Source: an uncultured virus (IMG/VR IMGVR_UViG_3300009194_000004) | Lineage: Duplodnaviria > Heunggongvirae > Uroviricota > Caudoviricetes | IMG/VR virus record: IMGVR_UViG_3300009194_000004 | Span: 62,001 to 126,000 of that record | DNA: 64,000 nt | Strand: one strand, 5' to 3' | Part shown: positions 1 through 64,000 of the stretch, one piece after another | Layout of the letters: every line of letters starts with the position of its first letter | How positions within the stretch are numbered: the first letter of the stretch is position 1 | Notes under the pieces: generated by a model | Seen by the model: the letters and a program-made list of their open reading frames with translations, nothing else | What the model was told of the DNA's origin: nothing | Database searches by the model: none | Translations under genes and position numbers: made by a program

Positions 1-153
1 CCGGAGTACCAACACAACCCACCCAAGGAAGTGATTCCGGAGAATCCGGTTAAAGGTACCGAGTTCATGTATAAAGGAGAACACTGGATCTACGATGGCG
101 AATACTGGGTCGATGCTGACGACTACCACGGACCCACGGTGATCAGGAGTTAA
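1..153 (+). CDS. 3' end of a hypothetical protein (truncated by window edge)
   Basis: Frame 1 is open from base 1 (PEYQHNPPKEVIPENPVKGTEFMYKGEHWIYDGEYWVD...) to TAA at 151-153. Confidence 0.55.
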   Translation, partial: PEYQHNPPKEVIPENPVKGTEFMYKGEHWIYDGEYWVDADDYHGPTVIRS

Positions 154-169
154 CTTTTACTCGGTGGGT

Positions 170-415
170 TATAGTATGCCAGTAACGGGTTTGCCTGCCC
201 TGCATCGTTGACCTCGCCCGTTACTGAGACCCCTGTGATCCAGTCACAGCTTTACGACAAACGGTGGAAGCACTGGAGTACCACCAAAGGGCAATGTTGG
301 CTTTTCATAAATGTCCTCTTCACTATAGGACTGCCGATAACTGCCCCGTGAGTTGGGAGCCTGACCCAATGCCTTCGAGCAATCGAAGTGCAAACCCTGC
401 ACGGGGCAACCTATT
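170..415 (+). ncRNA. Candidate structured non-coding RNA (family unknown)
   Basis: Nested perfect helices 180-189/217-226, 233-238/244-249, 263-267/281-285, 325-329/410-414, 342-350/400-408, 353-357/365-369 and 373-378/383-388 (GCAA loop); followed by a terminator-like hairpin. Confidence 0.5.
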
Positions 416-417
416 CC

Positions 418-452
418 AAACTCCCCTCCCCAAGTGGGAGGGGTTTATGTTT
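418..452 (+). terminator. Intrinsic terminator-like hairpin
   Basis: CCCCTCCC-caagt-GGGAGGGG followed by TTTATGTTT. Confidence 0.65.
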
Positions 453-526
453 CCCATCCCACGCAATTTAACCTCTATATCACTTAGTTGAATCAAACCA
501 ACCCAATCCAACAAAAGGATGACACA

Positions 527-976
527 ATGATCAAAGTTACTTCAGTTGACCCAGTGATCGGTACCAACGAACTGACCAAAGACGACATCATGTACGTCGA
601 TACACATTGGTCAGAAATCGACGGCATTCGCTTCGTGGGCAATCGGTCCGATCTTGAACGGGCCAGTCTGCCTGTTCTGGAGCCGGTAAAGGTCGGCGAT
701 CGGTTCTACGGTGTGACAGTGCAGGTCCATTGGTCCGGTATGGTCGAATTCTGGTTCCATGCGGCGGATAAAGAAAACACACTGCATCTGGCCAAAGCCC
801 TGGCGACTCAAAAGAAGTTGATTACAACGGTCACACACTTGGCCCGCATCTTGGTCCGTTTCGACCGTGACGGTTCAAGAGTGGGTGAAGTCGATACCTT
901 GGATCGGTTCTATGAGAACTTGGACCCGAAACAGCTCGACTACTCCACGTTCACTGGTGATATGATTCCGACATAG
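527..976 (+). CDS. Hypothetical protein
   Basis: ORF with AAGGA RBS before ATG 527; followed by a terminator. Confidence 0.8.
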   Translation: MIKVTSVDPVIGTNELTKDDIMYVDTHWSEIDGIRFVGNRSDLERASLPVLEPVKVGDRFYGVTVQVHWSGMVEFWFHAADKENTLHLAKALATQKKLITTVTHLARILVRFDRDGSRVGEVDTLDRFYENLDPKQLDYSTFTGDMIPT

Positions 977-987
977 TCGGAATACCG

Positions 988-1017
988 GGGAGGGCTACGG
1001 CCCTCCCTTTTTTTTTT
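988..1017 (+). terminator. Rho-independent terminator
   Basis: GGGAGGGC-tacg-GCCCTCCC followed by a run of 10 T. Confidence 0.9.
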
Positions 1018-1066
1018 CATCCCATTTTATTTCAAATCTACATTATAAAGGAGAGTAACGACCCAC

Positions 1067-1723
1067 GTGGAGTACCTCCTTATGTTTGACATCGAAGAGT
1101 TGGGCCGACGGGCCTACCTTCAGGAGCTTCAGTTTCCTGAAGTGCATCGTAAAACCAAAACCAAACGCAGTGGTCGGTATGTTGTAACTACGACCACCTA
1201 CACCGCAACGTTCAACGATCACGAGACCGCCGACATTCTGGTGGACAACATGCCCGACGTTCCGGACTGGGTGAAAGAAGACTGGTTCAGTCAAGACCAT
1301 CCGGTCCGGGTGGCTGTGAAGGTCGAAGAAGAAGTAGCCGAAGGCGAGGAGATGCTCGCCCTCTTAGACCAAATGAAAAGCGGTGGTGCCGCTGATCTAC
1401 TCTTGGGCTTTTACAGTCACCGAAACGTGCAGTGTACGCACGAAGACAAAGGCGACAATCCAGAGGTCACGGCACTTCGAAAGGCATTGCAGGACGCCAT
1501 GGCACCAAAAGGAGCGCCCCGACAAAAATTGTCCCGGCGGGCAGGGAGTGAAGCAACCCCCAAAGCCTGTCCGCCGGAGCAACACCATTCGGGGGGAACG
1601 CAGTGTCAACGGAAAGGTCCGGAGAACCGGACGTCAAAAAGGTCGGGTGGTCATACGCCCGGGAAAGCGATACCACACGTGAGTCTGAGTGTGGTGTCGG
1701 TGGAGACTCAATCAATGCAATAG
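1067..1723 (+). CDS. Hypothetical protein with basic, disordered C-terminus
   Basis: 218-aa ORF at the head of a tightly packed + strand run; start could be GTG 1067 or ATG 1082. Confidence 0.65.
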   Translation: MEYLLMFDIEELGRRAYLQELQFPEVHRKTKTKRSGRYVVTTTTYTATFNDHETADILVDNMPDVPDWVKEDWFSQDHPVRVAVKVEEEVAEGEEMLALLDQMKSGGAADLLLGFYSHRNVQCTHEDKGDNPEVTALRKALQDAMAPKGAPRQKLSRRAGSEATPKACPPEQHHSGGTQCQRKGPENRTSKRSGGHTPGKAIPHVSLSVVSVETQSMQ

Positions 1724-1732
1724 GGGATAAGA

Positions 1733-2947
1733 ATGGGACGGTTGAACCACATCTTCCCGTCGCTAGTGTCAGATGTGGTGCCACGACCAGCCACAACCAA
1801 GCCTGGGTTGAAGCATACCTGTGTGCAGTACAGCATGCATAGTACCATGCGCTCGCCGATCTTCTGGCGGAACGCACTAGGGATTGTGGTATGCGAACCC
1901 GGAGCCTTATCGACAACAGCGGACGAGTATTTTTACATTACGATCGAGTACGAATTCGACCCCGGTGTAAAAATTGACTCGCGGGAGTTATTGTCTGAGT
2001 TAGAATTGCCGGACGATCACGTTGAGCGAAAAGGTATTGTCGATGCGCTATCCACATTGGAGCGCGAACCTACCTGGTATAACCAGCGTAAATTCTCCTA
2101 CACTCTGGGCATCTCCAGAGAGACGCTGGAACACATGGGTGGGGTTGTATACCTAAACGACGTAGACTTGGTGGTTGGGTTCGAGAAGCACCGAGACGCC
2201 GCAATCCATCCCTTCAGTCAACCGGGTCAGCGACAGCGCTTGAACGAAACGTTCCAAATGAACGACGGTTTAACGCAACGCTACCTCATGGTGGACAACT
2301 CGGGGATCAATGGAACACGTTGGGTGAACACTGGATACGGTGTATTTGAGATACACAGTGTGCAGGACCCCCAATTGCGAGACGGTGTTTATGTCACTAC
2401 CCGAAACACAGCAAACGCGGAACCGGAAACGGTTTTCTACGACTTCACCAATGCTGATAAAGCATTGGGCTTATACCGCAACCGCACGGAGGCGGAATCG
2501 TTCGGATCACCGGACGCACGATTCAAGGCTGAGCTGAAAGAAGCTGAGCAGGATCTGACGCGAGAAAAGATGGATCTTCAACGCAACAAACAGGAGATCG
2601 AACGTGAACAACACGAACTGGACCTCGAACGCCGCCGTTGGGACGACTACTACAAAGAAGAAGAAGCCCGACGAAAACGAGAACAAGATCAGCTAGACCT
2701 GGAAGTAAAACGACACAAAGAGGACATGGATAGACAGCGCGAGCGACTGAAGATGGAACGTGACCGCATGGAGTTTGAACGACAGACGTACTCGGAACGT
2801 CAGAAGTTTGAATACGACATGCGCAGCCGCGATCGGAAGGACCAAACCGATCAGTGGAAGTCCGCCGTCGAAGTTGGCAAGTTGTTTATTAGTGTCGTAG
2901 GGGTCGGTCTAGGCTTAGCGGCCTTGATCGTAAAACGACAAAAGTAG
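1733..2947 (+). CDS. Hypothetical protein with long coiled coil and C-terminal transmembrane anchor
   Basis: 404 aa; E/R/K/Q-rich coiled-coil stretch; terminal hydrophobic helix LFISVVGVGLGLAALIV followed by KRQK. Confidence 0.8.
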   Translation: MGRLNHIFPSLVSDVVPRPATTKPGLKHTCVQYSMHSTMRSPIFWRNALGIVVCEPGALSTTADEYFYITIEYEFDPGVKIDSRELLSELELPDDHVERKGIVDALSTLEREPTWYNQRKFSYTLGISRETLEHMGGVVYLNDVDLVVGFEKHRDAAIHPFSQPGQRQRLNETFQMNDGLTQRYLMVDNSGINGTRWVNTGYGVFEIHSVQDPQLRDGVYVTTRNTANAEPETVFYDFTNADKALGLYRNRTEAESFGSPDARFKAELKEAEQDLTREKMDLQRNKQEIEREQHELDLERRRWDDYYKEEEARRKREQDQLDLEVKRHKEDMDRQRERLKMERDRMEFERQTYSERQKFEYDMRSRDRKDQTDQWKSAVEVGKLFISVVGVGLGLAALIVKRQK

Positions 2948-2993
2948 TCAATGACTCTGGTGTAAGTCATTGGCGGCAACAGCGAGAGTTTGG

Positions 2994-4619
2994 ATGGATA
3001 ACGTACTGTTAGAGAGGATCAAAGAGCGAACGCCTGCGTTCAACCGCACGATCACCAACGGTCTGGCGGTGGAACACATGATGTCAGTCAACTCCGATAC
3101 CGGGGTGAACAGCACCATGGCGTACATCGATCGACTGATCCGCATCAACCAGGAGTTGTTCCCGGAAGGGTTGACCTACGATGGCAGTCAGGTGTGCTCT
3201 CCAGTAAAACATTTTGAAGAGCTGACACGCGAGTACAACTCAAAAAGAATAGCCAACATCGCACAGTTCGATACTTACCTGGTCAAGTACCAGTTCTCGT
3301 ACCATGGCGAAGCATTAATGCCACGTTTCATTCAGCTACCGTTCGTACGGGATGGTGGGTTGATGACACTCAATGGCGCGACCTACAACGTCTCCCCGGT
3401 ATTGACCGACGTGGGGTTCTCAGTGCTGAACGGTGGGATCTTCATCCCATTCCGACGGACTCGATTGAACTTCAAACGCACGGACCATCACTTCCTGGCC
3501 AACGGCCATCGGTGCATTGTGTACGTGATCTGGTCGATGATCCATAACGAGATGAGTAATCGCGGCAACCGTGATCTGGACAACCGCAAACCCATCCACT
3601 CGTCCTTGGCGCAATACTTCTTCTGCCGTTTCGGGGTGACCGGAACGTTTGAGAAGTGGGCCAATACGAAGGTGTGGTTGAAGTGGCGTGGCGAGGTGAA
3701 CAAGAAGGAGTTCCCCAGCAACCAGTTCACGATCTTCGAATCGTTGACCCTGAAAGGAAAACACCCCACAGGCGACCTGTGCCTGATTGTCCCCAAAGAA
3801 GCCGACACGGACTTTGTGCGGATGCTGGTGGGTGGTTTCTTTTACGTGGTTGACACTTTCCCCGACCGTTTCCAGGAGGTGAGTTACGCCGATGACATCA
3901 GCCAATGGCGCATCATCCTTGGACACATGGTGTTCGGGGATTACGAACACGCCGGCAAGGTCTTGGAGAACATTGACACGCACATGCGTTCGCAAGAAGT
4001 GTCGCTGGATGAGATGACCCGGGAGGAGCTGCGTTCGCGGCAAATCTACGTGGACAACATCTGGGACCTGTTCCACAAGATCATGACAGACCTCTCCCAT
4101 CACTTCTACCAAACCAACACCGAAGAGACTTCGATGTACAACAAGAAGCTGATGGTCCTGCGCTACATCACTGAGGAATTCAACTCAGCGATCTCATTGT
4201 TTGGTTACGGCTTCCAGAGCCGGCATGACAAGCAGTGGACCGCCGACGAGTTGAACGACGCACTGAAGCGCTTGTTTAAACTCAATACCTGCACCAAACG
4301 CCTGACCGTGGATCACGGTGAGGTGAACACCGTCAGCTACCCCGGTGATAACAAGATCTTCCGGATCACTTCCATGTTGATCCCACAAGACAAAGCCCGG
4401 CGCGGACGTGGTTTTGGTAAAGGTCTCATTTCCGATACCAGTCGATTGCTGCACGCATCGATTGCGGAAGTTGGTCAGTTCAACAACCAACCGAAGAACA
4501 ACCCGGATGGTCGAGCGCGAATCAATCCCAACATTCGCACTGAGGTCGATGGAACCATTCATCGCAACCCCGAACGGGAAGAACTGATCGATCGGACGCA
4601 AGCACGGTATCAACGTTAA
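2994..4619 (+). CDS. Probable non-virion RNA polymerase beta-like subunit, N-terminal part (phiKZ gp123-like)
   Basis: About 541 aa; LPFVRDGGLMTLNG (beta N-terminal-like) and LHASIAEVG...PDGRARINP segments; size and context match phiKZ-type split RNAP subunits. Recognition only. Confidence 0.7.
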   Translation: MDNVLLERIKERTPAFNRTITNGLAVEHMMSVNSDTGVNSTMAYIDRLIRINQELFPEGLTYDGSQVCSPVKHFEELTREYNSKRIANIAQFDTYLVKYQFSYHGEALMPRFIQLPFVRDGGLMTLNGATYNVSPVLTDVGFSVLNGGIFIPFRRTRLNFKRTDHHFLANGHRCIVYVIWSMIHNEMSNRGNRDLDNRKPIHSSLAQYFFCRFGVTGTFEKWANTKVWLKWRGEVNKKEFPSNQFTIFESLTLKGKHPTGDLCLIVPKEADTDFVRMLVGGFFYVVDTFPDRFQEVSYADDISQWRIILGHMVFGDYEHAGKVLENIDTHMRSQEVSLDEMTREELRSRQIYVDNIWDLFHKIMTDLSHHFYQTNTEETSMYNKKLMVLRYITEEFNSAISLFGYGFQSRHDKQWTADELNDALKRLFKLNTCTKRLTVDHGEVNTVSYPGDNKIFRITSMLIPQDKARRGRGFGKGLISDTSRLLHASIAEVGQFNNQPKNNPDGRARINPNIRTEVDGTIHRNPEREELIDRTQARYQR

Positions 4620-4646
4620 ATCGAACCCAAAAGAAGGACGAAGGTT

Positions 4647-6773
4647 ATGTATCAATCCCAGGCCCAACAACCCCCAGTACCTTTTGATCAAGTTGATCAG
4701 AACACGTTCAACCACAACCTCCCACAAGGCAACGACGTTTGGCCCCAATTGAACGTCCCTCAGCCGCTGGGTGGTCCAATCGTCGGACGGATCATCAGTG
4801 AGTTCCGTGCCTTGGCTCAAAGCCGAGTGATGACACACAATGCCACACCCTTGCACATGCTGGCTTACAACTTGATGAGCCAGAACTACTTCAACAACCA
4901 GCTGTTCTCTGATTGGTGTCAGCGTGCAGTGGACTTTGCCGAGTTCTTGGTTGTCGTGCAGCGCAACTCCCCGGATGTTGCCGTGCAGAAAGCGGTGATG
5001 AAGATCTACCGCAGCTTTCTAGCGGTGACTGCGGCCGAATACACCGTGGTGGCCCAACAGCTGGATCAGCGCACGTACAACGATCTGCTGGAAGCGAGTC
5101 GTGAGTTCCAAGACATCATGAACGACATCAAGGCGTTCCACGCGAACGGTCGTCAAGCGCAACCGCCGGGTTACGGTGGTGGTCAGCCGTATGGCGGCGG
5201 TTACGGCGGCCAACCCGCCCAACCGTATGGCATGCCTCAGGGCGGTGGCTACGGCATGGGCGGTGGCTACGGTCAAGGTGGTGCCGGTCAACTCCCACCC
5301 GTCGGTGCCGCACCACGGCCCGCTCCGGCCCCGGCACCTGCGCCAGCCGGTTACGGTCAAACCGGTCAGACCGTTCAGCCTGGTACCGTAGGACGTGGCA
5401 GTCCGTCTGCCGGTCGTTACGTTGACGACGTGGAACCGGTCAAGCCTCAGTCCTGGTCGTCTGGCACAGGTATGGGCCAAGGTCATACCCCAACCCAAAC
5501 AACCGCGCCGGCTCAGCCAGAACCGGTTGTGCAGGACGAACCGGAAGGTATCCCACCGGCGAACTTGGATGCCGTGGTCATGGACCCGTACGCGTTCGTG
5601 CCCAAAGGGAAAACCATCGACCGCGAACGTCCGTACGATCACTTCTACAACCCAGGCGGTGTGGAAATCGTACCGGCTCACCTGTCGAAGTGGAAGCGGA
5701 CCAAAGGCTCTGAGACACCGTACGCCATTGGACACGATCCAGAGGAGTACGTGTTGTTCCACGTCCGTTGGCCCGATGGGGTGGTGCAGGAAAAAATCGT
5801 CACATGGGACATTGAAATGGATTACCTCAAACACGAAATCAACGACAAACTGCGTGGACTGAAGATCAAGCCGGAAGGTAAGGTCATCGCCAGTCAGCAC
5901 ATGATCACTGACTACGACGCACTGGATACCACCACGGAAGTGTTGGAAACGAAAGTGGAAGGCCCGCTCGACGTTCAGTCCGAACTGAACCCGGTTCAGA
6001 TTGCCACGTTGTTCAGTGCCTCCAGTGATCTGGAAAACGAGCTGATGGCACGCAGTCAGCTGATCGAAGACCTGGAACTGCCGGCCGACACCAAGAAGCT
6101 CCCAGCGTACGAGTACACCAGCGGTTGTCTGTTCCCCATCGACCTGCCCAAAGAGGTCGAGCAGAAACTGTTTGCGGTGACTGAGTCCAAGGGCATGGTG
6201 GGTGTTGCCAAACGCCTGCAGAACTTGGTTGAGTCCGGTGAACTCCCAGTGCGGTACTACCGCTTCTTCAATGAACGACTGACCAAAGCACTGAACACCG
6301 TGCTGGCCGACAACCTGGCACTCCCGAATCTGAAGATGGACAGCTTTGTGGACGACGTGGAAGAACTCTACGACGTGTTCAAGCACAGCAGCAAATACGA
6401 TTCGGATCTGGTGACGGTACTGGACAGCCAAACCCCGATGTTCTTGAAGCGCTGGTTCAACCTGGCGTACGAGCAAACGGAAGGGGACGGCGACGGTCAG
6501 CTGAGCCTGTTCGAGGAAGTGGTGAACCTTCAGACCCGTTGGGCCACTGAGGAAATCGCTTCGCTGAACCTCACGCCGGAGCAGCCGGTGCTGATCAGTC
6601 AAACCACTCACGCCAAACTCTACGAGGTACTGCTTAGCATGGTTCGTCGGAACACCGATAAAGGTAATCTGCCGAACTGTCGCCTGCGCATCGTCTCGTC
6701 CGACGGTCACTACTACGAAGTGATTCGCGGTTGGCTCGTTGAAGGCTCCATCCTGTTGAAGGATCTGGGGTAA
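4647..6773 (+). CDS. Jumbo-phage hypothetical protein with G/Q/Y/P-rich low-complexity linker
   Basis: 708 aa; AAGG RBS; GYGGGQPYGGGYGGQ repeats between two apparently globular parts. Confidence 0.85.
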   Translation: MYQSQAQQPPVPFDQVDQNTFNHNLPQGNDVWPQLNVPQPLGGPIVGRIISEFRALAQSRVMTHNATPLHMLAYNLMSQNYFNNQLFSDWCQRAVDFAEFLVVVQRNSPDVAVQKAVMKIYRSFLAVTAAEYTVVAQQLDQRTYNDLLEASREFQDIMNDIKAFHANGRQAQPPGYGGGQPYGGGYGGQPAQPYGMPQGGGYGMGGGYGQGGAGQLPPVGAAPRPAPAPAPAPAGYGQTGQTVQPGTVGRGSPSAGRYVDDVEPVKPQSWSSGTGMGQGHTPTQTTAPAQPEPVVQDEPEGIPPANLDAVVMDPYAFVPKGKTIDRERPYDHFYNPGGVEIVPAHLSKWKRTKGSETPYAIGHDPEEYVLFHVRWPDGVVQEKIVTWDIEMDYLKHEINDKLRGLKIKPEGKVIASQHMITDYDALDTTTEVLETKVEGPLDVQSELNPVQIATLFSASSDLENELMARSQLIEDLELPADTKKLPAYEYTSGCLFPIDLPKEVEQKLFAVTESKGMVGVAKRLQNLVESGELPVRYYRFFNERLTKALNTVLADNLALPNLKMDSFVDDVEELYDVFKHSSKYDSDLVTVLDSQTPMFLKRWFNLAYEQTEGDGDGQLSLFEEVVNLQTRWATEEIASLNLTPEQPVLISQTTHAKLYEVLLSMVRRNTDKGNLPNCRLRIVSSDGHYYEVIRGWLVEGSILLKDLG

Positions 6774-6940
6774 CAAACACCCTTGGGGTAGGACTGGCCT
6801 GGGACTGCCCCAAGCTGGCCGGACCTGTAGGGTGTGAACCCTGTAGACCTACGGCACGCCTCTGGGTACTTTGCCCAGAGGTTCTTTCTTACAACAACGA
6901 TAATGGTCACGCATAGTGTCGACCAATCGTTTCGCAACCA

Positions 6941-6995
6941 GCGGCATAAGACAGCTCCCTTCGGGGAGCTGCTTTATGTCGTCTTTCTTTTTTTT
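6941..6995. terminator. Bidirectional terminator / dispersed palindrome
   Basis: GCGGCATAAGA-CAGCTCCC-ttcg-GGGAGCTG-CTTTATGTCG plus a T tract, between convergent genes. Confidence 0.85.
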
Positions 6996-7436
6996 TTATC
7001 CCCGGTAGTATAGCCGGGTTTCTCCAAACACCGCCAGAGAGCCTGTGGTGGCCCTGAAGACCAATCGATTGTCACCCGCCCCGATGGGTAGGTTAACGAC
7101 GTCACTGGTGGTCAGAGGCAACTTGAAGTGCTCTATCAGGACCGTCAGTGCCTCGTGGGTGTTGCGGTACTGTCCGATCACGCCCGGGACGGTCAATCGG
7201 TACAACAACTTTTCGATGTCCCAGCGATTGTACTTCACCCGCACGGAACCTGAGTGAACGGGATGACTCTGGGAAACCAGTATGTCAACTTCGGTGTTGT
7301 GGTCCGGGTCGGTGGCTCGTGCTTGAGGCAGCCCGAAGGCTACCTCATCGGGTTGGAGGGGTGGTTGTAAGTCTGGGTTTTCTGAGTTCAGTGCTTTCAC
7401 CAACTGAACTTCGGGACGCTCGTAAAACATAACCAT
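6996..7436 (-). CDS. Virion structural protein (paralog family)
   Basis: HNTEV...GSVRVKYNRWD motif shared with the 13.8-24 kb paralogs. Confidence 0.75.
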   Translation of the reverse strand: MVMFYERPEVQLVKALNSENPDLQPPLQPDEVAFGLPQARATDPDHNTEVDILVSQSHPVHSGSVRVKYNRWDIEKLLYRLTVPGVIGQYRNTHEALTVLIEHFKLPLTTSDVVNLPIGAGDNRLVFRATTGSLAVFGETRLYYRG

Positions 7437-7442
7437 GCCTTG

Positions 7443-8327
7443 TTAGTTGTAATGTAACAGCACCATGCCGGAAAGGTTCAAGCAGTATTCTGGGGACAAT
7501 GCCAACACCAAGACATACCGCTTATCCTTGACCGGCGTCCACTCGCTCTTAACGCGACCGTTATAGAGCACCTTGTACAAGGGATAGACCACCCCAGTGT
7601 CGTTGCTGACAACCTCCCACGTAAGGTTGAACACCGAAGGCGTGTTGGTCATCTGCCAACTGGCTTGGTGATTCCGACGGAGAATGTCCACCAATCGATC
7701 GACTGGCAAGCGGTCGTCGTCGCGCTCCAACCAGATCAAATCGTCCCGGTCACCGGTGAAGTCCACGTCCATCAGTTGGTACGCAGCGATGTTCTTAGGC
7801 GAGTCAGACAACCACAACGCAGGCAGCTCTGTCTGAACAATGGAATCGGCGATATCGGCTTTGTTGTGATCGAAGGAAACCACAAAGCTACCAGCCCACC
7901 GCAAAGACAGTGGGTGGGCCCGGACCACGTAGGTGTTGTCCGATCGGTAGTCGGTCCAATACATGGGTTCGATATCGTCGTGTGTCAAATGAATGCCTGT
8001 GCTCTCGGAGATGTGATGTAGGAAGTCGTCAGCTGAGAACGGCGGCGTTAGGCTTTTGACCAAGAACGGCCCGGACGCATTGAGGTAGTCCGCCAGCCAC
8101 AGACGTTGTAGGGTGAACGCTTTACGGCTGGGTTCTTCGAGTCGGTTTTGGTCACTGCTGCTGATGTGGGTTTTCAGACGGAGATTAATCCGTGTTGGGT
8201 CAGTGTCGTCGATTTCCAGATGGTCCAACTGGGTCCGTTGGGGGTGGTAGTCGAACGAGTATTGGGCGTTGATCGCTTGCAATATCCCCTCGAAAGGGGA
8301 CAGGTGCAGGTAGTCACTCAGTGTCAT
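7443..8327 (-). CDS. Virion structural protein (paralog family)
   Basis: SLRWAG motif and C-terminal G.VLLHYN, as in the paralogs. Confidence 0.75.
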   Translation of the reverse strand: MTLSDYLHLSPFEGILQAINAQYSFDYHPQRTQLDHLEIDDTDPTRINLRLKTHISSSDQNRLEEPSRKAFTLQRLWLADYLNASGPFLVKSLTPPFSADDFLHHISESTGIHLTHDDIEPMYWTDYRSDNTYVVRAHPLSLRWAGSFVVSFDHNKADIADSIVQTELPALWLSDSPKNIAAYQLMDVDFTGDRDDLIWLERDDDRLPVDRLVDILRRNHQASWQMTNTPSVFNLTWEVVSNDTGVVYPLYKVLYNGRVKSEWTPVKDKRYVLVLALSPEYCLNLSGMVLLHYN

Positions 8328-8347
8328 GTGTAATCACCTAGGTCTGT

Positions 8348-10471
8348 TTACGTGACGTTACCGTCCGTTGGTGGGGTATTGTCGAGCTCAACCGAAACCT
8401 TCTGAACACGAACCGTTGCCATATCCACCGGAACGTACGCGATGGTTTGCGGTTTAATCGCAACGCCGACATTGACCGGGATGTGTAAACGCACTTTCTC
8501 ACGAACGTCCACGTCCACCGGTGGGTTGTGGTGTGTCTTATCAATCAGGTAGTTGATCCGATCCTTTCCATGAATATGTAGGATGGTGGTTCGGCCTTGA
8601 TTGATCGTCATACCGTCCCGAGATTCACCGCCGATGTCGCCCAAACGAATGGCGGGGGTGCCAACGTAGACGAAGTCCGAGTTGTTGATGGTTCTCAGAT
8701 ACTGAACGCTGTACGAACTCATTTGTTGCATGAGTTGGAGCATCGCCTTCTGGATCTCAGCAAACGACATCTGGTTCTTCAGATTGATACCAGTGGCGGC
8801 GTTCACACAGTCCAGCATCAATTGCTCCTGGTCCAACGTGGACATCTGGGCCATGTCCAGTCCAAAGTCGTCCATCCACTCGTCGTATGTGGTTGGTTCG
8901 TCCGTCAATGAACACCAGTCGTGCTTGAAGTGCCGACGCACAACCTGTTCGGTCATGCCACGAGTGAGGTAATTTTCCTGGAACGAGTACAGCTCCCACA
9001 ACTTCAGGTACTCGCGGTGCAGGTTGCCACAGGCGTTGTTGAACCGCTCCACCGTGATGTACTCGCCTAGCGGTGAGATGCGATCCATCACGGCCGTGAT
9101 CAGTCGATCCGGAACGTAGCGAGAATCAACGATGCTTTGCAGTTCGTTGAAATTCGGTAACCGTTCCCGCAGTACTGTGTACACTAAGACGCGGGGTATT
9201 TCGACGACTTCCAGTCCCCGAGCTTTATGGAACAAATAGTAGGCCAAAATGAACGCGTCTTTCACTGACAGGCTGATGAGTTCGTCTGTGACTGGATGTG
9301 TGACTGTAATGTACGACCGGTACCGACCCGTACTCGCCATGTGTACCCATTGGTTTAAGAGAACATTCATCAATGAGCGGACGGAAGCGTTGCTTCGGTC
9401 CACGACTGTCGACTCCAGGACTTTTGTGGGCAACTGACTGTACTGACCACTTTTCACCGCGTCCGTTACTGCAATTTCGGTTTCGCGCTCTACCGTATAG
9501 TTATCCCGGGCGATCCCACGTTCTTTCTCAAGTATCGTATGAACAGTGCTGTAGTCCCGCTCCACCTGTGCCAACGGGTGGTTTACTGGGTATTGCACCG
9601 CATCCACGTCCGGGTAGATCTCGTTGGGGAGTTCGCTATTGTTATGCTCCAGCTTATACCAGTTGAGCGGTATCCCTCGGGGCGTGAGCAGTTTGCCGAC
9701 GAGCGTATCGAAAATGGCCTGCTTGCCCAGGTTCCGCTTCATGTACCGAAGGTTGCGATACAAGAACAGCTGCTGTTCTTTCGTCAGGTACGGCAGGAAC
9801 TCGTCCAACGCCCCGTTTGAAGCCAGATACTCACGTACATGGAAACTATGTGCTTCGGGGGTTTTCACCCGACGGAGTCGAAGGTTCTGGATCACCAACG
9901 GAAGCTGTAGGTACAGGGTACCTAAGAAGCTGGATAGGTAAAGGTCATCGGTCAGTAGATACTGTGAGTTGTGCCAGCGGGCAAAAAACGCAGTTAACCA
10001 ATACTGTAGATCATTGACAAGTGACAACTCGTTGCTTTCAATGTGGTTGTGGTCGTAATACAACAACGTACCGTCTTCCGCATCGATGGCCGTTTGTTTG
10101 TCAACGGGGAACAGAATCCCACGAATGAGTGGTGTTTTGTCAGGATGGGCGTTCATGAGGGAATCATGAAAGACCCCACCAGGTTTGTACTCACGAGCAG
10201 TGGCCCGGTGAATGGCCAGGTTTTCTTTGGTGAAGGCAATGTCTTCGAGGGTATCGAGCGACCGAACGTAGATCAACTCGTCCGTTTCGTGATACTCCCC
10301 GGCCAGGTTCATGTAATACTTCCAAGTGTCAGGTCGATCTGGATTGACGGGCACACCACGCGCCGAGAGTTCGTGGTTGATTGTTTCGGCAACGCCTGCA
10401 CATTTGATGACTAGGGTTTTGGCAAACACCAAAACACTATCGCGATAAAGTTTGTAATAGACGTTACTCAT
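8348..10471 (-). CDS. Virion structural protein, probably baseplate (phiKZ gp128-like)
   Basis: 707 aa; WKYYMNLAGEYH motif; divergent from the portal-like gene, as in phiKZ-like phages. Confidence 0.65.
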   Translation of the reverse strand: MSNVYYKLYRDSVLVFAKTLVIKCAGVAETINHELSARGVPVNPDRPDTWKYYMNLAGEYHETDELIYVRSLDTLEDIAFTKENLAIHRATAREYKPGGVFHDSLMNAHPDKTPLIRGILFPVDKQTAIDAEDGTLLYYDHNHIESNELSLVNDLQYWLTAFFARWHNSQYLLTDDLYLSSFLGTLYLQLPLVIQNLRLRRVKTPEAHSFHVREYLASNGALDEFLPYLTKEQQLFLYRNLRYMKRNLGKQAIFDTLVGKLLTPRGIPLNWYKLEHNNSELPNEIYPDVDAVQYPVNHPLAQVERDYSTVHTILEKERGIARDNYTVERETEIAVTDAVKSGQYSQLPTKVLESTVVDRSNASVRSLMNVLLNQWVHMASTGRYRSYITVTHPVTDELISLSVKDAFILAYYLFHKARGLEVVEIPRVLVYTVLRERLPNFNELQSIVDSRYVPDRLITAVMDRISPLGEYITVERFNNACGNLHREYLKLWELYSFQENYLTRGMTEQVVRRHFKHDWCSLTDEPTTYDEWMDDFGLDMAQMSTLDQEQLMLDCVNAATGINLKNQMSFAEIQKAMLQLMQQMSSYSVQYLRTINNSDFVYVGTPAIRLGDIGGESRDGMTINQGRTTILHIHGKDRINYLIDKTHHNPPVDVDVREKVRLHIPVNVGVAIKPQTIAYVPVDMATVRVQKVSVELDNTPPTDGNVT

Positions 10472-10524
10472 TGTTTGACCTTCTATTGTTTACTGTTTAA
10501 CACACCTAAAAAGGAGGGCGGCCC

Positions 10525-13248
10525 ATGGCTGTTCAAGACGGGAATCGACGATACCCGAAGTTGGCGTACACGCGGAACGCGTCCGATTCGGTCAACGCAA
10601 TACTGTCCAAGCTGGTCCGTGACCAGAGTCAAGTTGGGGATCGCCCCAGTGATCCACGTAACATCACGGTCTCACGTGATCTGTTTGAACAAATCTCACA
10701 GGCCACCAGTCAGGATGCCATCGATGCCGATTCGGTGTTCCAACTGCTGCCAGATGTGGAGTTGACCGAGCAGATTCTGGTTGGCAGTATCTTGTCACCC
10801 AAAGACATGTCATCGGTGGACCTGAACTTCACCGTCGATGAACGGTTATTCGACAGTGAGCTGGCCCGCCCACTCCTAGGTGTGATCCAGGATTATTTCA
10901 AAAACGACTATAAGATTGACGACCGCTTGGACGGCATGCTCGAAGAGATGCTGTTTACCAAGGGCGCTCACATTCTGGCGGTCCTACCCGAAAACAACCT
11001 GGACATGATCATCAATGGCGAAGAACGCCTGTCCATGGAAAGTTACAACCGGGTGGTGCAGCGCATCAACCAAGGTCGACCCATGGGCTTTTTGGGACAC
11101 CCACGTGAGCCCCGGGTATCCATGGAAACCTTCCGAGGCGGTCTGGAACAAGCCACGGGCATCCACGGTGAAATCAATGACGATCGCGGTCGGAAGAAGC
11201 CACTGTCCGTCCCAGGCGTTACCGTGACCGATAACTTCGACGTTCTGAAGAACACCGGTGTGCGTCATCGGGGGCGTCAGCTGAAGATCAACTCCCTGTT
11301 GAACCGTCATAAGGTGTCCATGGAGGCGGCCAGCCAAGGGCTGTCGCCGGAAGACATTGACGCGCTGTATAACAAGCGCGGTCAACAGCCGGCGCAACAC
11401 ACGCAGGTGCTCCCCACTCAGGAATACATGAATCGTCCTTCCAAAGGTCATCCTTTGGTGATGAAGCTGCCGGTGGAAAGCGTGATCCCGGTCCACGTTC
11501 CGGGACAACCGGAAGAGCACGTTGGGTATTTCGTCATGATCGACCAGAACGGTCGTCCGGTTGTTCGTGAGGAAGGGAAGGATTATTACGGCGAACTGCG
11601 CAGTAATTTCAAAGGCAATACCAAGGACAACACCTCTGAGCTGGTCAAGCGCACCAAAGAAGCCATGGGCATGGCCAGCAACGAAAACGGGTTGGAGTTT
11701 GATCAAATCCAACAAGCCTACACTGGGATCATTGAAAACGACCTGGTGAACCGTTTGCGCAATGGCCTGTACGGCGAGGAATTCGAACTGGGTGCAGCCA
11801 CTGACATCTATCGGATCATGTTGTACCGGTCACTGAAGAACCAGAACACTCAACTGCTGTACATCCCCTCCGAACTGGTGGTGTATATGGCGTTCGATTA
11901 CAACAAGCACGGCATTGGCCAAACCCTGTTGACGCAGTCGAAGATCCTGTCTTCCATGCGCAGTGTGTTGTTGTTTGCTGAGACCATGTCGGGAGTGCGC
12001 AATGCGGTCGGTCGGAAACGGGCCAACATCAGTGTCGATCCCGAAGACCCCGATCCGGAGAAAACCATCTCGGACGTTCAGGCGGCCATTCTGGAAAGTT
12101 CCCACCGAGGGTTCCCTCTGGCCTCACCCGATCCCGGTCAGACGCTGGACTACCTCAACCGGGCTGGGTTTGATTTCTCCATCAACGTTGAGTCGGACAA
12201 CTACCCCACCACCAAGGTGGAATTTGACGACTACAATAGCAACGTTCAGGCGGGCAGTCCCGAACTGCAAGACCGTCTGCGTCGGATGCACATCTCTGGT
12301 TTTGGGATGAACCCCGAATTGGTGGACCCGCAATCCAGTCCTGATTTTGCTACCAGTGTGGTGAACAACAACCTGATCATGACCCGTCGGGTCATTCGGT
12401 ATCAGAAACGGTTCACTCGGATGGTGTCCAAGTTCACGCAGTTGGTGTCCAATCACTCGGCCAATATCCGTGCCAAATTGGCGGAGGTTATGGAAGAACA
12501 GAAGGCCAAACTGACCACGGAACAGAAGCGGGAAGATACCGAGGCGCTCATCGACCAATTCGTCGAGGCGATCACGGTCACACTGCCCGCGCCGGACACC
12601 ACTCGCATTGACCAACAGCTGCAAGCGTACGACCAGTACTCACAATTGTTGGAGCGGGCATTGGAAGCGTACATCACCCAAGACCTGTTCCCGCCCGAGG
12701 TACTGGCTCGGGAACCGAACACGGTCGATCACGTGATTGCGGTCATCAAAGCGTACTACCAGCGGATGTGGTTGGATCGCAACAACGTCATGCCGGAACT
12801 GGACAAACTGACGGAGATGGAGGACGACAAACACGCCTTCAATCTGTTCGATGTCCAAGAAGGTCAGATCTCGTCGCTGGGTAAGGCCATTCAGGAATAC
12901 CTGGATCAGATCGAAGATCACCGTAAGGTCTGGGAAGAGCGCAACCAACCCGACGAGGAAGAGGAAGAATCCACAGACGGTGGTGACGAATACGGCGCGG
13001 ACGAGACTGGCGGTGACGACACCGGCGGTGAGGAAACCGAGACCGGTGGGGATGACGACCTCGACTTCGGTTTAGACGAAGAGGAGTCTGAAAGCACGGA
13101 AGAAGAGGAGGAAGCCTCTGAGGACACTGAGACCGAAGAAGAGGTTGAGGAAGAGCCTGAGGAGGAAGAAGAAACCCCTGAGGAAGAGGAAGAACCGGAA
13201 GAGGAGGAAGAGCCCGGTGAGGAAGATGAGGACGAGAACAAGTCTTAA
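10525..13248 (+). CDS. Probable portal protein (phiKZ gp129-like) with very acidic C-terminal tail
   Basis: 907 aa; AAGGAGG RBS; SME processing-like motifs; E/D-rich C-terminus; synteny with the gp128-like gene. Confidence 0.7.
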   Translation: MAVQDGNRRYPKLAYTRNASDSVNAILSKLVRDQSQVGDRPSDPRNITVSRDLFEQISQATSQDAIDADSVFQLLPDVELTEQILVGSILSPKDMSSVDLNFTVDERLFDSELARPLLGVIQDYFKNDYKIDDRLDGMLEEMLFTKGAHILAVLPENNLDMIINGEERLSMESYNRVVQRINQGRPMGFLGHPREPRVSMETFRGGLEQATGIHGEINDDRGRKKPLSVPGVTVTDNFDVLKNTGVRHRGRQLKINSLLNRHKVSMEAASQGLSPEDIDALYNKRGQQPAQHTQVLPTQEYMNRPSKGHPLVMKLPVESVIPVHVPGQPEEHVGYFVMIDQNGRPVVREEGKDYYGELRSNFKGNTKDNTSELVKRTKEAMGMASNENGLEFDQIQQAYTGIIENDLVNRLRNGLYGEEFELGAATDIYRIMLYRSLKNQNTQLLYIPSELVVYMAFDYNKHGIGQTLLTQSKILSSMRSVLLFAETMSGVRNAVGRKRANISVDPEDPDPEKTISDVQAAILESSHRGFPLASPDPGQTLDYLNRAGFDFSINVESDNYPTTKVEFDDYNSNVQAGSPELQDRLRRMHISGFGMNPELVDPQSSPDFATSVVNNNLIMTRRVIRYQKRFTRMVSKFTQLVSNHSANIRAKLAEVMEEQKAKLTTEQKREDTEALIDQFVEAITVTLPAPDTTRIDQQLQAYDQYSQLLERALEAYITQDLFPPEVLAREPNTVDHVIAVIKAYYQRMWLDRNNVMPELDKLTEMEDDKHAFNLFDVQEGQISSLGKAIQEYLDQIEDHRKVWEERNQPDEEEEESTDGGDEYGADETGGDDTGGEETETGGDDDLDFGLDEEESESTEEEEEASEDTETEEEVEEEPEEEEETPEEEEEPEEEEEPGEEDEDENKS

Positions 13249-13260
13249 TCGGAGCTTGGT

Positions 13261-13707
13261 ATGATCGTGGAGTACTGCGGCAATTTGTTGGACAGTCGCC
13301 AACAAACGTTGGTTTGCACCACCAATTGTCGCGGTGCCATGGGTGCGGGTCTGGCACTGGCGTTTAAAAAACGCTACCCAGACACGTACCGCGCCTACCG
13401 AGAGTTTTACCGGAACGAATGGTTGGCGGTGGATCGACTTTTGACCGCGCCGCTGAACGACGGGTCGGGTCGACAGGTGCTGTTCTTTCCCACCAAAGAC
13501 GACTGGCGTCAACCCAGTCGAATGGAATGGGTGGAACACAACTTACACACACTGGCCAGTCAGTACCATCAGTTGGACATCACCAGTTTGGCCTTGCCCA
13601 TGTTGGGAACCCTGAATGGGAAATTGCCGAGCGAGCCGGTGTATCAGTTGATCCATAAAACCTTCGCCAACCATCCCCTTTACGTGGAACTTTACGTGCC
13701 TTTCTAA
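13261..13707 (+). CDS. Macrodomain protein (Poa1p/DarG-like ADP-ribosyl hydrolase)
   Basis: GNLL...TTNCRGAMGAGLALAFKKRYP, FFPTKDDW and SLALPMLG motifs. Confidence 0.85.
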   Translation: MIVEYCGNLLDSRQQTLVCTTNCRGAMGAGLALAFKKRYPDTYRAYREFYRNEWLAVDRLLTAPLNDGSGRQVLFFPTKDDWRQPSRMEWVEHNLHTLASQYHQLDITSLALPMLGTLNGKLPSEPVYQLIHKTFANHPLYVELYVPF

Positions 13708-13708
13708 C

Positions 13709-13736
13709 GGTGCCCTTCGGGGCACCTTTTATGTCG
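13709..13736 (+). terminator. Intrinsic terminator (palindrome family)
   Basis: GGTGCCC-ttcg-GGGCACC-TTTTATGTCG. Confidence 0.85.
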
Positions 13737-13825
13737 ATAAACGGCGCCGGCCTCGTAATTCTATGTACTTTCGGGACGAGACAACCCCAAAGGTGCATCC
13801 TCAAAGACAGTTGGAGAACCCCAAA

Positions 13826-14365
13826 ATGGCTTACGATATTTCCATGACATCCAAGGACCAGGTCCTTGAGTTGTTGAACCAGAGCGCTGGGTTGTCGCTG
13901 ACGTGGGAACAGATTGAGTTCGACGTTCCGGCGATTAACACCAACCCGGCTTACGACCGGAACACCGAACTGGTCATCACCGGTATTCCAGATTTCGGTT
14001 ACAAAGGCACTGCGTCCATTTACTACAACCGGATCGATCTGGCGGAGTTTGTCAACATTGCCCGTAACCCGTTTGTGGTTCAGGTGGATGTGGACCCGGA
14101 CACCGGTACCTTGACCCTCCAGGACATCCTGGACGGTTTCAATAACTACTTCGGTTCGGCCCTGGCCCTCGAAGACATCGCCGACTCCTACGTACTGCCC
14201 ACCAACTGGGCGGACGGTGAGTCGTTCACCATGGAAGCCAACGCTTGGTCCTACGCGTACCGGGGCAACGTGAGCTTCATCGTACGTCCGTTGGACGTTG
14301 ACATTGACGTTGCGGTTGAGAACAAACTCCTCGACGGCCTGGTACTGACTGAACCGACACCTTAA
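13826..14365 (+). CDS. Virion structural protein (paralog family, N-terminal domain only)
   Basis: GGAG RBS; RNTELV...YKGTASIYYNRIDL motif. Confidence 0.8.
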   Translation: MAYDISMTSKDQVLELLNQSAGLSLTWEQIEFDVPAINTNPAYDRNTELVITGIPDFGYKGTASIYYNRIDLAEFVNIARNPFVVQVDVDPDTGTLTLQDILDGFNNYFGSALALEDIADSYVLPTNWADGESFTMEANAWSYAYRGNVSFIVRPLDVDIDVAVENKLLDGLVLTEPTP

Positions 14366-14383
14366 TAAATCGGGATATTCATT

Positions 14384-15220
14384 ATGGATGCGTTTTACAA
14401 AGACACCAAAAAACAGTTACTGGATACAATCAACGCCCTGAATGACCTACCCATTCCGCTGGGAGAAGAAACTGTTCTTTTGGGCAGCGCAACCCCTAAT
14501 GAAGAAACCGGTTTGGTGGAAGTGGGTGTGCGTGGCGTGCATGGACAGGGGTACCGTAAGGACCCCGTCCGTGTCTCGTACAGTCGGCTGGAATTGGGAC
14601 GTCTGTTCGGCGGGGTAGCTAATCCCTCGATCCGGACTCTGAGTCAATCGACGTTACATCGACTACTGCCCCGGCTCAACAAGATCCTGGGGACACGTTT
14701 TACCGTGGATGACGTTGAGGACGTGGATTTCAGTGTTCACGGTCAAGACGCCACCGTAGAGTTCATCGTGGCGGCTAAGCCCGACTCCCGATTCTATTCC
14801 GGTTCGTTCACTCTGACGTTCAATCGTCACTGGTTGCTGCTGGAAGAGGTGGTCGATCCCTTGGTCGCGGCGTTTGTGCACCCCGACCCCTTGCTGGAAA
14901 ACAAAACTTCAGCGGGGATGTTGACGTGGGGGTTGGACTTTACCCCAATCGCTCATCTTTTGACGATCGACCCCACCGCTGCGGATTACCGAGGGGACTA
15001 CACTAACGTGGGTGCGTTACAGCAAGCGTTGGCGGATCAGTACCGCATTGACCTGTGGCCGTCCAATGCCGAGGCCTTGGTCACCACCGCGTCGGTGAAG
15101 GATTACCCCACCTCCGAGGTGGAACGAGCCAACCGTGACTTCCAACGGGTGGTGGTGCAGACCAACATCGACGCACGGGGCTACATTGGCACCGCCTACT
15201 TCCATTACAATCTGACGTAA
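14384..15220 (+). CDS. Virion structural protein (paralog family)
   Basis: YSRLEL motif, C-terminal AN.DFQRV...YFHYN. Confidence 0.8.
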   Translation: MDAFYKDTKKQLLDTINALNDLPIPLGEETVLLGSATPNEETGLVEVGVRGVHGQGYRKDPVRVSYSRLELGRLFGGVANPSIRTLSQSTLHRLLPRLNKILGTRFTVDDVEDVDFSVHGQDATVEFIVAAKPDSRFYSGSFTLTFNRHWLLLEEVVDPLVAAFVHPDPLLENKTSAGMLTWGLDFTPIAHLLTIDPTAADYRGDYTNVGALQQALADQYRIDLWPSNAEALVTTASVKDYPTSEVERANRDFQRVVVQTNIDARGYIGTAYFHYNLT

Positions 15221-15229
15221 GAGGTCAAC

Positions 15230-16081
15230 ATGTCACTGTATAAAGACCCCCGACTTACCTTGCTGGGCTTGGTCGAGTCGGAAAACAACATTCAGCTGGA
15301 CCCGGCTGACTACGACTTTGAAAACCCAACACCTGCCACGCCGCCGGAAGGGTCAACGGCCAGCTACAACACCAAGGTGACACTCAAGGCCAATAACCCT
15401 GCCGCGCCCTACGTCGGGTCTGTGGACATCTTCTACAACCGACTCAACGTGGCGGATTTGGATGTGTTGGCCGACATCTACGTCCAGACCCCTGCACTGA
15501 CCACCACCCATGACGTCATTGATTCCCTGAACCGTCGGTACGGGTTGAACTTTGAAACCACCGATCTGGTGAACCACCCCACGGTGGATCACGGCACGTA
15601 TAAGACGGTGACGCTGGAAGCCGAACCGACCAGTTTGGGCTGGATTGGTACGTTGGACATCAGTGCCACCGAAGGCGACTTGGTGTTGGAAGAGCATGTC
15701 CTGAACACCGGTTTGGGTGGGTTGAATTACCCGACCGAATCCACGGATCGGACGTTCGCCCACTTCTACAGCTATTGGCGGGATTTCAGCGACCACCACG
15801 ATACCCTGAAGACCCTCAGTGCCGGTGACGCCATTGGACTGGAGTTGGTGACTATTCTGGACACCGTCACCGGCGACCCATGGCAAGGCTCTGGGGTGTC
15901 GGACTACTCACTGGGGAACGCGGAGATCATCTACGCCGGCCCCACCGACGGGTACCCGAACACCAACGACGACTACGACATGGTCATGATCGTCCGTTTG
16001 GACCCCACACAGTGTTTGGCGCTCGATGGGGACTTGGTGATCCACCACGGTCCGGACGCACTCGCGACACTGGGCTTTTAA
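15230..16081 (+). CDS. Virion structural protein (paralog family)
   Basis: YNTKV...YVGSVDIFYNRLN; SLGWIG; GLNYP. Confidence 0.8.
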   Translation: MSLYKDPRLTLLGLVESENNIQLDPADYDFENPTPATPPEGSTASYNTKVTLKANNPAAPYVGSVDIFYNRLNVADLDVLADIYVQTPALTTTHDVIDSLNRRYGLNFETTDLVNHPTVDHGTYKTVTLEAEPTSLGWIGTLDISATEGDLVLEEHVLNTGLGGLNYPTESTDRTFAHFYSYWRDFSDHHDTLKTLSAGDAIGLELVTILDTVTGDPWQGSGVSDYSLGNAEIIYAGPTDGYPNTNDDYDMVMIVRLDPTQCLALDGDLVIHHGPDALATLGF

Positions 16082-16093
16082 GGGAGGTGAGCG

Positions 16094-16912
16094 ATGATTA
16101 ATGGCTTGGACGAATTGATCGACCTGGTCAATACGCAAAACGACCTGCCCCGGGTAATCACCGAAGAGAACGTGGTCTTTGAATACCCACGCACGCTTTT
16201 GCCGTACAGCGTGGCCGATCAAGGCAGTCGGAACACGGCGGTGACGTTGAAGGGGATTCCCTACAAAGGCTACGACGGTCAAACGGATGTGTATTACAAG
16301 CGGGGTGATCTGAACAGCCTGTTTGAGGGGATGAACCCCAACATCCGGGAAAACGACCTGACCGTGGAGAAGGTCTTGGCGGCGGTGAATCGCAAGTACG
16401 GGTTAAAGCTCGAACTGCGGGACGTGGACCCCATTGACCTGAGTGTGTTCGATGACGCGTCACTGGAAACCACCGAGCCGGTGGAGTTGCGGGTGATTGA
16501 TAACTCCTACCGCTGGCTGGGGACAGTGTCCATCGCCACCACGTACGGTAACCCACTGCTGACCAGCATTGTGTTTGTGCAACTCTTACCACTGTTGGAA
16601 CACCCGGACGACGTAGAGCTTCTCAACGGCCGTCTGTCGGGCAAAATGCAGACCTGGGGGGTTGACTTCACTGCGTGGAAAGATCGCCTTCAGATCGATC
16701 CTGACAGCGGTGAGTGGCGCAACTTCGCCGACGTCCAGAACATCGGTCAGGACGTAGCAGGTCTGTCGTATTGGTACAACTCCACCGTGGTGGATCTCCC
16801 CACCGATTCGGTTCCCGGTGCGAACCCCGCGTTTGAACGCGTGATGGTGCAGAATACCCCCCTGGGGACGGTCAAAGGTCCGTTGTATTTCCATTACGAC
16901 GTCAACTGGTAA
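16094..16912 (+). CDS. Virion structural protein (paralog family)
   Basis: RNTAV...YDGQTDVYYKR; C-terminal YFHYD; GGAGG RBS. Confidence 0.8.
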   Translation: MINGLDELIDLVNTQNDLPRVITEENVVFEYPRTLLPYSVADQGSRNTAVTLKGIPYKGYDGQTDVYYKRGDLNSLFEGMNPNIRENDLTVEKVLAAVNRKYGLKLELRDVDPIDLSVFDDASLETTEPVELRVIDNSYRWLGTVSIATTYGNPLLTSIVFVQLLPLLEHPDDVELLNGRLSGKMQTWGVDFTAWKDRLQIDPDSGEWRNFADVQNIGQDVAGLSYWYNSTVVDLPTDSVPGANPAFERVMVQNTPLGTVKGPLYFHYDVNW

Positions 16913-16933
16913 TTCTTTAACGAAGGACATGAC

Positions 16934-17896
16934 ATGTTTTTCTACGACAAAACACCCAAGCAAATGCTCGTTGACTTGATCAACGAAGCAAACCCGGATC
17001 TGCCGTTCCCGATCAATGTGACGGACTACGAGTTCCTCGATCCGGTCACCATCGAAGAAACCCCGGAAGGTCACAACACCCAGATCCGTCTGTACGCCCA
17101 TCCCGAGGCCCCGTACTTTGGTAACATCGTTCTGACGTACCGTCGGTTGGACCTGGCCCGCCTGTTCTGGGGCATTACCCCGCGCATTCAGAAGTGGTTC
17201 CCAGGCAGTGATGACGTTGGGGACAACGGCGAGGTCATCGCCACCCTGTACGATATTCTTCCGTTGTTCTCGAAACAGTACGGTCTGTTATTGGACTCGT
17301 CCCAGATTCAGAACCAGAACATGACTGCGTACTACGGTGCCGAGGAAGGGCGTCTGTACACCATGCGGGCCCGTACGGACTCGTACATTTACGTGGGCAG
17401 TGTGAACTACAACTGGATGTCCGGTCGTCGGGGTCTGGAAGACGTGGTGACCAACGATGAAACCGTGGGCATTTACTACCCTGGCGGGAACGACTTCACC
17501 GACCCGGCAGCGCGTAAGCGTTACCTAACTCCACTGACGTACGACTACGATTTCTCCCTGATGTATTTCAACAACTCGTATGAGTGGGATCAGACGTACC
17601 GTTACTATATCGGTCATAGTTCCGAAGACGACCATCACCGGAACTTCGTGGAACAAATTGCCGATGTGATCGAAGCTGCCACCGGTATTCGCCCACCCCA
17701 GGTGATTTACAGCAACGGTACTGAATACCGAAACACCGAATTCAGTCTGAACGGTTTCGACATCACACATACCTCACTGCCGAATGCGGCCTTCCCAGAA
17801 GCCAACGCGGAGTTCTTCAACCGCGCCATCATTCTGGAATGTCCGGCAGATTGCCCATGGGGTGTTGGTAACCTCTACTTCCACTACAACAAGTAA
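16934..17896 (+). CDS. Virion structural protein (paralog family)
   Basis: HNTQI...YFGNIVLTYRRLDL; C-terminal GNLYFHYN. Confidence 0.8.
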   Translation: MFFYDKTPKQMLVDLINEANPDLPFPINVTDYEFLDPVTIEETPEGHNTQIRLYAHPEAPYFGNIVLTYRRLDLARLFWGITPRIQKWFPGSDDVGDNGEVIATLYDILPLFSKQYGLLLDSSQIQNQNMTAYYGAEEGRLYTMRARTDSYIYVGSVNYNWMSGRRGLEDVVTNDETVGIYYPGGNDFTDPAARKRYLTPLTYDYDFSLMYFNNSYEWDQTYRYYIGHSSEDDHHRNFVEQIADVIEAATGIRPPQVIYSNGTEYRNTEFSLNGFDITHTSLPNAAFPEANAEFFNRAIILECPADCPWGVGNLYFHYNK

Positions 17897-17907
17897 CAGG
17901 TGCATTC

Positions 17908-18831
17908 ATGAACCTTGATCAGTTTACAAACTTGGCTGCGCTTCATCGGACCTCGCACGAAGCGCTGGTGGAATTCATTGCGCAGACCAACAACGTGGCC
18001 TTGAACCCCGACTACGTGTTCTTCTCGCCCCCGGCGCGGGTGGAGGACACTTGGCGGGCCGGGACCACCGATAAGAACACCATTATTCGGATGACCACCA
18101 CCGAAGACAACCCAGACTACCAAGGGACTGTCATCGTTGTTTACGACCGACTGAACTTAGCCGACCTGGGCAAGTTGGTGGAACCGGTGTTGGAGGTCTA
18201 CCAACCCCAAACGACCCACGATCTGATTCGCCCGTTTTTCTTGAAGTACGGCATTGTGTTGGATCAGGCCGATCTGGTGGACGAGCCGCTGGTGCGCATC
18301 AATGACAACGAGCTGGAAGACCCGATCTACGAGATCAACGCAGCTCCTACCTCTCTGCGATGGTACGGTACTTTGCAGGTGACGCACAAAGAAGGTCGAG
18401 GTGAGTTTAAGGATTACATGACCGAAGACGTCCTGCCAGGCCTGAACTACCCGGTTGAGAACGATGACGGTACTCGGGGCTCGGCCATCGTGTACATGTA
18501 CTCTCTGGATTTCACCGACGTGAAAGACGTACTGGAGACCTACCCGGTAGAGTATGTGGTGGACGAAACCGACACGGCCCTGCTGGACGCGATTCAACAG
18601 ATCGACACTGGCAACGGTAAGATGCTCTGGAACCTGGACCCGGCGGCGACCGCGTGGAGTCTGCATGGTGCTGAGATCATCGCCAGTGGTATCAACGACG
18701 AATCACTGCCGACCAACAAGTCGTACAAATATGTGTTGGGTATCCGCCTGCGGGCTGACGTGGACACCCCACCGGGTGACATGTACCTGCATTACAACGA
18801 CGTGTTCGATCCGACGAAGTTGGTTCAGTAA
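17908..18831 (+). CDS. Virion structural protein (paralog family)
   Basis: KNTII...YQGTVIVVYDRLNL; C-terminal GDMYLHYN. Confidence 0.8.
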   Translation: MNLDQFTNLAALHRTSHEALVEFIAQTNNVALNPDYVFFSPPARVEDTWRAGTTDKNTIIRMTTTEDNPDYQGTVIVVYDRLNLADLGKLVEPVLEVYQPQTTHDLIRPFFLKYGIVLDQADLVDEPLVRINDNELEDPIYEINAAPTSLRWYGTLQVTHKEGRGEFKDYMTEDVLPGLNYPVENDDGTRGSAIVYMYSLDFTDVKDVLETYPVEYVVDETDTALLDAIQQIDTGNGKMLWNLDPAATAWSLHGAEIIASGINDESLPTNKSYKYVLGIRLRADVDTPPGDMYLHYNDVFDPTKLVQ

Positions 18832-18879
18832 TTCACACGGGGGTGGGTCACCACCCCCATGAATGCAAGGGTATTAGGC

Positions 18880-20682
18880 ATGGCCTTTTATGAAAAGAAA
18901 CCCAATCAACTGTTGATCGATCTGATCAACCAAGCCAACCCGGACACGGGGATCGATCTTCGGACACTGCAAAACACCCGGTTGGGGACGCCTAAGCCCT
19001 ACCCCACACTGCGTCAGCAAGAACAACTTCGGGTGGTAAAGGCATTTACCGAAGTCGGTGAACACATTTGGATTCCCCCCAAGGGCGTTGAGTACGTCGA
19101 CCTGTTAGTGGTCGGCGGTGGCGGTGCTGGTGGTTGGGACCCTTACGCTTACTCAGCCAATACCGGCGGTGGCGGTGCCGGCGGTCTGGTGTTTATTCCC
19201 AACTACCCGGTAAAGCATCTAAATAAGATAGTCGTCGGTGCCGGCGGTTCCGAGAGTTCTGATGGCGACGGGCACGACTCTTGGTTTGGCGAAGAGGTCG
19301 TAGCTAAAGGCGGGGGTCAAGGTGGTACACGTACGGCCACCAAAGCGGGCCGGTCTGGCGGTTCCAGTGGTGGTTACGGTTACAGTCCCGCAGACGATCC
19401 AGAAGTTGGGAAAGGTAACGGGCGAGCTATCCAACCGCGCCTGTTTGGTCTGAGTGGTCAGTATGGTTTTGGTAACGAGGGCGGGATCAATCAACTGGGC
19501 GGTGCACATAACCCATTCGGCGGCGGTGGTGCCGGGGAGTCAGCGCCAATAGACGGTAAACGTCGCGGTGCCGGTGGTCACGGTCTATGCAGAGTCACTC
19601 CCGAAATTGGCCCGTACGATCGCGAGTACCGTTTCGCCGACGTCTTTGGTGTCGACCACGGCCATGTCATTGAGGGGGAAGCTTGGTTCGCGGGCGGTGG
19701 TGGTGGTACATCACCAAATCTCAACGTCTACACCGACGGATCTAACGGCGGTAATGGTGGCGGTGGTCGCGGCACTACCGATGACCCAGCGTCCGAAACC
19801 CCAGGCATGCCCAACACCGGTGGTGGCGGTGGGGGCAGTAGCTACGACCGTGACGATGGTGAGCCTGGTGGTTCCGGTATTGTCATGGTGGCGTACAATA
19901 ACCCCCGTGTCAATCAGCCTGGGTTTAAGTACCAGACCGTCAACACCGAGATCGACATCTTCCCGGCCCATGACTCGCCCATCAAGGGCAAAGTCACCAT
20001 GTACTACCGGCGGATCATCCTCCAGGACTTCTTCAAGAACCGGGAGGTACGATTCGATCGTTGGACTGAGGACAACCGCCTGACGGTTCCCCAGTTACTG
20101 GAGTTGTACAACCAAGAGTTTGGCACCCAGTTCATCCCGGAAGACTTTGAAGACAAAACCTTCAGTCCGTCGTCCAACGAACAACGACTGAATGTGTTGG
20201 ACACGTCGTTTACCTACCTCGGCTATCTGGAGTTTGTCTGGAACCCCAACGAACGGGAACTGGATCAGATTCTGGAAACCAATGCCATTGACGGGTATGT
20301 TTGGGACCCACGGTTTACCACCGAACCCACGGACCCGAAACCGTATCTGACGTTCTTGGGGTGGGGGTTTGATTACGGTCGTCATTACGAGAACCTGATC
20401 GAATCGGTGCCCAGCGGTGCGGTGATCGACGAACACACGCCTGTACTGAACGCCTTGGTGGATCATTGCAACCGAGTTCACGGGACCAGTCTGGACACCG
20501 CAATACCCCACACCGAAACAAACGGATTGGGTGGCTTGACCGTGGTACGGTACACCCTGCCGAACAACACGGTGGATGAGGCCAACGCGTTTAAGTTCAA
20601 CAAGGTGTACATGATTCGCGCTCTGCCCGACTCGTGGTTCACTGGAACGCTGTTCTTCCATTACGATCCTAAGGAGGTGTGA
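18880..20682 (+). CDS. Virion structural protein (paralog family) with inserted glycine-rich domain
   Basis: Family N-terminus (FYEKKPNQLLIDLINQAN) and C-terminus (FFHYD) flank a VVGGGGAGG...GGSGIVMVAY domain. Confidence 0.8.
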   Translation: MAFYEKKPNQLLIDLINQANPDTGIDLRTLQNTRLGTPKPYPTLRQQEQLRVVKAFTEVGEHIWIPPKGVEYVDLLVVGGGGAGGWDPYAYSANTGGGGAGGLVFIPNYPVKHLNKIVVGAGGSESSDGDGHDSWFGEEVVAKGGGQGGTRTATKAGRSGGSSGGYGYSPADDPEVGKGNGRAIQPRLFGLSGQYGFGNEGGINQLGGAHNPFGGGGAGESAPIDGKRRGAGGHGLCRVTPEIGPYDREYRFADVFGVDHGHVIEGEAWFAGGGGGTSPNLNVYTDGSNGGNGGGGRGTTDDPASETPGMPNTGGGGGGSSYDRDDGEPGGSGIVMVAYNNPRVNQPGFKYQTVNTEIDIFPAHDSPIKGKVTMYYRRIILQDFFKNREVRFDRWTEDNRLTVPQLLELYNQEFGTQFIPEDFEDKTFSPSSNEQRLNVLDTSFTYLGYLEFVWNPNERELDQILETNAIDGYVWDPRFTTEPTDPKPYLTFLGWGFDYGRHYENLIESVPSGAVIDEHTPVLNALVDHCNRVHGTSLDTAIPHTETNGLGGLTVVRYTLPNNTVDEANAFKFNKVYMIRALPDSWFTGTLFFHYDPKEV

Positions 20683-20684
20683 TC

Positions 20685-21161
20685 ATGGCGTTATGTGACA
20701 CGCCGGTGGTTGATTTCAACAAGAACGTCAACCGCCAAACCTTGACGTACCTGCCAGTAGATAACGCCATCCTGAGCCCGACATATCCATCGGAAGACCC
20801 AGCGGTCTGCCAACTGCGTCTGACCATGAAGGATGAGCAGGACTATCGCGGTACGCAGGTTCTGACCTACAATCGGTTGAACCTTGCGGACATCGAAAAC
20901 ATGTTGGTCACCAAGCCTCACGTCAATCCAGTCTCAGGTCGTCTTTACGGCCTGCTGGATGAGCTGACTCAGGGCCTTGGAATTCTACTGACCGAGGAAG
21001 ATGTTTATGATGCGGGCATTGTGATGGACCCGGTGCGGGGACTCAACGTGGAGCTTAAAGCTCGGCCGGAGTCGTACCGCTGGTATGGGATTCACCGTCT
21101 GTACTTTGACAACCTTCCACCGTTGTCCACCACACTCACCCGGCTGGAATTTACATGGTAG
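20685..21161 (+). CDS. Virion structural protein (paralog family)
   Basis: AAGGAGG RBS; YRGTQVLTYNRLNL; SYRWYG. Confidence 0.75.
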   Translation: MALCDTPVVDFNKNVNRQTLTYLPVDNAILSPTYPSEDPAVCQLRLTMKDEQDYRGTQVLTYNRLNLADIENMLVTKPHVNPVSGRLYGLLDELTQGLGILLTEEDVYDAGIVMDPVRGLNVELKARPESYRWYGIHRLYFDNLPPLSTTLTRLEFTW

Positions 21162-21167
21162 GTAACT

Positions 21168-22526
21168 ATGGCCATTACGAATATTGTCGGGTTTGATGAT
21201 GTTGCCCGATTACAACTCAACAACTTGGTGGATTTGAAGACCATTGAGAATCTACCATTTGTTGCCTTGCAGGACAATCAGAACAACACCATCCAAGAGT
21301 CTTATTTCAAGCTAACCCTTCACGATCAGCGTGGGTGGTTGTCCACCGACCCGCACACGTCATCAAGACAACCTGTGTCTTATTGTTATTGTTCTGACTC
21401 GTCAAGTGGTTGGTGGGGATATAACTGTTACCGACTGGGTCGGCGGCACGACACCGACGACACCAATCGCAAACGGTTAATGGATTCCAGTCTTAGAACG
21501 CCTTGCTTGGGCATTGATTTTGAAAGAGCTTGGGGCGAACACTTTAACAATAATGAGGTGGATCGGTTTCTCACTGGATGCCGCATTTACTTCCCAACCG
21601 GTTTTCTGGAAGGAAATGACTTCGTAAGCATTGCAATACGACCAACGGGTGATGCCATTAATCGTTTTGTGGATGGTAACTTCACGGTATTCACTAAGGA
21701 AGAGATCAATACGTCGTTAAGTCGCAACACGGTGTTTATCGAAATCGAGGTGGATCGTCGCACTGGTAAGATCCGGCGGTGGATCAATGAAGAGGAGGTT
21801 TCGCCAAAGTTACTTCCAACCAACTATTTGGCTTCGTTTGAAAACCTTAGGTTCCAGTATGGTGAAAAGTCCAGGTCCACTGAGGGTGAGTATTACCAAT
21901 TCCACGACCAGCGAGAATACTACGGGTGCCCGACCAGTCGTACTTCACAGTACGACTACGACGCCGGGGCGCCACAGAACCAAGACTTCTCGGTGACGGA
22001 CTTCTACTTCTTAGCCGACACGTTCGATCAGGACAACGGAACAACCTACAGCGATCGTTTGGGTGACATTGAAGTAAGGGACATGGATGTTTCTAACTTT
22101 CTGCTGAGTCAGTTCTGGACTCCGTACTCTGGGGAAAACCCGAAGGACACCATTAACCGTTTAAAAGTGGGTACGAACGTACCCGTTCCTGGGGTTTTGG
22201 GAGATACGAACGCAGAACGCGCTACAATACTCCCTCTACCACCTTCGTACGAACTCGGGGAAGAGATCATCTACTCGGAGTTTTACCTGTGGGGAGCGCC
22301 TGAGGACGTCTCAGGGGTATTGGAGATGGATGTAACACCAATCGTCGGCAGTGAGTTGCAACCGGACGTGAAAATCACGCTCCCAGCCACCACCGTCTTT
22401 GAACCAGCCACGCACTACCAGGTGTTCCGAGCCGAGGCCAATCCCACGGGCGATTCGTTGGAGTCTACCGTACTCAACCGTTTGCAATTTAAGGTCGGGT
22501 TCAGCGAACCCACCACTGAAACATAA
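21168..22526 (+). CDS. Putative tail fibre / receptor-binding virion protein
   Basis: 452 aa; MAITNIVGFDD start and DFYF...DRLG.IEV motif reminiscent of phiKZ-like tail-fibre family members; inside the structural operon. Confidence 0.55.
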   Translation: MAITNIVGFDDVARLQLNNLVDLKTIENLPFVALQDNQNNTIQESYFKLTLHDQRGWLSTDPHTSSRQPVSYCYCSDSSSGWWGYNCYRLGRRHDTDDTNRKRLMDSSLRTPCLGIDFERAWGEHFNNNEVDRFLTGCRIYFPTGFLEGNDFVSIAIRPTGDAINRFVDGNFTVFTKEEINTSLSRNTVFIEIEVDRRTGKIRRWINEEEVSPKLLPTNYLASFENLRFQYGEKSRSTEGEYYQFHDQREYYGCPTSRTSQYDYDAGAPQNQDFSVTDFYFLADTFDQDNGTTYSDRLGDIEVRDMDVSNFLLSQFWTPYSGENPKDTINRLKVGTNVPVPGVLGDTNAERATILPLPPSYELGEEIIYSEFYLWGAPEDVSGVLEMDVTPIVGSELQPDVKITLPATTVFEPATHYQVFRAEANPTGDSLESTVLNRLQFKVGFSEPTTET

Positions 22527-22537
22527 GGAAACCCATC

Positions 22538-22870
22538 ATGCTTTGGAAAAACTATTTCTTTACCGTGGATTTCAGTGAGGAAGCTGAGTTCTTCAAACGG
22601 TTTGACGAAGGGGACACCCTGACCGGTCAGGACGCCGAAACGATGGCGGGGATTTTCCAGGAACGCGACCCCCACCCTTCCAAACAGGATCGGTGGAACG
22701 TGAACCCGGAACACGATTACAGTCTAATGGACGCTAAGGTGGTGTATCATGGCATCAACACGGACTTGATGTGTACCAACGCCAAGTTCAACCGTGTGTT
22801 GGTATTGGATTTTGAACCGACGGATTGCGATCAGCCCGACGGACGCGTGTACTTGCAGTACAACGTGTAA
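22538..22870 (+). CDS. Virion protein, C-terminal domain of the paralog family only
   Basis: YSL.DAKVVYHG.N...FNRVLVL...GRVYLQYN matches the C-termini of 7443 and 17908. Confidence 0.75.
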   Translation: MLWKNYFFTVDFSEEAEFFKRFDEGDTLTGQDAETMAGIFQERDPHPSKQDRWNVNPEHDYSLMDAKVVYHGINTDLMCTNAKFNRVLVLDFEPTDCDQPDGRVYLQYNV

Positions 22871-22940
22871 CTAGGGGTTTGCGTGGGGTCCATGGGCGCC
22901 ACCAAACGTTCCATTAACCGATGCAATCTGTGAGGCTATC

Positions 22941-23696
22941 ATGTCGGAAACAACAACCACCGACACGACCTCAGAAGACCCGATCGTTGCCAGTGGCGTG
23001 CGTGGTAAAGTCATTTACGCCCAAGGCAAATACCTGAAGCGCCGAAAACGATTGCCGGACTTTACTCGGTTCGGTCATCAGGTGTTATTGGATCGTTTGA
23101 ACGACGCGAACCAAACCAAGTTCACGTTTAACGATCTGGAGTTCGGGGCTCCTGAGGTTCAGTACAACCAACCCTACAACACACGGGTTCGGGTGTACGC
23201 CAGAGCACCGGCTGGGTTGACACGTTACGTTGACATCCAGTACAACCGCGTCAGTATCCTCAACGCGTTATCGAGTAAAGAACTCGTTGACTACACACCC
23301 ACCGTAACCGACACCACCACTGTGCACGATTTGTTGACTGACATCAACTATCGCTACGGAGTGGCCTTGACGTCGGACGACGTGTACGACGACCCCGTTC
23401 CCACCGATGGCAGTTGGATCACACTGCGGGTGAAAGAAACCAGTTACATCTTTGAAGCTGAAGACAGTGACTTGATACCAGTGGGCATTGAGATCCTGAC
23501 CACTGACCTGACAGGGTTCACCGCCCCGGTGTTCAGTCTTACGACGGTGTTGACCATGACCGATCTCAGTGGGTTTGAAGACCCCGCTGTTAGTTTGGTT
23601 CCACTATTGACAATCACCGACCTCAGTGGGTTCACCAAAGAAGAGACCACCGAAGAACCGGTGTCGTTGTTCAGTCTGCTGGGCAACAACCTGTAG
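22941..23696 (+). CDS. Virion structural protein (paralog family) with three T.DLSGF repeats
   Basis: YNTRV...IQYNRV; C-terminal repeats TTDLTGF / MTDLSGF / ITDLSGF. Confidence 0.75.
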   Translation: MSETTTTDTTSEDPIVASGVRGKVIYAQGKYLKRRKRLPDFTRFGHQVLLDRLNDANQTKFTFNDLEFGAPEVQYNQPYNTRVRVYARAPAGLTRYVDIQYNRVSILNALSSKELVDYTPTVTDTTTVHDLLTDINYRYGVALTSDDVYDDPVPTDGSWITLRVKETSYIFEAEDSDLIPVGIEILTTDLTGFTAPVFSLTTVLTMTDLSGFEDPAVSLVPLLTITDLSGFTKEETTEEPVSLFSLLGNNL

Positions 23697-23741
23697 ACGG
23701 CATAAAACCCCTCCCATGTGGGAGGGGTTTTATTATGTCGT
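23697..23741. terminator. Bidirectional terminator / dispersed palindrome
   Basis: ACGGCATAAAACCCCTCCCA-tg-TGGGAGGGGTTTTATTATGTCGT, between convergent genes. Confidence 0.85.
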
Positions 23742-23769
23742 TTCCCTAACTGGAGTCAGGGGTCAGACA

Positions 23770-24321
23770 TTACGCCGGGTAGGTGAAACCGCTCATGTCG
23801 GTAGTAGTCACCTCGTCACCGACCGGAGTTTCCGGTACCGGAATCGGGTTGATGGTCACATCAACTTGACCGATGTAGCACAGGCTTTCCGGCTTGGCGC
23901 GGACAGTGTACACCTTGGACACGGTCAGAGCCGGCAGAGAGCTGAGCTCAGTACCAGTCTCGTCGAACAGAGCCAGTTCGGTTTCGATCAGATCAACCTG
24001 AGTGGCGATCGCGTCGATCACGGACTGAACAGTGGAGGACTCAGACTTGGTGTGCTCCAGAGCAACGCCACCGCGCAGAACGTCCAGGTCCAGACGGTAG
24101 TAACGAATGTCCACAGAGCCCTTGTAACCGCTGTTAGCAACAGCAGAAACAGTGACGATGGTGTTACGATCGTTACCAGTGTCAGAACCAGTGTCAGTCA
24201 GCTCGTCCCATGCGGCAGGAACACCGATGGAAATTTCAGCAGAAGTCAGCGCAGTGCCGTTGTCCGCATTGATCAGGTCAATGACGTTCTTTTCGGCAGA
24301 CTTCGAAGTATTGATCAGCAT
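23770..24321 (-). CDS. Virion structural protein (paralog family)
   Basis: RNTIV...YKGSVDIRYYRLDL; TTDMSGF C-terminal motif; GGAG RBS. Confidence 0.8.
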   Translation of the reverse strand: MLINTSKSAEKNVIDLINADNGTALTSAEISIGVPAAWDELTDTGSDTGNDRNTIVTVSAVANSGYKGSVDIRYYRLDLDVLRGGVALEHTKSESSTVQSVIDAIATQVDLIETELALFDETGTELSSLPALTVSKVYTVRAKPESLCYIGQVDVTINPIPVPETPVGDEVTTTDMSGFTYPA

Positions 24322-24428
24322 GGGATATTACTCCAATTGCGTTTGATGTATGACCGCGATGAGGTCATCAGACTACACGCACGCGGTCAAGAGGGACGTG
24401 AGTTCCACAACTCACATATTATTGGTAT

Positions 24429-25013
24429 TTACGCAGGTTCAATTAGTACCAACCCGTCGAGAATCATTTCACCGATCAACTGGTTCAGATCCCGTGCGTC
24501 GTAGTGGTACATGTACTGAACACTTACTTCATACCCCTCGATATCCAATCCCTTTGGATCAACGAGGAATCGATAAGGGTCAGCCGTGGCGGTCAGTTTC
24601 AAATGGTGAATTTGACCGTCCAGATCCAACTGAACCTTACCGTAGTTGAGAATACCGTTAATGCCCTCATGGGGGCTATACGTTAACGTGATTCCCCCAC
24701 TGGAAATCATGGGAGTTTCTACGGTCACGCTAGGTCCGCCCATTTGCAGGGCACCCAACACGTACTCTCGAATGGCCGTGACATTCGCGGCCAGGGTATT
24801 CGATTCAAGGTCCGAGATGTTCGTGGCCAGTTTGTCTGAGGTGACCGCCTCGTCCAAGTTCACCGCCTCGGTGGCCGTTAACTTGTTCAGCAGATCTCGG
24901 TCCTCGGCACTGAGCAAACCACTGTCAAAAAGTTCCTGAACGCGTGATTCCAGGTCTCCTAACTGTGCCTTCAGCCCGAGAATACTGGCCCTATCCCGTT
25001 TAACCGTAGCCAT
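24429..25013 (-). CDS. Virion protein, short paralog of 32892..33887
   Basis: MATVKRDRASILGL and ITLTYSPHEGINGILNY match the 331-aa protein. Confidence 0.75.
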   Translation of the reverse strand: MATVKRDRASILGLKAQLGDLESRVQELFDSGLLSAEDRDLLNKLTATEAVNLDEAVTSDKLATNISDLESNTLAANVTAIREYVLGALQMGGPSVTVETPMISSGGITLTYSPHEGINGILNYGKVQLDLDGQIHHLKLTATADPYRFLVDPKGLDIEGYEVSVQYMYHYDARDLNQLIGEMILDGLVLIEPA

Positions 25014-25147
25014 GGTCTAAACTCCAATGCGTCAGATTTTGTTTATACGACACCCTCCCAAATCTCCGTCAGAAAATGGGTAATGAAAACCACAGGACGG
25101 TGTAACCTGAACGGTTGGTTGAGGCGTGAGAATCTATAGTATTGGCA

Positions 25148-26299
25148 TCAGAGATCGGCGGTTCTGTTATTCGGGAAATCCCGACCCGGACCCCAGATGA
25201 TCCTCACGGCCCCGTTCGCACCGTTGACGGCACCGAAGAAGTTGTTAGAGGACACACCGCGAGCACCGGAGCCGTACAGACCGGCGGTAATCCACGTACC
25301 GTCCGCACCACCAGAACCGCCTTTACCGCCAGCGTTCGCGGTATCGCCACGAACCCCGGCCGCACCACTGGGACCTTGACCGTAGAGACCGACACCGCCA
25401 CCGGGTGTGGCGTGATGGCTGTTATTGCTTTCGGTCAGGTAGTAACTACCCCCACCACCAGCGCCGCCTTCCCCGCCGGTAGCGTCCAGAACCGCGTTAC
25501 CGCCATTACCACCGTTGCCGGAGTAACCGCCGGCACCGCCGCCCCCTCCGGGGCCGTTCTCACCGCCTTCAGCACCAATCCCGCCATCACCGCCACCGAT
25601 GGTGTCGGTCAGGTCACTACTGTCGGTTGTACCACCGCCACCAGCGGCGAGAAGGATACTGTCACCGCGTTTGAGGAACGAACTACCCCCTTGTCGGGTA
25701 GCCAGATCGGTACTGTTGGTGCCACCTTTGCCCACCTCAATGGTCAGCGTTTCACCCGGTACCACCGGGATGTCGTTCCGCCAGCGTAGGTCACCACCGT
25801 TGCCCCCTTTACCACGCGGGGTTCCGTCGGCCCCTTGACCGGCACCGACACACACGGCACTGATCTTGGTCACCTCGGGAGGTACGGTCCATTGCCGTAT
25901 TTCAGCCGCCACCTGTAGGTGGTTGCCTTCCGGGTGGGTGGAGTAGACAATGTCCACCGGATTGGAGGACGCCACCACTGTACTGCTACTTGCGGATGGG
26001 TGCACATTCAACACCAGCGTTTCATCGGTGTCTTTGAACTCGTCCGCCAGCGTGGTGATTTCCACGATCGCCGGTGTGTCGTCGGAAAAACTGAACGTGC
26101 CAGAGGTCGGACCATCCACCAACTCAGGAGGCAATGAACCCGCCACCGACCAGCTGTACTCGTAACCCAAAATTGGGTTTTCGGGTACAATGGTGAACTC
26201 CACCGGGTTACCGGCGTTGAACGAACTGGCGTTAGCGGTCACTGTAAAAGAGACACCGGGCGCACTATTGCCCGCTGCTCCAAGTAACGTTTCTAACAT
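25148..26299 (-). CDS. Glycine-rich tail-fibre tip / adhesin-like protein
   Basis: MLETLLGAAG start, Ig-like N-part, WTVPPEVTKISAVCVGAG...GAVRIIWG Gly-rich domain. Confidence 0.7.
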   Translation of the reverse strand: MLETLLGAAGNSAPGVSFTVTANASSFNAGNPVEFTIVPENPILGYEYSWSVAGSLPPELVDGPTSGTFSFSDDTPAIVEITTLADEFKDTDETLVLNVHPSASSSTVVASSNPVDIVYSTHPEGNHLQVAAEIRQWTVPPEVTKISAVCVGAGQGADGTPRGKGGNGGDLRWRNDIPVVPGETLTIEVGKGGTNSTDLATRQGGSSFLKRGDSILLAAGGGGTTDSSDLTDTIGGGDGGIGAEGGENGPGGGGGAGGYSGNGGNGGNAVLDATGGEGGAGGGGSYYLTESNNSHHATPGGGVGLYGQGPSGAAGVRGDTANAGGKGGSGGADGTWITAGLYGSGARGVSSNNFFGAVNGANGAVRIIWGPGRDFPNNRTADL

Positions 26300-26904
26300 T
26301 GGAAGACTTCCTTAGTTTCTATCTGTCGTTTAAGGGTTTTGCACGCCTCGATGGTTTCGCAACACCGGATGGTTTCCAACGTCGCGTAATAACCCCGCTT
26401 CAACCCCCGTCGGTAGTGAACGGCCTGGTTGATTAACCGTAACCCAGCTTCCCAAGTGATCTCCATCACCTGACCGTTGCCCGTGGGAAACTGGACCGTC
26501 TCGGTCGAGCGTTCATCCCGCAGTGCTTGACACTCCATGTAACACCAATTTAGCTCCTCACTACTCGTGAGGTCAATGGGCTGGTCTTCGTGCGTAAACC
26601 CTCGCTTTAAAAGGGCGGTGTGGACCTGGTCCAATTGTCGTTTCAGGTCTTGACGCCAGGTGTTGAGGTCGGTGCTTTCCACCACATCCCACGTTTGGTA
26701 GAACTCACCGTCTTTGTACCGAGGGTACCGTTCGACCACGTGCCTCCCAGCCGGTTTGGGCGTGGAGTGTACGTAGCAAAACCCCAGACGCATCATCTGT
26801 TCCACCGTGGGGTGTTTGGGGAGTGAGACCGTGAGCAGTTCCTTGCGCACCTCCTCCAGCGTCACTGGGTATTGGCCGGTGGTTAGGTTAATGTACGTGT
26901 CCAT
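26293..26904 (-). CDS. Putative tail-fibre assembly/chaperone-like protein
   Basis: Lies between two fibre genes; YP...V+E..P...G.+.QTW.V pattern typical of fibre-assembly proteins. Confidence 0.5.
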   Translation of the reverse strand: MDTYINLTTGQYPVTLEEVRKELLTVSLPKHPTVEQMMRLGFCYVHSTPKPAGRHVVERYPRYKDGEFYQTWDVVESTDLNTWRQDLKRQLDQVHTALLKRGFTHEDQPIDLTSSEELNWCYMECQALRDERSTETVQFPTGNGQVMEITWEAGLRLINQAVHYRRGLKRGYYATLETIRCCETIEACKTLKRQIETKEVFQC

Positions 26905-26960
26905 AAACGTTCAACAGAAAACTGGGAGGAGGGAGGTTGCCCTCCCTCTCCATTGGTGAA

Positions 26961-29900
26961 TTAAATGGCTTCCATCAACTTGCCAATCCAGATTGAACCC
27001 GTCCAGTACATGACCACCACAGTGAAGTTGGTGCCCAAGGTTGGCGGTACTTCGTCCTTAAAGAACACATCCTGCGGCCAGGTAATGATGCCCTGGTCAC
27101 CGGAGATGGTTACCACCACGGTCATGGTCCGGTTGGCGCCCGGCTTGTTGGTGAAGGTCAACGTCTTGTCCCGGTCGGCGGCAATCGTGAAGGTTTGGGC
27201 CATGGACAGATCCATCGCCGTATCCACACTCTTGTTCGCCAGGGTGTACCGATCGAAACCAACCCACTTCTTGTTCCGGCGGAAGTACATTTGGTCATCC
27301 GCTGGGGCTTCGGTCAGCTCCATCGGTTTCCAGGCACCTTTTACCCGGTAGTGAGGTTGACTGGAATCCACGTCCGCCACATCCGGACGGTACACCGACC
27401 ACGTGCCGTTCTTGCGCATGTACGCTTCGCCGGTTTCCGGAGCGTCCGTGATCCCTTCGGTGAACGGCACCCACTTACCTTCGGACCGCACGTAACGACC
27501 GCCGGAGGTCGGCGCTTCTTCCACCGTACCACCGCCCATGCGACCGAGTTTCACCCAGAGCAGTTCGTCCGCTTTGAGGAAGTAGTCGTTGGTGATGGTG
27601 TTGATGGCGTAGTCGCCACGACGGCCGTCCAGGGTCTCAGGATCGCGTTCAAAGGACAGCCATGCCGTACCCATCGGACCACGGTCACCTTTCGGGCCTG
27701 CGGGGCCCTCAGGGCCGGCTGGACCCTCGTAACCACGGGGACCTTGAACGATCCCCATGTCTTTCCAGGCTTGATCGACGTAAACGAACAGTTTGGGTCC
27801 CTTGCGGTAAATGTCGCCCGGCTCGTTGCCTTCCGTGGGCAGTTCTTCGGCCTCACCGAGTTCCCGTTGGAACTTCAGTCCAACACCGGTGTCGCCTTTC
27901 TCACCCTTGAGTGACAACACCCAGTCTTCGTAGGTGCCCACAAAGCCGTTGTCCAGCGCCAGCTCGTACGCACTCAGACCTGCTGGGCCACGCGGACCTT
28001 GCTTCCCTTCAAACTGACCGAGGTCAATCCAGGTGACACCGTCGTAGGTGTAGACACGCCCTTCGATGATGTACGCATCCCCAACCCGGTGTTGACGTTC
28101 CGGGATGTCCGAGATACTGGGCAAGCTGCTCAGGATGTGGACGGAGATGCCCATGGGTCCTTGAATGCCCTGTTCACCTTGCACACCCTGCTCGCCCTGC
28201 GGACCTTGGATGCCACGCGGGCCCATCGGTCCTTGCGGTCCCTGGGGACCCCTATCCCCTTGCTCACCTTTCGGTCCTTGGATGAAACCAACATCCGACC
28301 ACTGGTAGCCATCCCAGGCCCAGAAGCTCTGGCCAATGATGTACGCATCACCTGGAGCATTGCCACTGGTGGGGAGATCCGCCGTGCTATCAAGGCTACC
28401 CAGTACCGAAATGGAAGCAGCGGTATCGCCCTTCTCGCCTTTCTGACCTTCAGCCCCTACCGGGCCTTCGGGTCCTTGCGGACCTTGTTCGCCTTGAGGG
28501 CCTGTATTTCCCTGTGGGCCGGTCGGTCCGGTCGGACCTTGATCGCCTTTAATGCCTTGGGGACCTTGCAGGAAACCAACGTCTTCCCATTCGGTGCTGT
28601 TCCAGACGTAGAAACGATCGCCCACAATGTACGCATCGCCCTGGGTTTGTGTGCCGTCAATGGGGAGGTCCCCCACGGTCGGCTGAGAACCCAGCACCGT
28701 AATGCTGGCAGCCGTAGCGCCTTGCAGACCGCGCTCACCCTGTGGGCCTTGAGCACCATCCACACCATCGACGCCATCCACACCGTCACGACCAGCAGGA
28801 CCGGCCGGGCCAGTAGGACCACGGAAGGGGCCGTAGTTGACCCATCGAGCGCCGTCCCAACCCCACATGTCGCCAGTGATGATGTAAAAATCCCCACGGG
28901 TGGCGTCCAGAGGAAGTTCGTCCGGACGTCCTTTCTCACCCAAAACCACCAGGTTTCGCCCGTCCTCACCAGGATCACCTTGGTCCCCTTTGTCACCCTT
29001 CGGACCTTGAGGGCCTTCCGGGCCAGTCCACTGACCAACGTTGATGAACGTCTCACCGTCGTGAATCCAGGCTTCCCCATCGATGGTGTAGAAATCCCCT
29101 TTCTTGGGGTCGGTGATCTGATTGAACAAGTAGTCGGTATCGACCGCCACACCACGCGGGGTGGGAATCGGACCCGGGGGTCCAGGAGGTCCTTGGACCG
29201 GACCGACGTCTTGCCATTCTCTACCATCCCATGCCCAGACGTTGCCGTCATCACCGTCGACAATGTACGCGTCACCCAACGATGGGCTGCTTTTCGCGCT
29301 CAGTGCGGCAATGGTGGAAACCCGACCCAGTACGTAGATGGACATGCCCATCGGTCCTTGGGGACCGTCGGGGCCTTGAACACCTTCGATCCCTTGGGGA
29401 CCATCACGTCCTTGTGGACCTTCTCGTCCCTCAGGGCCTTGCGGACCTTGCAAACCACGGGGACCTTCAACACCGCGAGGTCCCTGCAAGAAGCCTACGT
29501 TGGTCCATTGGACACCGTCCCATACGTGGAACTCTTCTTCGATGATGTACGCGTCACCGGGTTCGTTGCCTTCGGTGCTCAGGAAACTAACCGCCGGGAC
29601 CGAACCCTTCACTTTGATCGACGCGCCTGGAGAACCGGTAAAGCCGCGAGGACCTGGAGCACCCATCGCACCAGTACGACCTGTCCGTCCATTACGACCA
29701 TAGCGTCCATTACGGCCGTTACGACCATTACGGCCGTTACGACCACGCTGACCGTCGGCACCGCGCGGGCCCCGTTCACCAGTCAGACCTTGGTCACCGG
29801 TATCACCTTTGTCCCCTTTCTCACCTTTTACTTCGCCGACGTTTTTCCACGCGCCCTCGGACTTGACGTAGAGTTCACGCTTGACAAAGAACGCATCGCC

Positions 29901-31547
29901 GTCGACGTGTTCGGTAACGCTAGGCAGTTGGAGGACGTCTTCGTACGCACCTTTGACCTTAATACCGGTTCCAGTGTCGCCTTTGTCGCCCTTATCGCCT
30001 TTGTCACCCTTATCGCCCTTGTCCCCTTTGGGACCTTCAAAGCGACCCACATCAACCCATTCATTGTTCATGAAGATGTACAGGTGATCTTGCACCACGT
30101 ATGCGGTGTACGGCGCTACGTCGGTGGGCAGTGGTTGCGCTTGCGGGTCAACGATGTAACCGGAGATCTCCAGACTGCGACCCATGGGACCCTGTGGACC
30201 CATGGGACCTTCCGGACCCCGCATTTTCTCGTTCCATTCCTCCACCGAGGTCACCAGACCCAGTTCAATGGCGGTTTCGTAGGAGTTCTTACCCTTCAGC
30301 GATTCGAGCCACGCTTCTTCGTTTTCAATCTCGTTACCGAAATCGAATTCTTTGGCGATCTCGTAAGCGCTCTTACCTTGCAGAGAGGCAATCCAGGCTT
30401 CCTCGTCCCCATCGAACAGGTAGTTGTTGATGGCAACCTCGTAGGCACTCAGCCCTTCCGGACCTTGTTCTCCGGGAATACCGCGTGGGCCTTGCAGGCC
30501 TTGCTCGCCCTGTGGACCGACGATCTCACCCAGGTCTTCAAACCGGTCACCGGTGAACACCCAAAGGTTTTTCTGGATGAAGTACGCATCACCCGGCTCG
30601 TTGTTACCTTGTGGGAGGTCCCCGTAAGAAACCACCTTCCCCAAAACTTTGATGGCGTTGGCGGGCTCGCCCTTATCGCCCCGCAGACCACGAGGGCCCT
30701 GCGGGCCTTCCGGACCCACCAGTGAGGCCAGGTAGTCCTCTTCAGTGCCCACAAAGCCATTTTCAACGGCCATCTCGTAAACGCTTTTACCTTGCAGCGA
30801 TACGAGGTAGTCTTCCATCGTCCAGTCGCTGGGGATGAGTTCGAACTCCCGAGCCAGTTGGTAAGCGCTCTGACCTTTGAGTCCTTCAAGGTACTGATTG
30901 ATTGTTGTACCTTCTTCGATTTGACCGGTCAATTTGGCCAAGTCGTAGGCACTCTTACCCGCAGGGCCGACTTGACCGACCTCGGCCCATTTCACGGTAT
31001 CCCAAACATACATCTTCCGATCGATGATGTACGCATGGCCACGTACGGGCTCAACAAAGTCCAGCATTTCCAGGCTCGGCAACGATCCCCGGATGTTGAT
31101 ACCGATGCCGTCAGACCCTTTCAGGCTTTCTTTCCATTCGTCGTACGTGCCGGTAAAACCGTCTCGGGTTACCGCCAGCTCATAGGCGTTCTTGCCACTT
31201 TCGCCTCGGAATGAACCCAGGTTTTCCCACCGTTCACCAATCAGCGTGTAGTAGTGAGTGTCAATGACGTACGTGTCACCTGTGGCGTGTTCCCAGGCTT
31301 CCGGGAGGTTGTCCGGTGTCGACAGTGTTCCGACAATCACGATGCCGCTGTCAATGAGCTGGTCAACGCCTTCAATACTACCGCCGCTACCGGACTTGAT
31401 GACGGACCCACCGGGGGTTTGACCGTCGTGAATACGCAGCTGTTTGAGCTCCGTATCAATGGTCACTTCCCCATCGTAACCAACGTAGCCGTCGTTATCG
31501 GCCGTTGTACCACGAGGGAAACGGTACCTTCTTTCTTGCTGTTGCAT
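26961..31547 (-). CDS. Large collagen-like tail fibre
   Basis: 1528 aa; N-terminal RGTT...GEVTIDT...IHDG.TPGG (Mtd-N-like) anchor; many Gly-X-Y runs; repeated G.SAYE and GDAY...WDG..W modules; C-terminal adaptor-like domain. Confidence 0.85.
29672..29744 (-). repeat. Imperfect 9-bp coding tandem repeat (Gly-Arg-Asn)n
   Basis: ccattacga/ccgttacga/ccattacgg units encoding [25 protein letters not shown]. Confidence 0.7.
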
Positions 31548-31563
31548 GAGTCAGACTCCTGTG

Positions 31564-32064
31564 TTACTGACCTAGTTTACCGCCGTCCACGACGCCAAGC
31601 CATACTCGACCACCGCCGGTCTCGCCATTACCACCACCGGAGTCGGTTCCACCGAACATTTTGTCGTGGTTCTCCATGGTGATCACCGCCGCGATTCGTG
31701 CCACGTTGGCGTCCACCACGGTCGCGTCCCAGTGCGGTGTGACGTTACCGCTACGTGGAGTCATGATACCCCCACGGTGGACTGACCCCAATCCTGGAGA
31801 CACCGATTCAGTGGTTTCGTCTTCCAACATGGACAGGGCCAGTTCAAATTTGTTGGCTCCGGCATCGAGTACTGTCACGGCTTCCACCACCCAGACGTTA
31901 CCGCCCGGTTCGATTACCAAGTCGCCCACTTGCGCCGGGTTATCGGTGGCGTTTTGTTTACCGGGGTATTTAACGGTAACTTCAATGCCTTCCCATTGCT
32001 GGGTCTCGCTGTTGAACGATTGCTTCCCGTTAAAAGAAGCAATCTCTACACCCGCATTGATCAT
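31564..32064 (-). CDS. Hypothetical virion-associated protein
   Basis: 166 aa within the fibre operon; GAGG RBS. Confidence 0.75.
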   Translation of the reverse strand: MINAGVEIASFNGKQSFNSETQQWEGIEVTVKYPGKQNATDNPAQVGDLVIEPGGNVWVVEAVTVLDAGANKFELALSMLEDETTESVSPGLGSVHRGGIMTPRSGNVTPHWDATVVDANVARIAAVITMENHDKMFGGTDSGGGNGETGGGRVWLGVVDGGKLGQ

Positions 32065-32080
32065 GAGTCATCCCCTCGGG

Positions 32081-32764
32081 TTAAAACTGGATGGAAATGT
32101 CGAACTCTTCAAAGCTGGACACGTTGGTGATGATGACCGTGTTCGCATCCACAATCTGGATGTTCCGAGTGTTGGTCGGGATCATCCCGGTCATGGGGTC
32201 AGACTCACGGATGAACCCAAACCACCCTTTCGGGAATTTGTTCTGTCCGTGGTTGATCTGAAGGGAACTGTCGGAGTAGATCTTCTCCACAGTAACACCG
32301 TCCGGGAGGTTAAACTGACCGGCACTCCAACTCACTGCCTGAACCGTCACAAAGTTACTACCAGCTTCCCCTTTCTCACCTTTCGGGCCCTGTGGACCTT
32401 CCGGACCGGCCGGGCCAGTTGGGCCTTCCGGACCAGCTGGACCTACGTCCCCTTTGGGGCCCAGGGGACCAATCGGACCCTGCTCGCCCACATCGCCCTT
32501 GGGCCCACGCGGACCTTCCACGCCCTGCGGACCACGAGGACCGACGGGGCCTTCGGGTCCACGCAGACTGATGAGCCATTCTTCCAGTGTCCCTTCAAAC
32601 CCATTCGCCACCGCGATGTCGTACGCGGAGTCGCCCTCGTTCCCTTTTACGGACAGTTTGCCGATGGGGAATTTCTTATTCCGACCGTTCTGAACAACTT
32701 CCAACAACTCCTCACCCGAGAGCGGGAGTTCAATGGGGTCCATTTCGGAAATACGCTTAGCCAT
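32081..32764 (-). CDS. Short collagen-like fibre protein
   Basis: KRISEM N-terminus, [20 protein letters not shown] module, about 20 Gly-X-Y triplets. Confidence 0.85.
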
Positions 32765-32891
32765 GGTATTTCTCCATTGTCAAACAAAATAAACCCAGAG
32801 CTAACGTAGGAGGCGATTGATTTGCCCATCCCACGTTAGCTCCAAGTATTTAAACGTCAGGTGTGTCCCGTTACCGAGACACGACTACCTG

Positions 32892-33887
32892 TTAAACCTG
32901 AGGGGAGTACAGGTACTGAACACGTACAGATTCGGTGTCCCACTGACCAGCGCTGTCGGCGTTCACAGTGAAGACCTTCGGATCGGCGGTTGCAACAACC
33001 GGCGCGTCCCAGGCCACACCGTTGGCGTCAGTGTAACGCACAGTGGCAAAGTTCATGATGCCGTTGACACCACCACGTGGTTGATGGGTCAGAGTGATGT
33101 CGTCACCTGCGATAACAACGGTTTCCATGAACGGAATCGCACCGCCAGCACGGGCAGCGGAATCAGCGTACGCTTTAACCGCAGCAACGGACGGAACCGC
33201 GTCGGTGGCATTGTTGCCAGCCAGGTCCTGGATCAGGTTGGCCTTGAAGACCGCGTCGTCCAGATCCACCGCACCAGTTACGCTGATGAAGTCAACCTTG
33301 GCCTTGGCAGCGTCAGTGAACGCGTTGGTGTCGTCGTTGGACTCGTACGCTGTCTTGAGACTGGCTGCTGTGAGGGAGTTCTCCAGCATGTCCTGGTCGG
33401 ACAGCTTGACCCACTCAGTCACCGCACCGGTGCCTTCGTCGATGGTCATCGGCTGGTACAGGGCCCACTTGCCATCGCCGTCGTCGGCTACCAGAACGCG
33501 GTCAACGTTTTCCAGACCGGTCAGAGCGTCACGGCCGGCAACGTCGGCAACGTTGTAGCTGCGACCGAAGTTCAGCTGCGCGTCGGAGATCGCAGTGCTG
33601 ACCTCGTCGCTGGACATCACTTCCAGGTTGGTACGGGCAGCGGCTTTGTCGGCAACGCTGGCCAGGTTGTCGGCTTTGGTCAGGGCGTCAGAAGACACCT
33701 GATCAGCCGCACCCTTCACTTCGTTGATCGCACCAACCAGGCTGGTTTTCTCAGCGGTGCTCAGGGTAGAGAGGTCACCGTCAGCGTTGGCACGTGCCGT
33801 GGCTTCGTCGGAGATGGCCTGGTTGATCTGGCCCAGGTCGTCCACAAGACCGTAAATCGTGGACTTATTACGCTTGATAATAGCCAT
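32892..33887 (-). CDS. Virion fibre/coiled-coil structural protein
   Basis: 331 aa; LSTAEKTSLVGAINEV and NLASVADKAAARTNL are phage fibre repeat motifs; AGGAG RBS. Confidence 0.8.
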   Translation of the reverse strand: MAIIKRNKSTIYGLVDDLGQINQAISDEATARANADGDLSTLSTAEKTSLVGAINEVKGAADQVSSDALTKADNLASVADKAAARTNLEVMSSDEVSTAISDAQLNFGRSYNVADVAGRDALTGLENVDRVLVADDGDGKWALYQPMTIDEGTGAVTEWVKLSDQDMLENSLTAASLKTAYESNDDTNAFTDAAKAKVDFISVTGAVDLDDAVFKANLIQDLAGNNATDAVPSVAAVKAYADSAARAGGAIPFMETVVIAGDDITLTHQPRGGVNGIMNFATVRYTDANGVAWDAPVVATADPKVFTVNADSAGQWDTESVRVQYLYSPQV

Positions 33888-33918
33888 GCTATTGCTCCTG
33901 AAATTTCAGAGATGTTGA

Positions 33919-34632
33919 TTAAGAACCGGTTAAGTAGGACACGGTGATGGCACCGACCATGCCGTTCAATTCGGCCATGTCTGCTGCCGGGATCACTGCA
34001 TACCATGTGGACGTTTCAGCGTCAAGTTGGGGCTTCACCCCCGACAATTCAACCACCGAACCGTCCATCAGATACGCCAGTCCCATGTCCAATACGAAAT
34101 CCCCCATGGGGGGTGAGGGTAATGGTGCTCGGCCATCGGGTGCCACGGGCAGCCATTGTGCGGTCCGTAAGACCGCGTTTCCACTCCCTCCACCGTCGGA
34201 CCGTGGTGCGTCCAACTGTTTCAGGTTTTGGTTCAGGATGTAGAAACTGAACGCATCGGTCATGTCCTGAACATCAGGGGACACCACCGGTAACAGACCC
34301 AAATGCTCACTGGGTCGGGAAACAACGCCTTCAGCACCAATCAGGTAATCCAGTTGCGGGTTGGCAATGTTGTTGTCGTTGGTGTCCATGTAGGAGATCG
34401 ACAACTCAATCTCCCCGGTCCAACTGACGTTCATCACTTCATTGATAACGTACTTGGTGTACGTCCCGGGCTCCAATATGCCGGTGTTCAGTACAATGAC
34501 ATCGCCGCTTAACAGGTCCCGGGGACGGAAGAACCCTTCCCCGTCCCGGAAACCAATCTGAACCACCCACGCCTCACCATCCGGGATTGCACTCTTCAGG
34601 TCAATGGTGGCCTGAAAATGTAGTTTCGACAT
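33919..34632 (-). CDS. Hypothetical virion-associated protein
   Basis: AAGGA RBS before ATG 34632; in the fibre operon. Confidence 0.75.
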   Translation of the reverse strand: MSKLHFQATIDLKSAIPDGEAWVVQIGFRDGEGFFRPRDLLSGDVIVLNTGILEPGTYTKYVINEVMNVSWTGEIELSISYMDTNDNNIANPQLDYLIGAEGVVSRPSEHLGLLPVVSPDVQDMTDAFSFYILNQNLKQLDAPRSDGGGSGNAVLRTAQWLPVAPDGRAPLPSPPMGDFVLDMGLAYLMDGSVVELSGVKPQLDAETSTWYAVIPAADMAELNGMVGAITVSYLTGS

Positions 34633-34695
34633 TTGACAATCCTTTTTATGTTGGGGTAGCGCCACAATGGAGCACTACCCCAATGGCGCTGGTGT

Positions 34696-36726
34696 TTACG
34701 ACAGCATGTACTTCCAGTGATAGCCGTAGTTGGAGTTAACGTTGGCTTTACCGACGTTAACGTACCCATCCACCACTTCGTAGTTCTGGTAAGTAGTAGG
34801 CTGCAGTGTCGGTGGGTTAGAACGCGAGAACTGCTGGAATGTCGGAATCACCATGTCGCCCATGAACGTATCGCCCCAGTTATCCGGGAACTGAAGGTTA
34901 AACGAGCTACCAGTGTTCCATCCTGCATCATAAAATATAGTCACAGAATGCAGGTGCAGGCCAGCGGCCTTGTTGTCCAACCGAACGATGCTGCCGTTGT
35001 TCAGTTCTTCGATGGTCAGTGCGTCCATGTCGGTCTGAGAACCGAAACCAACCACAATGACGATGGCTTCCAACGTGCCGCGCATCAACTTAGCCCGTTT
35101 GCGAACCAGGTTCACAGACCCACCGGTAGAACCACCACCGCCCGGGATGTCAATGGTCACTGCACCACCAGCTTCGGTGACGTTAACGCCTTCGCCGGTG
35201 AAGTTAAACGAAGCGGCGGCGTCTGTTACGGCGGTACCGTCTTCTTTAACCGCGACCGAACCGCCCGTGCCGGAACTGCCCTGCAGGGAATCCAGCCATT
35301 CCTGTTCGGTACCGGTGAAGCCATTAGCCACCGCCACTTCGTATGCCGAATCACCCTCAGGACCAGTCGGACCGGCAGGGCCTACGGGGCCTTGAGGACC
35401 TTCCGGGCCAGCCGGACCTTGAGGACCGTCGTTACCCTGAGGACCTGCGGGACCTTCGGGACCCTGAGTACCCTGGGGGCCTTCCGGACCGGCGGGACCG
35501 GCTGGCCCCATGGGACCTTGCTCACCGGTGTCACCTTTCGGCCCTTGGAGTGAACCACTATTGAACCAAGCAGAGCCGTCCCAGATCCACAGGTCAGTAC
35601 CAACAACATAACCTTGACCAGGATTCACGCCCGACATCGGCAATTCGGTGTCGCTGGCCAGTGTACCCAAGATCTGGATTGGATCACCCATCTCACCCTG
35701 GATGCCTTGGGGACCTTCAGGGCCCTGTGGGCCTTCCGGACCAGTCGGACCTGCAGGACCGGCCGGGCCGGTATCACCAACGTCACCCTTGTCACCCTTC
35801 GGACCTTGAGGCCCAGCGGGACCTGCGGGACCAATAGGACCTTCGGCACCGTCAGCGCCTTGAGGACCGGTGGGGCCCTGTGGACCCTGCGGACCTTCCG
35901 GCCCACGAATCGGACCGAGGTCTTCATACGCGTCACCGGTCCACCCCCAGAAGTTACCACCTACCAGATAGCCTTCGCCAAGGGTACCGGTTGAAGGCAG
36001 TTCGGCCGTGCTGGTCAGTGTACCAACCACGCTAATGCCCGGACCCATCTCACCTTGAATACCCTGTTCACCCTGAGGACCCTCAGGACCCATGGGGCCT
36101 TGGTCACCCTTGGGACCCTGTGGGCCGGTCGGGCCTGCAGGACCCTCGGGACCAGGGTCGCCCTTCGCGCCTTTGTCACCTTTCAGTGACGTCAGCCACT
36201 CGCTTTCAGTGCCAGTAAAACCAGCGGCCATGGCCGCTTCAAACGCAGATTGACCAGCGTCGCCTTGTGGGCCTTCCGGACCCATGGGACCCTGTTCACC
36301 GGGTGAACCTTGAGGGCCTTGAGGGCCTTCGGCACCATCCGCGCCCTTAGGACCCACAGGACCTTCGGGGCCCTGGTCGCCTTTCGGGCCTTGAATGCCC
36401 TGAGGACCGGCTTCGCCTTGAGGACCGACCAACGAGTCCATCCATTCTTGAACCGTTCCCTGGAAACCAGAGTCCTGTGCCATTTCATAAGCACTCTTAC
36501 CCTGGGGTCCTTTGAGCGACTGAATCCACTGTTCAAACGTGCCCTGGAAACCATCTTCCACGGCGAGATCGAACGCGGACTTACCTTCTTTCCCTTTCAG
36601 GTTAGCAACCGCCAGACGACGGTTCACGTAATTACCCGACGCGTCCTTCTGGATCACCTCGACGTAATCGTCAGCTTTGATCTGACCGGCAACGTTCAGG
36701 TCAGAAATCTTCTTTGGTGTAGACAT
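34696..36726 (-). CDS. Collagen-like tail fibre
   Basis: 676 aa; KKISDL N-terminus, long GPxGPx runs, SAY/F modules, globular C-terminal domain. Confidence 0.85.
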
Positions 36727-36743
36727 AACACTTTCCTTACTGG

Positions 36744-37598
36744 TTAGCTAAGGGCAATGTCTTCGGCGTAGCGGTCGTACGCTTTGGCCATCTTGACATC
36801 GTATTGGTTCTTGGCATAGGCTGGGCCATTGTAGCCACGGGCAAACCGCGCCCAGTCCCGTTCACGCAATGCCGTCCATAGGTTACTGTCGGCCTTGATG
36901 AAGCGGATGAACGCCTGTAAGTGGAAACGCTCGTGATCGTACATCCCCGCCACGAACTCATGAACACTCTCGTAACCGAGGCGCTCCCAGTGGTAGCCCA
37001 TGATCTGGAATGCCCCCCAAGAGGCGGATTCCAACGCAGACTCCACGTGAATGAGCTTGGCGCGTCCCAGACGACCGTGTTCGGCGATACCACCTTTATA
37101 CCCACCGGTGGTGCGGGCTACCAGCGATGGCATCTCACGGTGGTATAGACGGGCGTCAATGCCATGCTCGCCCAAGCGGCGATACATGATGTGGCGTTCA
37201 AACAAAATGGCGGGTTGTCCATTGGAGAAAAAGCCACTGCCGCGTGATTCAACGCTGTTTACGGCCATCACCGACGCCACGGGAACGCCCAGTTCCTTGG
37301 CAGCTGCCTCCAGGTCCTTCTGGGTGAGGACACGACGCACAACAACTGGAACACCATCCATGACAGCGTAGGTCTTAGGACCAGCAATGCCATCCGCCAC
37401 CAGGCCGTGTTTCTTCTGGAACGCCATCACCGCATCGCGGGTTTTCTTACCGTAAATCCCGTCAGGATACAGGTCAGCGCCCAGAGTGTTCAACTGGGCT
37501 TGGAGAGCCTTAACTGCAGGCCCGTGATCCCCACGCTGGAGGACCTCATCGTAATCTGGATCGAAGTTTTGATCGATCAGGTCTTTGTAAATGGTCAT
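36744..37598 (-). CDS. Modular endolysin: peptidoglycan-binding domain + DUF3380-type N-acetylmuramidase
   Basis: L..GD.G..V..LQ...DGIYG..T..AV..FQ...[40 protein letters not shown]. Confidence 0.9.
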
Positions 37599-37653
37599 GG
37601 AAAAACCAAACTCCCTGTTACTGCAAATGGTGGAGTATTGGGTTGGATTCGGA

Positions 37654-38031
37654 TTACCCAAAGTTTCTCAGTTTCTTGCCCAACTCCTTGAACGTACCAT
37701 ACACACTGGTTGCCGCACCCATCAAAACCCGTTGCCAGGTTGGGATGTTACAATGCAGCAGAGTCTGGCGGAAGACAGCGTTGGAGTGTTTCCAACTGTA
37801 GCCTTTTACCAGCAGGTAGTCGTGTGCCATGGCGGCTGGGAAATACCGTCCCACCGGTGGGAAAGCCCACCGCAGGAAAATAGGCACGGTGGCCCCATCA
37901 GTCACAAACCCAGCGGGGATGGTTACATCGCCCACGGTGATTTTACGAATCACACGGTAACGTGCTTGACGGTACCAACGGGTCGGGAGCATGATGTCCA
38001 CACGGTAATTGTCACGTGGTTCAATCTGCAT
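37654..38031 (-). CDS. DUF1353 family protein
   Basis: IPAGFVTDGATVP and AAMAHDYL motifs. Confidence 0.8.
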   Translation of the reverse strand: MQIEPRDNYRVDIMLPTRWYRQARYRVIRKITVGDVTIPAGFVTDGATVPIFLRWAFPPVGRYFPAAMAHDYLLVKGYSWKHSNAVFRQTLLHCNIPTWQRVLMGAATSVYGTFKELGKKLRNFG

Positions 38032-38046
38032 GGAATGTCCTACCTG

Positions 38047-38580
38047 TTACTTGACTTCCAGCAGACGGTAGTCGCCGGTTTCAACCAGACGTGAGGAACC
38101 ATCTTCCAGAATGCGGATGTTCATGGGACGGTCGGTGGATTCCACGTAAACCGGAACGGAACCGTACCAGACCAATGAGTCTTCTTTGGCCGCCATGGTG
38201 TAGTTGAGGGGTTGACCCGGCTCGCCCATCGGCTCGTCGTTCATCTCAACGTCGTCCAGACCCAGGTTCATGTCACGAACCCGGTTGATTTCCTCAACGA
38301 TGCGACGGGATGTAACTGGCGAATCCAGCTTGATCGTAATGCCGCCTTTGAACGTGATGTTCAAATCCAAACGGCGGTAAACATAATGCCGTTCCAGATT
38401 CAGGTCGGTTTGCTCTACCTTAACAAAGGTTCGACCAGGGTTGGTTTCGGTCGGCGACGCGAAAGGTGGGTCAAAATGAGTATATTCTTCCTTCAGGTTA
38501 AAGCGCGGGTGCGTCTCTTGAATGAGACGAATCATCGCCAACCTGGAAGGCAGGTTATAGGGAAAAACGTCAGTAGCCAT
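38047..38580 (-). CDS. Virion structural protein (paralog family)
   Basis: YVYRRLDL, SLVWYG; C-terminal RILEDGSSRLVE. Confidence 0.75.
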   Translation of the reverse strand: MATDVFPYNLPSRLAMIRLIQETHPRFNLKEEYTHFDPPFASPTETNPGRTFVKVEQTDLNLERHYVYRRLDLNITFKGGITIKLDSPVTSRRIVEEINRVRDMNLGLDDVEMNDEPMGEPGQPLNYTMAAKEDSLVWYGSVPVYVESTDRPMNIRILEDGSSRLVETGDYRLLEVK

Positions 38581-38651
38581 TTTAGTATCCTCGTTGTCAA
38601 TAGATAATTACTGAGGTGACAACCCATAGCATAATATTTTTTCGGGGAGTA

Positions 38652-38693
38652 ACGGCATAAAGCCCACCATCCCTTACGGACAGTGGGCTTTAT
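38652..38693. terminator. Terminator-like dispersed palindrome
   Basis: ACGGCATAAAGCCCAC...GTGGGCTTTAT. Confidence 0.7.
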
Positions 38694-38706
38694 ATTTCAG
38701 TGGTCA

Positions 38707-39039
38707 TCAACGGAACAGAGAGAAAACACTGTACCCGGTCAATTCGAGTAAGGTTAGTAACATAACCCCAACACCAATCAAACCGGAGAGTGTCAGCACC
38801 GCCGATCGGTACGTATCACTGTTTCGTACGGACCCAACCGGCTTCTGCAAGATTTTCTCCTGCAGCTCAGTGTCGTTGATCTGGTAAATGTCAGCCAGTA
38901 GTTCCTGACCTGTGTGATTCACCGTGTACGTTTTATCGGTGGGTACCAAGGCATTGAGCATGGCTCGGAGTACTTTGGAGTAATCACTTTTGTGTAACGG
39001 CTGATCACCCAGATCAATCAAGGCTTCTTCGACGTTCAT
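38707..39039 (-). CDS. Small membrane protein next to the spanins (holin/lysis-accessory candidate)
   Basis: AAGGAG RBS; C-terminal hydrophobic helix. Confidence 0.6.
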   Translation of the reverse strand: MNVEEALIDLGDQPLHKSDYSKVLRAMLNALVPTDKTYTVNHTGQELLADIYQINDTELQEKILQKPVGSVRNSDTYRSAVLTLSGLIGVGVMLLTLLELTGYSVFSLFR

Positions 39040-39373
39040 CGTACTTCTCCTTTGTCTGGGCATTCATATCGACCCATTTTCGCAACTGCTTCATCTGACG
39101 ATTGCAGTTACCAATGGCATCCAATTCTTCGATGGTGTAATCCGTTAAGACCAGGAACCGAGCTTCCCAGATGTCAGTCACCCCAGGGAACTGGTCCCGT
39201 GGGTCACGCAACTCCTCCATGGTGGGAGGTTTTGGGACGTAGCAGTCATTGGTCAGAGACGGCGGTGGCGCAAGAGGCGTCGGTGGGCTTGGCTCGACAG
39301 TAAGCGAGCTGCATGCTGTCAACCAGATGCTGGAGACCAGCAAGATCATCAGGCGGAGACTCTTGAGGCACAT
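39014..39373 (-). CDS. o-spanin (Rz1-like lipoprotein)
   Basis: Signal peptide with LTAC lipobox; Pro-rich; overlaps the i-spanin 3' end. Confidence 0.8.
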   Translation of the reverse strand: MCLKSLRLMILLVSSIWLTACSSLTVEPSPPTPLAPPPSLTNDCYVPKPPTMEELRDPRDQFPGVTDIWEARFLVLTDYTIEELDAIGNCNRQMKQLRKWVDMNAQTKEKYDERRRSLD

Positions 39374-39806
39374 GGTTTGTTTCCTTAACCGGGGTTGGTT
39401 TGGGGGTAGGTTTTGGCTCAACGGTAATCTCAGTTTCCGGTTCCGGTTGGGGTTCCGGCTTAGACTCGGGTTCTGGCTCGGGAGGTAATTTAACGTTCTT
39501 GAGTTTCAAGTAACGATCCAACACCTGCTCCCGTTGTTCGTACTGTTCCCGAATCGACGACACCTGGTCGTTCATGAACTCGTAGTTAATGGCCCGATCA
39601 ATCTCGATGGTTTCTTCTAGTTGATCTTCGTTGTGCTGTCCTTGTTTCATCACCACTTTGGCTTCGGCCAGGTCTCCTTTTAGGGACCCGACCTGTTGAT
39701 ACAGGAAATAACACACACCAATGGTAGTTAGTAACAGTCCGATGAACAACCATTCGAACCACTGCAAACCGATCTTACTGAACAGGCCTTTGATTACTGA
39801 AAACAT
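39246..39806 (-). CDS. i-spanin (Rz-like)
   Basis: N-terminal TM helix, coiled coil, Pro/Glu linker, C-terminal Cys pair. Confidence 0.75.
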   Translation of the reverse strand: MFSVIKGLFSKIGLQWFEWLFIGLLLTTIGVCYFLYQQVGSLKGDLAEAKVVMKQGQHNEDQLEETIEIDRAINYEFMNDQVSSIREQYEQREQVLDRYLKLKNVKLPPEPEPESKPEPQPEPETEITVEPKPTPKPTPVKETNHVPQESPPDDLAGLQHLVDSMQLAYCRAKPTDASCATAVSDQ

Positions 39807-39816
39807 TGCACATTCC

Positions 39817-40380
39817 TTATACCAGCACTAACATGTAGTACAGGGCAACTGCAATCGCATCCACACTGTGTTCGTCCAATGATTCCAAATCCACACCCCA
39901 CGACAAGTCGGTCCTATCGCGCAACGCACGCCGAACCTCTTCCTTGTCAGACATAAACCCTTTGCGGACCCCCACGGTCTTCTTCACCGTGGTCGGGTCA
40001 ACCTGGACCAATGGCATTGTGGGATCGTAGTTGAATAACGTTTGGCGGATATTCAACACACATTCCGTCAACGCCCCAAACGACTGAGCGAACTTGCCCA
40101 TGAACGGGGATTCGGCAACGACGGCGTGTGGTTGGACATTGTAGAAAATGGAGTGGAGTTCGTCGGCCTGTTGGTAAAACCGAGAGATACGACTGCCGTG
40201 AGTTTCGGTGATGGACTGGTATCCCAATAGCCGATCGTTGGCTTGCAGGGTGAACGCCATGTCGACGTGGAACTTCTGCGATACCATGTCCCAATGGACA
40301 CCGGCGACTCCGAGAGTAACGGTGCCGGGGTCAATCCCCAACACCTTCAGAGGCGTCGTGTTCGGTGGCATTACCAACAT
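39817..40380 (-). CDS. ruvC: RuvC-like Holliday junction resolvase
   Basis: VLGIDPG, AESPF, PTTVKKTVG and DEHSVDAIAVA catalytic motifs. Confidence 0.85.
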   Translation of the reverse strand: MLVMPPNTTPLKVLGIDPGTVTLGVAGVHWDMVSQKFHVDMAFTLQANDRLLGYQSITETHGSRISRFYQQADELHSIFYNVQPHAVVAESPFMGKFAQSFGALTECVLNIRQTLFNYDPTMPLVQVDPTTVKKTVGVRKGFMSDKEEVRRALRDRTDLSWGVDLESLDEHSVDAIAVALYYMLVLV

Positions 40381-40389
40381 AACGCCTCC

Positions 40390-41277
40390 TTACACAACCG
40401 ATGCGCCATCGACGTCCTGTTCACCCAACGTGGGTTCAACACCACCAACATCCAGTGTGAACTCGGCACCGTTGGTTGAGTAACCCAGCGCGTGGTACGT
40501 GGATACGTGGACATTGACTTGTGCGGCAATGACTTCGTTGTACGTGAAGTTGCCAGCACCGCCACTGCTGCCCGATACTTCCTTATCCACACCAGAGACC
40601 AGGGCCAGTTCAGAAATGACCGGAGACCGAGTGGAACCGGTGCGAATCCGATGGGCATTCAGGATCTCTTCGATGTCCTTAGGCCCCAAGGCCACCGTCA
40701 CTACCGCCGAAGCGGATTCGGACGAGTTCGAACCAACAACCATACCGGAATTCGGAACTTTGGGACGCTGTGGGTTGAGGTTGTCAGTGGTAGGTACAAA
40801 CGGAGTGACGGTCGCGACGCCGTCCACAATCTCAACGCGCTGCAGTTGCGCGTTCACCTGGGTCATGTCAATCCGACGCAGGTAGTAGGCGATGTACTGA
40901 CGACCATTGTGGGATTCCTGTACCCGCAGGGCGTACCGACTACGTTCGTGGGCCGGGAGGTCGTCGTTCATTTCACGCAATACAAACGGAATCTGTCCGT
41001 ACAGCGCAGCGTCGGTGGCGCGATGTACAATGGGGACTGTTTCGTCACTGCCGTCGTCGGCTTTCACCGTCGCGTGACCGAGGTTGCCAATGGCCAAGTA
41101 CCGCATGCTTGGCACTTGATGACTTTCAGGTGCCACGCCGGACTGTACATTGAACCGTTCATTCAGTGTTGTGTTGGGTACCAACTTGAACGGCAGGCCC
41201 AGATTTTTGATGGTTTGCAGAAAGGTACCATACACCGTTCGGGTGATACCAATGATTTCCTGATCGATAGCTGCCAT
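40390..41277 (-). CDS. Virion structural/baseplate protein (phiKZ gp139-like)
   Basis: NTTLNERF, YLAIGNLGH, PFVLR...DL, ISELALVSGVD; adjacent to RuvC as in phiKZ-like phages. Confidence 0.65.
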   Translation of the reverse strand: MAAIDQEIIGITRTVYGTFLQTIKNLGLPFKLVPNTTLNERFNVQSGVAPESHQVPSMRYLAIGNLGHATVKADDGSDETVPIVHRATDAALYGQIPFVLREMNDDLPAHERSRYALRVQESHNGRQYIAYYLRRIDMTQVNAQLQRVEIVDGVATVTPFVPTTDNLNPQRPKVPNSGMVVGSNSSESASAVVTVALGPKDIEEILNAHRIRTGSTRSPVISELALVSGVDKEVSGSSGGAGNFTYNEVIAAQVNVHVSTYHALGYSTNGAEFTLDVGGVEPTLGEQDVDGASVV

Positions 41278-41440
41278 TGTCTTAAGACTCCGTAATAAGT
41301 GGTCGTTCACACACGATTATACTACCTGGGTAGAACTACCCAGTGCGTGGGTGTGATGTGGAATACAGCGCCATGACGTCAAGAAACAAAAACAACGGAC
41401 ATACCGCTCATGTCATTCGCCTTTTCCTAAATGAGAATTG

Positions 41441-41710
41441 TCATAAGATATGGCATTGTAAGGACCGACTATGCGGAAATACTGGCGGATCAATGATCCG
41501 CCAGAGATCAGTCAAAGTGAACATCGCCGTCATCAATTCTTCATGGATTCGGTAGAGTTCGGGTGTTCCCCAGTATTTTAGAGGAAGATTGTTTTTGTCG
41601 TTGAGTTTATTGGACACGAGCAGACACTCAGTCACGGCTTGTTCCAAGTCACACTCACTGCTTAGGTCGTGGATTTCAATGTGCGTAGGTCATAAGGCTT
41701 CTTTGCTCAT
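41441..41710 (-). pseudogene. Small ORF interrupted by one in-frame TGA (pseudogene or readthrough)
   Basis: ATG 41710 overlaps the upstream stop (ATGA) and has an AGGAG RBS; reads MSKEAL*PTHIEIHDLSSECDLEQAVTEC...; TGA at 41692-41690. Confidence 0.45.
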
Positions 41711-42126
41711 ATCTCTCCTAACTCCTCTTTACAATAGCCGATGATAACCGAGTACAGTACTGTTGCTTTGAAGGAAGTGGTCAGAACCGCCGGTATCAGA
41801 GTATCGTAGACGACCGCCGTTTCTTCGTTGTAAGGTGTGAAATGGTCGTCGTCGTGGAGTAGTTGCGGGTGAGATAAAACCGAATAAAAGTTATTGTCGT
41901 ATTGTTTTGAAATATAATCGGCGTAACAAATCGCCACGATGTAGCTCTTCGCCGGGAACTCCAACGCTTCGACGTCACCATTGATCATGTTCAACGCACT
42001 GACAATCACATTGGGGTTATACGATCCCCCAAAGTAATCGGTTTTATTGCCTTCCCGATGAAAGCGTCTAAGACGGTCTAGCCAACCACCATTCAATGAG
42101 TGATTTGTACCCACTGCATTCGCCAT
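41707..42126 (-). CDS. Hypothetical protein of the radical SAM island
   Basis: FPAKSYIVAICYA...LLHDDDHF.PY; overlaps the upstream rSAM gene; start uncertain. Confidence 0.75.
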   Translation of the reverse strand: MANAVGTNHSLNGGWLDRLRRFHREGNKTDYFGGSYNPNVIVSALNMINGDVEALEFPAKSYIVAICYADYISKQYDNNFYSVLSHPQLLHDDDHFTPYNEETAVVYDTLIPAVLTTSFKATVLYSVIIGYCKEELGEI

Positions 42127-42967
42127 CCAATCCTTCCTTTCGTCGATAGTGTTCTGTCAAACATGTACCCTTAAACTCACACGAGCGACACACATCCGAA
42201 AGCAGGGTGTGTTTTTCTTTTTGGGTCCATTCAAGGTACGCATTGAAATCCGGGAGTTCCAGGAAAAACTCCCGATCGGCGTCGTCGAACTCCAAGACCC
42301 CAAAATTGCCATTTGGAGTGATGTAGACATGGTCGTCCGAGAACGCGTTACGGACACCGTCAGCGACGTCGTTCAATAATGCTGTGTTACGTAGCTGGCT
42401 GTTTGGAAAACCCATTACCCAGCGTTTCACGTACTCTACAAAGGCATTGTTTGTATTACCTCGATCATTGGCCTGATTGGGACTGTAAGGTTTGATTTCC
42501 ACCGAGTTCAAGTTCGCTAACGACCGGATCAATTCGATTTGCTGATCGACGTCACCGGCCATCACTTCCGGCGTGGCCAAAACAATGACGTTTATCGGAC
42601 GTGAAAACACCAACATGTTTGTGAAAACTTGTTCATGGTGGGGCCGGTGGTCAAAGTCATACGAGACGTTGACGTCGATATCGTCGTCGTATAGCCATTC
42701 CGACATTTGGTAGAAATTGGTGGTTATGGAAATGGGACCATCGTAATATCGCCGAACGACCCCCTTTAGATCATGGACGTACGTCTGATCCAACAGGGTC
42801 ACTTCACCACCATAAATCTCAACGGCTTCAATTTCGGGGAGTTCCGAGAGACGATGGTCCAGGTGTGTCAAATCCAACACGCGTCGAGACCGGAGCTGGT
42901 CTTCGGTTAAATAACAGTTCGCACATCGGAAATTACATCGGTACAAAGGGTTTATCGATACGATCAT
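42068..42967 (-). CDS. Radical SAM enzyme with C-terminal Cys cluster
   Basis: CNFRCANC, YGGE, C-terminal CRSCEFKGTC...C. Confidence 0.9.
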   Translation of the reverse strand: MIVSINPLYRCNFRCANCYLTEDQLRSRRVLDLTHLDHRLSELPEIEAVEIYGGEVTLLDQTYVHDLKGVVRRYYDGPISITTNFYQMSEWLYDDDIDVNVSYDFDHRPHHEQVFTNMLVFSRPINVIVLATPEVMAGDVDQQIELIRSLANLNSVEIKPYSPNQANDRGNTNNAFVEYVKRWVMGFPNSQLRNTALLNDVADGVRNAFSDDHVYITPNGNFGVLEFDDADREFFLELPDFNAYLEWTQKEKHTLLSDVCRSCEFKGTCLTEHYRRKEGLDGECSGYKSLIEWWLARPS

Positions 42968-42989
42968 TTAACACCCCATGATAGAGAGG

Positions 42990-43580
42990 TTAGTAACCTG
43001 TGGGGTGACCAAAGAACAGATCGCATGCTATCGACATACGCATAACCCCAGGACTGGGTTTTACGTAGTGTCCCAGATAACTTGGGAACACGTAAACCGT
43101 ATCGGCTTCGGGCGTTATTTGGTAGTTGGCAAAGTGGTTTTTCGTTATGTCCCACTCATAACCACGACCGGCACAACCACGTGGGTCGACGAGAACCAGA
43201 TTCCCTGGATTGGGAATCAGATAGAAAACAGCACTCACTTGAGCCCCGTTATGCACGTGCAGATCAAGACCGTCATTATTCTGACTATAAATACACCACA
43301 TGCTGGTTCTATAGTCTTTGTCGTTCAGCGTAATGCCGAACTCTTCTTGAACGTAACGGAGCAATGCGGGTAGTATAACGTCGTCGTGCAGTTTGCTCAA
43401 CGTAGGCCGTTCGGCGGGGTCGTATAAGTCAACCCTACTACCATACGCATTGTTATTGCTGTCCTCGTTGATCCCCATGGAAAATATCTCGCCGATGGCG
43501 ACGTCTATATCCACATCGTGATCCTCGATGTGGTCTTTGTGGATCACGGTTTTCCAAGGTTCTATGCGCTCGTATGCCAT
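42990..43580 (-). CDS. 2OG-Fe(II) oxygenase (TIGR02466-like)
   Basis: HVH...SAVFYL...LVDPR...FPSYLGHYV...RMSIA. Confidence 0.85.
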   Translation of the reverse strand: MAYERIEPWKTVIHKDHIEDHDVDIDVAIGEIFSMGINEDSNNNAYGSRVDLYDPAERPTLSKLHDDVILPALLRYVQEEFGITLNDKDYRTSMWCIYSQNNDGLDLHVHNGAQVSAVFYLIPNPGNLVLVDPRGCAGRGYEWDITKNHFANYQITPEADTVYVFPSYLGHYVKPSPGVMRMSIACDLFFGHPTGY

Positions 43581-43589
43581 TGTCGTCCC

Positions 43590-44282
43590 CTATGGGTTTT
43601 TGAACGTGGGGTCGCCTGGAAGTAGGTACTGTTTTATTTTGATCACTTCCAACGTGGATGCATCAAACAGACAACCAAACGCCCGTTTCTTTCGTGTGGT
43701 ATCACCGTCATTCGGTGGCGCAACATTAAAAAAGGTACCTATTTCCTTCCCAGTCAGGTCGGTGTAAAAATAGATGTCCCGGAAACGAAGTAATCGTTCA
43801 TCGTTTAAATGTAAACCTACACCGAAATAGTCGATTGGTACACACCCAGGCGGTAGCCGTGGGTATTGATGTCGTGCGATGTTGAGGTCGTACACCTTTA
43901 ATGCTTTTTGTTGCGTCTCCAATTGTAGCTTTAACGTGTAGGACGTACCTTGAACAAAACCCTCGGGTAGCTCACAATCAAACAATGGGGCGACCTGAGC
44001 AACGTCACACCGACGGTACGATATCGAAATAGTGTCTTCGGGGTAGTTGGTATTGTTTTTGCGGGTAAGGCCGATCAACTCCCAATTCTTCAATTCCGGC
44101 CACGGACTGGCTAAGATTTCAGGACTGTGTTCGATAGCCATATTGAACAAGGGTAGTACCGGTTCTGATAACACGGGGAAGTTGGGACGGTAGGTATTCT
44201 CGGACAACCCATTGGAATCAAGGGTGATTTCCTTTGCAGTCGGGTCGACCCCATCGATGTTAGTCAAAGAAACATTAGACAT
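43590..44282 (-). CDS. Hypothetical protein of the radical SAM island
   Basis: 230-aa ORF overlapping the upstream rSAM stop. Confidence 0.75.
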   Translation of the reverse strand: MSNVSLTNIDGVDPTAKEITLDSNGLSENTYRPNFPVLSEPVLPLFNMAIEHSPEILASPWPELKNWELIGLTRKNNTNYPEDTISISYRRCDVAQVAPLFDCELPEGFVQGTSYTLKLQLETQQKALKVYDLNIARHQYPRLPPGCVPIDYFGVGLHLNDERLLRFRDIYFYTDLTGKEIGTFFNVAPPNDGDTTRKKRAFGCLFDASTLEVIKIKQYLLPGDPTFKNP

Positions 44283-45309
44283 TTCTTACCTCAATCAAAT
44301 CGACAATACCAACTTCACTAGCTTGATTCAGTTCCGCTTCCAACGCTTTCATCTTACTGCAATGTTCGTCAACCCGACAACTTTCCTGTGTATCCATGAT
44401 CGTTTTCCGACATCCGTTACACAAACTGAAGAGTGAACATCCCCAACAGTCGTCATGCATGGACAGGTATAACATCGAATCCTGAAGAGGTGTGGTGATT
44501 GCGTCACTGGCCATCTCATTTTCAAAATCAATCGGAAACATGTCATCGTCACCAAATGCACCACAACTGTAATACGACCCGTCGGGATGTAGGTTACGAA
44601 TTCCTTTATCGCAGTCACGACTTATGGGACATGTCGTCTTAAGTCCGCCCAAGGAACGTATGAACTGCTGTGTGTTGTATTCCCATGGAGTCAACCCCGC
44701 CTTATGTATTTCGAGGTATTTGGCGTAAATGTCCCCCATCAAATAAGAAATACTTTGACGCCCGCTGGCGAATGCCCAATTAAGCTTACACACTACGCCC
44801 ATTTTTTTGGCCAGTCTGACATTATCCAAGGCGCGTTGAACGTTACTCTCGTCTATCACTGAGATGAAATCTGGACGGTACCCGACCCGCTCTAAGAACA
44901 GGTCACTGACTGCCCAAAAGTCCTCTTCTAAAAACACCCGTGTACGAGTAATTAATCGACTGTCACCGTAATGGAAGGACGTCCCCACCCCGATTTGTGG
45001 GTGGCGAAACAGCTCAGTCCATTTGTCGGGCCGCTTATAAAAGTCCCACAAGTTGGTCGTGAAGCTGACAATGGTTTCGGTCATGCCGCGTTCTTCCAAC
45101 AGCTTGAGGATATCCCAATAATAGTCGGGCCTGAGCATCAACGGATCACCACCGTTAACAATGATCGTTTGGGTGTTCGGAAACCGATCCAGAAAGCGAG
45201 CAATATAGTCCAGATTGAGAACGTCTTTCTTATCGTCGGTTATGTTGGTGGAGCTGCAGAACGTGCAGGCGAAGTTACAAAGTTCCGTTGGTTTGATGAT
45301 CAGATCCAC
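44275..45309 (-). CDS. Radical SAM/SPASM enzyme
   Basis: IIKPTELCNFACTFC, GGDP, C.....C...PDG.YYSC, CWGCSLFSLCNGC; GTG start with AGGAG RBS. Confidence 0.9.
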   Translation of the reverse strand: MDLIIKPTELCNFACTFCSSTNITDDKKDVLNLDYIARFLDRFPNTQTIIVNGGDPLMLRPDYYWDILKLLEERGMTETIVSFTTNLWDFYKRPDKWTELFRHPQIGVGTSFHYGDSRLITRTRVFLEEDFWAVSDLFLERVGYRPDFISVIDESNVQRALDNVRLAKKMGVVCKLNWAFASGRQSISYLMGDIYAKYLEIHKAGLTPWEYNTQQFIRSLGGLKTTCPISRDCDKGIRNLHPDGSYYSCGAFGDDDMFPIDFENEMASDAITTPLQDSMLYLSMHDDCWGCSLFSLCNGCRKTIMDTQESCRVDEHCSKMKALEAELNQASEVGIVDLIEVRNV

Positions 45310-45374
45310 GGGTAAACTCCTGTTCGGTATTGGATGACTATATAGTTAGACGTCGGCGTTGAAAACAACCACAC

Positions 45375-45416
45375 ACAGCATAAAACCACGGCCTCAGGTA
45401 CCGTGGTTTTATGTCA
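45375..45416. terminator. Terminator-like dispersed palindrome inside the rSAM island
   Basis: CATAAAACCACGG-cctcaggta-CCGTGGTTTTATG. Confidence 0.75.
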
Positions 45417-46397
45417 CCATTGGTTTACTTTGGCGATTGTTTCCTTCGGTAAAACACACTCGGTGATTCCATAATCTTCCATGATTGACAACACGCGATG
45501 GTCCAGACACGTCGGCAGAAACGGACACTCGCCACACTCTTTCGTTTTGGTGGTGTAAGCGTACTGTTCTAAGATGACGGCGTCGTACTTCTTACGATAG
45601 TCCTCTACCCCGTCAACCCGGTACCGGTCACGGATTTGTATCAAATCTTCGTAAACGATGGGGATGGCGTAAAACTCATTCTCATAAAAAATGATTACGC
45701 GTTCTAGTTTGTCGTGCGGACTCACCACATCGACGTGTTGGTCGACCATACAGCCGTCGTTAGTCGCCTGAGTGGTGACGGTCACAGATTTTAACCAGTT
45801 AAACGCGCGCCGGTACTGTTCTGGATCGTTACTGGTTCGAGCAAACGACAGATTAAAGTCCACACCTTGACCGTACTGTCTGAGGTAAAAGTTGTTCAAC
45901 GTTTCGTAGTTATCGACTACCAACGACTGACTCAAATTCAACTGTGGGTGCAGGTACAGGTTCGGGAACCGGGCTTTGACGTCCCGAACCTTCTCGGCAA
46001 TGACCGCATTGTAGCGTTCGTTCAGGTTCTTCGATTCCGGAATGACCACGTTGATCTGAAGTTCCTTCATACCAAGACGATCAAGGGCGTTCAATACCTG
46101 TAAGTCGGGTTTCACCATGGTGGAGTTGACAACCAGTCGATCAAACCTTTTGATTAATTCAGTCAACCGAATGTCATTCAGGATCTCCATCGTGTTGGTG
46201 GCGGTGAAGATATCGGTACTACCCAAAACGACCGCATATGGGTCGAGGTGTTCTAGGAACTCATAGGCCACGCGGTACATCTTATCCGTAGCTTTATTGG
46301 GGGAATCACGATCAACATGGCAACCCGCGCAATTGAATGCACAACCCGCTAAGATCTCCAACTGCAGTTCGAATGAGTTGAATTTTTCGATGTTCAC
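45414..46397 (-). CDS. Divergent radical SAM-fold protein
   Basis: CAFNCAGC and C-terminal CGECPFLPTC...C; the GGE motif appears replaced by LGST. Confidence 0.8.
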   Translation of the reverse strand: MNIEKFNSFELQLEILAGCAFNCAGCHVDRDSPNKATDKMYRVAYEFLEHLDPYAVVLGSTDIFTATNTMEILNDIRLTELIKRFDRLVVNSTMVKPDLQVLNALDRLGMKELQINVVIPESKNLNERYNAVIAEKVRDVKARFPNLYLHPQLNLSQSLVVDNYETLNNFYLRQYGQGVDFNLSFARTSNDPEQYRRAFNWLKSVTVTTQATNDGCMVDQHVDVVSPHDKLERVIIFYENEFYAIPIVYEDLIQIRDRYRVDGVEDYRKKYDAVILEQYAYTTKTKECGECPFLPTCLDHRVLSIMEDYGITECVLPKETIAKVNQW

Positions 46398-47398
46398 GAA
46401 ATCACTCCATAGAGTCGTTTAAACTCACAATGTTTGTTTGTGATGTTCACGTGGTCACTGTGTAGAAAACAACCCAACCCGCAACGCTGATAAAACTCAC
46501 AACTCAGGCACTCGCGTTCTTGAATGAACCGGACCTCGGACTCATGGATGTTGTCAACAACAGTCGGGTCCGATTTGAACTGGTCCCGATCGGCCAAAAT
46601 CCGACAAGAGCCCGTATGTCCTGTCGGAAGAATGATGAACGAACTCCGACAGGTCGCTGTGTTGTGGTGATTCTCACGAAACCCTTTGACTGGTTGACAT
46701 TCCGGATAGTGTTTATCCAACCACAGGAAAAAGTCAACCAGTTCAACATCACTGGGCTGTAAAATTTCAGCGTTATCTTCGGGTGAATAATAGTCAAAGA
46801 AAATCGGGTAGTCCTGGTAAAGTCGATCAAACACGACGTTGGAACCACGCATGAATCGTTCAATGTTAGGTCGGGTCAACACCACGGAAATGTTTGACAG
46901 CCAGGGTTTGAACTTGGCCAGGTTTTCCTCAAACAGTTTAAGCGTCTGAGAGTTAAACCGACCCGCAGCATCGTAAGACGTGCAAAAGGTGAACGGAATC
47001 AGCAGTTCTTCCAATGTCTTGATGAACCGCATCACCCGCTCGGCCTTCTCGAACACTAAGTTGGTCACGAAATTGATTTCACAGTGTTTAACTGATGTCA
47101 CTACCCGATGACAGAACTCTACATAGTCGTCGAATACTCGATCGGGGAGTTCGTCCATGAACAACTCCCCACCCATGACGTTCACACTGTAAAAATCGTG
47201 ATCGTTGGTGTTATTAATGACAACGCTTGCTTTCTCAACAATCTCATCAACACCAGTCCAGTCGCTGTGGTCCTGCCAACAAAACCCACAGCTAAGGTTG
47301 CAGCGCTCAAAGAAGTTGATGAAAAATTCTTTATTCTGTCCCCGCTTTGCTTCCACTATCTCCACCAGCGGTATCAGGTCCGGGTTGTTCGTGGCCAT
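46394..47398 (-). CDS. Radical SAM/SPASM enzyme
   Basis: CNLSCGFC, MGGE, C-terminal CLSCEFYQRCGLGC...C. Confidence 0.9.
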   Translation of the reverse strand: MATNNPDLIPLVEIVEAKRGQNKEFFINFFERCNLSCGFCWQDHSDWTGVDEIVEKASVVINNTNDHDFYSVNVMGGELFMDELPDRVFDDYVEFCHRVVTSVKHCEINFVTNLVFEKAERVMRFIKTLEELLIPFTFCTSYDAAGRFNSQTLKLFEENLAKFKPWLSNISVVLTRPNIERFMRGSNVVFDRLYQDYPIFFDYYSPEDNAEILQPSDVELVDFFLWLDKHYPECQPVKGFRENHHNTATCRSSFIILPTGHTGSCRILADRDQFKSDPTVVDNIHESEVRFIQERECLSCEFYQRCGLGCFLHSDHVNITNKHCEFKRLYGVIS

Positions 47399-48083
47399 TG
47401 AGTATCTCCAAAGCGTATTTGTTTAAAAGCAACCAGTTGGGGTTTTCTTTATCCCCAACGAAGAAGTGAAACAGGTTCTTTCCGTTGAACATGTATTCTT
47501 CAAACTGGACAGGGAAATAAAACTGCCGGTAGTCCACCGCATCTCGGATAGAGAAAAACAACTCGAAGAACGAAGGAATCTCAAACAGCCAGACAACGTT
47601 AACACCGATATATTTCGGGTCGTTAATAACACCGTCATATCCCCGGAGATCTGGGTCTTTGTCATCGTCTATTGCTTTGATGTAGTCACAGTACTTGACC
47701 ATCGAAGAGCAGAACAAGAAATACCGGGCCAGCAGGTCGGAGTGTTCTTCAACAAATTCATCTAAGAATCCATCTGGGGTTTCGAATGTAGCGATCCCAG
47801 AGGTGTCCCCCTCCATGAAATGGATCAGTACCAACAACACAAGAACGTTGAGTTCTTCACACTTAAAGAGTGTGTTGATTTCCATGTAAACACTGAGTAA
47901 TTCTGAGAGTTCTTCTTTTGACAACGTCTCCACGTTGATCCGTGTTTTGACGTTCAGGTTTGCCAGGTAAAACACAAAGGGTTTCCCCTTTATTTTCGAA
48001 TTACTGTAATCGACAGTATACACTTTGTCGTTTTCGGCAATGACGTTGTGTAGGTCACTGATGGGGAGTGGTACGGTAATCAT
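47331..48083 (-). CDS. Hypothetical protein of the radical SAM island
   Basis: 250 aa; GAGG RBS; 68-nt overlap with the next rSAM gene. Confidence 0.8.
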   Translation of the reverse strand: MITVPLPISDLHNVIAENDKVYTVDYSNSKIKGKPFVFYLANLNVKTRINVETLSKEELSELLSVYMEINTLFKCEELNVLVLLVLIHFMEGDTSGIATFETPDGFLDEFVEEHSDLLARYFLFCSSMVKYCDYIKAIDDDKDPDLRGYDGVINDPKYIGVNVVWLFEIPSFFELFFSIRDAVDYRQFYFPVQFEEYMFNGKNLFHFFVGDKENPNWLLLNKYALEILNGHEQPGPDTAGGDSGSKAGTE

Positions 48084-48093
48084 GACGTTTGCC

Positions 48094-49128
48094 TCATCCG
48101 TTCAGATTCATTTGTTTCAACACGTCTCGGTCTGCGTGGTACAAGTACCCGATGAAATTGTTATTCATGTTATCCCGAAATTCCGTGCGACCAAAAATTT
48201 GACTACAGTGGGTATTTATATCCATGTTGACCAGGTCTCTGGCTTTCGTTACCGTGAACGAACCCTCAGGAAGAACCCTGAGTAGGTGGTTCAGGAATGG
48301 ATCGGTGGTTCCATTCTTCGCATGGACTTTTTCGACAAGCTCACGTATTTCCTTGTGGTGCCTTTTAATAAACGCCACATTCCCTGGGTGGTTATCTGGA
48401 TTGAACAGCACTGTGTCCTCCAGTGCTTCGATCTGGTCGTCGATATCGTCCCGTTCCAAGTCAATATCAAACCCAAAGTTTTGCTTTAGGTTGTAGATCC
48501 CATATAACAAGTCACGTCGCACGCCCACGAAGTCCCATGCCACTGATTTCCAGAGGATTGTTTCCATGCGCTCTACGAACGCGGATACGTAGCGATCAGA
48601 TGGGTCAAAATCAACCAAGAGAACATGCGCCAGTAAGTATTCAAAACTGATACGCTCTTTCAGTTCGGCTGGGACGGGGCGCGGTTCTACTTCCTCATAC
48701 CAAGCCCTTACAGCATCCAGGGTGGGGATTGTGATGTTTCGAAAACCGTCTTTTCGCGAACCTTTGGTACTGGTGCGACTTCCATGCTCGTACTTGTGGT
48801 TCACCGCATTCAGTTTCAAGAATCGATGTACCATCTCCACACTTGCCAGTGGGAATAAGGATCGCAGCCAGACCACCAAAAAGTAATTCAGGGAACGCTC
48901 GTCTATTAAAATGGTGGTCTTTTGTCCGATAGGCGTCAGGCATTCAACAAATGTGAATAGGTCACCAAAGTCTCTCTCGATTGCGTCGACCGACACAAAC
49001 TGATACAATGGCCTAGGGCCATGCGTTACACGACACTGTCCAAGTGGTCCTACATAGACCAAGTTGTTGCGACCTACATTTCCAGTGAAATCGTAATCAA
49101 TATAAACCTTATCCAACAAATGTAACAT
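48094..49128 (-). CDS. Hypothetical protein, paralog C of a tandem triplet
   Basis: MLHLLDKVYIDYDF; ISFEYLLAH; ME.ILW; FGR...N..FIGYLY. Confidence 0.85.
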   Translation of the reverse strand: MLHLLDKVYIDYDFTGNVGRNNLVYVGPLGQCRVTHGPRPLYQFVSVDAIERDFGDLFTFVECLTPIGQKTTILIDERSLNYFLVVWLRSLFPLASVEMVHRFLKLNAVNHKYEHGSRTSTKGSRKDGFRNITIPTLDAVRAWYEEVEPRPVPAELKERISFEYLLAHVLLVDFDPSDRYVSAFVERMETILWKSVAWDFVGVRRDLLYGIYNLKQNFGFDIDLERDDIDDQIEALEDTVLFNPDNHPGNVAFIKRHHKEIRELVEKVHAKNGTTDPFLNHLLRVLPEGSFTVTKARDLVNMDINTHCSQIFGRTEFRDNMNNNFIGYLYHADRDVLKQMNLNG

Positions 49129-49150
49129 TATTTTTTTTACCTGCCGTCAG

Positions 49151-50188
49151 TCAGCCGTTCATTTTGAAATACTTCAAGGTCTCCGGCGTCAGATTGTAAA
49201 GATAATTAACAAAGACGCCGTTCGTGTCTTTGGTCATCTTCTCTCGACCAAAAAGAAAAGACCAGAGTGATTCTCTGTCGACAGCCACCAGTTCTTTCAG
49301 AACACTCCCGGTGAATGGTCGTTCCGGGTCTAAAAGGTCAAACAAGAAACGCCGATACTGGTCACCGTACCCAAGAAGCTCATCCACTTTATCCATCATC
49401 TTTCTGATGTACGCGTAATCCGCTTTGACGACATCCACGTCTTTATAGGTTATTGCCGGGTCGAAAAACCGCTTAACCTCAGGCTGATTAAGTTGGTACT
49501 CGATATCATTTCGATCAAAATTAATCGGCAGACCAAGTGTTTTCTTCAACCTAAACCCATTGTAGAAAGCCGCCATTCGACGCTTAACAAAATCCCTAGC
49601 GCAGGATATCCACAACATGTGTTCAATTTTCTTAGAAAGTTGATCTACATGCGGGTCAGCGTCGTCAAAATCCACACTTAAGGAGTGAGCCAAGAGTGTT
49701 TCATAGCTCAGGTGTTTTTTGAGTTCCGAACAATACCCACTACCATGTTTCGAACCCGCGTAAAAGCGTTTCGTGTCGTCCAGTGTTGGAGCCGGAAGCT
49801 GGTCAGCGTAATGATCGTAAGCAAACCCCCTAACTCGAACAAAACGATGGTGTATGTAGAAGGTCCTCAGGATTGCGTGGATGATTTCCACCGGCATCTC
49901 AGGATACACCGCTCGATAGTGGGTCACCACTAGCTGGTACATGTCGTCAATGTCCAACATTAACCACACGTCGCCTTCAGTAAGAATCAATGTTTCCATG
50001 AATGTAGGTAGGTCGCCAAAAGCATCCAACGCTTCTTCGAGGTTGGTGAATTCCATGAGTCCTTCGGGATGGAATTCATTTTGAGTATGCGTACGGTCGT
50101 CCAGATAAATGTACGAGTCGGTTGGTTGTTTCAGGTCAACGCTCGTAAATGCAAAGTCCGCCCGGACGTCATCAATTAAGTGCAGCAT
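49151..50188 (-). CDS. Hypothetical protein, paralog B of a tandem triplet
   Basis: MLHLIDDVRADFAF; LSYETLLAH; IEHMLW; FGR...FVNYLY; AAGGA RBS before ATG 50188. Confidence 0.85.
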   Translation of the reverse strand: MLHLIDDVRADFAFTSVDLKQPTDSYIYLDDRTHTQNEFHPEGLMEFTNLEEALDAFGDLPTFMETLILTEGDVWLMLDIDDMYQLVVTHYRAVYPEMPVEIIHAILRTFYIHHRFVRVRGFAYDHYADQLPAPTLDDTKRFYAGSKHGSGYCSELKKHLSYETLLAHSLSVDFDDADPHVDQLSKKIEHMLWISCARDFVKRRMAAFYNGFRLKKTLGLPINFDRNDIEYQLNQPEVKRFFDPAITYKDVDVVKADYAYIRKMMDKVDELLGYGDQYRRFLFDLLDPERPFTGSVLKELVAVDRESLWSFLFGREKMTKDTNGVFVNYLYNLTPETLKYFKMNG

Positions 50189-50190
50189 GG

Positions 50191-51240
50191 TTATGTTTCC
50201 TTTGTTGGGGACAGGACCATATCTGAAATCTTTACAGGCGTGACTGAATGCAGGTAACTGAATATAAGGGAGCCTGTTCCCCATAATGCATCGTCGATAC
50301 CGAAGAATGCACTCCACGGACGCTTCCGGTCGGCGTCAATCAGCTCGATGAATTCGTCGTGTGTGATCTCATGGTCCTTCAAGAAGAAGCTAACGGCGAG
50401 CTCCTTGAAGTCCTCTACAATGTTATTGCGTTTGTTGTTAACGCTAATAGCGTGGTGGATTTTCTGGGCGTTAGCTGCAGTTATCTCATTAAGTGATTCA
50501 TCAAACCCCAGCGCTTCATCCAGCTTTGAGATTTGTTCCTCGATGTCGTCCGCCAGCGGATCGATATCTAGGTCTAGGTTTTTCTTTAGACCGAAGATTC
50601 CTAATAACAGCCTACGGCGCCATGTGGTGTAGTCAGTCACCAACATTTGCCACAACAACGCTTCCATCCGTCGTCTAAAACAGATGACATAAGGATCTGA
50701 CTCAGAATAGTTACACGCATGTGCGTGAACCATAAGGTATTCAATAGAAACGTTCTCTTTTACCAAATCGGAGAACTCACCATTTACTCCCGCCTCTTCG
50801 TACCAAATGCGCGTCTGCATTGGTGTCGGGACTGTAAGTCCGAGTCTACCCTCACGATTAATGCTCGCGCGGGTGGAAAGGCGAATCTGGCTGTATTTTT
50901 GGTCGATCGTCACCATTCTCAAGAACCGATGTGTGTTCTCAAGCGTGATGTTTGGAAAAATACCACGCAAGAAATGAACGTAAAAACGGTTTAGATCTTG
51001 CTCGTCGATGAACGCCGTGACATCACGACCACTGTGAATAATGGATTCGATGAATCCATTTATACCACCAGGGGCGTCTATAAGCACATCAAGATTGGGG
51101 TACTTCATCAGCGGAGTTGCGTCTTGAGAAAAAGCCTTAGACCCGAGGGAGTTAATATAAACAATATCTTTCGGGTTGGCCCTAGCGTTCGGACTGGAAA
51201 ATGAGTAATCAAGCGACAGGCCGTTTGTCAACCGGATCAT
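50191..51240 (-). CDS. Hypothetical protein, paralog A of a tandem triplet
   Basis: MIRLTNGLSLDYSF; VSIEYLMVH; MEALLW; IFSYLH; ATGA-coupled to the putative precursor gene. Confidence 0.85.
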   Translation of the reverse strand: MIRLTNGLSLDYSFSSPNARANPKDIVYINSLGSKAFSQDATPLMKYPNLDVLIDAPGGINGFIESIIHSGRDVTAFIDEQDLNRFYVHFLRGIFPNITLENTHRFLRMVTIDQKYSQIRLSTRASINREGRLGLTVPTPMQTRIWYEEAGVNGEFSDLVKENVSIEYLMVHAHACNYSESDPYVICFRRRMEALLWQMLVTDYTTWRRRLLLGIFGLKKNLDLDIDPLADDIEEQISKLDEALGFDESLNEITAANAQKIHHAISVNNKRNNIVEDFKELAVSFFLKDHEITHDEFIELIDADRKRPWSAFFGIDDALWGTGSLIFSYLHSVTPVKISDMVLSPTKET

Positions 51241-51779
51241 CGTCTGCTCCTTGAACCGTGGCAGTTGCTGTGGCAGTTCGAATGACAGACTGACAGATCC
51301 ACGATCTCACCGTTGTGAATGCGTTCATATAACTCGTTCTGAACTGTTTGGATCAGGTCGGATAGATTTGACCGATCAGCATCGTTTCGAGTGGAAATGT
51401 AGGTCGGGTCACCACCGGCGGTTTTCAAGCTGTGTATGCTCTGGCGGTAATTATTGTTCAGTGCTGCAATACCCCACTCTTTATCGTGATCGCCGTTTGT
51501 GTAATTACTGCCAGAATAATGACGCGCGGTGTAAACCTTGCGCATTGAAGTACAACGTTCCGCTTCGGCTTTGATCACGTCAACAACGTTACTTGCATCG
51601 ACATCTCCGGTGTTTGCATCAGTACCCCTATCAAAATGAGACAGTTCCACCAGCGGACTTTGGTCCATGTACTTGTCGTCCCGGGCAGAACCCTTCCACC
51701 ATTTCGCTTGGTCCTTGGCGTACTGGTTGATGTTGTTATTGACAGCCGCGTGAAAATCACTCCGTTTTAAATCAGCCAT
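51237..51779 (-). CDS. Putative substrate/precursor protein with C-terminal CHSNCHSNCHGSRSRR
   Basis: 180 aa; starts 2 nt after the first rSAM/SPASM stop; repetitive Cys/His C-terminal core. The CDS is solid; the substrate role is inferred. Confidence 0.75.
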   Translation of the reverse strand: MADLKRSDFHAAVNNNINQYAKDQAKWWKGSARDDKYMDQSPLVELSHFDRGTDANTGDVDASNVVDVIKAEAERCTSMRKVYTARHYSGSNYTNGDHDKEWGIAALNNNYRQSIHSLKTAGGDPTYISTRNDADRSNLSDLIQTVQNELYERIHNGEIVDLSVCHSNCHSNCHGSRSRR

Positions 51780-51780
51780 G

Positions 51781-52917
51781 TTAGAATACCTCTACAACTG
51801 GGATCGTTTTTGTATCCGAAGTCAGCGCGGACGGCTCTTTCTCATACCGAATGCCTTCCTCACCCATGAACCCATTGAGTACTTCCTTCAGGATGTCCTG
51901 ATCGGTGTTTTTCATGGACCGCATCATGGACTTTGGAGAAGCACAGATATCGCCCTGCCAATTAAGTTGATGACAATCGCCATTACAAACGTCAAATACG
52001 TCACAACTGAAACAGACTTCGTTCAGGGTGCTTTCGGTTGCAATGTTACATCCACGTCCTTCCGAGAACACGATATCTGAAATGGTTTGATCCAAGGTTC
52101 CGAACGTCGTCTCAGGGGCGCCATTGGGACACCCGCCAATGGTACCATCGGCGTTCAGGGTTAGAATCTTCTGTTCGCATTCCCGACTACGGCACCCGGA
52201 AAACGTATTGAATACAGTGCTGGTCAGCAGGCTTTCTAGGAACATGTTCAAGATCTTTTCGTACGCCTTGTGTTCCAACGTCTGTTCCCACATTTTCAAG
52301 AACCACGCGTCCAACTCCAGATTGGTAGGAAAAATACCGGTGTTCTCACGGGCGTTACCATTCTCAGTGATGCGTTCAAAGTTGATGAACGCAACCCCAA
52401 GGTTGGTCATCTTGTTGATCAAGTCGATTGGCTCAACATCCATCAGGTCTTTGGACACGCAAATCATGACCGTGACGTCTATGCCTTCGGCCACTAACTT
52501 ACGGACGTTTTCTTCCCACAGCGCTTCTTGGTTGCGGTTCCCTTGCCAACGGATGCTGTAATCCCAGGATGTCCCGATTGAAGTTCCTGCCACTTTCTTC
52601 AGAAACGCCAGTCGGTCATCTGTCAGCTTATACGTCAGGTTGGTTTGAATACCCCATGTCAAGTTATCCCAGAGTCCATCCAGCTCATCGTAAACCTTTT
52701 CCATTTTGTCCAGCGGGCAGAGCATCGGCTCGCCACCATGGAACGAGATGTTGGCGGAACGGAAGGTGGGGAACTGAGCTTTCAGTCGGTGAAAGAAGTC
52801 AATGGTGGCATCCGGGTCAAACCAACCCTTCTTCCCGTTGGTACCACTTGTGAAACAGTGCTGGCAGTTTAACTGGCAAGTTTCGGTAGTTTTCAGGTAG
52901 ACCATTAAATCACGCAT
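51781..52917 (-). CDS. Radical SAM/SPASM peptide-maturase-like enzyme
   Basis: YLKTTETCQLNCQHC, FHGGEP, CRSREC...ADGTIGGCPN, CFSCDVFDVCNGDC...C; GAGG RBS before ATG 52917. Confidence 0.9.
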   Translation of the reverse strand: MRDLMVYLKTTETCQLNCQHCFTSGTNGKKGWFDPDATIDFFHRLKAQFPTFRSANISFHGGEPMLCPLDKMEKVYDELDGLWDNLTWGIQTNLTYKLTDDRLAFLKKVAGTSIGTSWDYSIRWQGNRNQEALWEENVRKLVAEGIDVTVMICVSKDLMDVEPIDLINKMTNLGVAFINFERITENGNARENTGIFPTNLELDAWFLKMWEQTLEHKAYEKILNMFLESLLTSTVFNTFSGCRSRECEQKILTLNADGTIGGCPNGAPETTFGTLDQTISDIVFSEGRGCNIATESTLNEVCFSCDVFDVCNGDCHQLNWQGDICASPKSMMRSMKNTDQDILKEVLNGFMGEEGIRYEKEPSALTSDTKTIPVVEVF

Positions 52918-52993
52918 GGTACGTCCTCGTTTATTTCTAATGAATGTCGCTACTGTACAATCATGACCATAAGTAAAAAAAGCAGCAGTGGGC

Positions 52994-53923
52994 TTACACC
53001 CACTGTGCCGGCCAAACGACCTTCCAACCACCGTTGACGTAGGCTTGCAGTTGATTGTTACGGACCCGCAGACTGGTCTCGTCTGTAGAACCAATTCGCA
53101 CGTAACGCCCGTCGTGGTGATTCACGTTCGGGTTAGCGTGGGTGGCAAGTGCGACACCCACGGCGTGTGGTGACATGTACCGGGTTTTGGTGGACATGTC
53201 CGCCGCCTGGGTATCCGTGGCCATTTTGTAGTTTTCGACGTCCCCCAGTCCCACCTGGGCCTTAGTAACCTTGTGTGGGTTGGTGCCGTCTTCCATGTGG
53301 TCGACCAAGCGGTTCTCGACTCGGTTTCGATCTTCGGCTGCTTCTTCAAACAACATCAACGCGTAGGCACGCGTTTCATCGTGAAGTGCTTGGTCACCAG
53401 CCATGATCGCCTGAACAATCCGTTCCAGTTCGGTGACAACCGGCTCAAACCCATACAGTTCCCACAAGGCGTGCAGGTGGCCAGCCGCTGGGTACTCGTT
53501 AGGCTTGCCGATGATGTTGGCCCACTCCACGGGCCGATCTTCTTCAGCCAGTGTGTCGATCACCTGCTGGAGTGCGTCGGTTGAAACTGCAAAGTCTCCA
53601 CCCACTACCTGGTAATCCAGGAACACACTGGTCGAAACATTGGGGTTAACAACGATGATCGCCCCACAGACTTCCAGACCGCTTCGGGTCGTGGCCCGTT
53701 CGTACAGGTAAGTGGCGATATAATCATCGCCCTTACGAAGCTCTGCACCTGACACATCCCGGAGGACCATGTCGCGGGTGTAGAACCCGCCGTAATTGGG
53801 AACCAAGACCCGGTAGTTACCGGTGGTCACGGCGGCGTCCAGATCGTGTCGCTCGCCCAGGATGCGGTTATCCGGATTCCGGCCCGTCAAATCCAACGGG
53901 TATTTGTTAACAATGAGTGACAT
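52994..53923 (-). CDS. Virion structural protein (short paralog of 53940..55586)
   Basis: YPLDLTGRNPDNRI.GE; one H..NPHKVTKAQVGL..VEN fibre repeat. Confidence 0.75.
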   Translation of the reverse strand: MSLIVNKYPLDLTGRNPDNRILGERHDLDAAVTTGNYRVLVPNYGGFYTRDMVLRDVSGAELRKGDDYIATYLYERATTRSGLEVCGAIIVVNPNVSTSVFLDYQVVGGDFAVSTDALQQVIDTLAEEDRPVEWANIIGKPNEYPAAGHLHALWELYGFEPVVTELERIVQAIMAGDQALHDETRAYALMLFEEAAEDRNRVENRLVDHMEDGTNPHKVTKAQVGLGDVENYKMATDTQAADMSTKTRYMSPHAVGVALATHANPNVNHHDGRYVRIGSTDETSLRVRNNQLQAYVNGGWKVVWPAQWV

Positions 53924-53939
53924 TTAGACTTCTCCGAAG

Positions 53940-55586
53940 TTAGGCTTCAAGTTGGGCGGACGCGTCATCGAATGCCGCAATCAGGGTGTCCGTGACGTCT
54001 TGGGCACCGGCACCGACGGTGGGAATCGGTGTCCGACCACTTCCACGGGTTGGGTAGTACAGACCAGGATCGGGCAGGAACTGACCTGTCGGTTGACGCA
54101 CTGGGATGAATGTAATTCCTTCAGCGGGAACGTTGGTCACATCCAGTGACAGTTCCATGACCCGCTCAGCGCCGGTACCGGTGATACCCAACATGAAATC
54201 CCGCATGGGCGGGATGCCGTTCAGTGTGGTTATGTTTACCGTTTCGTTTGTCCAGTCGGCTTCAATACTAACCCACGCTTTACGTCCATCGGGTCCTGGT
54301 ACGCTACCAAGCATGTGAAGGGGTTCGTCGGTTTCACTGAGGTGATAAAACGGCAGATGTTCATCGCGTCCGAAACTGTCTCCAGAGGTGAAGTCCCAGG
54401 TATACGTTGCGAAATACACAAATTGCGTGTACATGTCGTCCTTGATGTCACCATACGTCATGTTCTCCAGCATTTGGGAGTTAGCAGCCGTGCCCAACAG
54501 GATGTCCTGTTTCAACCCTTCGAGGGTCATCCCAAATGTCCGGTCGGTGTCGTAAGCGGTACCATCGACCCGGAGGTAATTCTGCAAGATACCGTTGATG
54601 GTATCCATGCTGATTGCGCCGATATCCGCAGCGGTAATTCCGTGGGGGTTATTGGTGTCACTGAAATGCGGTTCCAGAACCTCGTCCTTGAGGGCTTGGA
54701 TGACCACCTCTACCAGATACGGGGTCATGTACCGGTCGTTACGGGTCCCGTCATACGCTTCGCCCGGTGTGGCGATTCCGAAGTTCTGTACTAGCGAAAG
54801 ACCTACGTCGGCTTTATCAGTACCGTGGGGGTTGTCGGCGTTCAGGTGTTCGTCAATTTCCCGTTGTACAGCTGCCCCTACAGCAACGTCCGTCGACTTC
54901 GGTGACATATAACGGTCACTGCGGAGTCCTTCGGCTGCCTCGGTCTCGTTGGCCATCGGGAAGTTTTGTACGTACTCCAGCCCCACCTGTTTCTTGGTGA
55001 CCATGTGAGGGTTGTCCCGACTGTTCATGTGGTCGGTTACAGTCCCCGCTTCCGTATCACCCAGTGCACGATTGATATCACCGATGGCTTCAACCACTTC
55101 TTCGAAACCGATCAGTTCACCGGTGCCCTGATCGTGTGGGATCGGTGGGAACAACGCCGGGAGTGTGTCAATCTGACTCCATGCGCGAGTCAATGGGTTG
55201 ACAGCTTTATTCGACAGCTCTTCCAATACGGCTTGATCTGAGAAGCCCCAGTGACCCCCGATGGTTTGGTAGGTCATGGACACAATACCACCGATATCGC
55301 GACTCAGGAAGCGCAGAGAACCTGCCAGAGCCTTACCGGTGTTGTTGGAGCCTTCGGGGAAATAGTGACCAAAGAGAAAGTCACGTCCTTCCTTATACAG
55401 ACGACCAGTTGCTTGGTCACGGATCTCAAACGACTCCACGTAAAACGGAGCCGCCTGAGGGATGATGAAATAATAGTCATCCCGGCCAGGGACCTGCAGG
55501 GTCTGCAACTCCCCATCGATTTTGTTTGCCGGGTTGGTACCGTACGGGTCGAACTCGTACAGTCCCGTGGTGTTTACAGTAGCCAT
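53940..55586 (-). CDS. Virion structural / tail-fibre-associated protein
   Basis: YEFDPYGTNPANKI.GE; three H...NPH...VGL/IG repeats; AAGGAG RBS. Confidence 0.75.
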   Translation of the reverse strand: MATVNTTGLYEFDPYGTNPANKIDGELQTLQVPGRDDYYFIIPQAAPFYVESFEIRDQATGRLYKEGRDFLFGHYFPEGSNNTGKALAGSLRFLSRDIGGIVSMTYQTIGGHWGFSDQAVLEELSNKAVNPLTRAWSQIDTLPALFPPIPHDQGTGELIGFEEVVEAIGDINRALGDTEAGTVTDHMNSRDNPHMVTKKQVGLEYVQNFPMANETEAAEGLRSDRYMSPKSTDVAVGAAVQREIDEHLNADNPHGTDKADVGLSLVQNFGIATPGEAYDGTRNDRYMTPYLVEVVIQALKDEVLEPHFSDTNNPHGITAADIGAISMDTINGILQNYLRVDGTAYDTDRTFGMTLEGLKQDILLGTAANSQMLENMTYGDIKDDMYTQFVYFATYTWDFTSGDSFGRDEHLPFYHLSETDEPLHMLGSVPGPDGRKAWVSIEADWTNETVNITTLNGIPPMRDFMLGITGTGAERVMELSLDVTNVPAEGITFIPVRQPTGQFLPDPGLYYPTRGSGRTPIPTVGAGAQDVTDTLIAAFDDASAQLEA

Positions 55587-55678
55587 GACCTCTCCTTACA
55601 TGGTGTTTGGGCTGGTAGGCTGATCAATGGTTTGAGATCATAAGATTGACGCTTAACGCCTTAAACGAGGACATGCCT

Positions 55679-56926
55679 ATGTACAGTCTACACAGCGCTC
55701 ATGTGCGGGTGGATCGTCGCAACGACCGTTGGGAGAAGAAAGACCTTGCCAACACCACTCTGCTTTCTTTGCGTAATGACTACGATGAGATCTGGTTATT
55801 CATCGACCATTACAGTTTTGACGCACCCCGAGCGTTGTACTTTGGGGACGTCATTCAACAAACGTACGACGACCCTAACGAACTCACACTCACCGAGTGG
55901 TTGTCGCAGGTTGGAAACCAAACACTTCCGTTCCGGGCCACAGTTCCCCGACTCGATCCCAGTTACGTGAAATACGCACACGCTTGGCAACTCGGGTACA
56001 CATTCACACCGGTGGGCGACCCGGGAACCGTCCAGCAAGGTGGTAGTCGGTTTGACAAAACCGATCTGAAAGTTTACAAGGAAGGGATGGATAACGACTT
56101 TGTCGGTAAACACGCCATTTTCAGTGTAAACGGTTTTCACCACATCACCGATTACGGACCGGACGGCGTGTTCGTTGTGGGCGGTAACCATTCATTGCGT
56201 CACGCCAACGACAACCAAATCGGTCTATTGTCGTTTGAGGACATTGGTGAGATCAAATGCGTTCCAATCACCGATGACATGGTCACCGGAAACCAAGGCG
56301 ACGTACCGCTGCGCAAGGGCGCTTACGTCACCATTCCGGACCACATCGACATTGAGAACAAAACCACACTGCTCGTCCTGGGTGGTTATCTTCAAGTGCT
56401 GGGTAAGACCTACACCCGAGTGAGCGATCGAACGTATCGTATTCAACTGGAACAATTGAACCTTTTGGAACGGTACTACGACAGTCGTCCGTATTTGGAC
56501 TTCAGTTCATTGGGTCTGGATGTTAATGACGATAATCCGACCATGGTAAGTATCGATGAGTTTTTCCAAGACGATACGCTTCGCGCTTACCTAACGCTCC
56601 CTCAGAGTTTCTTGATCGTAGTGGACGCCGACAGCTTCTTCCAAGAACTGGAACCGCTGGAGCGATCGGGGTTGCCGGGTCGGTATTACGCACACACCGA
56701 CTATCACCCGTATCCCGTGGTCGGCGCGTACGGACGCACCTTGGAATACCACACCCTTCAAGAAGACGGTACATTGGTATTGGCAACGGTTCGTAACCAA
56801 CGCCATAATTACGACTTCTATCGTCAACCGTGGATGACTAACGAGCGGGTGGATTCGGGCCGATACCCCGAATGGCCGCATCAAGAAGGAGAGGCATACA
56901 CCCGTCTGATCGGGGTTGAGAAGTAG
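55679..56926 (+). CDS. Jumbo-phage hypothetical protein, probably virion-associated
   Basis: About 415 aa; SVNGFHH and LVLGGYL segments; GAGG RBS; start 55673 or 55679. Confidence 0.7.
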   Translation: MYSLHSAHVRVDRRNDRWEKKDLANTTLLSLRNDYDEIWLFIDHYSFDAPRALYFGDVIQQTYDDPNELTLTEWLSQVGNQTLPFRATVPRLDPSYVKYAHAWQLGYTFTPVGDPGTVQQGGSRFDKTDLKVYKEGMDNDFVGKHAIFSVNGFHHITDYGPDGVFVVGGNHSLRHANDNQIGLLSFEDIGEIKCVPITDDMVTGNQGDVPLRKGAYVTIPDHIDIENKTTLLVLGGYLQVLGKTYTRVSDRTYRIQLEQLNLLERYYDSRPYLDFSSLGLDVNDDNPTMVSIDEFFQDDTLRAYLTLPQSFLIVVDADSFFQELEPLERSGLPGRYYAHTDYHPYPVVGAYGRTLEYHTLQEDGTLVLATVRNQRHNYDFYRQPWMTNERVDSGRYPEWPHQEGEAYTRLIGVEK

Positions 56927-56928
56927 CG

Positions 56929-56970
56929 ACGACATAAAGCCCGCCTCGAAGGCGGGCTTTATTATGCCGT
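56929..56970. terminator. Bidirectional terminator / dispersed palindrome
   Basis: ACGACATAAAGCCCGCCT-cga-AGGCGGGCTTTATTATGCCGT, between convergent genes. Confidence 0.85.
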
Positions 56971-56975
56971 TGGGA

Positions 56976-57659
56976 TCAGTCCTTACCGGAGCTTCCAAAG
57001 CCCTTATCGCCACGTTCGGTGACGGTATCGAACTCGTCCACCCATTGTGGATTCACCGGGTAGCATTTGGTGACCACATACTGCGCCACCCGCTCACCCG
57101 GTTGGATTTCCATGACCCGGTGAGTTTCGGTTTCATGACGATTCCACAACGCCAGTTTCAGCTCACCTTGGTAGTCGGAGTCAATAACCCCAACCAAGTT
57201 ACCCAACACCACGCCTTTACACCCCAAGCCACTGCGCGGTAGGATCAGACCCACAAAGTTAGGATGACCCAGATGCATGGCAACCCCGCTGTGAACCGTT
57301 GCCATTTCACCGGGTTGGAGGATCAGTGGTTCTTTACCGACGTAACGCAGGTCGTACGCTGCGCTCCCCGACGTGGCGTGACCCGACTCTTTGTACCGCC
57401 ACTTGATCTGAGCGGCGAGTGTCTCGTCCATACCTTCAAAGGCTTCTTCAACGAAACGGGCTTTTGGGGTGACACACTCCACGTTGATAATTTGGGAATA
57501 CGGGTTTCCCTCCACCAAGTGTTCGGCGGGGGTGTCCAACACGGAAGTCAGACCGGAGGGACGGGGCTTGCGTTTCAGGGTCACCGAGTTTTCATCCTGG
57601 TGGACTGTGGTGACTGTCACGGCGTCTTTTTCAGTGAATTCATCGTTGTCTTTGGACAT
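56976..57659 (-). CDS. dut: Trimeric dUTPase with N-terminal extension
   Basis: Motifs AAYDL, PRSG, GVIDSDYQGE, RVAQ, RGDKGFGSSG. Confidence 0.92.
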   Translation of the reverse strand: MSKDNDEFTEKDAVTVTTVHQDENSVTLKRKPRPSGLTSVLDTPAEHLVEGNPYSQIINVECVTPKARFVEEAFEGMDETLAAQIKWRYKESGHATSGSAAYDLRYVGKEPLILQPGEMATVHSGVAMHLGHPNFVGLILPRSGLGCKGVVLGNLVGVIDSDYQGELKLALWNRHETETHRVMEIQPGERVAQYVVTKCYPVNPQWVDEFDTVTERGDKGFGSSGKD

Positions 57660-57670
57660 GGTTCGATTCC

Positions 57671-60160
57671 TCAGGCTATGGTTACGTGTTGGTTGTAGGT
57701 TTGTGGGACGGTGATGTTGTTGGGGTCCAAGACACAGATCTCGGCTTGGTTGAACGCCCCGTGTACGGATGAGAAGTGGGAGATGTAGAAGATCTGGTTG
57801 ACCTGACCCAACTCCATCATGCGGTTCAAGAACGGAATCAGGTTCTGACGGTGTTGCTCGTCAAAGGTACTGCCAAACTCATCCAGGTACAACGGGTAGT
57901 GGGAGATGTTCAAGAACTTCATCACCAGCAGTTTGAACGCGAAGTTCACGATGTCCCGTTGGGAACTGGAACCCAAAGCGATGTCTGGGGCCGTGACCGA
58001 CCCGTTGTTAACGTCCAGTGGGAACTTGTACGTCAGTTCGTCTTTTTCCATCGGGGACGGCATGACTTTCATTGGGTACGTCCAAATCTCATCACTGACG
58101 CTGTTGATGAGTTTCACCACCACCTGCATGAACCCCATTAAGTAACGACCAATCAACCCGTCGGTGGGGCCGAGGGCCTTCACCAAGGCCTGATACTCTT
58201 TTTGGGCCGTGACGCTCTGGTCGTGTTGGGTTTGTATCTCACGCAGCACCCCTTCACGGACTTCCATCCGCGATAGCGACTCTTGTTCCTGAGCCAGCTG
58301 TATTTGCAAGTGACGGGTCTCTTCGGAAATGGCGTCCTGATACAGCGACTCCCGGTGCGTGTCCATGTCTTTAAAGAACGCTTCCAAATCCGCAATGGTG
58401 CTTTCCATGGCTTCTTTGAACCGAACCCGGTTGCGTTTGTGCGCGTCCAGTTCTTGAATTTCACGACCCAGTGTGCGTAACCGTTGGGTGGTGTTCTCGA
58501 TCTCCTGTTCCAGTTGCTTACGGTGACGGTCGGTGCGGGTCAAAGCGTCCCGATCAATGGCATCCACGTAACGCAAGCGGTGTTCGATCACCTCCACTTC
58601 TTGTTTGAGTTCGTTGAGTTTGTTCAGGTTCTGCATGGCGTTGTTCCAGGACAACGCGTCGTTGAGATAATCCTTGGGCTGGCGGAACATGATTTTGTGC
58701 TCAACACACACGTCCCAAACCGGCGCAAACCGTTGGTTTTCATTCACCAACTTCCGGAACGCCCGAACGTACGTCATGTACTCCTCGAACTTCTCTAGGT
58801 ACTCCTTGAGGTGTTCCATCTCCTTTTCAATCGCCGCAATGCGGGGACCACGTTCATCAATGGCTTGTTGGATGGCTTTGACTTCGGTTGGGTTCACCCC
58901 CGGTTGGAAGTCGTGTTCACAGTTCGGGCAATGAACCGTCTCACACCCTTTGAGTCGTGACAACCGCCGCGCATCAGTGTTCTGATCGTTGTCCAAGGCC
59001 AGATGGGTTTTCTCCAAGTGCCGGTACCGCTCGTGGGCCTCTTTACCTTTCGCACTACTGAAACGCTCGTCGGCGTTGTTCGGGATAGTCTGAATCAAGT
59101 TGACCCATTCGTCGAATACTTGTGCCAACGTCTCATGCGGACGACGGTCTTGGGGAATGTCCACCAGCGGGAAGATGCCTTGATAGTGATCCACGGCTTG
59201 TTTGGGTTCGAGCATCTGTTGGCTCAGTGACTTGACCTGTTGGCGCAGATCGTTGATTTGGGTCTCACTGAGTTCCGTGTCACGACTGGGAGCTTGTTCG
59301 TTGAGCTTCTGAAACTCCTCGGTCATGCGTTCCAACAACGTTTGCTGGCGACGGTACTCCTCGTTCTGTTCCGCACAGTACGCCTCAAACGCCGTTTCGT
59401 CTTCCAGTCCCGGAATGGCGTCCGGCAGCTGATAACGCAGTAGTTTCTCTGCCCGATCTGTCAGTGTCTTCAGATGATCACCCACCTCCCGTTCGTCCCG
59501 GTAATTCGATTGCACTCCGGCCTTGCGCTCTTCAAACAGCCGATCGAGTTTGGCGGTGAGTTCTTTGATGCGGGTTCGGTGATGACTCAAAACGTTGTCA
59601 TCCGGTAGATCGTGATTCTCCTGACCCATACGCTTGGTCAGATGCTTCACCACGCCCTGCTGGTCTCGATGGGCCGTCTTGGCTTTATGGAACACGTTAA
59701 AGGCAAACCCCAAATCCACCGGCGCCAGACGGGTGAGCCACTCCCGACGTTTGGCCGTGCTCAGGGAGGTAAACGGGGTGATGCCCACCAAGAGGTTATG
59801 GATCTCTCGGTTAAGACCGAACTCGTCCCACACCAGCTCCTTCTGAACCGCAAAGGTGTTGCCCTTGTTCAACTCCTCACCGTTCTTGACGAAGGAGTGA
59901 TGGCCCGACCCGCCAGTGTACTCAGACACCAGTTCGTAATTGTCGTTCAAGTTACGCAGTCGCACTTCTTTACGACCACCTTTCGCAAACCCACTGTGGT
60001 GTGCAGGGAGCGGGGTAAGTTCTTCCAGGACCGACGACTTGCCCGAACCGTTACTGCCGATCAACAACTGCAGGTCCTGTTTCGGTCGGAACTCAAAACG
60101 TTGAATGTTCGACAACATCAAACGCTTGTACTTTTCCAACAGCAAATAAGTAATGCGCAT
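57671..60160 (-). CDS. sbcC: SbcC/Rad50-like ATPase
   Basis: Walker A GSNGSGKSS, coiled coils, zinc hook CPNC, Walker B LYLDEFG, ISH switch. Confidence 0.88.
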   Translation of the reverse strand: MRITYLLLEKYKRLMLSNIQRFEFRPKQDLQLLIGSNGSGKSSVLEELTPLPAHHSGFAKGGRKEVRLRNLNDNYELVSEYTGGSGHHSFVKNGEELNKGNTFAVQKELVWDEFGLNREIHNLLVGITPFTSLSTAKRREWLTRLAPVDLGFAFNVFHKAKTAHRDQQGVVKHLTKRMGQENHDLPDDNVLSHHRTRIKELTAKLDRLFEERKAGVQSNYRDEREVGDHLKTLTDRAEKLLRYQLPDAIPGLEDETAFEAYCAEQNEEYRRQQTLLERMTEEFQKLNEQAPSRDTELSETQINDLRQQVKSLSQQMLEPKQAVDHYQGIFPLVDIPQDRRPHETLAQVFDEWVNLIQTIPNNADERFSSAKGKEAHERYRHLEKTHLALDNDQNTDARRLSRLKGCETVHCPNCEHDFQPGVNPTEVKAIQQAIDERGPRIAAIEKEMEHLKEYLEKFEEYMTYVRAFRKLVNENQRFAPVWDVCVEHKIMFRQPKDYLNDALSWNNAMQNLNKLNELKQEVEVIEHRLRYVDAIDRDALTRTDRHRKQLEQEIENTTQRLRTLGREIQELDAHKRNRVRFKEAMESTIADLEAFFKDMDTHRESLYQDAISEETRHLQIQLAQEQESLSRMEVREGVLREIQTQHDQSVTAQKEYQALVKALGPTDGLIGRYLMGFMQVVVKLINSVSDEIWTYPMKVMPSPMEKDELTYKFPLDVNNGSVTAPDIALGSSSQRDIVNFAFKLLVMKFLNISHYPLYLDEFGSTFDEQHRQNLIPFLNRMMELGQVNQIFYISHFSSVHGAFNQAEICVLDPNNITVPQTYNQHVTIA

Positions 60161-60234
60161 GTCGTTACTTTCTCTATTTTGGCGGTTAATCTCTATAGGA
60201 AAAGACCCCACAGTAGAAGTTCAGGAGACCTCTA

Positions 60235-61293
60235 ATGCAAATGAGTCAATTACGCCCGTACAGTATCGGCGTGGCTTCGGAAAACAAACCGCTCGACACA
60301 CGTCACTTGAATGTGACGCCCATTGAAATGTTGTCGGCCTTGGATGGGGAAATCAAGTTTGACCCTCAGGACGAGGTGGTTCGGGGTGTGGACAGTCGTG
60401 GGAACGAATACGAAATCAAGGTAACGATGGACAACTCCATCACTGCTGAATGGTACCCCGGGGCGTCCAATCGTGTCACACCGCCTGACATTCGCCGTGG
60501 CGAGCTGATCGAGATCTTTCGACTCGCTGATACGGATAAGTTTTATTGGCGTTGTATGGGCCTCAGAGACGATCTGAGGCGATTGGAAACCGTGATCTGG
60601 GCCTTCAATGGCACACCAAACGAAGGCGACAAAGGGATCAGTTACGAGACCTCCTATTTCTTTGAGGTGTCCACCCATAAGAAACTGATCACCATGAGCA
60701 CATCCCAAGCCAATGGGGAACCGTTCCGTTACACCTTCCAGTTCAATACCGGGGAAGGCAATGTCCTATTGACCGACGACGTTGGTAACCATGTACTGTT
60801 GGATAGTGCTAACACCAACATCCACCTAGAAAACATCGAAGGCACCATGGTGGAGTTGAACAAACAGGACATCAACTTTTACGCCCCCAACGACCTGAAC
60901 GGCCTGGTTGACAACAACGTCAATCTGAAGGTCGGGAACAACATGAACATTGACGTGGTCAAAGACATTAGCATCAAGGCGGGTAAAAACTACACGCTCA
61001 CCGCTGGGGTGGACATCACGACGAACGCTGGAAAGAACAGCACCCACAACGCTGGTATGAACTACAGTGTGACCGCCCAACAGATGGTGAACGTCCTGGC
61101 CATGAAAACCGCAACGGTCACGGGCAATGTCAGTGCGTCCTTAGTCAGTGGTGGGAATGGTCTAAACGTAACCCCCGCAGGGATCACCATGACAGGTGGC
61201 ACATCAACCATGGGTATGACACCGGCGGGCGTTCAGTTTGAGTCTCCGGCCATGAACATGAAGGTCGGTTCATTCGATGTAAAACAGGGGTAA
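60235..61293 (+). CDS. Baseplate central spike (gp5/VgrG-like; phiKZ gp164-like)
   Basis: OB-fold-like N-part, beta-helix repeats (NLKVGNNMNIDV, SIKAGKNYTLTAG); followed by a PAAR gene. Confidence 0.8.
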   Translation: MQMSQLRPYSIGVASENKPLDTRHLNVTPIEMLSALDGEIKFDPQDEVVRGVDSRGNEYEIKVTMDNSITAEWYPGASNRVTPPDIRRGELIEIFRLADTDKFYWRCMGLRDDLRRLETVIWAFNGTPNEGDKGISYETSYFFEVSTHKKLITMSTSQANGEPFRYTFQFNTGEGNVLLTDDVGNHVLLDSANTNIHLENIEGTMVELNKQDINFYAPNDLNGLVDNNVNLKVGNNMNIDVVKDISIKAGKNYTLTAGVDITTNAGKNSTHNAGMNYSVTAQQMVNVLAMKTATVTGNVSASLVSGGNGLNVTPAGITMTGGTSTMGMTPAGVQFESPAMNMKVGSFDVKQG

Positions 61294-61297
61294 CGCA

Positions 61298-61561
61298 ATG
61301 CCAGGTATCAGTTTAGTGGGTGTCGACGCCGCTGGCGGAACTATTAACGGTGGTGGTCAAAGTGTCATGACAGTAGACGGTGCACCCGTAGCAGTCGTGG
61401 GTGACGCGGTGGCCGGTCACGGTAAGTCCCCACACGCGGCGCCATCAATGACAGCGGGTTCCAGCATCATGCGCATCAACGGAATTCCTGTGTGTCGGGC
61501 AGGGGATTCGGCCAGCTGCGGACACGCCGCCAGTGGGCAATCGTGGTTCAATGTGGATTAA
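61298..61561 (+). CDS. PAAR-repeat spike tip protein
   Basis: DG.PVAVVGD..H...H; INGIPVCRAGD.ASCGH. Confidence 0.9.
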   Translation: MPGISLVGVDAAGGTINGGGQSVMTVDGAPVAVVGDAVAGHGKSPHAAPSMTAGSSIMRINGIPVCRAGDSASCGHAASGQSWFNVD

Positions 61562-61562
61562 G

Positions 61563-61598
61563 GACATAAAGGCGCCCCGAAGGGCGCCAATATGTCGT
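61563..61598. terminator. Bidirectional terminator / dispersed palindrome
   Basis: GACATAAAGGCGCCC-cgaa-GGGCGCCAATATGTCGT, between convergent genes. Confidence 0.8.
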
Positions 61599-61616
61599 CA
61601 TTTAAGGTAGAACCGA

Positions 61617-63872
61617 TTAGGCGGTTTCACCTTTTTCTTTTTCTTTTTCTTCTTTTACTGCATGCTGTTTGTGGGTTTTGATGAAATACTCCAAAGTTGA
61701 AGCGTACGCTTTTGCTGTGGAAGCAACGTAAGCATGGAAATCACCTGTCGGTTTGACGAAGTTTCGGACGAGTTCGTTGAGGGTACGAACCGGAAGGTTG
61801 GTTCCGGCGCCGACCAACAGCTCGCCAATAGAAGACGGACTCTTGCCGTTATTTTCATCCCTGACGATCTTGAACGTAACGTCGACCTTATCCGAAGACA
61901 TCTTTCTACGGATCTGCTCGTACTTGTCTTGAGCGTTTTTCGAGTCCTCAAGAACCTTGACAAGAGTTTCCATGGATTTAAGCATACCCTTGATTTCATC
62001 CATGGATGGCAGGTCAACCGCGTCCATTTCCGGATTTGTACCTGTATTTACAGGCACGAAATCGAAGTATGAGAACTTACTCAACGACGGGTTATTATTC
62101 CCCTTCACGAACGATTCGATACGCGTCTGGGGTTGTACCCACAAGACCAGCGCACGATCCCCTGGAAGGAGTGAGGAGCGTTTGATGCCCTCATAGCCCT
62201 TAACATGGTCGGGCAGATCCGATGCCTTTACATCCGTAGACCCAGGCAGTGGTTTAATGTGTTTCTGCGGGAGCATGAACAGTTCCCGAGCCGTCAGGTC
62301 CATAGTGGCTTTCAGGTCCTTTGACTTTGAGAAGTCGGTCGACATGATGTCGATGCCTTCTTTTATCATGCTCTCGTATTGGCGTGGGTATTGATTGAAC
62401 ATGTAATTAGACACGTCAATCATTGCCTTAATGGTCTCTGGTTTTGTGGGTCCGAATACCCCGGAAACCATCAAACGTTTACCGCCTTTAACATTTACCT
62501 TCTTACTGCCAGCTCCGGACTCAATGGACTCAACTTCTTTCTTAAGCTGATCCAGTTTCTTCTTGGTACCGGCGACGTCATCGTTGAATTTACCCCAAAT
62601 GTGCCGGAGTAGTTCAAACAGTTTTTCCATCGCCTTCTTGCCGGCAGCGATGGTGGCTTTGAAGCCCGACTGGACGCTTTCCAGAGACACCTGGGTTGCG
62701 TACTGACGCGAGCTGGTCTGACCGAACGCTTCATTGGAGGGAATCAGCTGATCGCCACTGAACGACTCGTCCATATGCTCAAGACCAATGCGGATGGACT
62801 CGGCGGTAATGGAATCAATACCATCGCCACGTTCCAGAGCTTTGGTGAGAAGTGAATGGTAGGCTTCCAGAGACTCGCTCACTTTATCAAAATGGGCACC
62901 GTCTTGAGCGACCTGGTTCATGTCCTCGACCATCTTCTCTTCCGGTGAGGTAATGCCCACATCCAGGGACTCGTCTTCTTCGGCGCTGACGGAAACATCA
63001 CCCTCGCCTTCACCGCTGGCTTCTTCGGTACCCTTGGTGTCGGCCGACACGTCTTCTTCCGGCTTGGGAACGTCGTGTTGCGGACCTTCTTTTACTCCAC
63101 CGGTAGTTTCGGCTTCGCCGGATTCGGTTTCTTCGGACACTGTCACCGGCTGATGTTCAACATCACCGTTTACTTCGGCGTCACCGGCGGTTTCTTCTTC
63201 CGGATCACCGGCTTCGGACTCCACGTCGTCAGCTTCAGAGACCGATTCTTCTTCGGCTTGGGCTTCAGCTTCCGCAGGAGCTTCTTCAGCGGGTCCTTCT
63301 TCGACCACCGGTGTCTTACCGGCTTCTTCCTCTTCACCGCCTTCTTCGGCGTCAGAGGCGGGTTCTTCGCCAGACTGCTCGTCCACTTCTTCTTTTACAG
63401 CTTCGGCATCGTCGGAAGAGGCTTCTTCTTCCTGCTCGCCATCATCAGAAGCTTCTTCCTCGCCAGCTTCCTCTTCTTCCTCACCGGCTTCGGATTCTTC
63501 GCCGTCTTCTTCCTCGTCCTTTTCTTCAGACTCTTCGTCTTTCTCGTCGGAGTCATCGTCGGAGGACTCTTCCTCTTCCTCACGCTCCTCTTCTTCGTCC
63601 TTTTCCTCTTCCTCCTCTTCTTCCTTGCTGTCCTCGGAGGAAACAGTCACTTTCTGGTGACCTTGGTCTTTGGTCGTATGTTTCGGAGCGTCGTCGGACG
63701 CCGCGTCGAGCTCCGCTACCGCCGGCTTGGCTGTATCCGCATCACCGCTCTGTTCATTGCTGGCGTCAGAGAAATCGTCTTTCGGGGTTTCGCCGTCCTG
63801 AACAACAACCTTCTGATCTTCGTTGTTGTCTTCGTTACTGGACGTCAGCCATTGCTTGATAAATCGAGACAT
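61617..63872 (-). CDS. Internal head protein with long acidic propeptide (phiKZ gp93/gp162-like)
   Basis: About 300 aa E/D-rich N-terminal region, multiple S-x-E sites (PSNEAF, VSLES), LLPGDR motif; GAGGAG RBS. Confidence 0.7.
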   Translation of the reverse strand: MSRFIKQWLTSSNEDNNEDQKVVVQDGETPKDDFSDASNEQSGDADTAKPAVAELDAASDDAPKHTTKDQGHQKVTVSSEDSKEEEEEEEKDEEEEREEEEESSDDDSDEKDEESEEKDEEEDGEESEAGEEEEEAGEEEASDDGEQEEEASSDDAEAVKEEVDEQSGEEPASDAEEGGEEEEAGKTPVVEEGPAEEAPAEAEAQAEEESVSEADDVESEAGDPEEETAGDAEVNGDVEHQPVTVSEETESGEAETTGGVKEGPQHDVPKPEEDVSADTKGTEEASGEGEGDVSVSAEEDESLDVGITSPEEKMVEDMNQVAQDGAHFDKVSESLEAYHSLLTKALERGDGIDSITAESIRIGLEHMDESFSGDQLIPSNEAFGQTSSRQYATQVSLESVQSGFKATIAAGKKAMEKLFELLRHIWGKFNDDVAGTKKKLDQLKKEVESIESGAGSKKVNVKGGKRLMVSGVFGPTKPETIKAMIDVSNYMFNQYPRQYESMIKEGIDIMSTDFSKSKDLKATMDLTARELFMLPQKHIKPLPGSTDVKASDLPDHVKGYEGIKRSSLLPGDRALVLWVQPQTRIESFVKGNNNPSLSKFSYFDFVPVNTGTNPEMDAVDLPSMDEIKGMLKSMETLVKVLEDSKNAQDKYEQIRRKMSSDKVDVTFKIVRDENNGKSPSSIGELLVGAGTNLPVRTLNELVRNFVKPTGDFHAYVASTAKAYASTLEYFIKTHKQHAVKEEKEKEKGETA

Positions 63873-64000
63873 TAGGATTACTCCTCATTGCTACGTAACA
63901 AATAGAGCTGTATGCTCCAAAGGAAATGCCCGGCCGGGGGCATGTATGATTCCAAAGCATTGGTTACTCTGGGATCAAATTATTGTCTTTTAGGATCTGT

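Follow-up and report, generated by a model that had tools for sequence, protein, structure and literature searches.

The known systems that seem nearest to the gene cassette described here are HXS and the His-triceptides. As described by Li et al. (Nat Commun 2026, PMC13128918), the HXS antiphage system (HxsA/B/C/D) matures a full-size protein at His-Xaa-Ser repeats by means of two radical-SAM (rSAM) enzymes and a small helper, and the product acts at the cell envelope as a protein, not as a free peptide. Triceptide synthases are, in the account of PMC11499958, SPASM rSAM enzymes that join an aromatic residue to the C-beta two positions on, with His-C2 to C-beta crosslinks proven for HaaB (HAA), YhhB (HNR) and HtkB (HTK). 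The enzymes of the present cassette belong to no named family, and we found no publication on the cassette that goes beyond annotation. Another SPASM rSAM enzyme, anSME, acts on Cys or Ser within a full-length folded protein, its target being the sulfatase motif C/S-x-P-x-R. In the FxSxx-COOH/FxsB and mycofactocin MftA/MftC systems modification takes place at or close to a conserved C-terminus, and QhpD, of the QhpC/QhpD pair, puts several Cys crosslinks into a subunit retained in a larger assembly. To our knowledge, none of these last three systems is linked to phages or virions, and none has a Cys-His repeat.

The window analysed here, 64,000 nucleotides of a giant phage, contains an island of 13 real co-oriented genes on the minus strand (41707-52917), made up of five rSAM enzymes, a 2OG-Fe(II) oxygenase, three paralogs and four proteins without known family. 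The features of the island and of the fibre-like genes upstream are as follows.

53940..55586, minus strand: TF1, fibre-like virion protein, 548 aa (phrog_13857 'tail protein', 1e-118; phrog_2163, 2e-82)
52994..53923, minus strand: TF2, fibre-like virion protein, 309 aa (phrog_2163, 1e-96)
52986..53005, minus strand: putative terminator-like hairpin and subsequent T-run in the gap between TF2 and rSAM A (consensus scan, 8-pair stem)
51781..52917, minus strand: rSAM A, radical-SAM/SPASM, 378 aa, core, directly upstream of the tail protein (PF04055, 30.2 bits)
51237..51779, minus strand: tail protein, 180 aa, predicted substrate, without Pfam family, encoded directly after rSAM A
51240..51287, minus strand: C-terminal tail of that protein, CHSN-CHSN-CHGS-RSRR-COOH, residues 165-180 (read from sequence)
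50191..51240, minus strand: paralog 1, 349 aa, accessory, without known family (blastp to paralogs 2 and 3, 4e-29 and 6e-47)
49151..50188, minus strand: paralog 2, 345 aa, accessory (blastp)
48094..49128, minus strand: paralog 3, 344 aa, accessory (blastp)
47331..48083, minus strand: hyp250, core, after the tail protein in most loci (phrog_20767, 2e-41)
46394..47398, minus strand: rSAM B, radical-SAM/SPASM, 334 aa, the most universal core gene (PF04055, 18.5 bits)
45414..46397, minus strand: rSAM C, divergent radical-SAM, 327 aa, accessory (PF04055, 22.8 bits; phrog_31457)
45382..45410, minus strand: 10-bp hairpin in the gap between rSAM C and rSAM D (read directly from sequence)
44275..45309, minus strand: rSAM D, radical-SAM/SPASM-like, 344 aa, core (PF04055, 38.6 bits)
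43590..44282, minus strand: hyp230, 230 aa, accessory, without family (ORF)
42990..43580, minus strand: predicted 2OG-Fe(II) oxygenase, 196 aa, accessory tailoring enzyme (PF13759, phrog_81)
42068..42967, minus strand: rSAM E, radical-SAM, 299 aa, core (PF04055, 21.2 bits)
41707..42126, minus strand: hyp139, small core protein, without family (phrog_20737, 2e-16)

The original prediction had counted 14 co-oriented ORFs, of which these 13 stand; the last, an 'interrupted ORF' at 41441-41647, is not a gene, having a TTG start within a 396-nt spacer and no blastx match to any ORF of at least 80 aa in the 80 related viral loci of more than 5 kb. The hairpin it had placed between rSAM C and D was found again, and its remark that the island lacks a protease or transporter agrees with Pfam, PHROGs, NCBIfam and PADLOC, which detected neither; the gene families followed from locus to locus likewise include none. 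Over the whole record of 131 kb there are exactly five matches to PF04055 and a single CH-repeat site, and as every one of them lies inside the island, their clustering exceeds chance.

The protein encoded directly after rSAM A ends in CHSNCHSNCHGSRSRR, and the Cys/His tail first reported for it is evident in the translated sequence. The family defined by the tail consensus, (C-H-x-S/N)x3-R-x-R-R-COOH, has 897 cluster representatives (E<=1e-3), and among the best 149 retrieved the strict motif forms the very C-terminus in 136. Across 74 sequences with a mean column identity of 18%, C165, H166, C169, H170, C173, H174, R177, R179 and R180 are invariant, and the tail is the only invariant feature of a divergent protein family. 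Two positions past each His, 105-126 of the 136 sequences have Ser; this window has Asn there in two of the three repeats, a minority form. Ahead of the first Cys the residues are mostly Thr/Asp/Ser/Asn, then Val/Ile. With the tails taken off, 116 of the 126 unique tail proteins remained in one similarity cluster, which marks the N-domain as a conserved folded domain and not a throw-away leader. The 180-aa protein itself is poorly modelled (pLDDT 50.6). The choice of 51237..51779 as the protein to test is supported, since no other element has an invariant motif linked to the enzymes.

All five rSAM enzymes carry CX3CX2C within their first 40 residues together with C-terminal Cys clusters, as claimed from the first reading. 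By Pfam, the assignment holds for rSAM A and D, which exceed the PF04055 cut-off of 29.5 bits; rSAM B, C and E fall under it, yet the Cys motifs are present. The CX3CX2C Cys are invariant in all four family alignments made (rSAM A, B, C and E). A full CX2CX5CX3C SPASM core with flanking Cys is found in rSAM A, where CX3CX2C at residue 14 and a 7-Cys SPASM pattern are both invariant (45 sequences), and in rSAM B, with invariant Cys in CX3CX2C at residue 33 and CX2CX5CX3C at 297 (41 sequences). The C-terminal cluster of rSAM D is CX2CX5CX2C, and that of rSAM C and E is limited to CX2CX5C plus one Cys, one auxiliary-cluster motif; invariant are C19, C23, C26, C288, C291, C297 and C314 of rSAM C, and CX3CX2C at residue 11 with C260, C263, C269 and C284 of rSAM E (40 sequences each). 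rSAM A shows no RRE-like domain for recognition at its N-terminus: CX3CX2C already begins at residue 14. The rSAM A profile lies nearest to peptide- and protein-modifying SPASM enzymes, namely ChlB of the triceptide group (2.6e-9, N-terminal 100 residues, the best solved match), anSME (5.7e-8, full length, aligning 13-319 to 12-333) and CteB (1.7e-7), and matches MoaA much more weakly (E 2e-4). For the rSAM E profile, the best solved relative (9e-9, core domain only) is YydG, a peptide epimerase, and rSAM D matches anSME weakly (PDB 4k37, E 2.8e-4). None of the five reaches the cut-off of a named NCBIfam family.

Among the remaining genes, the predicted oxygenase proved secure (PF13759, 47.7 bits against a cut-off of 27), as did the three paralogs, which match each other at blastp E 4e-29 to 6e-47 with 22-34% identity; the real start of the middle one is the ATG at 50188. 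PDB and Atlas gave no lead for paralog 3 or hyp139, and Pfam, PHROGs and NCBIfam gave no matches for hyp230. The hyp250 model is confident (AF2 pLDDT 88.3), and its fold had no Foldseek match at E<=1e-3 (best VIA Z 3.5).

Related loci were retrieved by the DNA pattern of the tail alone, i.e. independently of enzyme homology. The pattern recovered at least 123 viral stretches, and the island's rSAM families were present in 80/80 viral loci with flanks. In genomes it recovered 37 true tail genes, 26 of them in Bdellovibrionota records, with the rSAM families beside 36; the exception is a locus ending at the gene. The cassette genes thus occur together across about 100 loci, in line with the co-occurrence originally proposed as a check, and the cassette is not confined to phages, as predatory bacteria also carry it on their chromosomes. 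In the 59 full loci (40 viral, 19 genome), rSAM B was always present (40/40 and 19/19), followed by rSAM A (37/40 and 19/19; 56/59 overall), rSAM E (39/40 and 17/19; 56/59), rSAM D (37/40 and 17/19; 54/59), hyp250 (35/40 and 18/19) and hyp139 (32/40 and 18/19); with the tail protein these form the core set. The accessory set comprises rSAM C (15/40 and 10/19, with 0-5 copies elsewhere), the oxygenase (24/40 and 2/19), hyp230 (3/40 and 7/19) and the paralog family (7/40 and 5/19). The commonest gene order is rSAM A, tail protein, hyp250, rSAM B, and a locus holds 3-7 rSAM enzymes. Two of the three outcomes named beforehand as counting against the original prediction were enzymes grouping with cofactor- or nucleotide-modifying families and genes that do not co-occur; the SPASM-ward profile of rSAM A and the co-occurring genes are the opposite of both.

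Set beside the published description of HXS, the wider tail family resembles His-Xaa-Ser in mostly having Ser two past each His. The cassette repeats, however, have a period of 4, an invariant Cys, three copies, an extreme C-terminal position and an R-x-R-R end, the tail protein has no detected peptidoglycan-binding domain or N-terminal processing signal, and the rSAM enzymes number 3-7. The NCBIfam HxsB and HxsC models, with cut-offs of 370 and 268 bits, score 26.9, and whereas HXS defends against phages, the cassette is borne by phages and predators. The H-x-S/N units of the tail match the aromatic-X-X motif of the triceptides (PMC11499958), but the scores are far under the cut-offs (YhhB 33.5 against 445 bits, FxsB 36.8 against 370, XyeB 19.6 against 450, AmcB 32.7 against 425). 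Triceptide substrates are short precursor peptides served by one maturase, in contrast to a folded virion protein and several rSAM enzymes here. Of the NCBIfam models, anSME scores best with rSAM A and D, but at 65.8 bits against a cut-off of 349, and the cassette has no sulfatase and the tail no C/S-x-P-x-R motif. A conserved C-terminus as predicted modification site is shared with FxSxx-COOH and MftA; the FxsB, mycofactocin and QhpD-type NCBIfam models matched none of the cassette enzymes at cut-off.

The cassette adjoins fibre genes in both phages and predators. TF1 and TF2, the latter a paralog of the TF1 N-terminus (blastp 2.5e-28), lie upstream on the same strand, and DUF7208, a RuvC-like protein, a spanin and then virion proteins follow downstream, so that the structural genes said to flank the island are indeed there. 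In phiKZ-like loci the cassette comes after homologs of TF1, and many viral loci have fibre-like proteins and a JmjC/cupin protein ahead of rSAM A. Of the 18 bacterial loci examined, 9 have Peptidase_S74 fibre-like genes no more than 4 kb away. Virion evidence comes from one phage, Atu_ph07, whose gp170 (31.89 kDa), an ortholog of the tail protein with identity checked, is in the virion MS list with 8 unique peptides and 35% coverage, in a table that does not specify a C-terminal peptide. The protein runs in gel bands 1-9 with its maximum in band 1, the top band; this could reflect aggregation or an SDS-stable trimer instead of covalent chemistry. The cassette enzymes are absent from the same list (gp171, gp168, gp165, gp169 and gp172).

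The tail might instead be a ligand, its three Cys and three His binding a metal or Fe-S cluster or forming a protein-derived redox cofactor, with the rSAM target elsewhere, in fibre proteins, the paralogs or a small molecule. This idea gains from the frequent binding of Fe or Zn by His motifs at the tips of phage fibres and spikes, and Cys/His at period four would share one helix face. The enzymes also outnumber the repeats: a tail of 16 residues and three repeats seems to need fewer than three to seven rSAM enzymes, and other substrates may be involved, such as the paralogs, hyp250, the fibres or a small molecule. We nevertheless regard a pure ligand as unlikely given the strict adjacency and co-occurrence of tail and rSAM enzymes and the absence of the enzymes from the Atu_ph07 virion list, and metal ligation alone is insufficient to explain the conserved Ser/Asn two past each His and the terminal R-x-R-R.

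RiPP maturation is the typical role of SPASM rSAM enzymes, RiPP maturases are among the closest profiles and a conserved C-terminal core is usual in RiPP precursors. The 180-aa protein could on these grounds be a long-leader precursor, comparable to those with NHLP or Nif11 leaders, from which a modified 16-residue peptide is cut and freed at lysis as a toxin, signal or metallophore. This is quite improbable for a family whose N-domain is conserved in its own right and whose ortholog gp170 is a virion protein covered to 35%; neither a protease nor a transporter accompanies it in the island or among the tracked families, and the Gly-Gly-type cleavage motif expected in a leader-type precursor was not seen ahead of the first Cys. 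That the rSAM targets are DNA, nucleotides or a cofactor, or that the enzymes oppose host defence, with the Cys/His protein incidental, is very doubtful: the superfamily-level matches to MoaA and viperin models are weak, confined to the cluster-binding N-terminus and far under cut-offs (e.g. MoaA 28.6 bits against 284), and one homolog is annotated moaA in RsoM3USA, but the rSAM A profile favours ChlB, anSME and CteB far over MoaA, no nucleotide-binding partner is present, and the cassette sits among fibre genes and on predator chromosomes as well.

Multi-enzyme crosslinking of the predicted substrate tail of a virion or fibre-associated protein is the best reading of the sequences, and one we hold to be rather probable. 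The invariant tail, the presence of gp170 in the virion, the co-occurrence of the genes and the rSAM A profile all support the original proposal that a virion protein is modified. The substrate would be the C-terminal 16 residues of the 180-aa protein, a choice whose basis is conservation and adjacency. In the infected cell, each rSAM enzyme would take a hydrogen atom from a residue of the tail, leading to covalent modification, with rSAM A, B, D and E as putative core installers and rSAM C as an extra. The likeliest products would be intramolecular crosslinks, either Cys thioethers or triceptide-type His-C2 to Ser/Asn-C-beta cyclophanes, or both; an epimerisation is also possible. The 2OG oxygenase may add an optional hydroxylation, a role that the JmjC/cupin protein may take in relatives. 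The finished protein would not be exported as a peptide, and would become part of the virion, probably together with the tail-fibre apparatus. The island would then be one copy of a widespread, uncharacterised maturation cassette that probably serves to chemically finish a virus-particle protein, and the rigid, possibly metal-binding Cys/His knot it would make may act in assembly or in contact with the cell surface.

The island comprises 13 genes on the minus strand, running from 52917 to 41707. The radical-SAM enzyme rSAM A is followed by a 180-aa protein (the tail protein, 51237-51779), three paralogs, the family-less hyp250, rSAM B, rSAM C and a 10-bp hairpin, and beyond the hairpin by rSAM D, hyp230, a PF13759 2OG-Fe(II) oxygenase (47.7 bits over residues 93-187, cut-off 27), rSAM E and hyp139. 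The paralogy of the three ~345-aa proteins (E 4e-29 to 6e-47) and the position of the hairpin between rSAM C and rSAM D, both proposed in the original prediction, were borne out, as was the lack of a protease or transporter, none being detected in the island with Pfam, PHROGs, NCBIfam or PADLOC. The 14th ORF of that prediction (41441-41647) did not hold up as a gene: it has no homolog in related loci by blastx and is best read as a spacer. With no blastx match, a decayed oxygenase can likewise be ruled out for this interrupted ORF.

The tail protein ends in CHSN-CHSN-CHGS-RSRR. Searches with rSAM A first brought up 11 loci. In 10 of them the gene that follows has C-H-x-x-C-H-x-x-C-H-x-[S/A]-R-x-R-R directly before its stop codon, the 11th lying on a truncated contig, and the proteins share this C-terminus despite differing in their remaining length (170-364 aa). 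In an alignment of 74 sequences with a mean column identity of 18%, C165, H166, C169, H170, C173, H174, R177, R179 and R180 are invariant, and R80 is the sole nearly invariant position outside the tail. A profile search of 1.84 billion representatives returned 897 proteins at E<=1e-3 (702 at E<=1e-10), mostly of 170-230 aa and matching end to end. The strict C-terminal motif is present in 136 of the best 149 of the 897; in these 136, Ser occupies the second position after the three His residues in 126, 105 and 122 cases, and Asn is next in frequency, giving the family consensus (C-H-x-S)x3-R-G-R-R-COOH. The window tail is an Asn variant of this consensus; a strict HxS identity is ruled out for it, since Asn occupies two of the three positions where Ser dominates in the wider family. 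Some members carry four C-H-x-x repeats instead of three (tail ORFs of loci L034, L044, L164 and L172), and in a few representatives a Gly precedes the final R-x-R-R or the end is missing.

When the tails were removed, 116 of 126 unique tail proteins still fell into one phmmer cluster, and the N-terminal part is therefore a conserved domain; it has no sequence match in Pfam, NCBIfam or PDB. The AF2 model of the 180-aa protein was poor (pLDDT 50.6, 16 sequences) and was left out of the fold search, and a complex prediction with rSAM A (alignments A5, A1) scored 0.00 against a mark of 0.32, a result that is neutral on binding. The hyp250 model was confident (pLDDT 88.3), with no Foldseek match in PDB at E<=1e-3 and a best Z of 3.5 in the VIA wide search. 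Profile searches of hyp250, hyp139, the paralogs and the tail family against PDB sequences gave nothing below E 0.08, hhalign found no relation between hyp250 and the paralogs, hyp250 and rSAM A, or the paralogs and rSAM A, and Atlas searches with hyp139 and paralog 3 scored only 0.77-0.79, the noise level. The phage collection yielded no match by megablast with the island or by tblastn with paralog 3 and two other tail-protein types.

The association of tail and enzymes was examined in loci retrieved by a degenerate DNA pattern (tail plus stop codon), and thus independently of enzyme homology; by our own estimate, for even base composition, the pattern is expected by chance at ~1e-13 per position. 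At least 123 stretches of viral contigs match it, a tail ORF was called in 115 of the 123 viral loci listed, and the island rSAM families lie nearby in all 80 viral loci with flanks. On genome contigs, 47 stretches match, 37 of which are true C-terminal tail genes; cassette rSAMs stand beside 36 of these, the exception being a locus that ends at the gene. Among the remaining 10, which match internally or come from cut loci, L177 still shows cassette families.

Occurrence of cassette families in loci where the tail gene is flanked by at least 9 kb on each side (viral, n = 40; genome, n = 19; L063, L083 and L088 left out as duplicates of the same contigs)
rSAM B: viral 40/40, genome 19/19
rSAM E: viral 39/40, genome 17/19
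rSAM A: viral 37/40, genome 19/19
rSAM D: viral 37/40, genome 17/19
hyp250: viral 35/40, genome 18/19
hyp139: viral 32/40, genome 18/19
oxygenase: viral 24/40, genome 2/19
rSAM C: viral 15/40, genome 10/19
paralog family: viral 7/40, genome 5/19
hyp230: viral 3/40, genome 7/19

The number of rSAMs per locus is 3-7 in viral (mode 4) and 2-7 in genome loci. In a second architecture, two tandem tail proteins of 124-140 aa are followed by up to five rSAM C copies, with rSAM B, hyp139, rSAM E and rSAM D on the other strand. These counts and arrangements indicate that the window holds a core plus accessories (rSAM C, the oxygenase, hyp230 and the three paralogs). This second architecture, with four or five rSAM C-type copies, occurs in the viral loci L012, L037, L045, L046, L050, L066, L078, L086, L089 and L091, and collagen-like fibre genes precede the cassette in L037 and L066; a tblastn of the phage collection found no isolated phage with such a tail type. 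The cassette tolerates insertions, as unrelated genes lie within or beside it in two phages: a dihydrofolate reductase in RSL2 (ORF073; L002, 18030-18566) and a homing endonuclease in RSF1 (L054, 6917-7834).

All five enzymes carry CX3CX2C near the N-terminus, as had been claimed, and in the alignments made for the A, B, C and E families the motif does not vary. By motif and profile they belong to the radical SAM superfamily, although only A (30.2 bits) and D (38.6) pass the PF04055 cut-off of 29.5, with B at 18.5, C at 22.8 and E at 21.2. The C-terminal Cys clusters attributed to all five differ among the enzymes. Judged by the SPASM pattern C-x(9-15)-G-x4-C ... C-x2-C-x5-C-x3-C ... C (seven Cys, two auxiliary clusters; TIGR04085), A and B are complete, with Cys invariant in their alignments, and D is nearly so (CX2CX5CX2C); C and E, with only four Cys, have a twitch-like look that suggests a single cluster. 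Scores with TIGR04085 (26.2, 21.3 and 19.2 bits) fall slightly under the cut-off of 27, and none of the five enzymes attains any NCBIfam family cut-off. The best NCBIfam models for rSAM A are anSME (65.8 bits vs 349), DarE, CbpB, DynA, FxsB and YhhB. Against solved structures, its profile matches the triceptide synthase ChlB (2.6e-9), the unnamed rSAM 8vpo, anSME (5.7e-8, full length) and CteB (1.7e-7), with MoaA weaker at 2e-4; this placement runs counter to the grouping that the original prediction had named as evidence against itself, one with cofactor or nucleotide families. For the rSAM E profile the first match is the epimerase YydG, limited to the core domain (9e-9), followed by viperins; rSAM D matches anSME weakly, and the rSAM B and C profiles gave nothing among PDB sequences at E<=0.01.

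The nearest known system in concept is the HXS antiphage defence system, where a full-size protein with HxS repeats is matured by rSAMs plus a helper and then functions at the envelope; a +8 Da change is described for one repeat (PMC13128918). HXS is defined by an HxsA that carries a peptidoglycan-binding domain as well as five HxS repeats, plus HxsD. In contrast, the island tail protein and small proteins have no NCBIfam or Pfam match, the tail differs in the period and position of its repeats, and the island enzymes reach only 26.9 bits with the HxsB model (370 required) and 26.9 with HxsC (267.9); on these comparisons the island departs from HXS in every feature tested. Triceptide synthases (3-CyFE: XyeB, GrrM/OscB, FxsB, YhhB, AmcB) are likewise distant, the island scoring 19.6-36.8 bits against 310-450. 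Their substrates carry aromatic-X-X motifs and receive a -2 Da aromatic-to-C-beta crosslink; the island tail has such a motif three times, as H-x-S/N. Nor does the island resemble a classical RiPP cluster with a short leader-bearing precursor, a leader protease and an exporter: the candidate precursor is a 124-434-aa protein with a conserved domain, the island has no detected protease or transporter, and an ortholog stays in the virion. For anSME (TIGR03942), A and D score 65.8 and 42.2 bits against at least 349, and the island has no sulfatase. A role in defence or anti-defence is unsupported, as PADLOC matches are confined to the N-terminal cluster motif, to pVip.

The window derives from a 131-kb viral record with a CheckV completeness of 44%; there is no PF04055 match outside the island and no further CH-repeat site in this record. 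A 231.8-kb IMG/VR contig carries a locus 100% identical to the rSAM A locus of this record. PHROG content includes phiKZ-like markers (the phrog_1037/phrog_2935 ORF run, internal head protein, baseplate, SbcC), and the island region is syntenic with ORF064-081 of Ralstonia phage RSL2. By its virion paralog array, internal head protein and RSL2 synteny, the phage is classed as a phiKZ-like jumbo phage. About 12 ORFs at 13763-23696 (+) and 6996-8327 (-) match phrog_1037/phrog_2935 'virion structural protein', typical for phiKZ-like phages. The window also carries a large fibre gene:

26961-31547 (-), collagen-like tail-fibre gene, 1528 aa (phrog_3904, 2e-290)

The 908-aa ORF opposite it (27999-30725, +) is probably a shadow of the fibre repeats. 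G+C is 0.46-0.48 over 42-52 kb, the island, vs 0.50-0.60 on both flanks, a drop compatible with a cassette acquired from elsewhere.

Homologs of rSAM A occur in 15 records of isolated phages, carriers being Sinorhizobium phage Phosso, Agrobacterium phage Atu_ph07, the Ralstonia/Burkholderia RSL2 group and Pseudomonas phage pPa_SNUABM_DT01; ΦRP12 and ΦRP31 were not among the tblastn matches of the tail. Since the carriers fall into jumbo lineages that are unrelated, phiKZ-like on the one hand and Rak2/T4-like on the other, a transfer of the module is implied. Of the 37 tail genes in genomes, 26 come from records whose titles name Bdellovibrionota lineages, with contigs of 1.3-2.8 Mb among them. 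At three examined loci of this group the flanks are housekeeping genes (DinG-like helicase, LspA, LolA, SMC, serine dehydratase, Mrp), and the cassette is therefore chromosomal in these predators. Several other 'genome' matches look, from their phage-type gene order and giant ORFs, like phage contigs binned into MAGs. Tail genes and cassette rSAMs were also seen in two Firmicutes-labelled records, a 4.3-kb contig of a Dysosmobacter segnis isolate (L163) and a 249-kb contig of a Bacilli MAG (L168); by these labels the range may extend beyond Gram-negative hosts and predators, with a phage origin possible.

Two fibre-like virion genes precede the window cassette, with a terminator-like hairpin in between. 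In many viral loci, a fibre-like protein is followed by a 135-200-aa phrog_8014/4992 protein and then rSAM A (72 proteins, 33 loci). The last ~130 residues of these fibre-like proteins match phrog_22593/19602/6427, with weak matches to the Peptidase_G2 intramolecular chaperone in 5 of 18, and the small protein is a JmjC_2/Cupin_2 protein in five of five tested; the window is without a cupin gene. In bacteria, 9 of 18 loci examined (L139:15854-17041, L171:17582-18628 and seven other Bdellovibrionota loci) have, no more than 4 kb from the cassette, a protein of the intramolecular chaperone family Peptidase_S74 (156-413 aa); two of these proteins carry a prepilin N-methylation motif, and a ~200-aa family-less ORF adjoins each Peptidase_S74 gene checked. 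B. bacteriovorus uses an S74-terminated fibre class of adhesins on prey (PMC10769870), and the small Peptidase_S74 proteins beside the cassette may be a short fibre class distinct from its ~1000-aa MAT fibres.

Virion data come from one phage, Atu_ph07, whose Gp 170 is the tail-protein ortholog. According to Supplementary Table S5 of its description, Gp 170 (31.89 kDa) was identified by 8 unique peptides, with 35.16% of the protein covered. It is found across gel bands 1-9 and peaks in band 1, where the other proteins with their maximum are five of 76-139 kDa and one of 36 kDa (PMC6102473). The upstream gp176 and gp177 are also in the virion table, from which gp171, gp168, gp165, gp169 and gp172 are absent (PMC6102473). 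Masses computed for the tail-bearing ORF (31.89 kDa), gp176 (66.07 kDa) and gp177 (21.66 kDa) agree with the table.

Taken together, we lean towards the view that the cassette matures the C-terminal tail of the tail protein. The most likely chemistry would be crosslinking. For HaaB, YhhB and HtkB it is established that H-x-X motifs receive links from His-C2 to C-beta (PMC11499958). Cys thioethers are another common product of SPASM enzymes. Epimerization by rSAM E and hydroxylation by the oxygenases would be weaker guesses. A wider proposal, speculative and on balance unlikely, is that one organelle-finishing system, exchanged horizontally, is common to jumbo phages and predatory Bdellovibrionota. 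Several rSAMs would fuse the Cys-His-x-Ser repeats of a small protein associated with fibres into a polycyclic C-terminal knot that binds metal, and this knot would be a functional component of the apparatus by which both predators grip or breach the Gram-negative envelope.

Small peptides and a handful of enzymes are known to undergo radical-SAM maturation, and we found no published case in which it finishes a virus-particle protein. In the phage papers examined, cassette genes appear as annotations only, and the words 'radical' and 'SPASM' are absent from a comparative review of jumbo phages. With the shared knot-forming system, if it exists, a virion structural protein would for the first time be seen to undergo radical-SAM maturation, and a crosslink chemistry that unites Cys and His within a single motif might be new. 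The cassette is both large (3-7 rSAMs) and common (897 family representatives, at least 123 viral stretches), and is found near fibre genes both in giant phages of plant- and human-associated bacteria and in the chromosomes of predatory bacteria. As the predicted substrate comes down to a defined motif of 16 residues, the chemistry lends itself to direct testing, and the result could reveal new crosslink types or a new principle of virion or adhesin assembly, and could provide a lever on the host range of those jumbo phages that serve in biocontrol.

Follow-up and report, generated by a model that had tools for sequence, protein, structure and literature searches.

The 180-amino acid protein encoded at positions 51237..51779 (minus strand) of the window, i.e. 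the whole 64,000-nucleotide stretch of uncultured-virus DNA analysed here, ends in a Cys-His-rich tail. It is likely that this tail belongs to a fibre-associated particle protein and is (putatively) cross-linked by the enzymes of the gene cassette in which it is encoded. The cassette enzymes would very probably act on the tail protein, and we strongly expect the window phage's own tail protein to be present in the particle. For a tip or adhesion role of the protein the chances are about even.

The tail gene starts with ATG, and its 20.3 kDa product has the C-terminus CHSNCHSNCHGSRSRR, the final residues being ...VCHSNCHSNCHGSRSRR. The tail, V164-R180 (51240..51290, minus strand), consists of three C-H-x-S/N repeats followed by R-x-R-R and is the presumed modification site. 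Cys residues are found at positions 76, 165, 169 and 173, and the 4-residue periodic C-terminal repeat containing three of the four Cys, as noted in the preliminary description, was confirmed as C165, C169 and C173, with C76 as the fourth. The gene had also been described as starting 2 nt after the stop of a radical SAM (rSAM)/SPASM gene. The adjacency is correct, whereas the spacing is 1 nt: rSAM1 (52917-51781) ends in TAA, followed by one base and the ATG, and the figure of 2 is the difference between the coordinates. GAGG is present upstream of the ATG, and the stop of the tail gene overlaps the start of the next gene, g3, as ATGA. A six-frame search of the window gives a single CH..CH..CH, and 100 codon shuffles give none, whereas plain C...C...C is not rare (7 occurrences compared to a shuffle mean of 3.45). 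Compared to a 74 % identical homolog (L003), the body has 63 synonymous and 40 non-synonymous codon differences, and the tail 5 and 4, respectively, with all C, H and R of the tail unchanged.

A search with an 11-row profile gave a Cys-His-tailed family of 454 clusters, counted at 50 % identity. The ending CHxxCHxxCHxxRxRR was present in 144 of the 160 family proteins examined, the remaining 16 being mostly variants or truncated and one spurious; the conservation of the tail in homologs, on which the preliminary description had made its case depend, was thus observed. C and H are the invariant residues of the tail. In 323 distinct tails, which are kin and partly chosen by the pattern itself so that the counts are non-independent, the second residue after His (X3) is Ser or Asn at 910 of 969 positions. 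Asp is rare there (7 of 969) and Gly absent (0 of 969), whereas the first residue after His (X2) is Gly at 170 positions. The exact letters HSN, HSN and HGS given earlier are not kept in homologs; what is kept is C-H-x-[S/N], and His-Xaa-Ser/Asn stands as the relevant motif, conserved across these tails. Ser or Asn and not Gly at X3 is what a cross-link to the β-carbon, from His or Cys, would require. The preference could alternatively be structural (turn capping) and not chemical. Of the putative cross-link types, His-to-Cβ is somewhat ahead of a thioether.

Some tails break the three-repeat pattern and keep the RxRR end (L242:10294-10623, L243:10508-11170 and L046:9665-11039), and others are expanded or internally repeated, with 6-16 Cys (L042, L209, L038/L079 and L069). 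The long family members have 453 (P0104) and 434 (L069) amino acids, P0104 carrying a glycine-rich N-terminal extension before the body and tail; longer fused forms were not found among 8000 candidates of 411-2000 amino acids, which is weak evidence. There is also a tandem class, in which two short tail genes (about 127-140 amino acids) are followed by several divergent rSAM3-type genes (L047, L072, L080, L121, L124 and others). A tandem-pair class lacking rSAM genes was rejected as an artefact of the strict regular expression, since profile searches showed divergent rSAM genes alongside; rSAM1 is present elsewhere on four of five tandem-pair contigs.

The AlphaFold2 model (144 alignment rows) has a confident body (pLDDT 86, pTM 0.81) with helices at residues 6-24, 62-76 and 136-155 and a hairpin at 79-107, and a flexible tail, residues 171-180 being a loose end with a score of 56. 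According to this model the tail protein is a folded protein, not a leader with a core, which agrees with the earlier suggestion that the long N-terminal part could be a folded domain. Pfam and NCBIfam gave no matches at E 0.1, and the sole family-library match was phrog_35144, which has no assigned function. A PDB sequence search with the 144-row profile found nothing below E 0.4, and Foldseek found no solved structure at E≤0.001. The best VIA row was a designed helical protein (Z 5.6, rmsd 4.7, 126 residues aligned), which is no clear match, and the BFVD matches were uncharacterised phage proteins only. Portal-like matches in the ESM Atlas were set aside, their scores being under 0.85.

The tail gene is part of a cassette of thirteen co-oriented genes (minus strand), in the order rSAM1, tail gene, g3-g5, g6, rSAM2-4, g10, oxygenase, rSAM5 and g13. 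The first of these, rSAM1 (51781..52917, 378 amino acids), is a radical SAM/SPASM protein: it exceeds the PF04055 cut-off (30.7 bits compared to 29.5), is just under that of TIGR04085 (26.5 compared to 27), and its CxxxCxxC motif (C14/C18/C21) and seven C-terminal, auxiliary-cluster Cys are invariant in 72 rows. The genes g3 (50191..51240, function unassigned), g4 (49151..50188, start at the second Met inferred) and g5 (48094..49128, weak match to phrog_36207) encode paralogs (mutual blastp E 1e-30 to 1e-47), and an ESM Atlas search with g5 returned nothing. The near-universal partner g6 (47331..48083, phrog_20767) is predicted to be folded (pLDDT 90). Its fold search gave no clear solved match, and the top VIA row, the rSAM enzyme ChlB, was too weak for use (Z 3.6). 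The g6 protein would be a candidate substrate-presenting protein and a likely helper. Family-library matches identify rSAM2 (46394..47398) and rSAM5 (42068..42967) and, together with profile matches, rSAM3 (45414..46397), which is of a divergent, often multi-copy type; rSAM4 (44275..45309) matches PF04055 with 38.6 bits and has a SPASM-like C-terminus. The remaining genes encode the accessory protein g10 (43590..44282, function unassigned), a 2OG-Fe(II) oxygenase (42990..43580; PF13759, 47.7 bits) and the small conserved last protein g13 (41707..42126, phrog_20737). The number of enzymes, five for only three repeats, points to additional substrates or steps.

Some bacterial cassettes contain B12-binding rSAM genes (L188:11845-13686, L217:5138-6865) or weak GT8 glycosyltransferase matches (L201:1774-3312, L219:12063-13583), gene content hinting at methylation or glycosylation. 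Dihydrofolate-reductase-like genes occur in the cassette of RSL2/RSF1, and genes for GIY-YIG or HNH nucleases were seen where the cassette starts (L001:19476-20625; L173:4427-5344; L104:4943-5470).

None of the five enzymes reaches any cut-off of the NCBIfam maturase models. The 3-CyFE maturase models were missed (score/cut-off: FxsB 37.6/370, YhhB 34.2/445, AmcB 33/425, XyeB 20.3/450, GrrM 21.3/310), as were the HXS enzyme models (HxsB 26.2/370, HxsC at best 26.9/267.9) and the CXXX-repeat model TIGR04115 (23.6/350). The tail protein itself had no NCBIfam match, and no HxsA-type domain was found in it with NCBIfam or Pfam. The features of a PapB-type ranthipeptide were likewise not found: PapB scored 34.9/340, the residue four after Cys is Cys, and X3 is Asp at only 7 of 969 positions. 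By these cut-offs the system lies outside the triceptide, HXS and CXXX-repeat families, and the assignment of the maturases to known triceptide or ranthi/sactipeptide types, considered in the preliminary description, is not supported, nor is one to HXS or CXXX types.

By analogy, the closest working likeness of the tail-protein system appears to be with HXS and CrpA/CrpC. According to the parts of the paper available, HXS (HxsA/B/C/D; PMC13128918) is an anti-phage system with a protein-sized substrate containing His-x-Ser repeats, more than one rSAM enzyme and a small partner protein. Such repeats in a protein substrate are also present here, whereas the present cassette is phage-encoded, has five enzymes and an oxygenase, and has a tail-protein homolog in virions. 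A Cys precedes each HxS, the repeats are C-terminal, there is no recognisable HxsA-type domain, and the HxsB and HxsC cut-offs are missed by more than 240 bits. Triceptides are defined by a cross-link to the β-carbon in an aromatic-X2-X3 motif (PMC11499958, available part). The tail has this motif, with a β-carbon at X3 (0 Gly and 910 Ser/Asn of 969), and shares with the His-type triceptides HaaB, YhhB and HtkB (same source) the adjacent SPASM enzyme; it differs in its folded 160-amino acid body in place of a leader, its interleaved Cys, the absence of any 3-CyFE score above cut-off and the putative status of the cross-link. Cys at every fourth residue beside a SPASM enzyme is shared with the CXXX-repeat system TIGR04114/TIGR04115, and a protein substrate with the CrpA/CrpC protein thioether system, as described in the available part of PMC13692751. 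Compared to these, the tail (C165, C169, C173) has just three repeats, an invariant His and RxRR, and TIGR04115 scores 23.6 against 350.

Two scans of viral contigs gave at least 96 loci distinct by tail sequence, the second scan with flanks for 80 of 123 stretches. Among the matches listed, 93 of these distinct viral loci had an rSAM-family gene at a distance of up to 1.5 kb, and all 96 had one within 3 kb, so that the rSAM neighbours which the preliminary description proposed to look for are there. Gene order is conserved across the viral loci, and rSAM1 is located at most 150 bp from the tail gene in 72 of 90, again among the matches listed. In the 78 loci with at least 7.5 kb downstream, the cassette partners found among the matches listed were g6 (77 loci), rSAM2 (73), rSAM4 (67), rSAM5 (60), g13 (45), the oxygenase (42), rSAM3 (34) and g10 (11). 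When rSAM1 was used as the starting point, the tail gene was present in 15 of 15 cultured-phage records with an rSAM1 ortholog (E<1e-15) and in six of seven loci retrieved by an rSAM1 query; the remaining one stops less than 500 bp past the enzyme.

Upstream of the cassette the window encodes a virion structural or tail protein (52994..53923, minus strand; phrog_2163, E 1e-96) and a second tail protein, its paralog (53940..55586, minus strand; phrog_13857). In a survey of 42 loci, hand-picked for diversity and counted without a matched control, a tail or virion PHROG was found just upstream of the cassette in 35; five had none and two had no submitted gene. The survey covered 71 proteins, i.e. 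70 of 113 upstream ORFs (long ones cut to 600 amino acids, most cupin-sized ORFs left out) and gp176 of phage Atu_ph07. In T4-like loci the upstream gene ends in a Peptidase_G2 self-cleaving chaperone, PF11962 being matched in five of five, three of them over the cut-off. An intrinsic-terminator-like hairpin with a T-run (52986..53005, minus strand), a consensus match only, lies between the virion genes and the cassette, with the same hairpin in L003; it may set the cassette apart from the upstream virion genes, which would count against a link to the fibre module. TATG is a late-promoter motif, and the idea of such a promoter was rejected, the motif being absent at the corresponding place in L003. 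The window matches a viral contig of 231.8 kb (L002). Further neighbours in the window encode SbcC, a dUTPase and a baseplate spike, and the neighbour gene order is as in Ralstonia phage RSL2 and Pseudomonas phage DT01; we therefore infer a phiKZ-like jumbo phage. A 751-amino acid protein encoded at 61617-63872 (plus strand) has a long, very acidic N-terminal half and may resemble the internal head proteins of phiKZ from which a propeptide is removed.

Evidence for presence in particles comes from the T4-like phage Atu_ph07, in which a tail-protein homolog, AUZ94952.1 (296 amino acids; Foldseek E 5e-4, body-only HMM E 3e-9), sits within the same cassette. Its computed mass of 31.89 kDa is that of gp170 in the published virion list (PMC6102473, Table S5, available in part), and two genes upstream of it (66.07 and 21.66 kDa) correspond to gp176 and gp177 of that table, with the intervening gene count in agreement. 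In this proteome gp170 was detected with 8 peptides, 35 % coverage, in bands 1-9 with the peak in band 1, the gel top (PMC6102473). Among the 34 virion proteins of 25-40 kDa with at least three peptides in the table, gp170 alone peaks in bands 1-3. This further supports the idea of a virion domain raised in the preliminary description, the particle evidence being one distant homolog and published data mapped by mass. The list as available has no entries for gp 144-169 or 171-175, and therefore the cassette enzymes are outside it. The particles were PEG-purified, and the list also has RecA-like, ssDNA-binding and ribonucleotide reductase proteins, normally deemed non-structural (PMC6102473). 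The only Cys residues of gp170 are the three tail Cys. Its position in band 1 could result from disulfides or SDS-resistant oligomers; the loading buffer as printed (PMC6102473) lists no reductant. In the same table, gp176 (L170:6821-8644), a 66-kDa fibre with a G2-like chaperone, peaks in the band of ~52 kDa, which would fit a shed chaperone.

The cassette is not confined to phages. The DNA pattern of the tail was found in 47 stretches of GTDB genomes, comprising 38 credible genes, 8 stretches without such an ORF and one 32-amino acid ORF. Genomes titled Bdellovibrionota hold 27 of the 38, three of them on contigs of more than 1 Mb, and several of the other 11 are presumably misbinned phage contigs. 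A body-only HMM matched 27 of 28 GTDB-derived tail ORFs and no reversed controls, with the reservation that the profile may itself contain such proteins. The Bdellovibrionota loci carry the whole cassette, next to genes for 320-430-amino acid proteins that combine a prepilin-like N-terminus with a Peptidase_S74 chaperone, for a 200-amino acid partner and for a small twin-arginine protein. Fusions of this prepilin-like N-terminus to Peptidase_S74 were seen in L185, L191, L194, L196, L201, L211 and L236-L244. Of 301 genomes sampled evenly from the phylum, 11 had a strong g6 match, and 8 of these 11 have prepilin-like/S74 genes within the cassette or next to it; the set overlaps with the 27 loci above, and the two are non-independent. 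In five genomes checked there were 1-4 S74 matches per genome, and all eight S74 frames of 334-413 amino acids were located at the cassette. The 200-amino acid partner occurred in 15 of the 301 genomes, 10 of them among the 11 g6-positive ones (hypergeometric 2e-14, ignoring kinship and the origin of the query from one of these genomes). Its comparison with the phage G2-chaperone domain gave an hhalign probability of 30 %.

The other five partner-positive genomes, which look closely related to each other, are those with a second cassette type (L247-L251, in G204, G068, G282, G253 and G105), in which 7-8 rSAM genes occupy the same slot after the partner and twin-arginine genes. A Cys-rich protein of 170-190 amino acids with 12 Cys is encoded there in four of the five. 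In a quick tree of rSAM1 (73 rows), the rSAM1 of the window falls in a supported group of 14 which includes 8 Bdellovibrionota rows. The tree forces at least three label changes, and the direction of transfer is left unclaimed.

It is possible, if unlikely, that the tail stays unmodified and serves as a metal- or disulfide-binding tip with three Cys and three His, and that the enzymes make a small molecule or modify another target, e.g. the neighbouring fibre. The invariance of C and H is in line with this, and free thiols would explain why gp170, with only its three tail Cys, runs high without a listed reductant. The complete absence of Gly and 94 % Ser/Asn at a non-ligand position are not predicted by such a tip, nor is rSAM1 abutting the tail gene in 72 of 90 loci (among the matches listed) whatever the upstream fibre type. 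The modified tail protein might instead have its role in DNA delivery or in counter-defence, as a phage counterpart of HxsA with DNA-binding basic His-x-Ser repeats. The HxS repeats of HxsA are rSAM-modified (+8 Da) and matured HxsA binds DNA, according to the available part of PMC13128918, and the tail is HxS-rich with an RxRR end. This reading is nevertheless improbable: no HxsA-type domain was found (NCBIfam, Pfam), the phage cassette is beside fibre genes and the predator cassette beside prepilin/S74 genes, and predators inject no genome.

Marginally less probable again is a classical RiPP, with the body as a long leader and the cross-linked tail released as a free peptide (toxin, signal or metallophore). 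A flexible C-terminal core, a basic end and a gene right behind a SPASM enzyme would all fit, whereas the body is a conserved fold, and the 35 % virion coverage of gp170 must be mostly body because the tail is 17 of its 296 residues. In addition, searches of family libraries recognised neither a protease nor a transporter in the cassette. The preliminary description's 'precursor with core', in the classical RiPP sense, is therefore not retained: the protein has a folded body that is still present in the virion homolog, and its phage cassette has no recognised protease or exporter. The CX3CH motifs, which CHxxCH contains, might alternatively be atypical haem-c attachment sites; the enzymes would then make or attach a tetrapyrrole, and there are weak matches to NirJ/AhbD models (about 20-23 bits). 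We regard this as very improbable, as neighbouring motifs have a Cys in common, a signal peptide is not visible, and the haem-pathway models remain hundreds of bits under cut-off.

The preferred explanation is thus that the product of the tail gene would be a structural particle protein, tied to the distal tail-fibre module, with the C-terminal (C-H-x-S/N)3-RxRR tail as the substrate of the five radical SAM enzymes, the oxygenase and g6. Cross-linking of the tail by the enzymes would most likely take place in the cytoplasm of the infected cell and join His or Cys to the β-carbon of Ser/Asn, perhaps with further oxidation. The matured protein would then be added to the fibre, and its variable body and rigid tail may serve host contact there. 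Predatory Bdellovibrionota would use the same cassette beside pilin-like fibre proteins, and the tail protein probably forms part of a prey-contact fibre in chemically modified form. Maturation of whole proteins by rSAM enzymes has precedents in HxsA (PMC13128918) and CrpA (PMC13692751), as far as described in the available parts of these papers. The chemistry itself may be a known type of cross-link, the novelty lying in the proposed system.

Multi-rSAM phage clusters have been noted without function in Campylobacter phages CP220/CPt10 (PMC2853527), Aeromonas phage 332-Vera (PMC12390700), where the genes are within a structural cluster, and Burkholderia phage S13 (PMC11898562); the CP220 cluster was read as boosting host metabolism (PMC2853527), and the passages available name no substrate in any of the three papers. 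S13 carries the tail-gene cassette. CP220 and 332-Vera were not among the rSAM1 matches. A literature search covering few subscription papers returned, for an rSAM-matured phage virion protein, only passing notes of phage rSAM clusters in the passages available (PMC12390700, PMC11898562, PMC2853527, PMC5332604, PMC5468394). The MAT fibres of Bdellovibrio (PMC10769870) share the S74 tail-fibre chaperone with the predator cassette neighbours; they have about 1000 amino acids and a signal peptide, compared to the 320-430 amino acids and prepilin-like N-terminus of the latter. The words 'pilin' and 'radical SAM' are both absent from the text of PMC10769870, and 'radical' from that of PMC7824862.

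In a wider and more tentative view, to which we give slightly less than even chances, an interchangeable cassette is common to large phages (phiKZ-like and T4-like) and predatory Bdellovibrionota, has been exchanged between them, and uses radical chemistry for the covalent maturation of the tip protein of prey-contact fibres. The Cys-His tail would be cross-linked, which possibly locks the protein into an SDS-resistant assembly, predators would display the product together with an S74 fibre anchored by a pilin, and the second cassette type, with its other Cys-rich substrate, would occupy the same slot. Multi-rSAM clusters of giant phages have been deemed unusual since 2010 with no substrate named, and the tail protein is a candidate for this substrate. 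Atu_ph07, as far as its published proteome is available, provides a cultured phage whose particles contain a homolog, gp170, making the question testable. If true, the finding would add a class of virion post-translational chemistry, with two protein folds that have no PDB-search match and five uncharacterised rSAM subfamilies, and would connect phage adsorption with bacterial predation at the molecular level.
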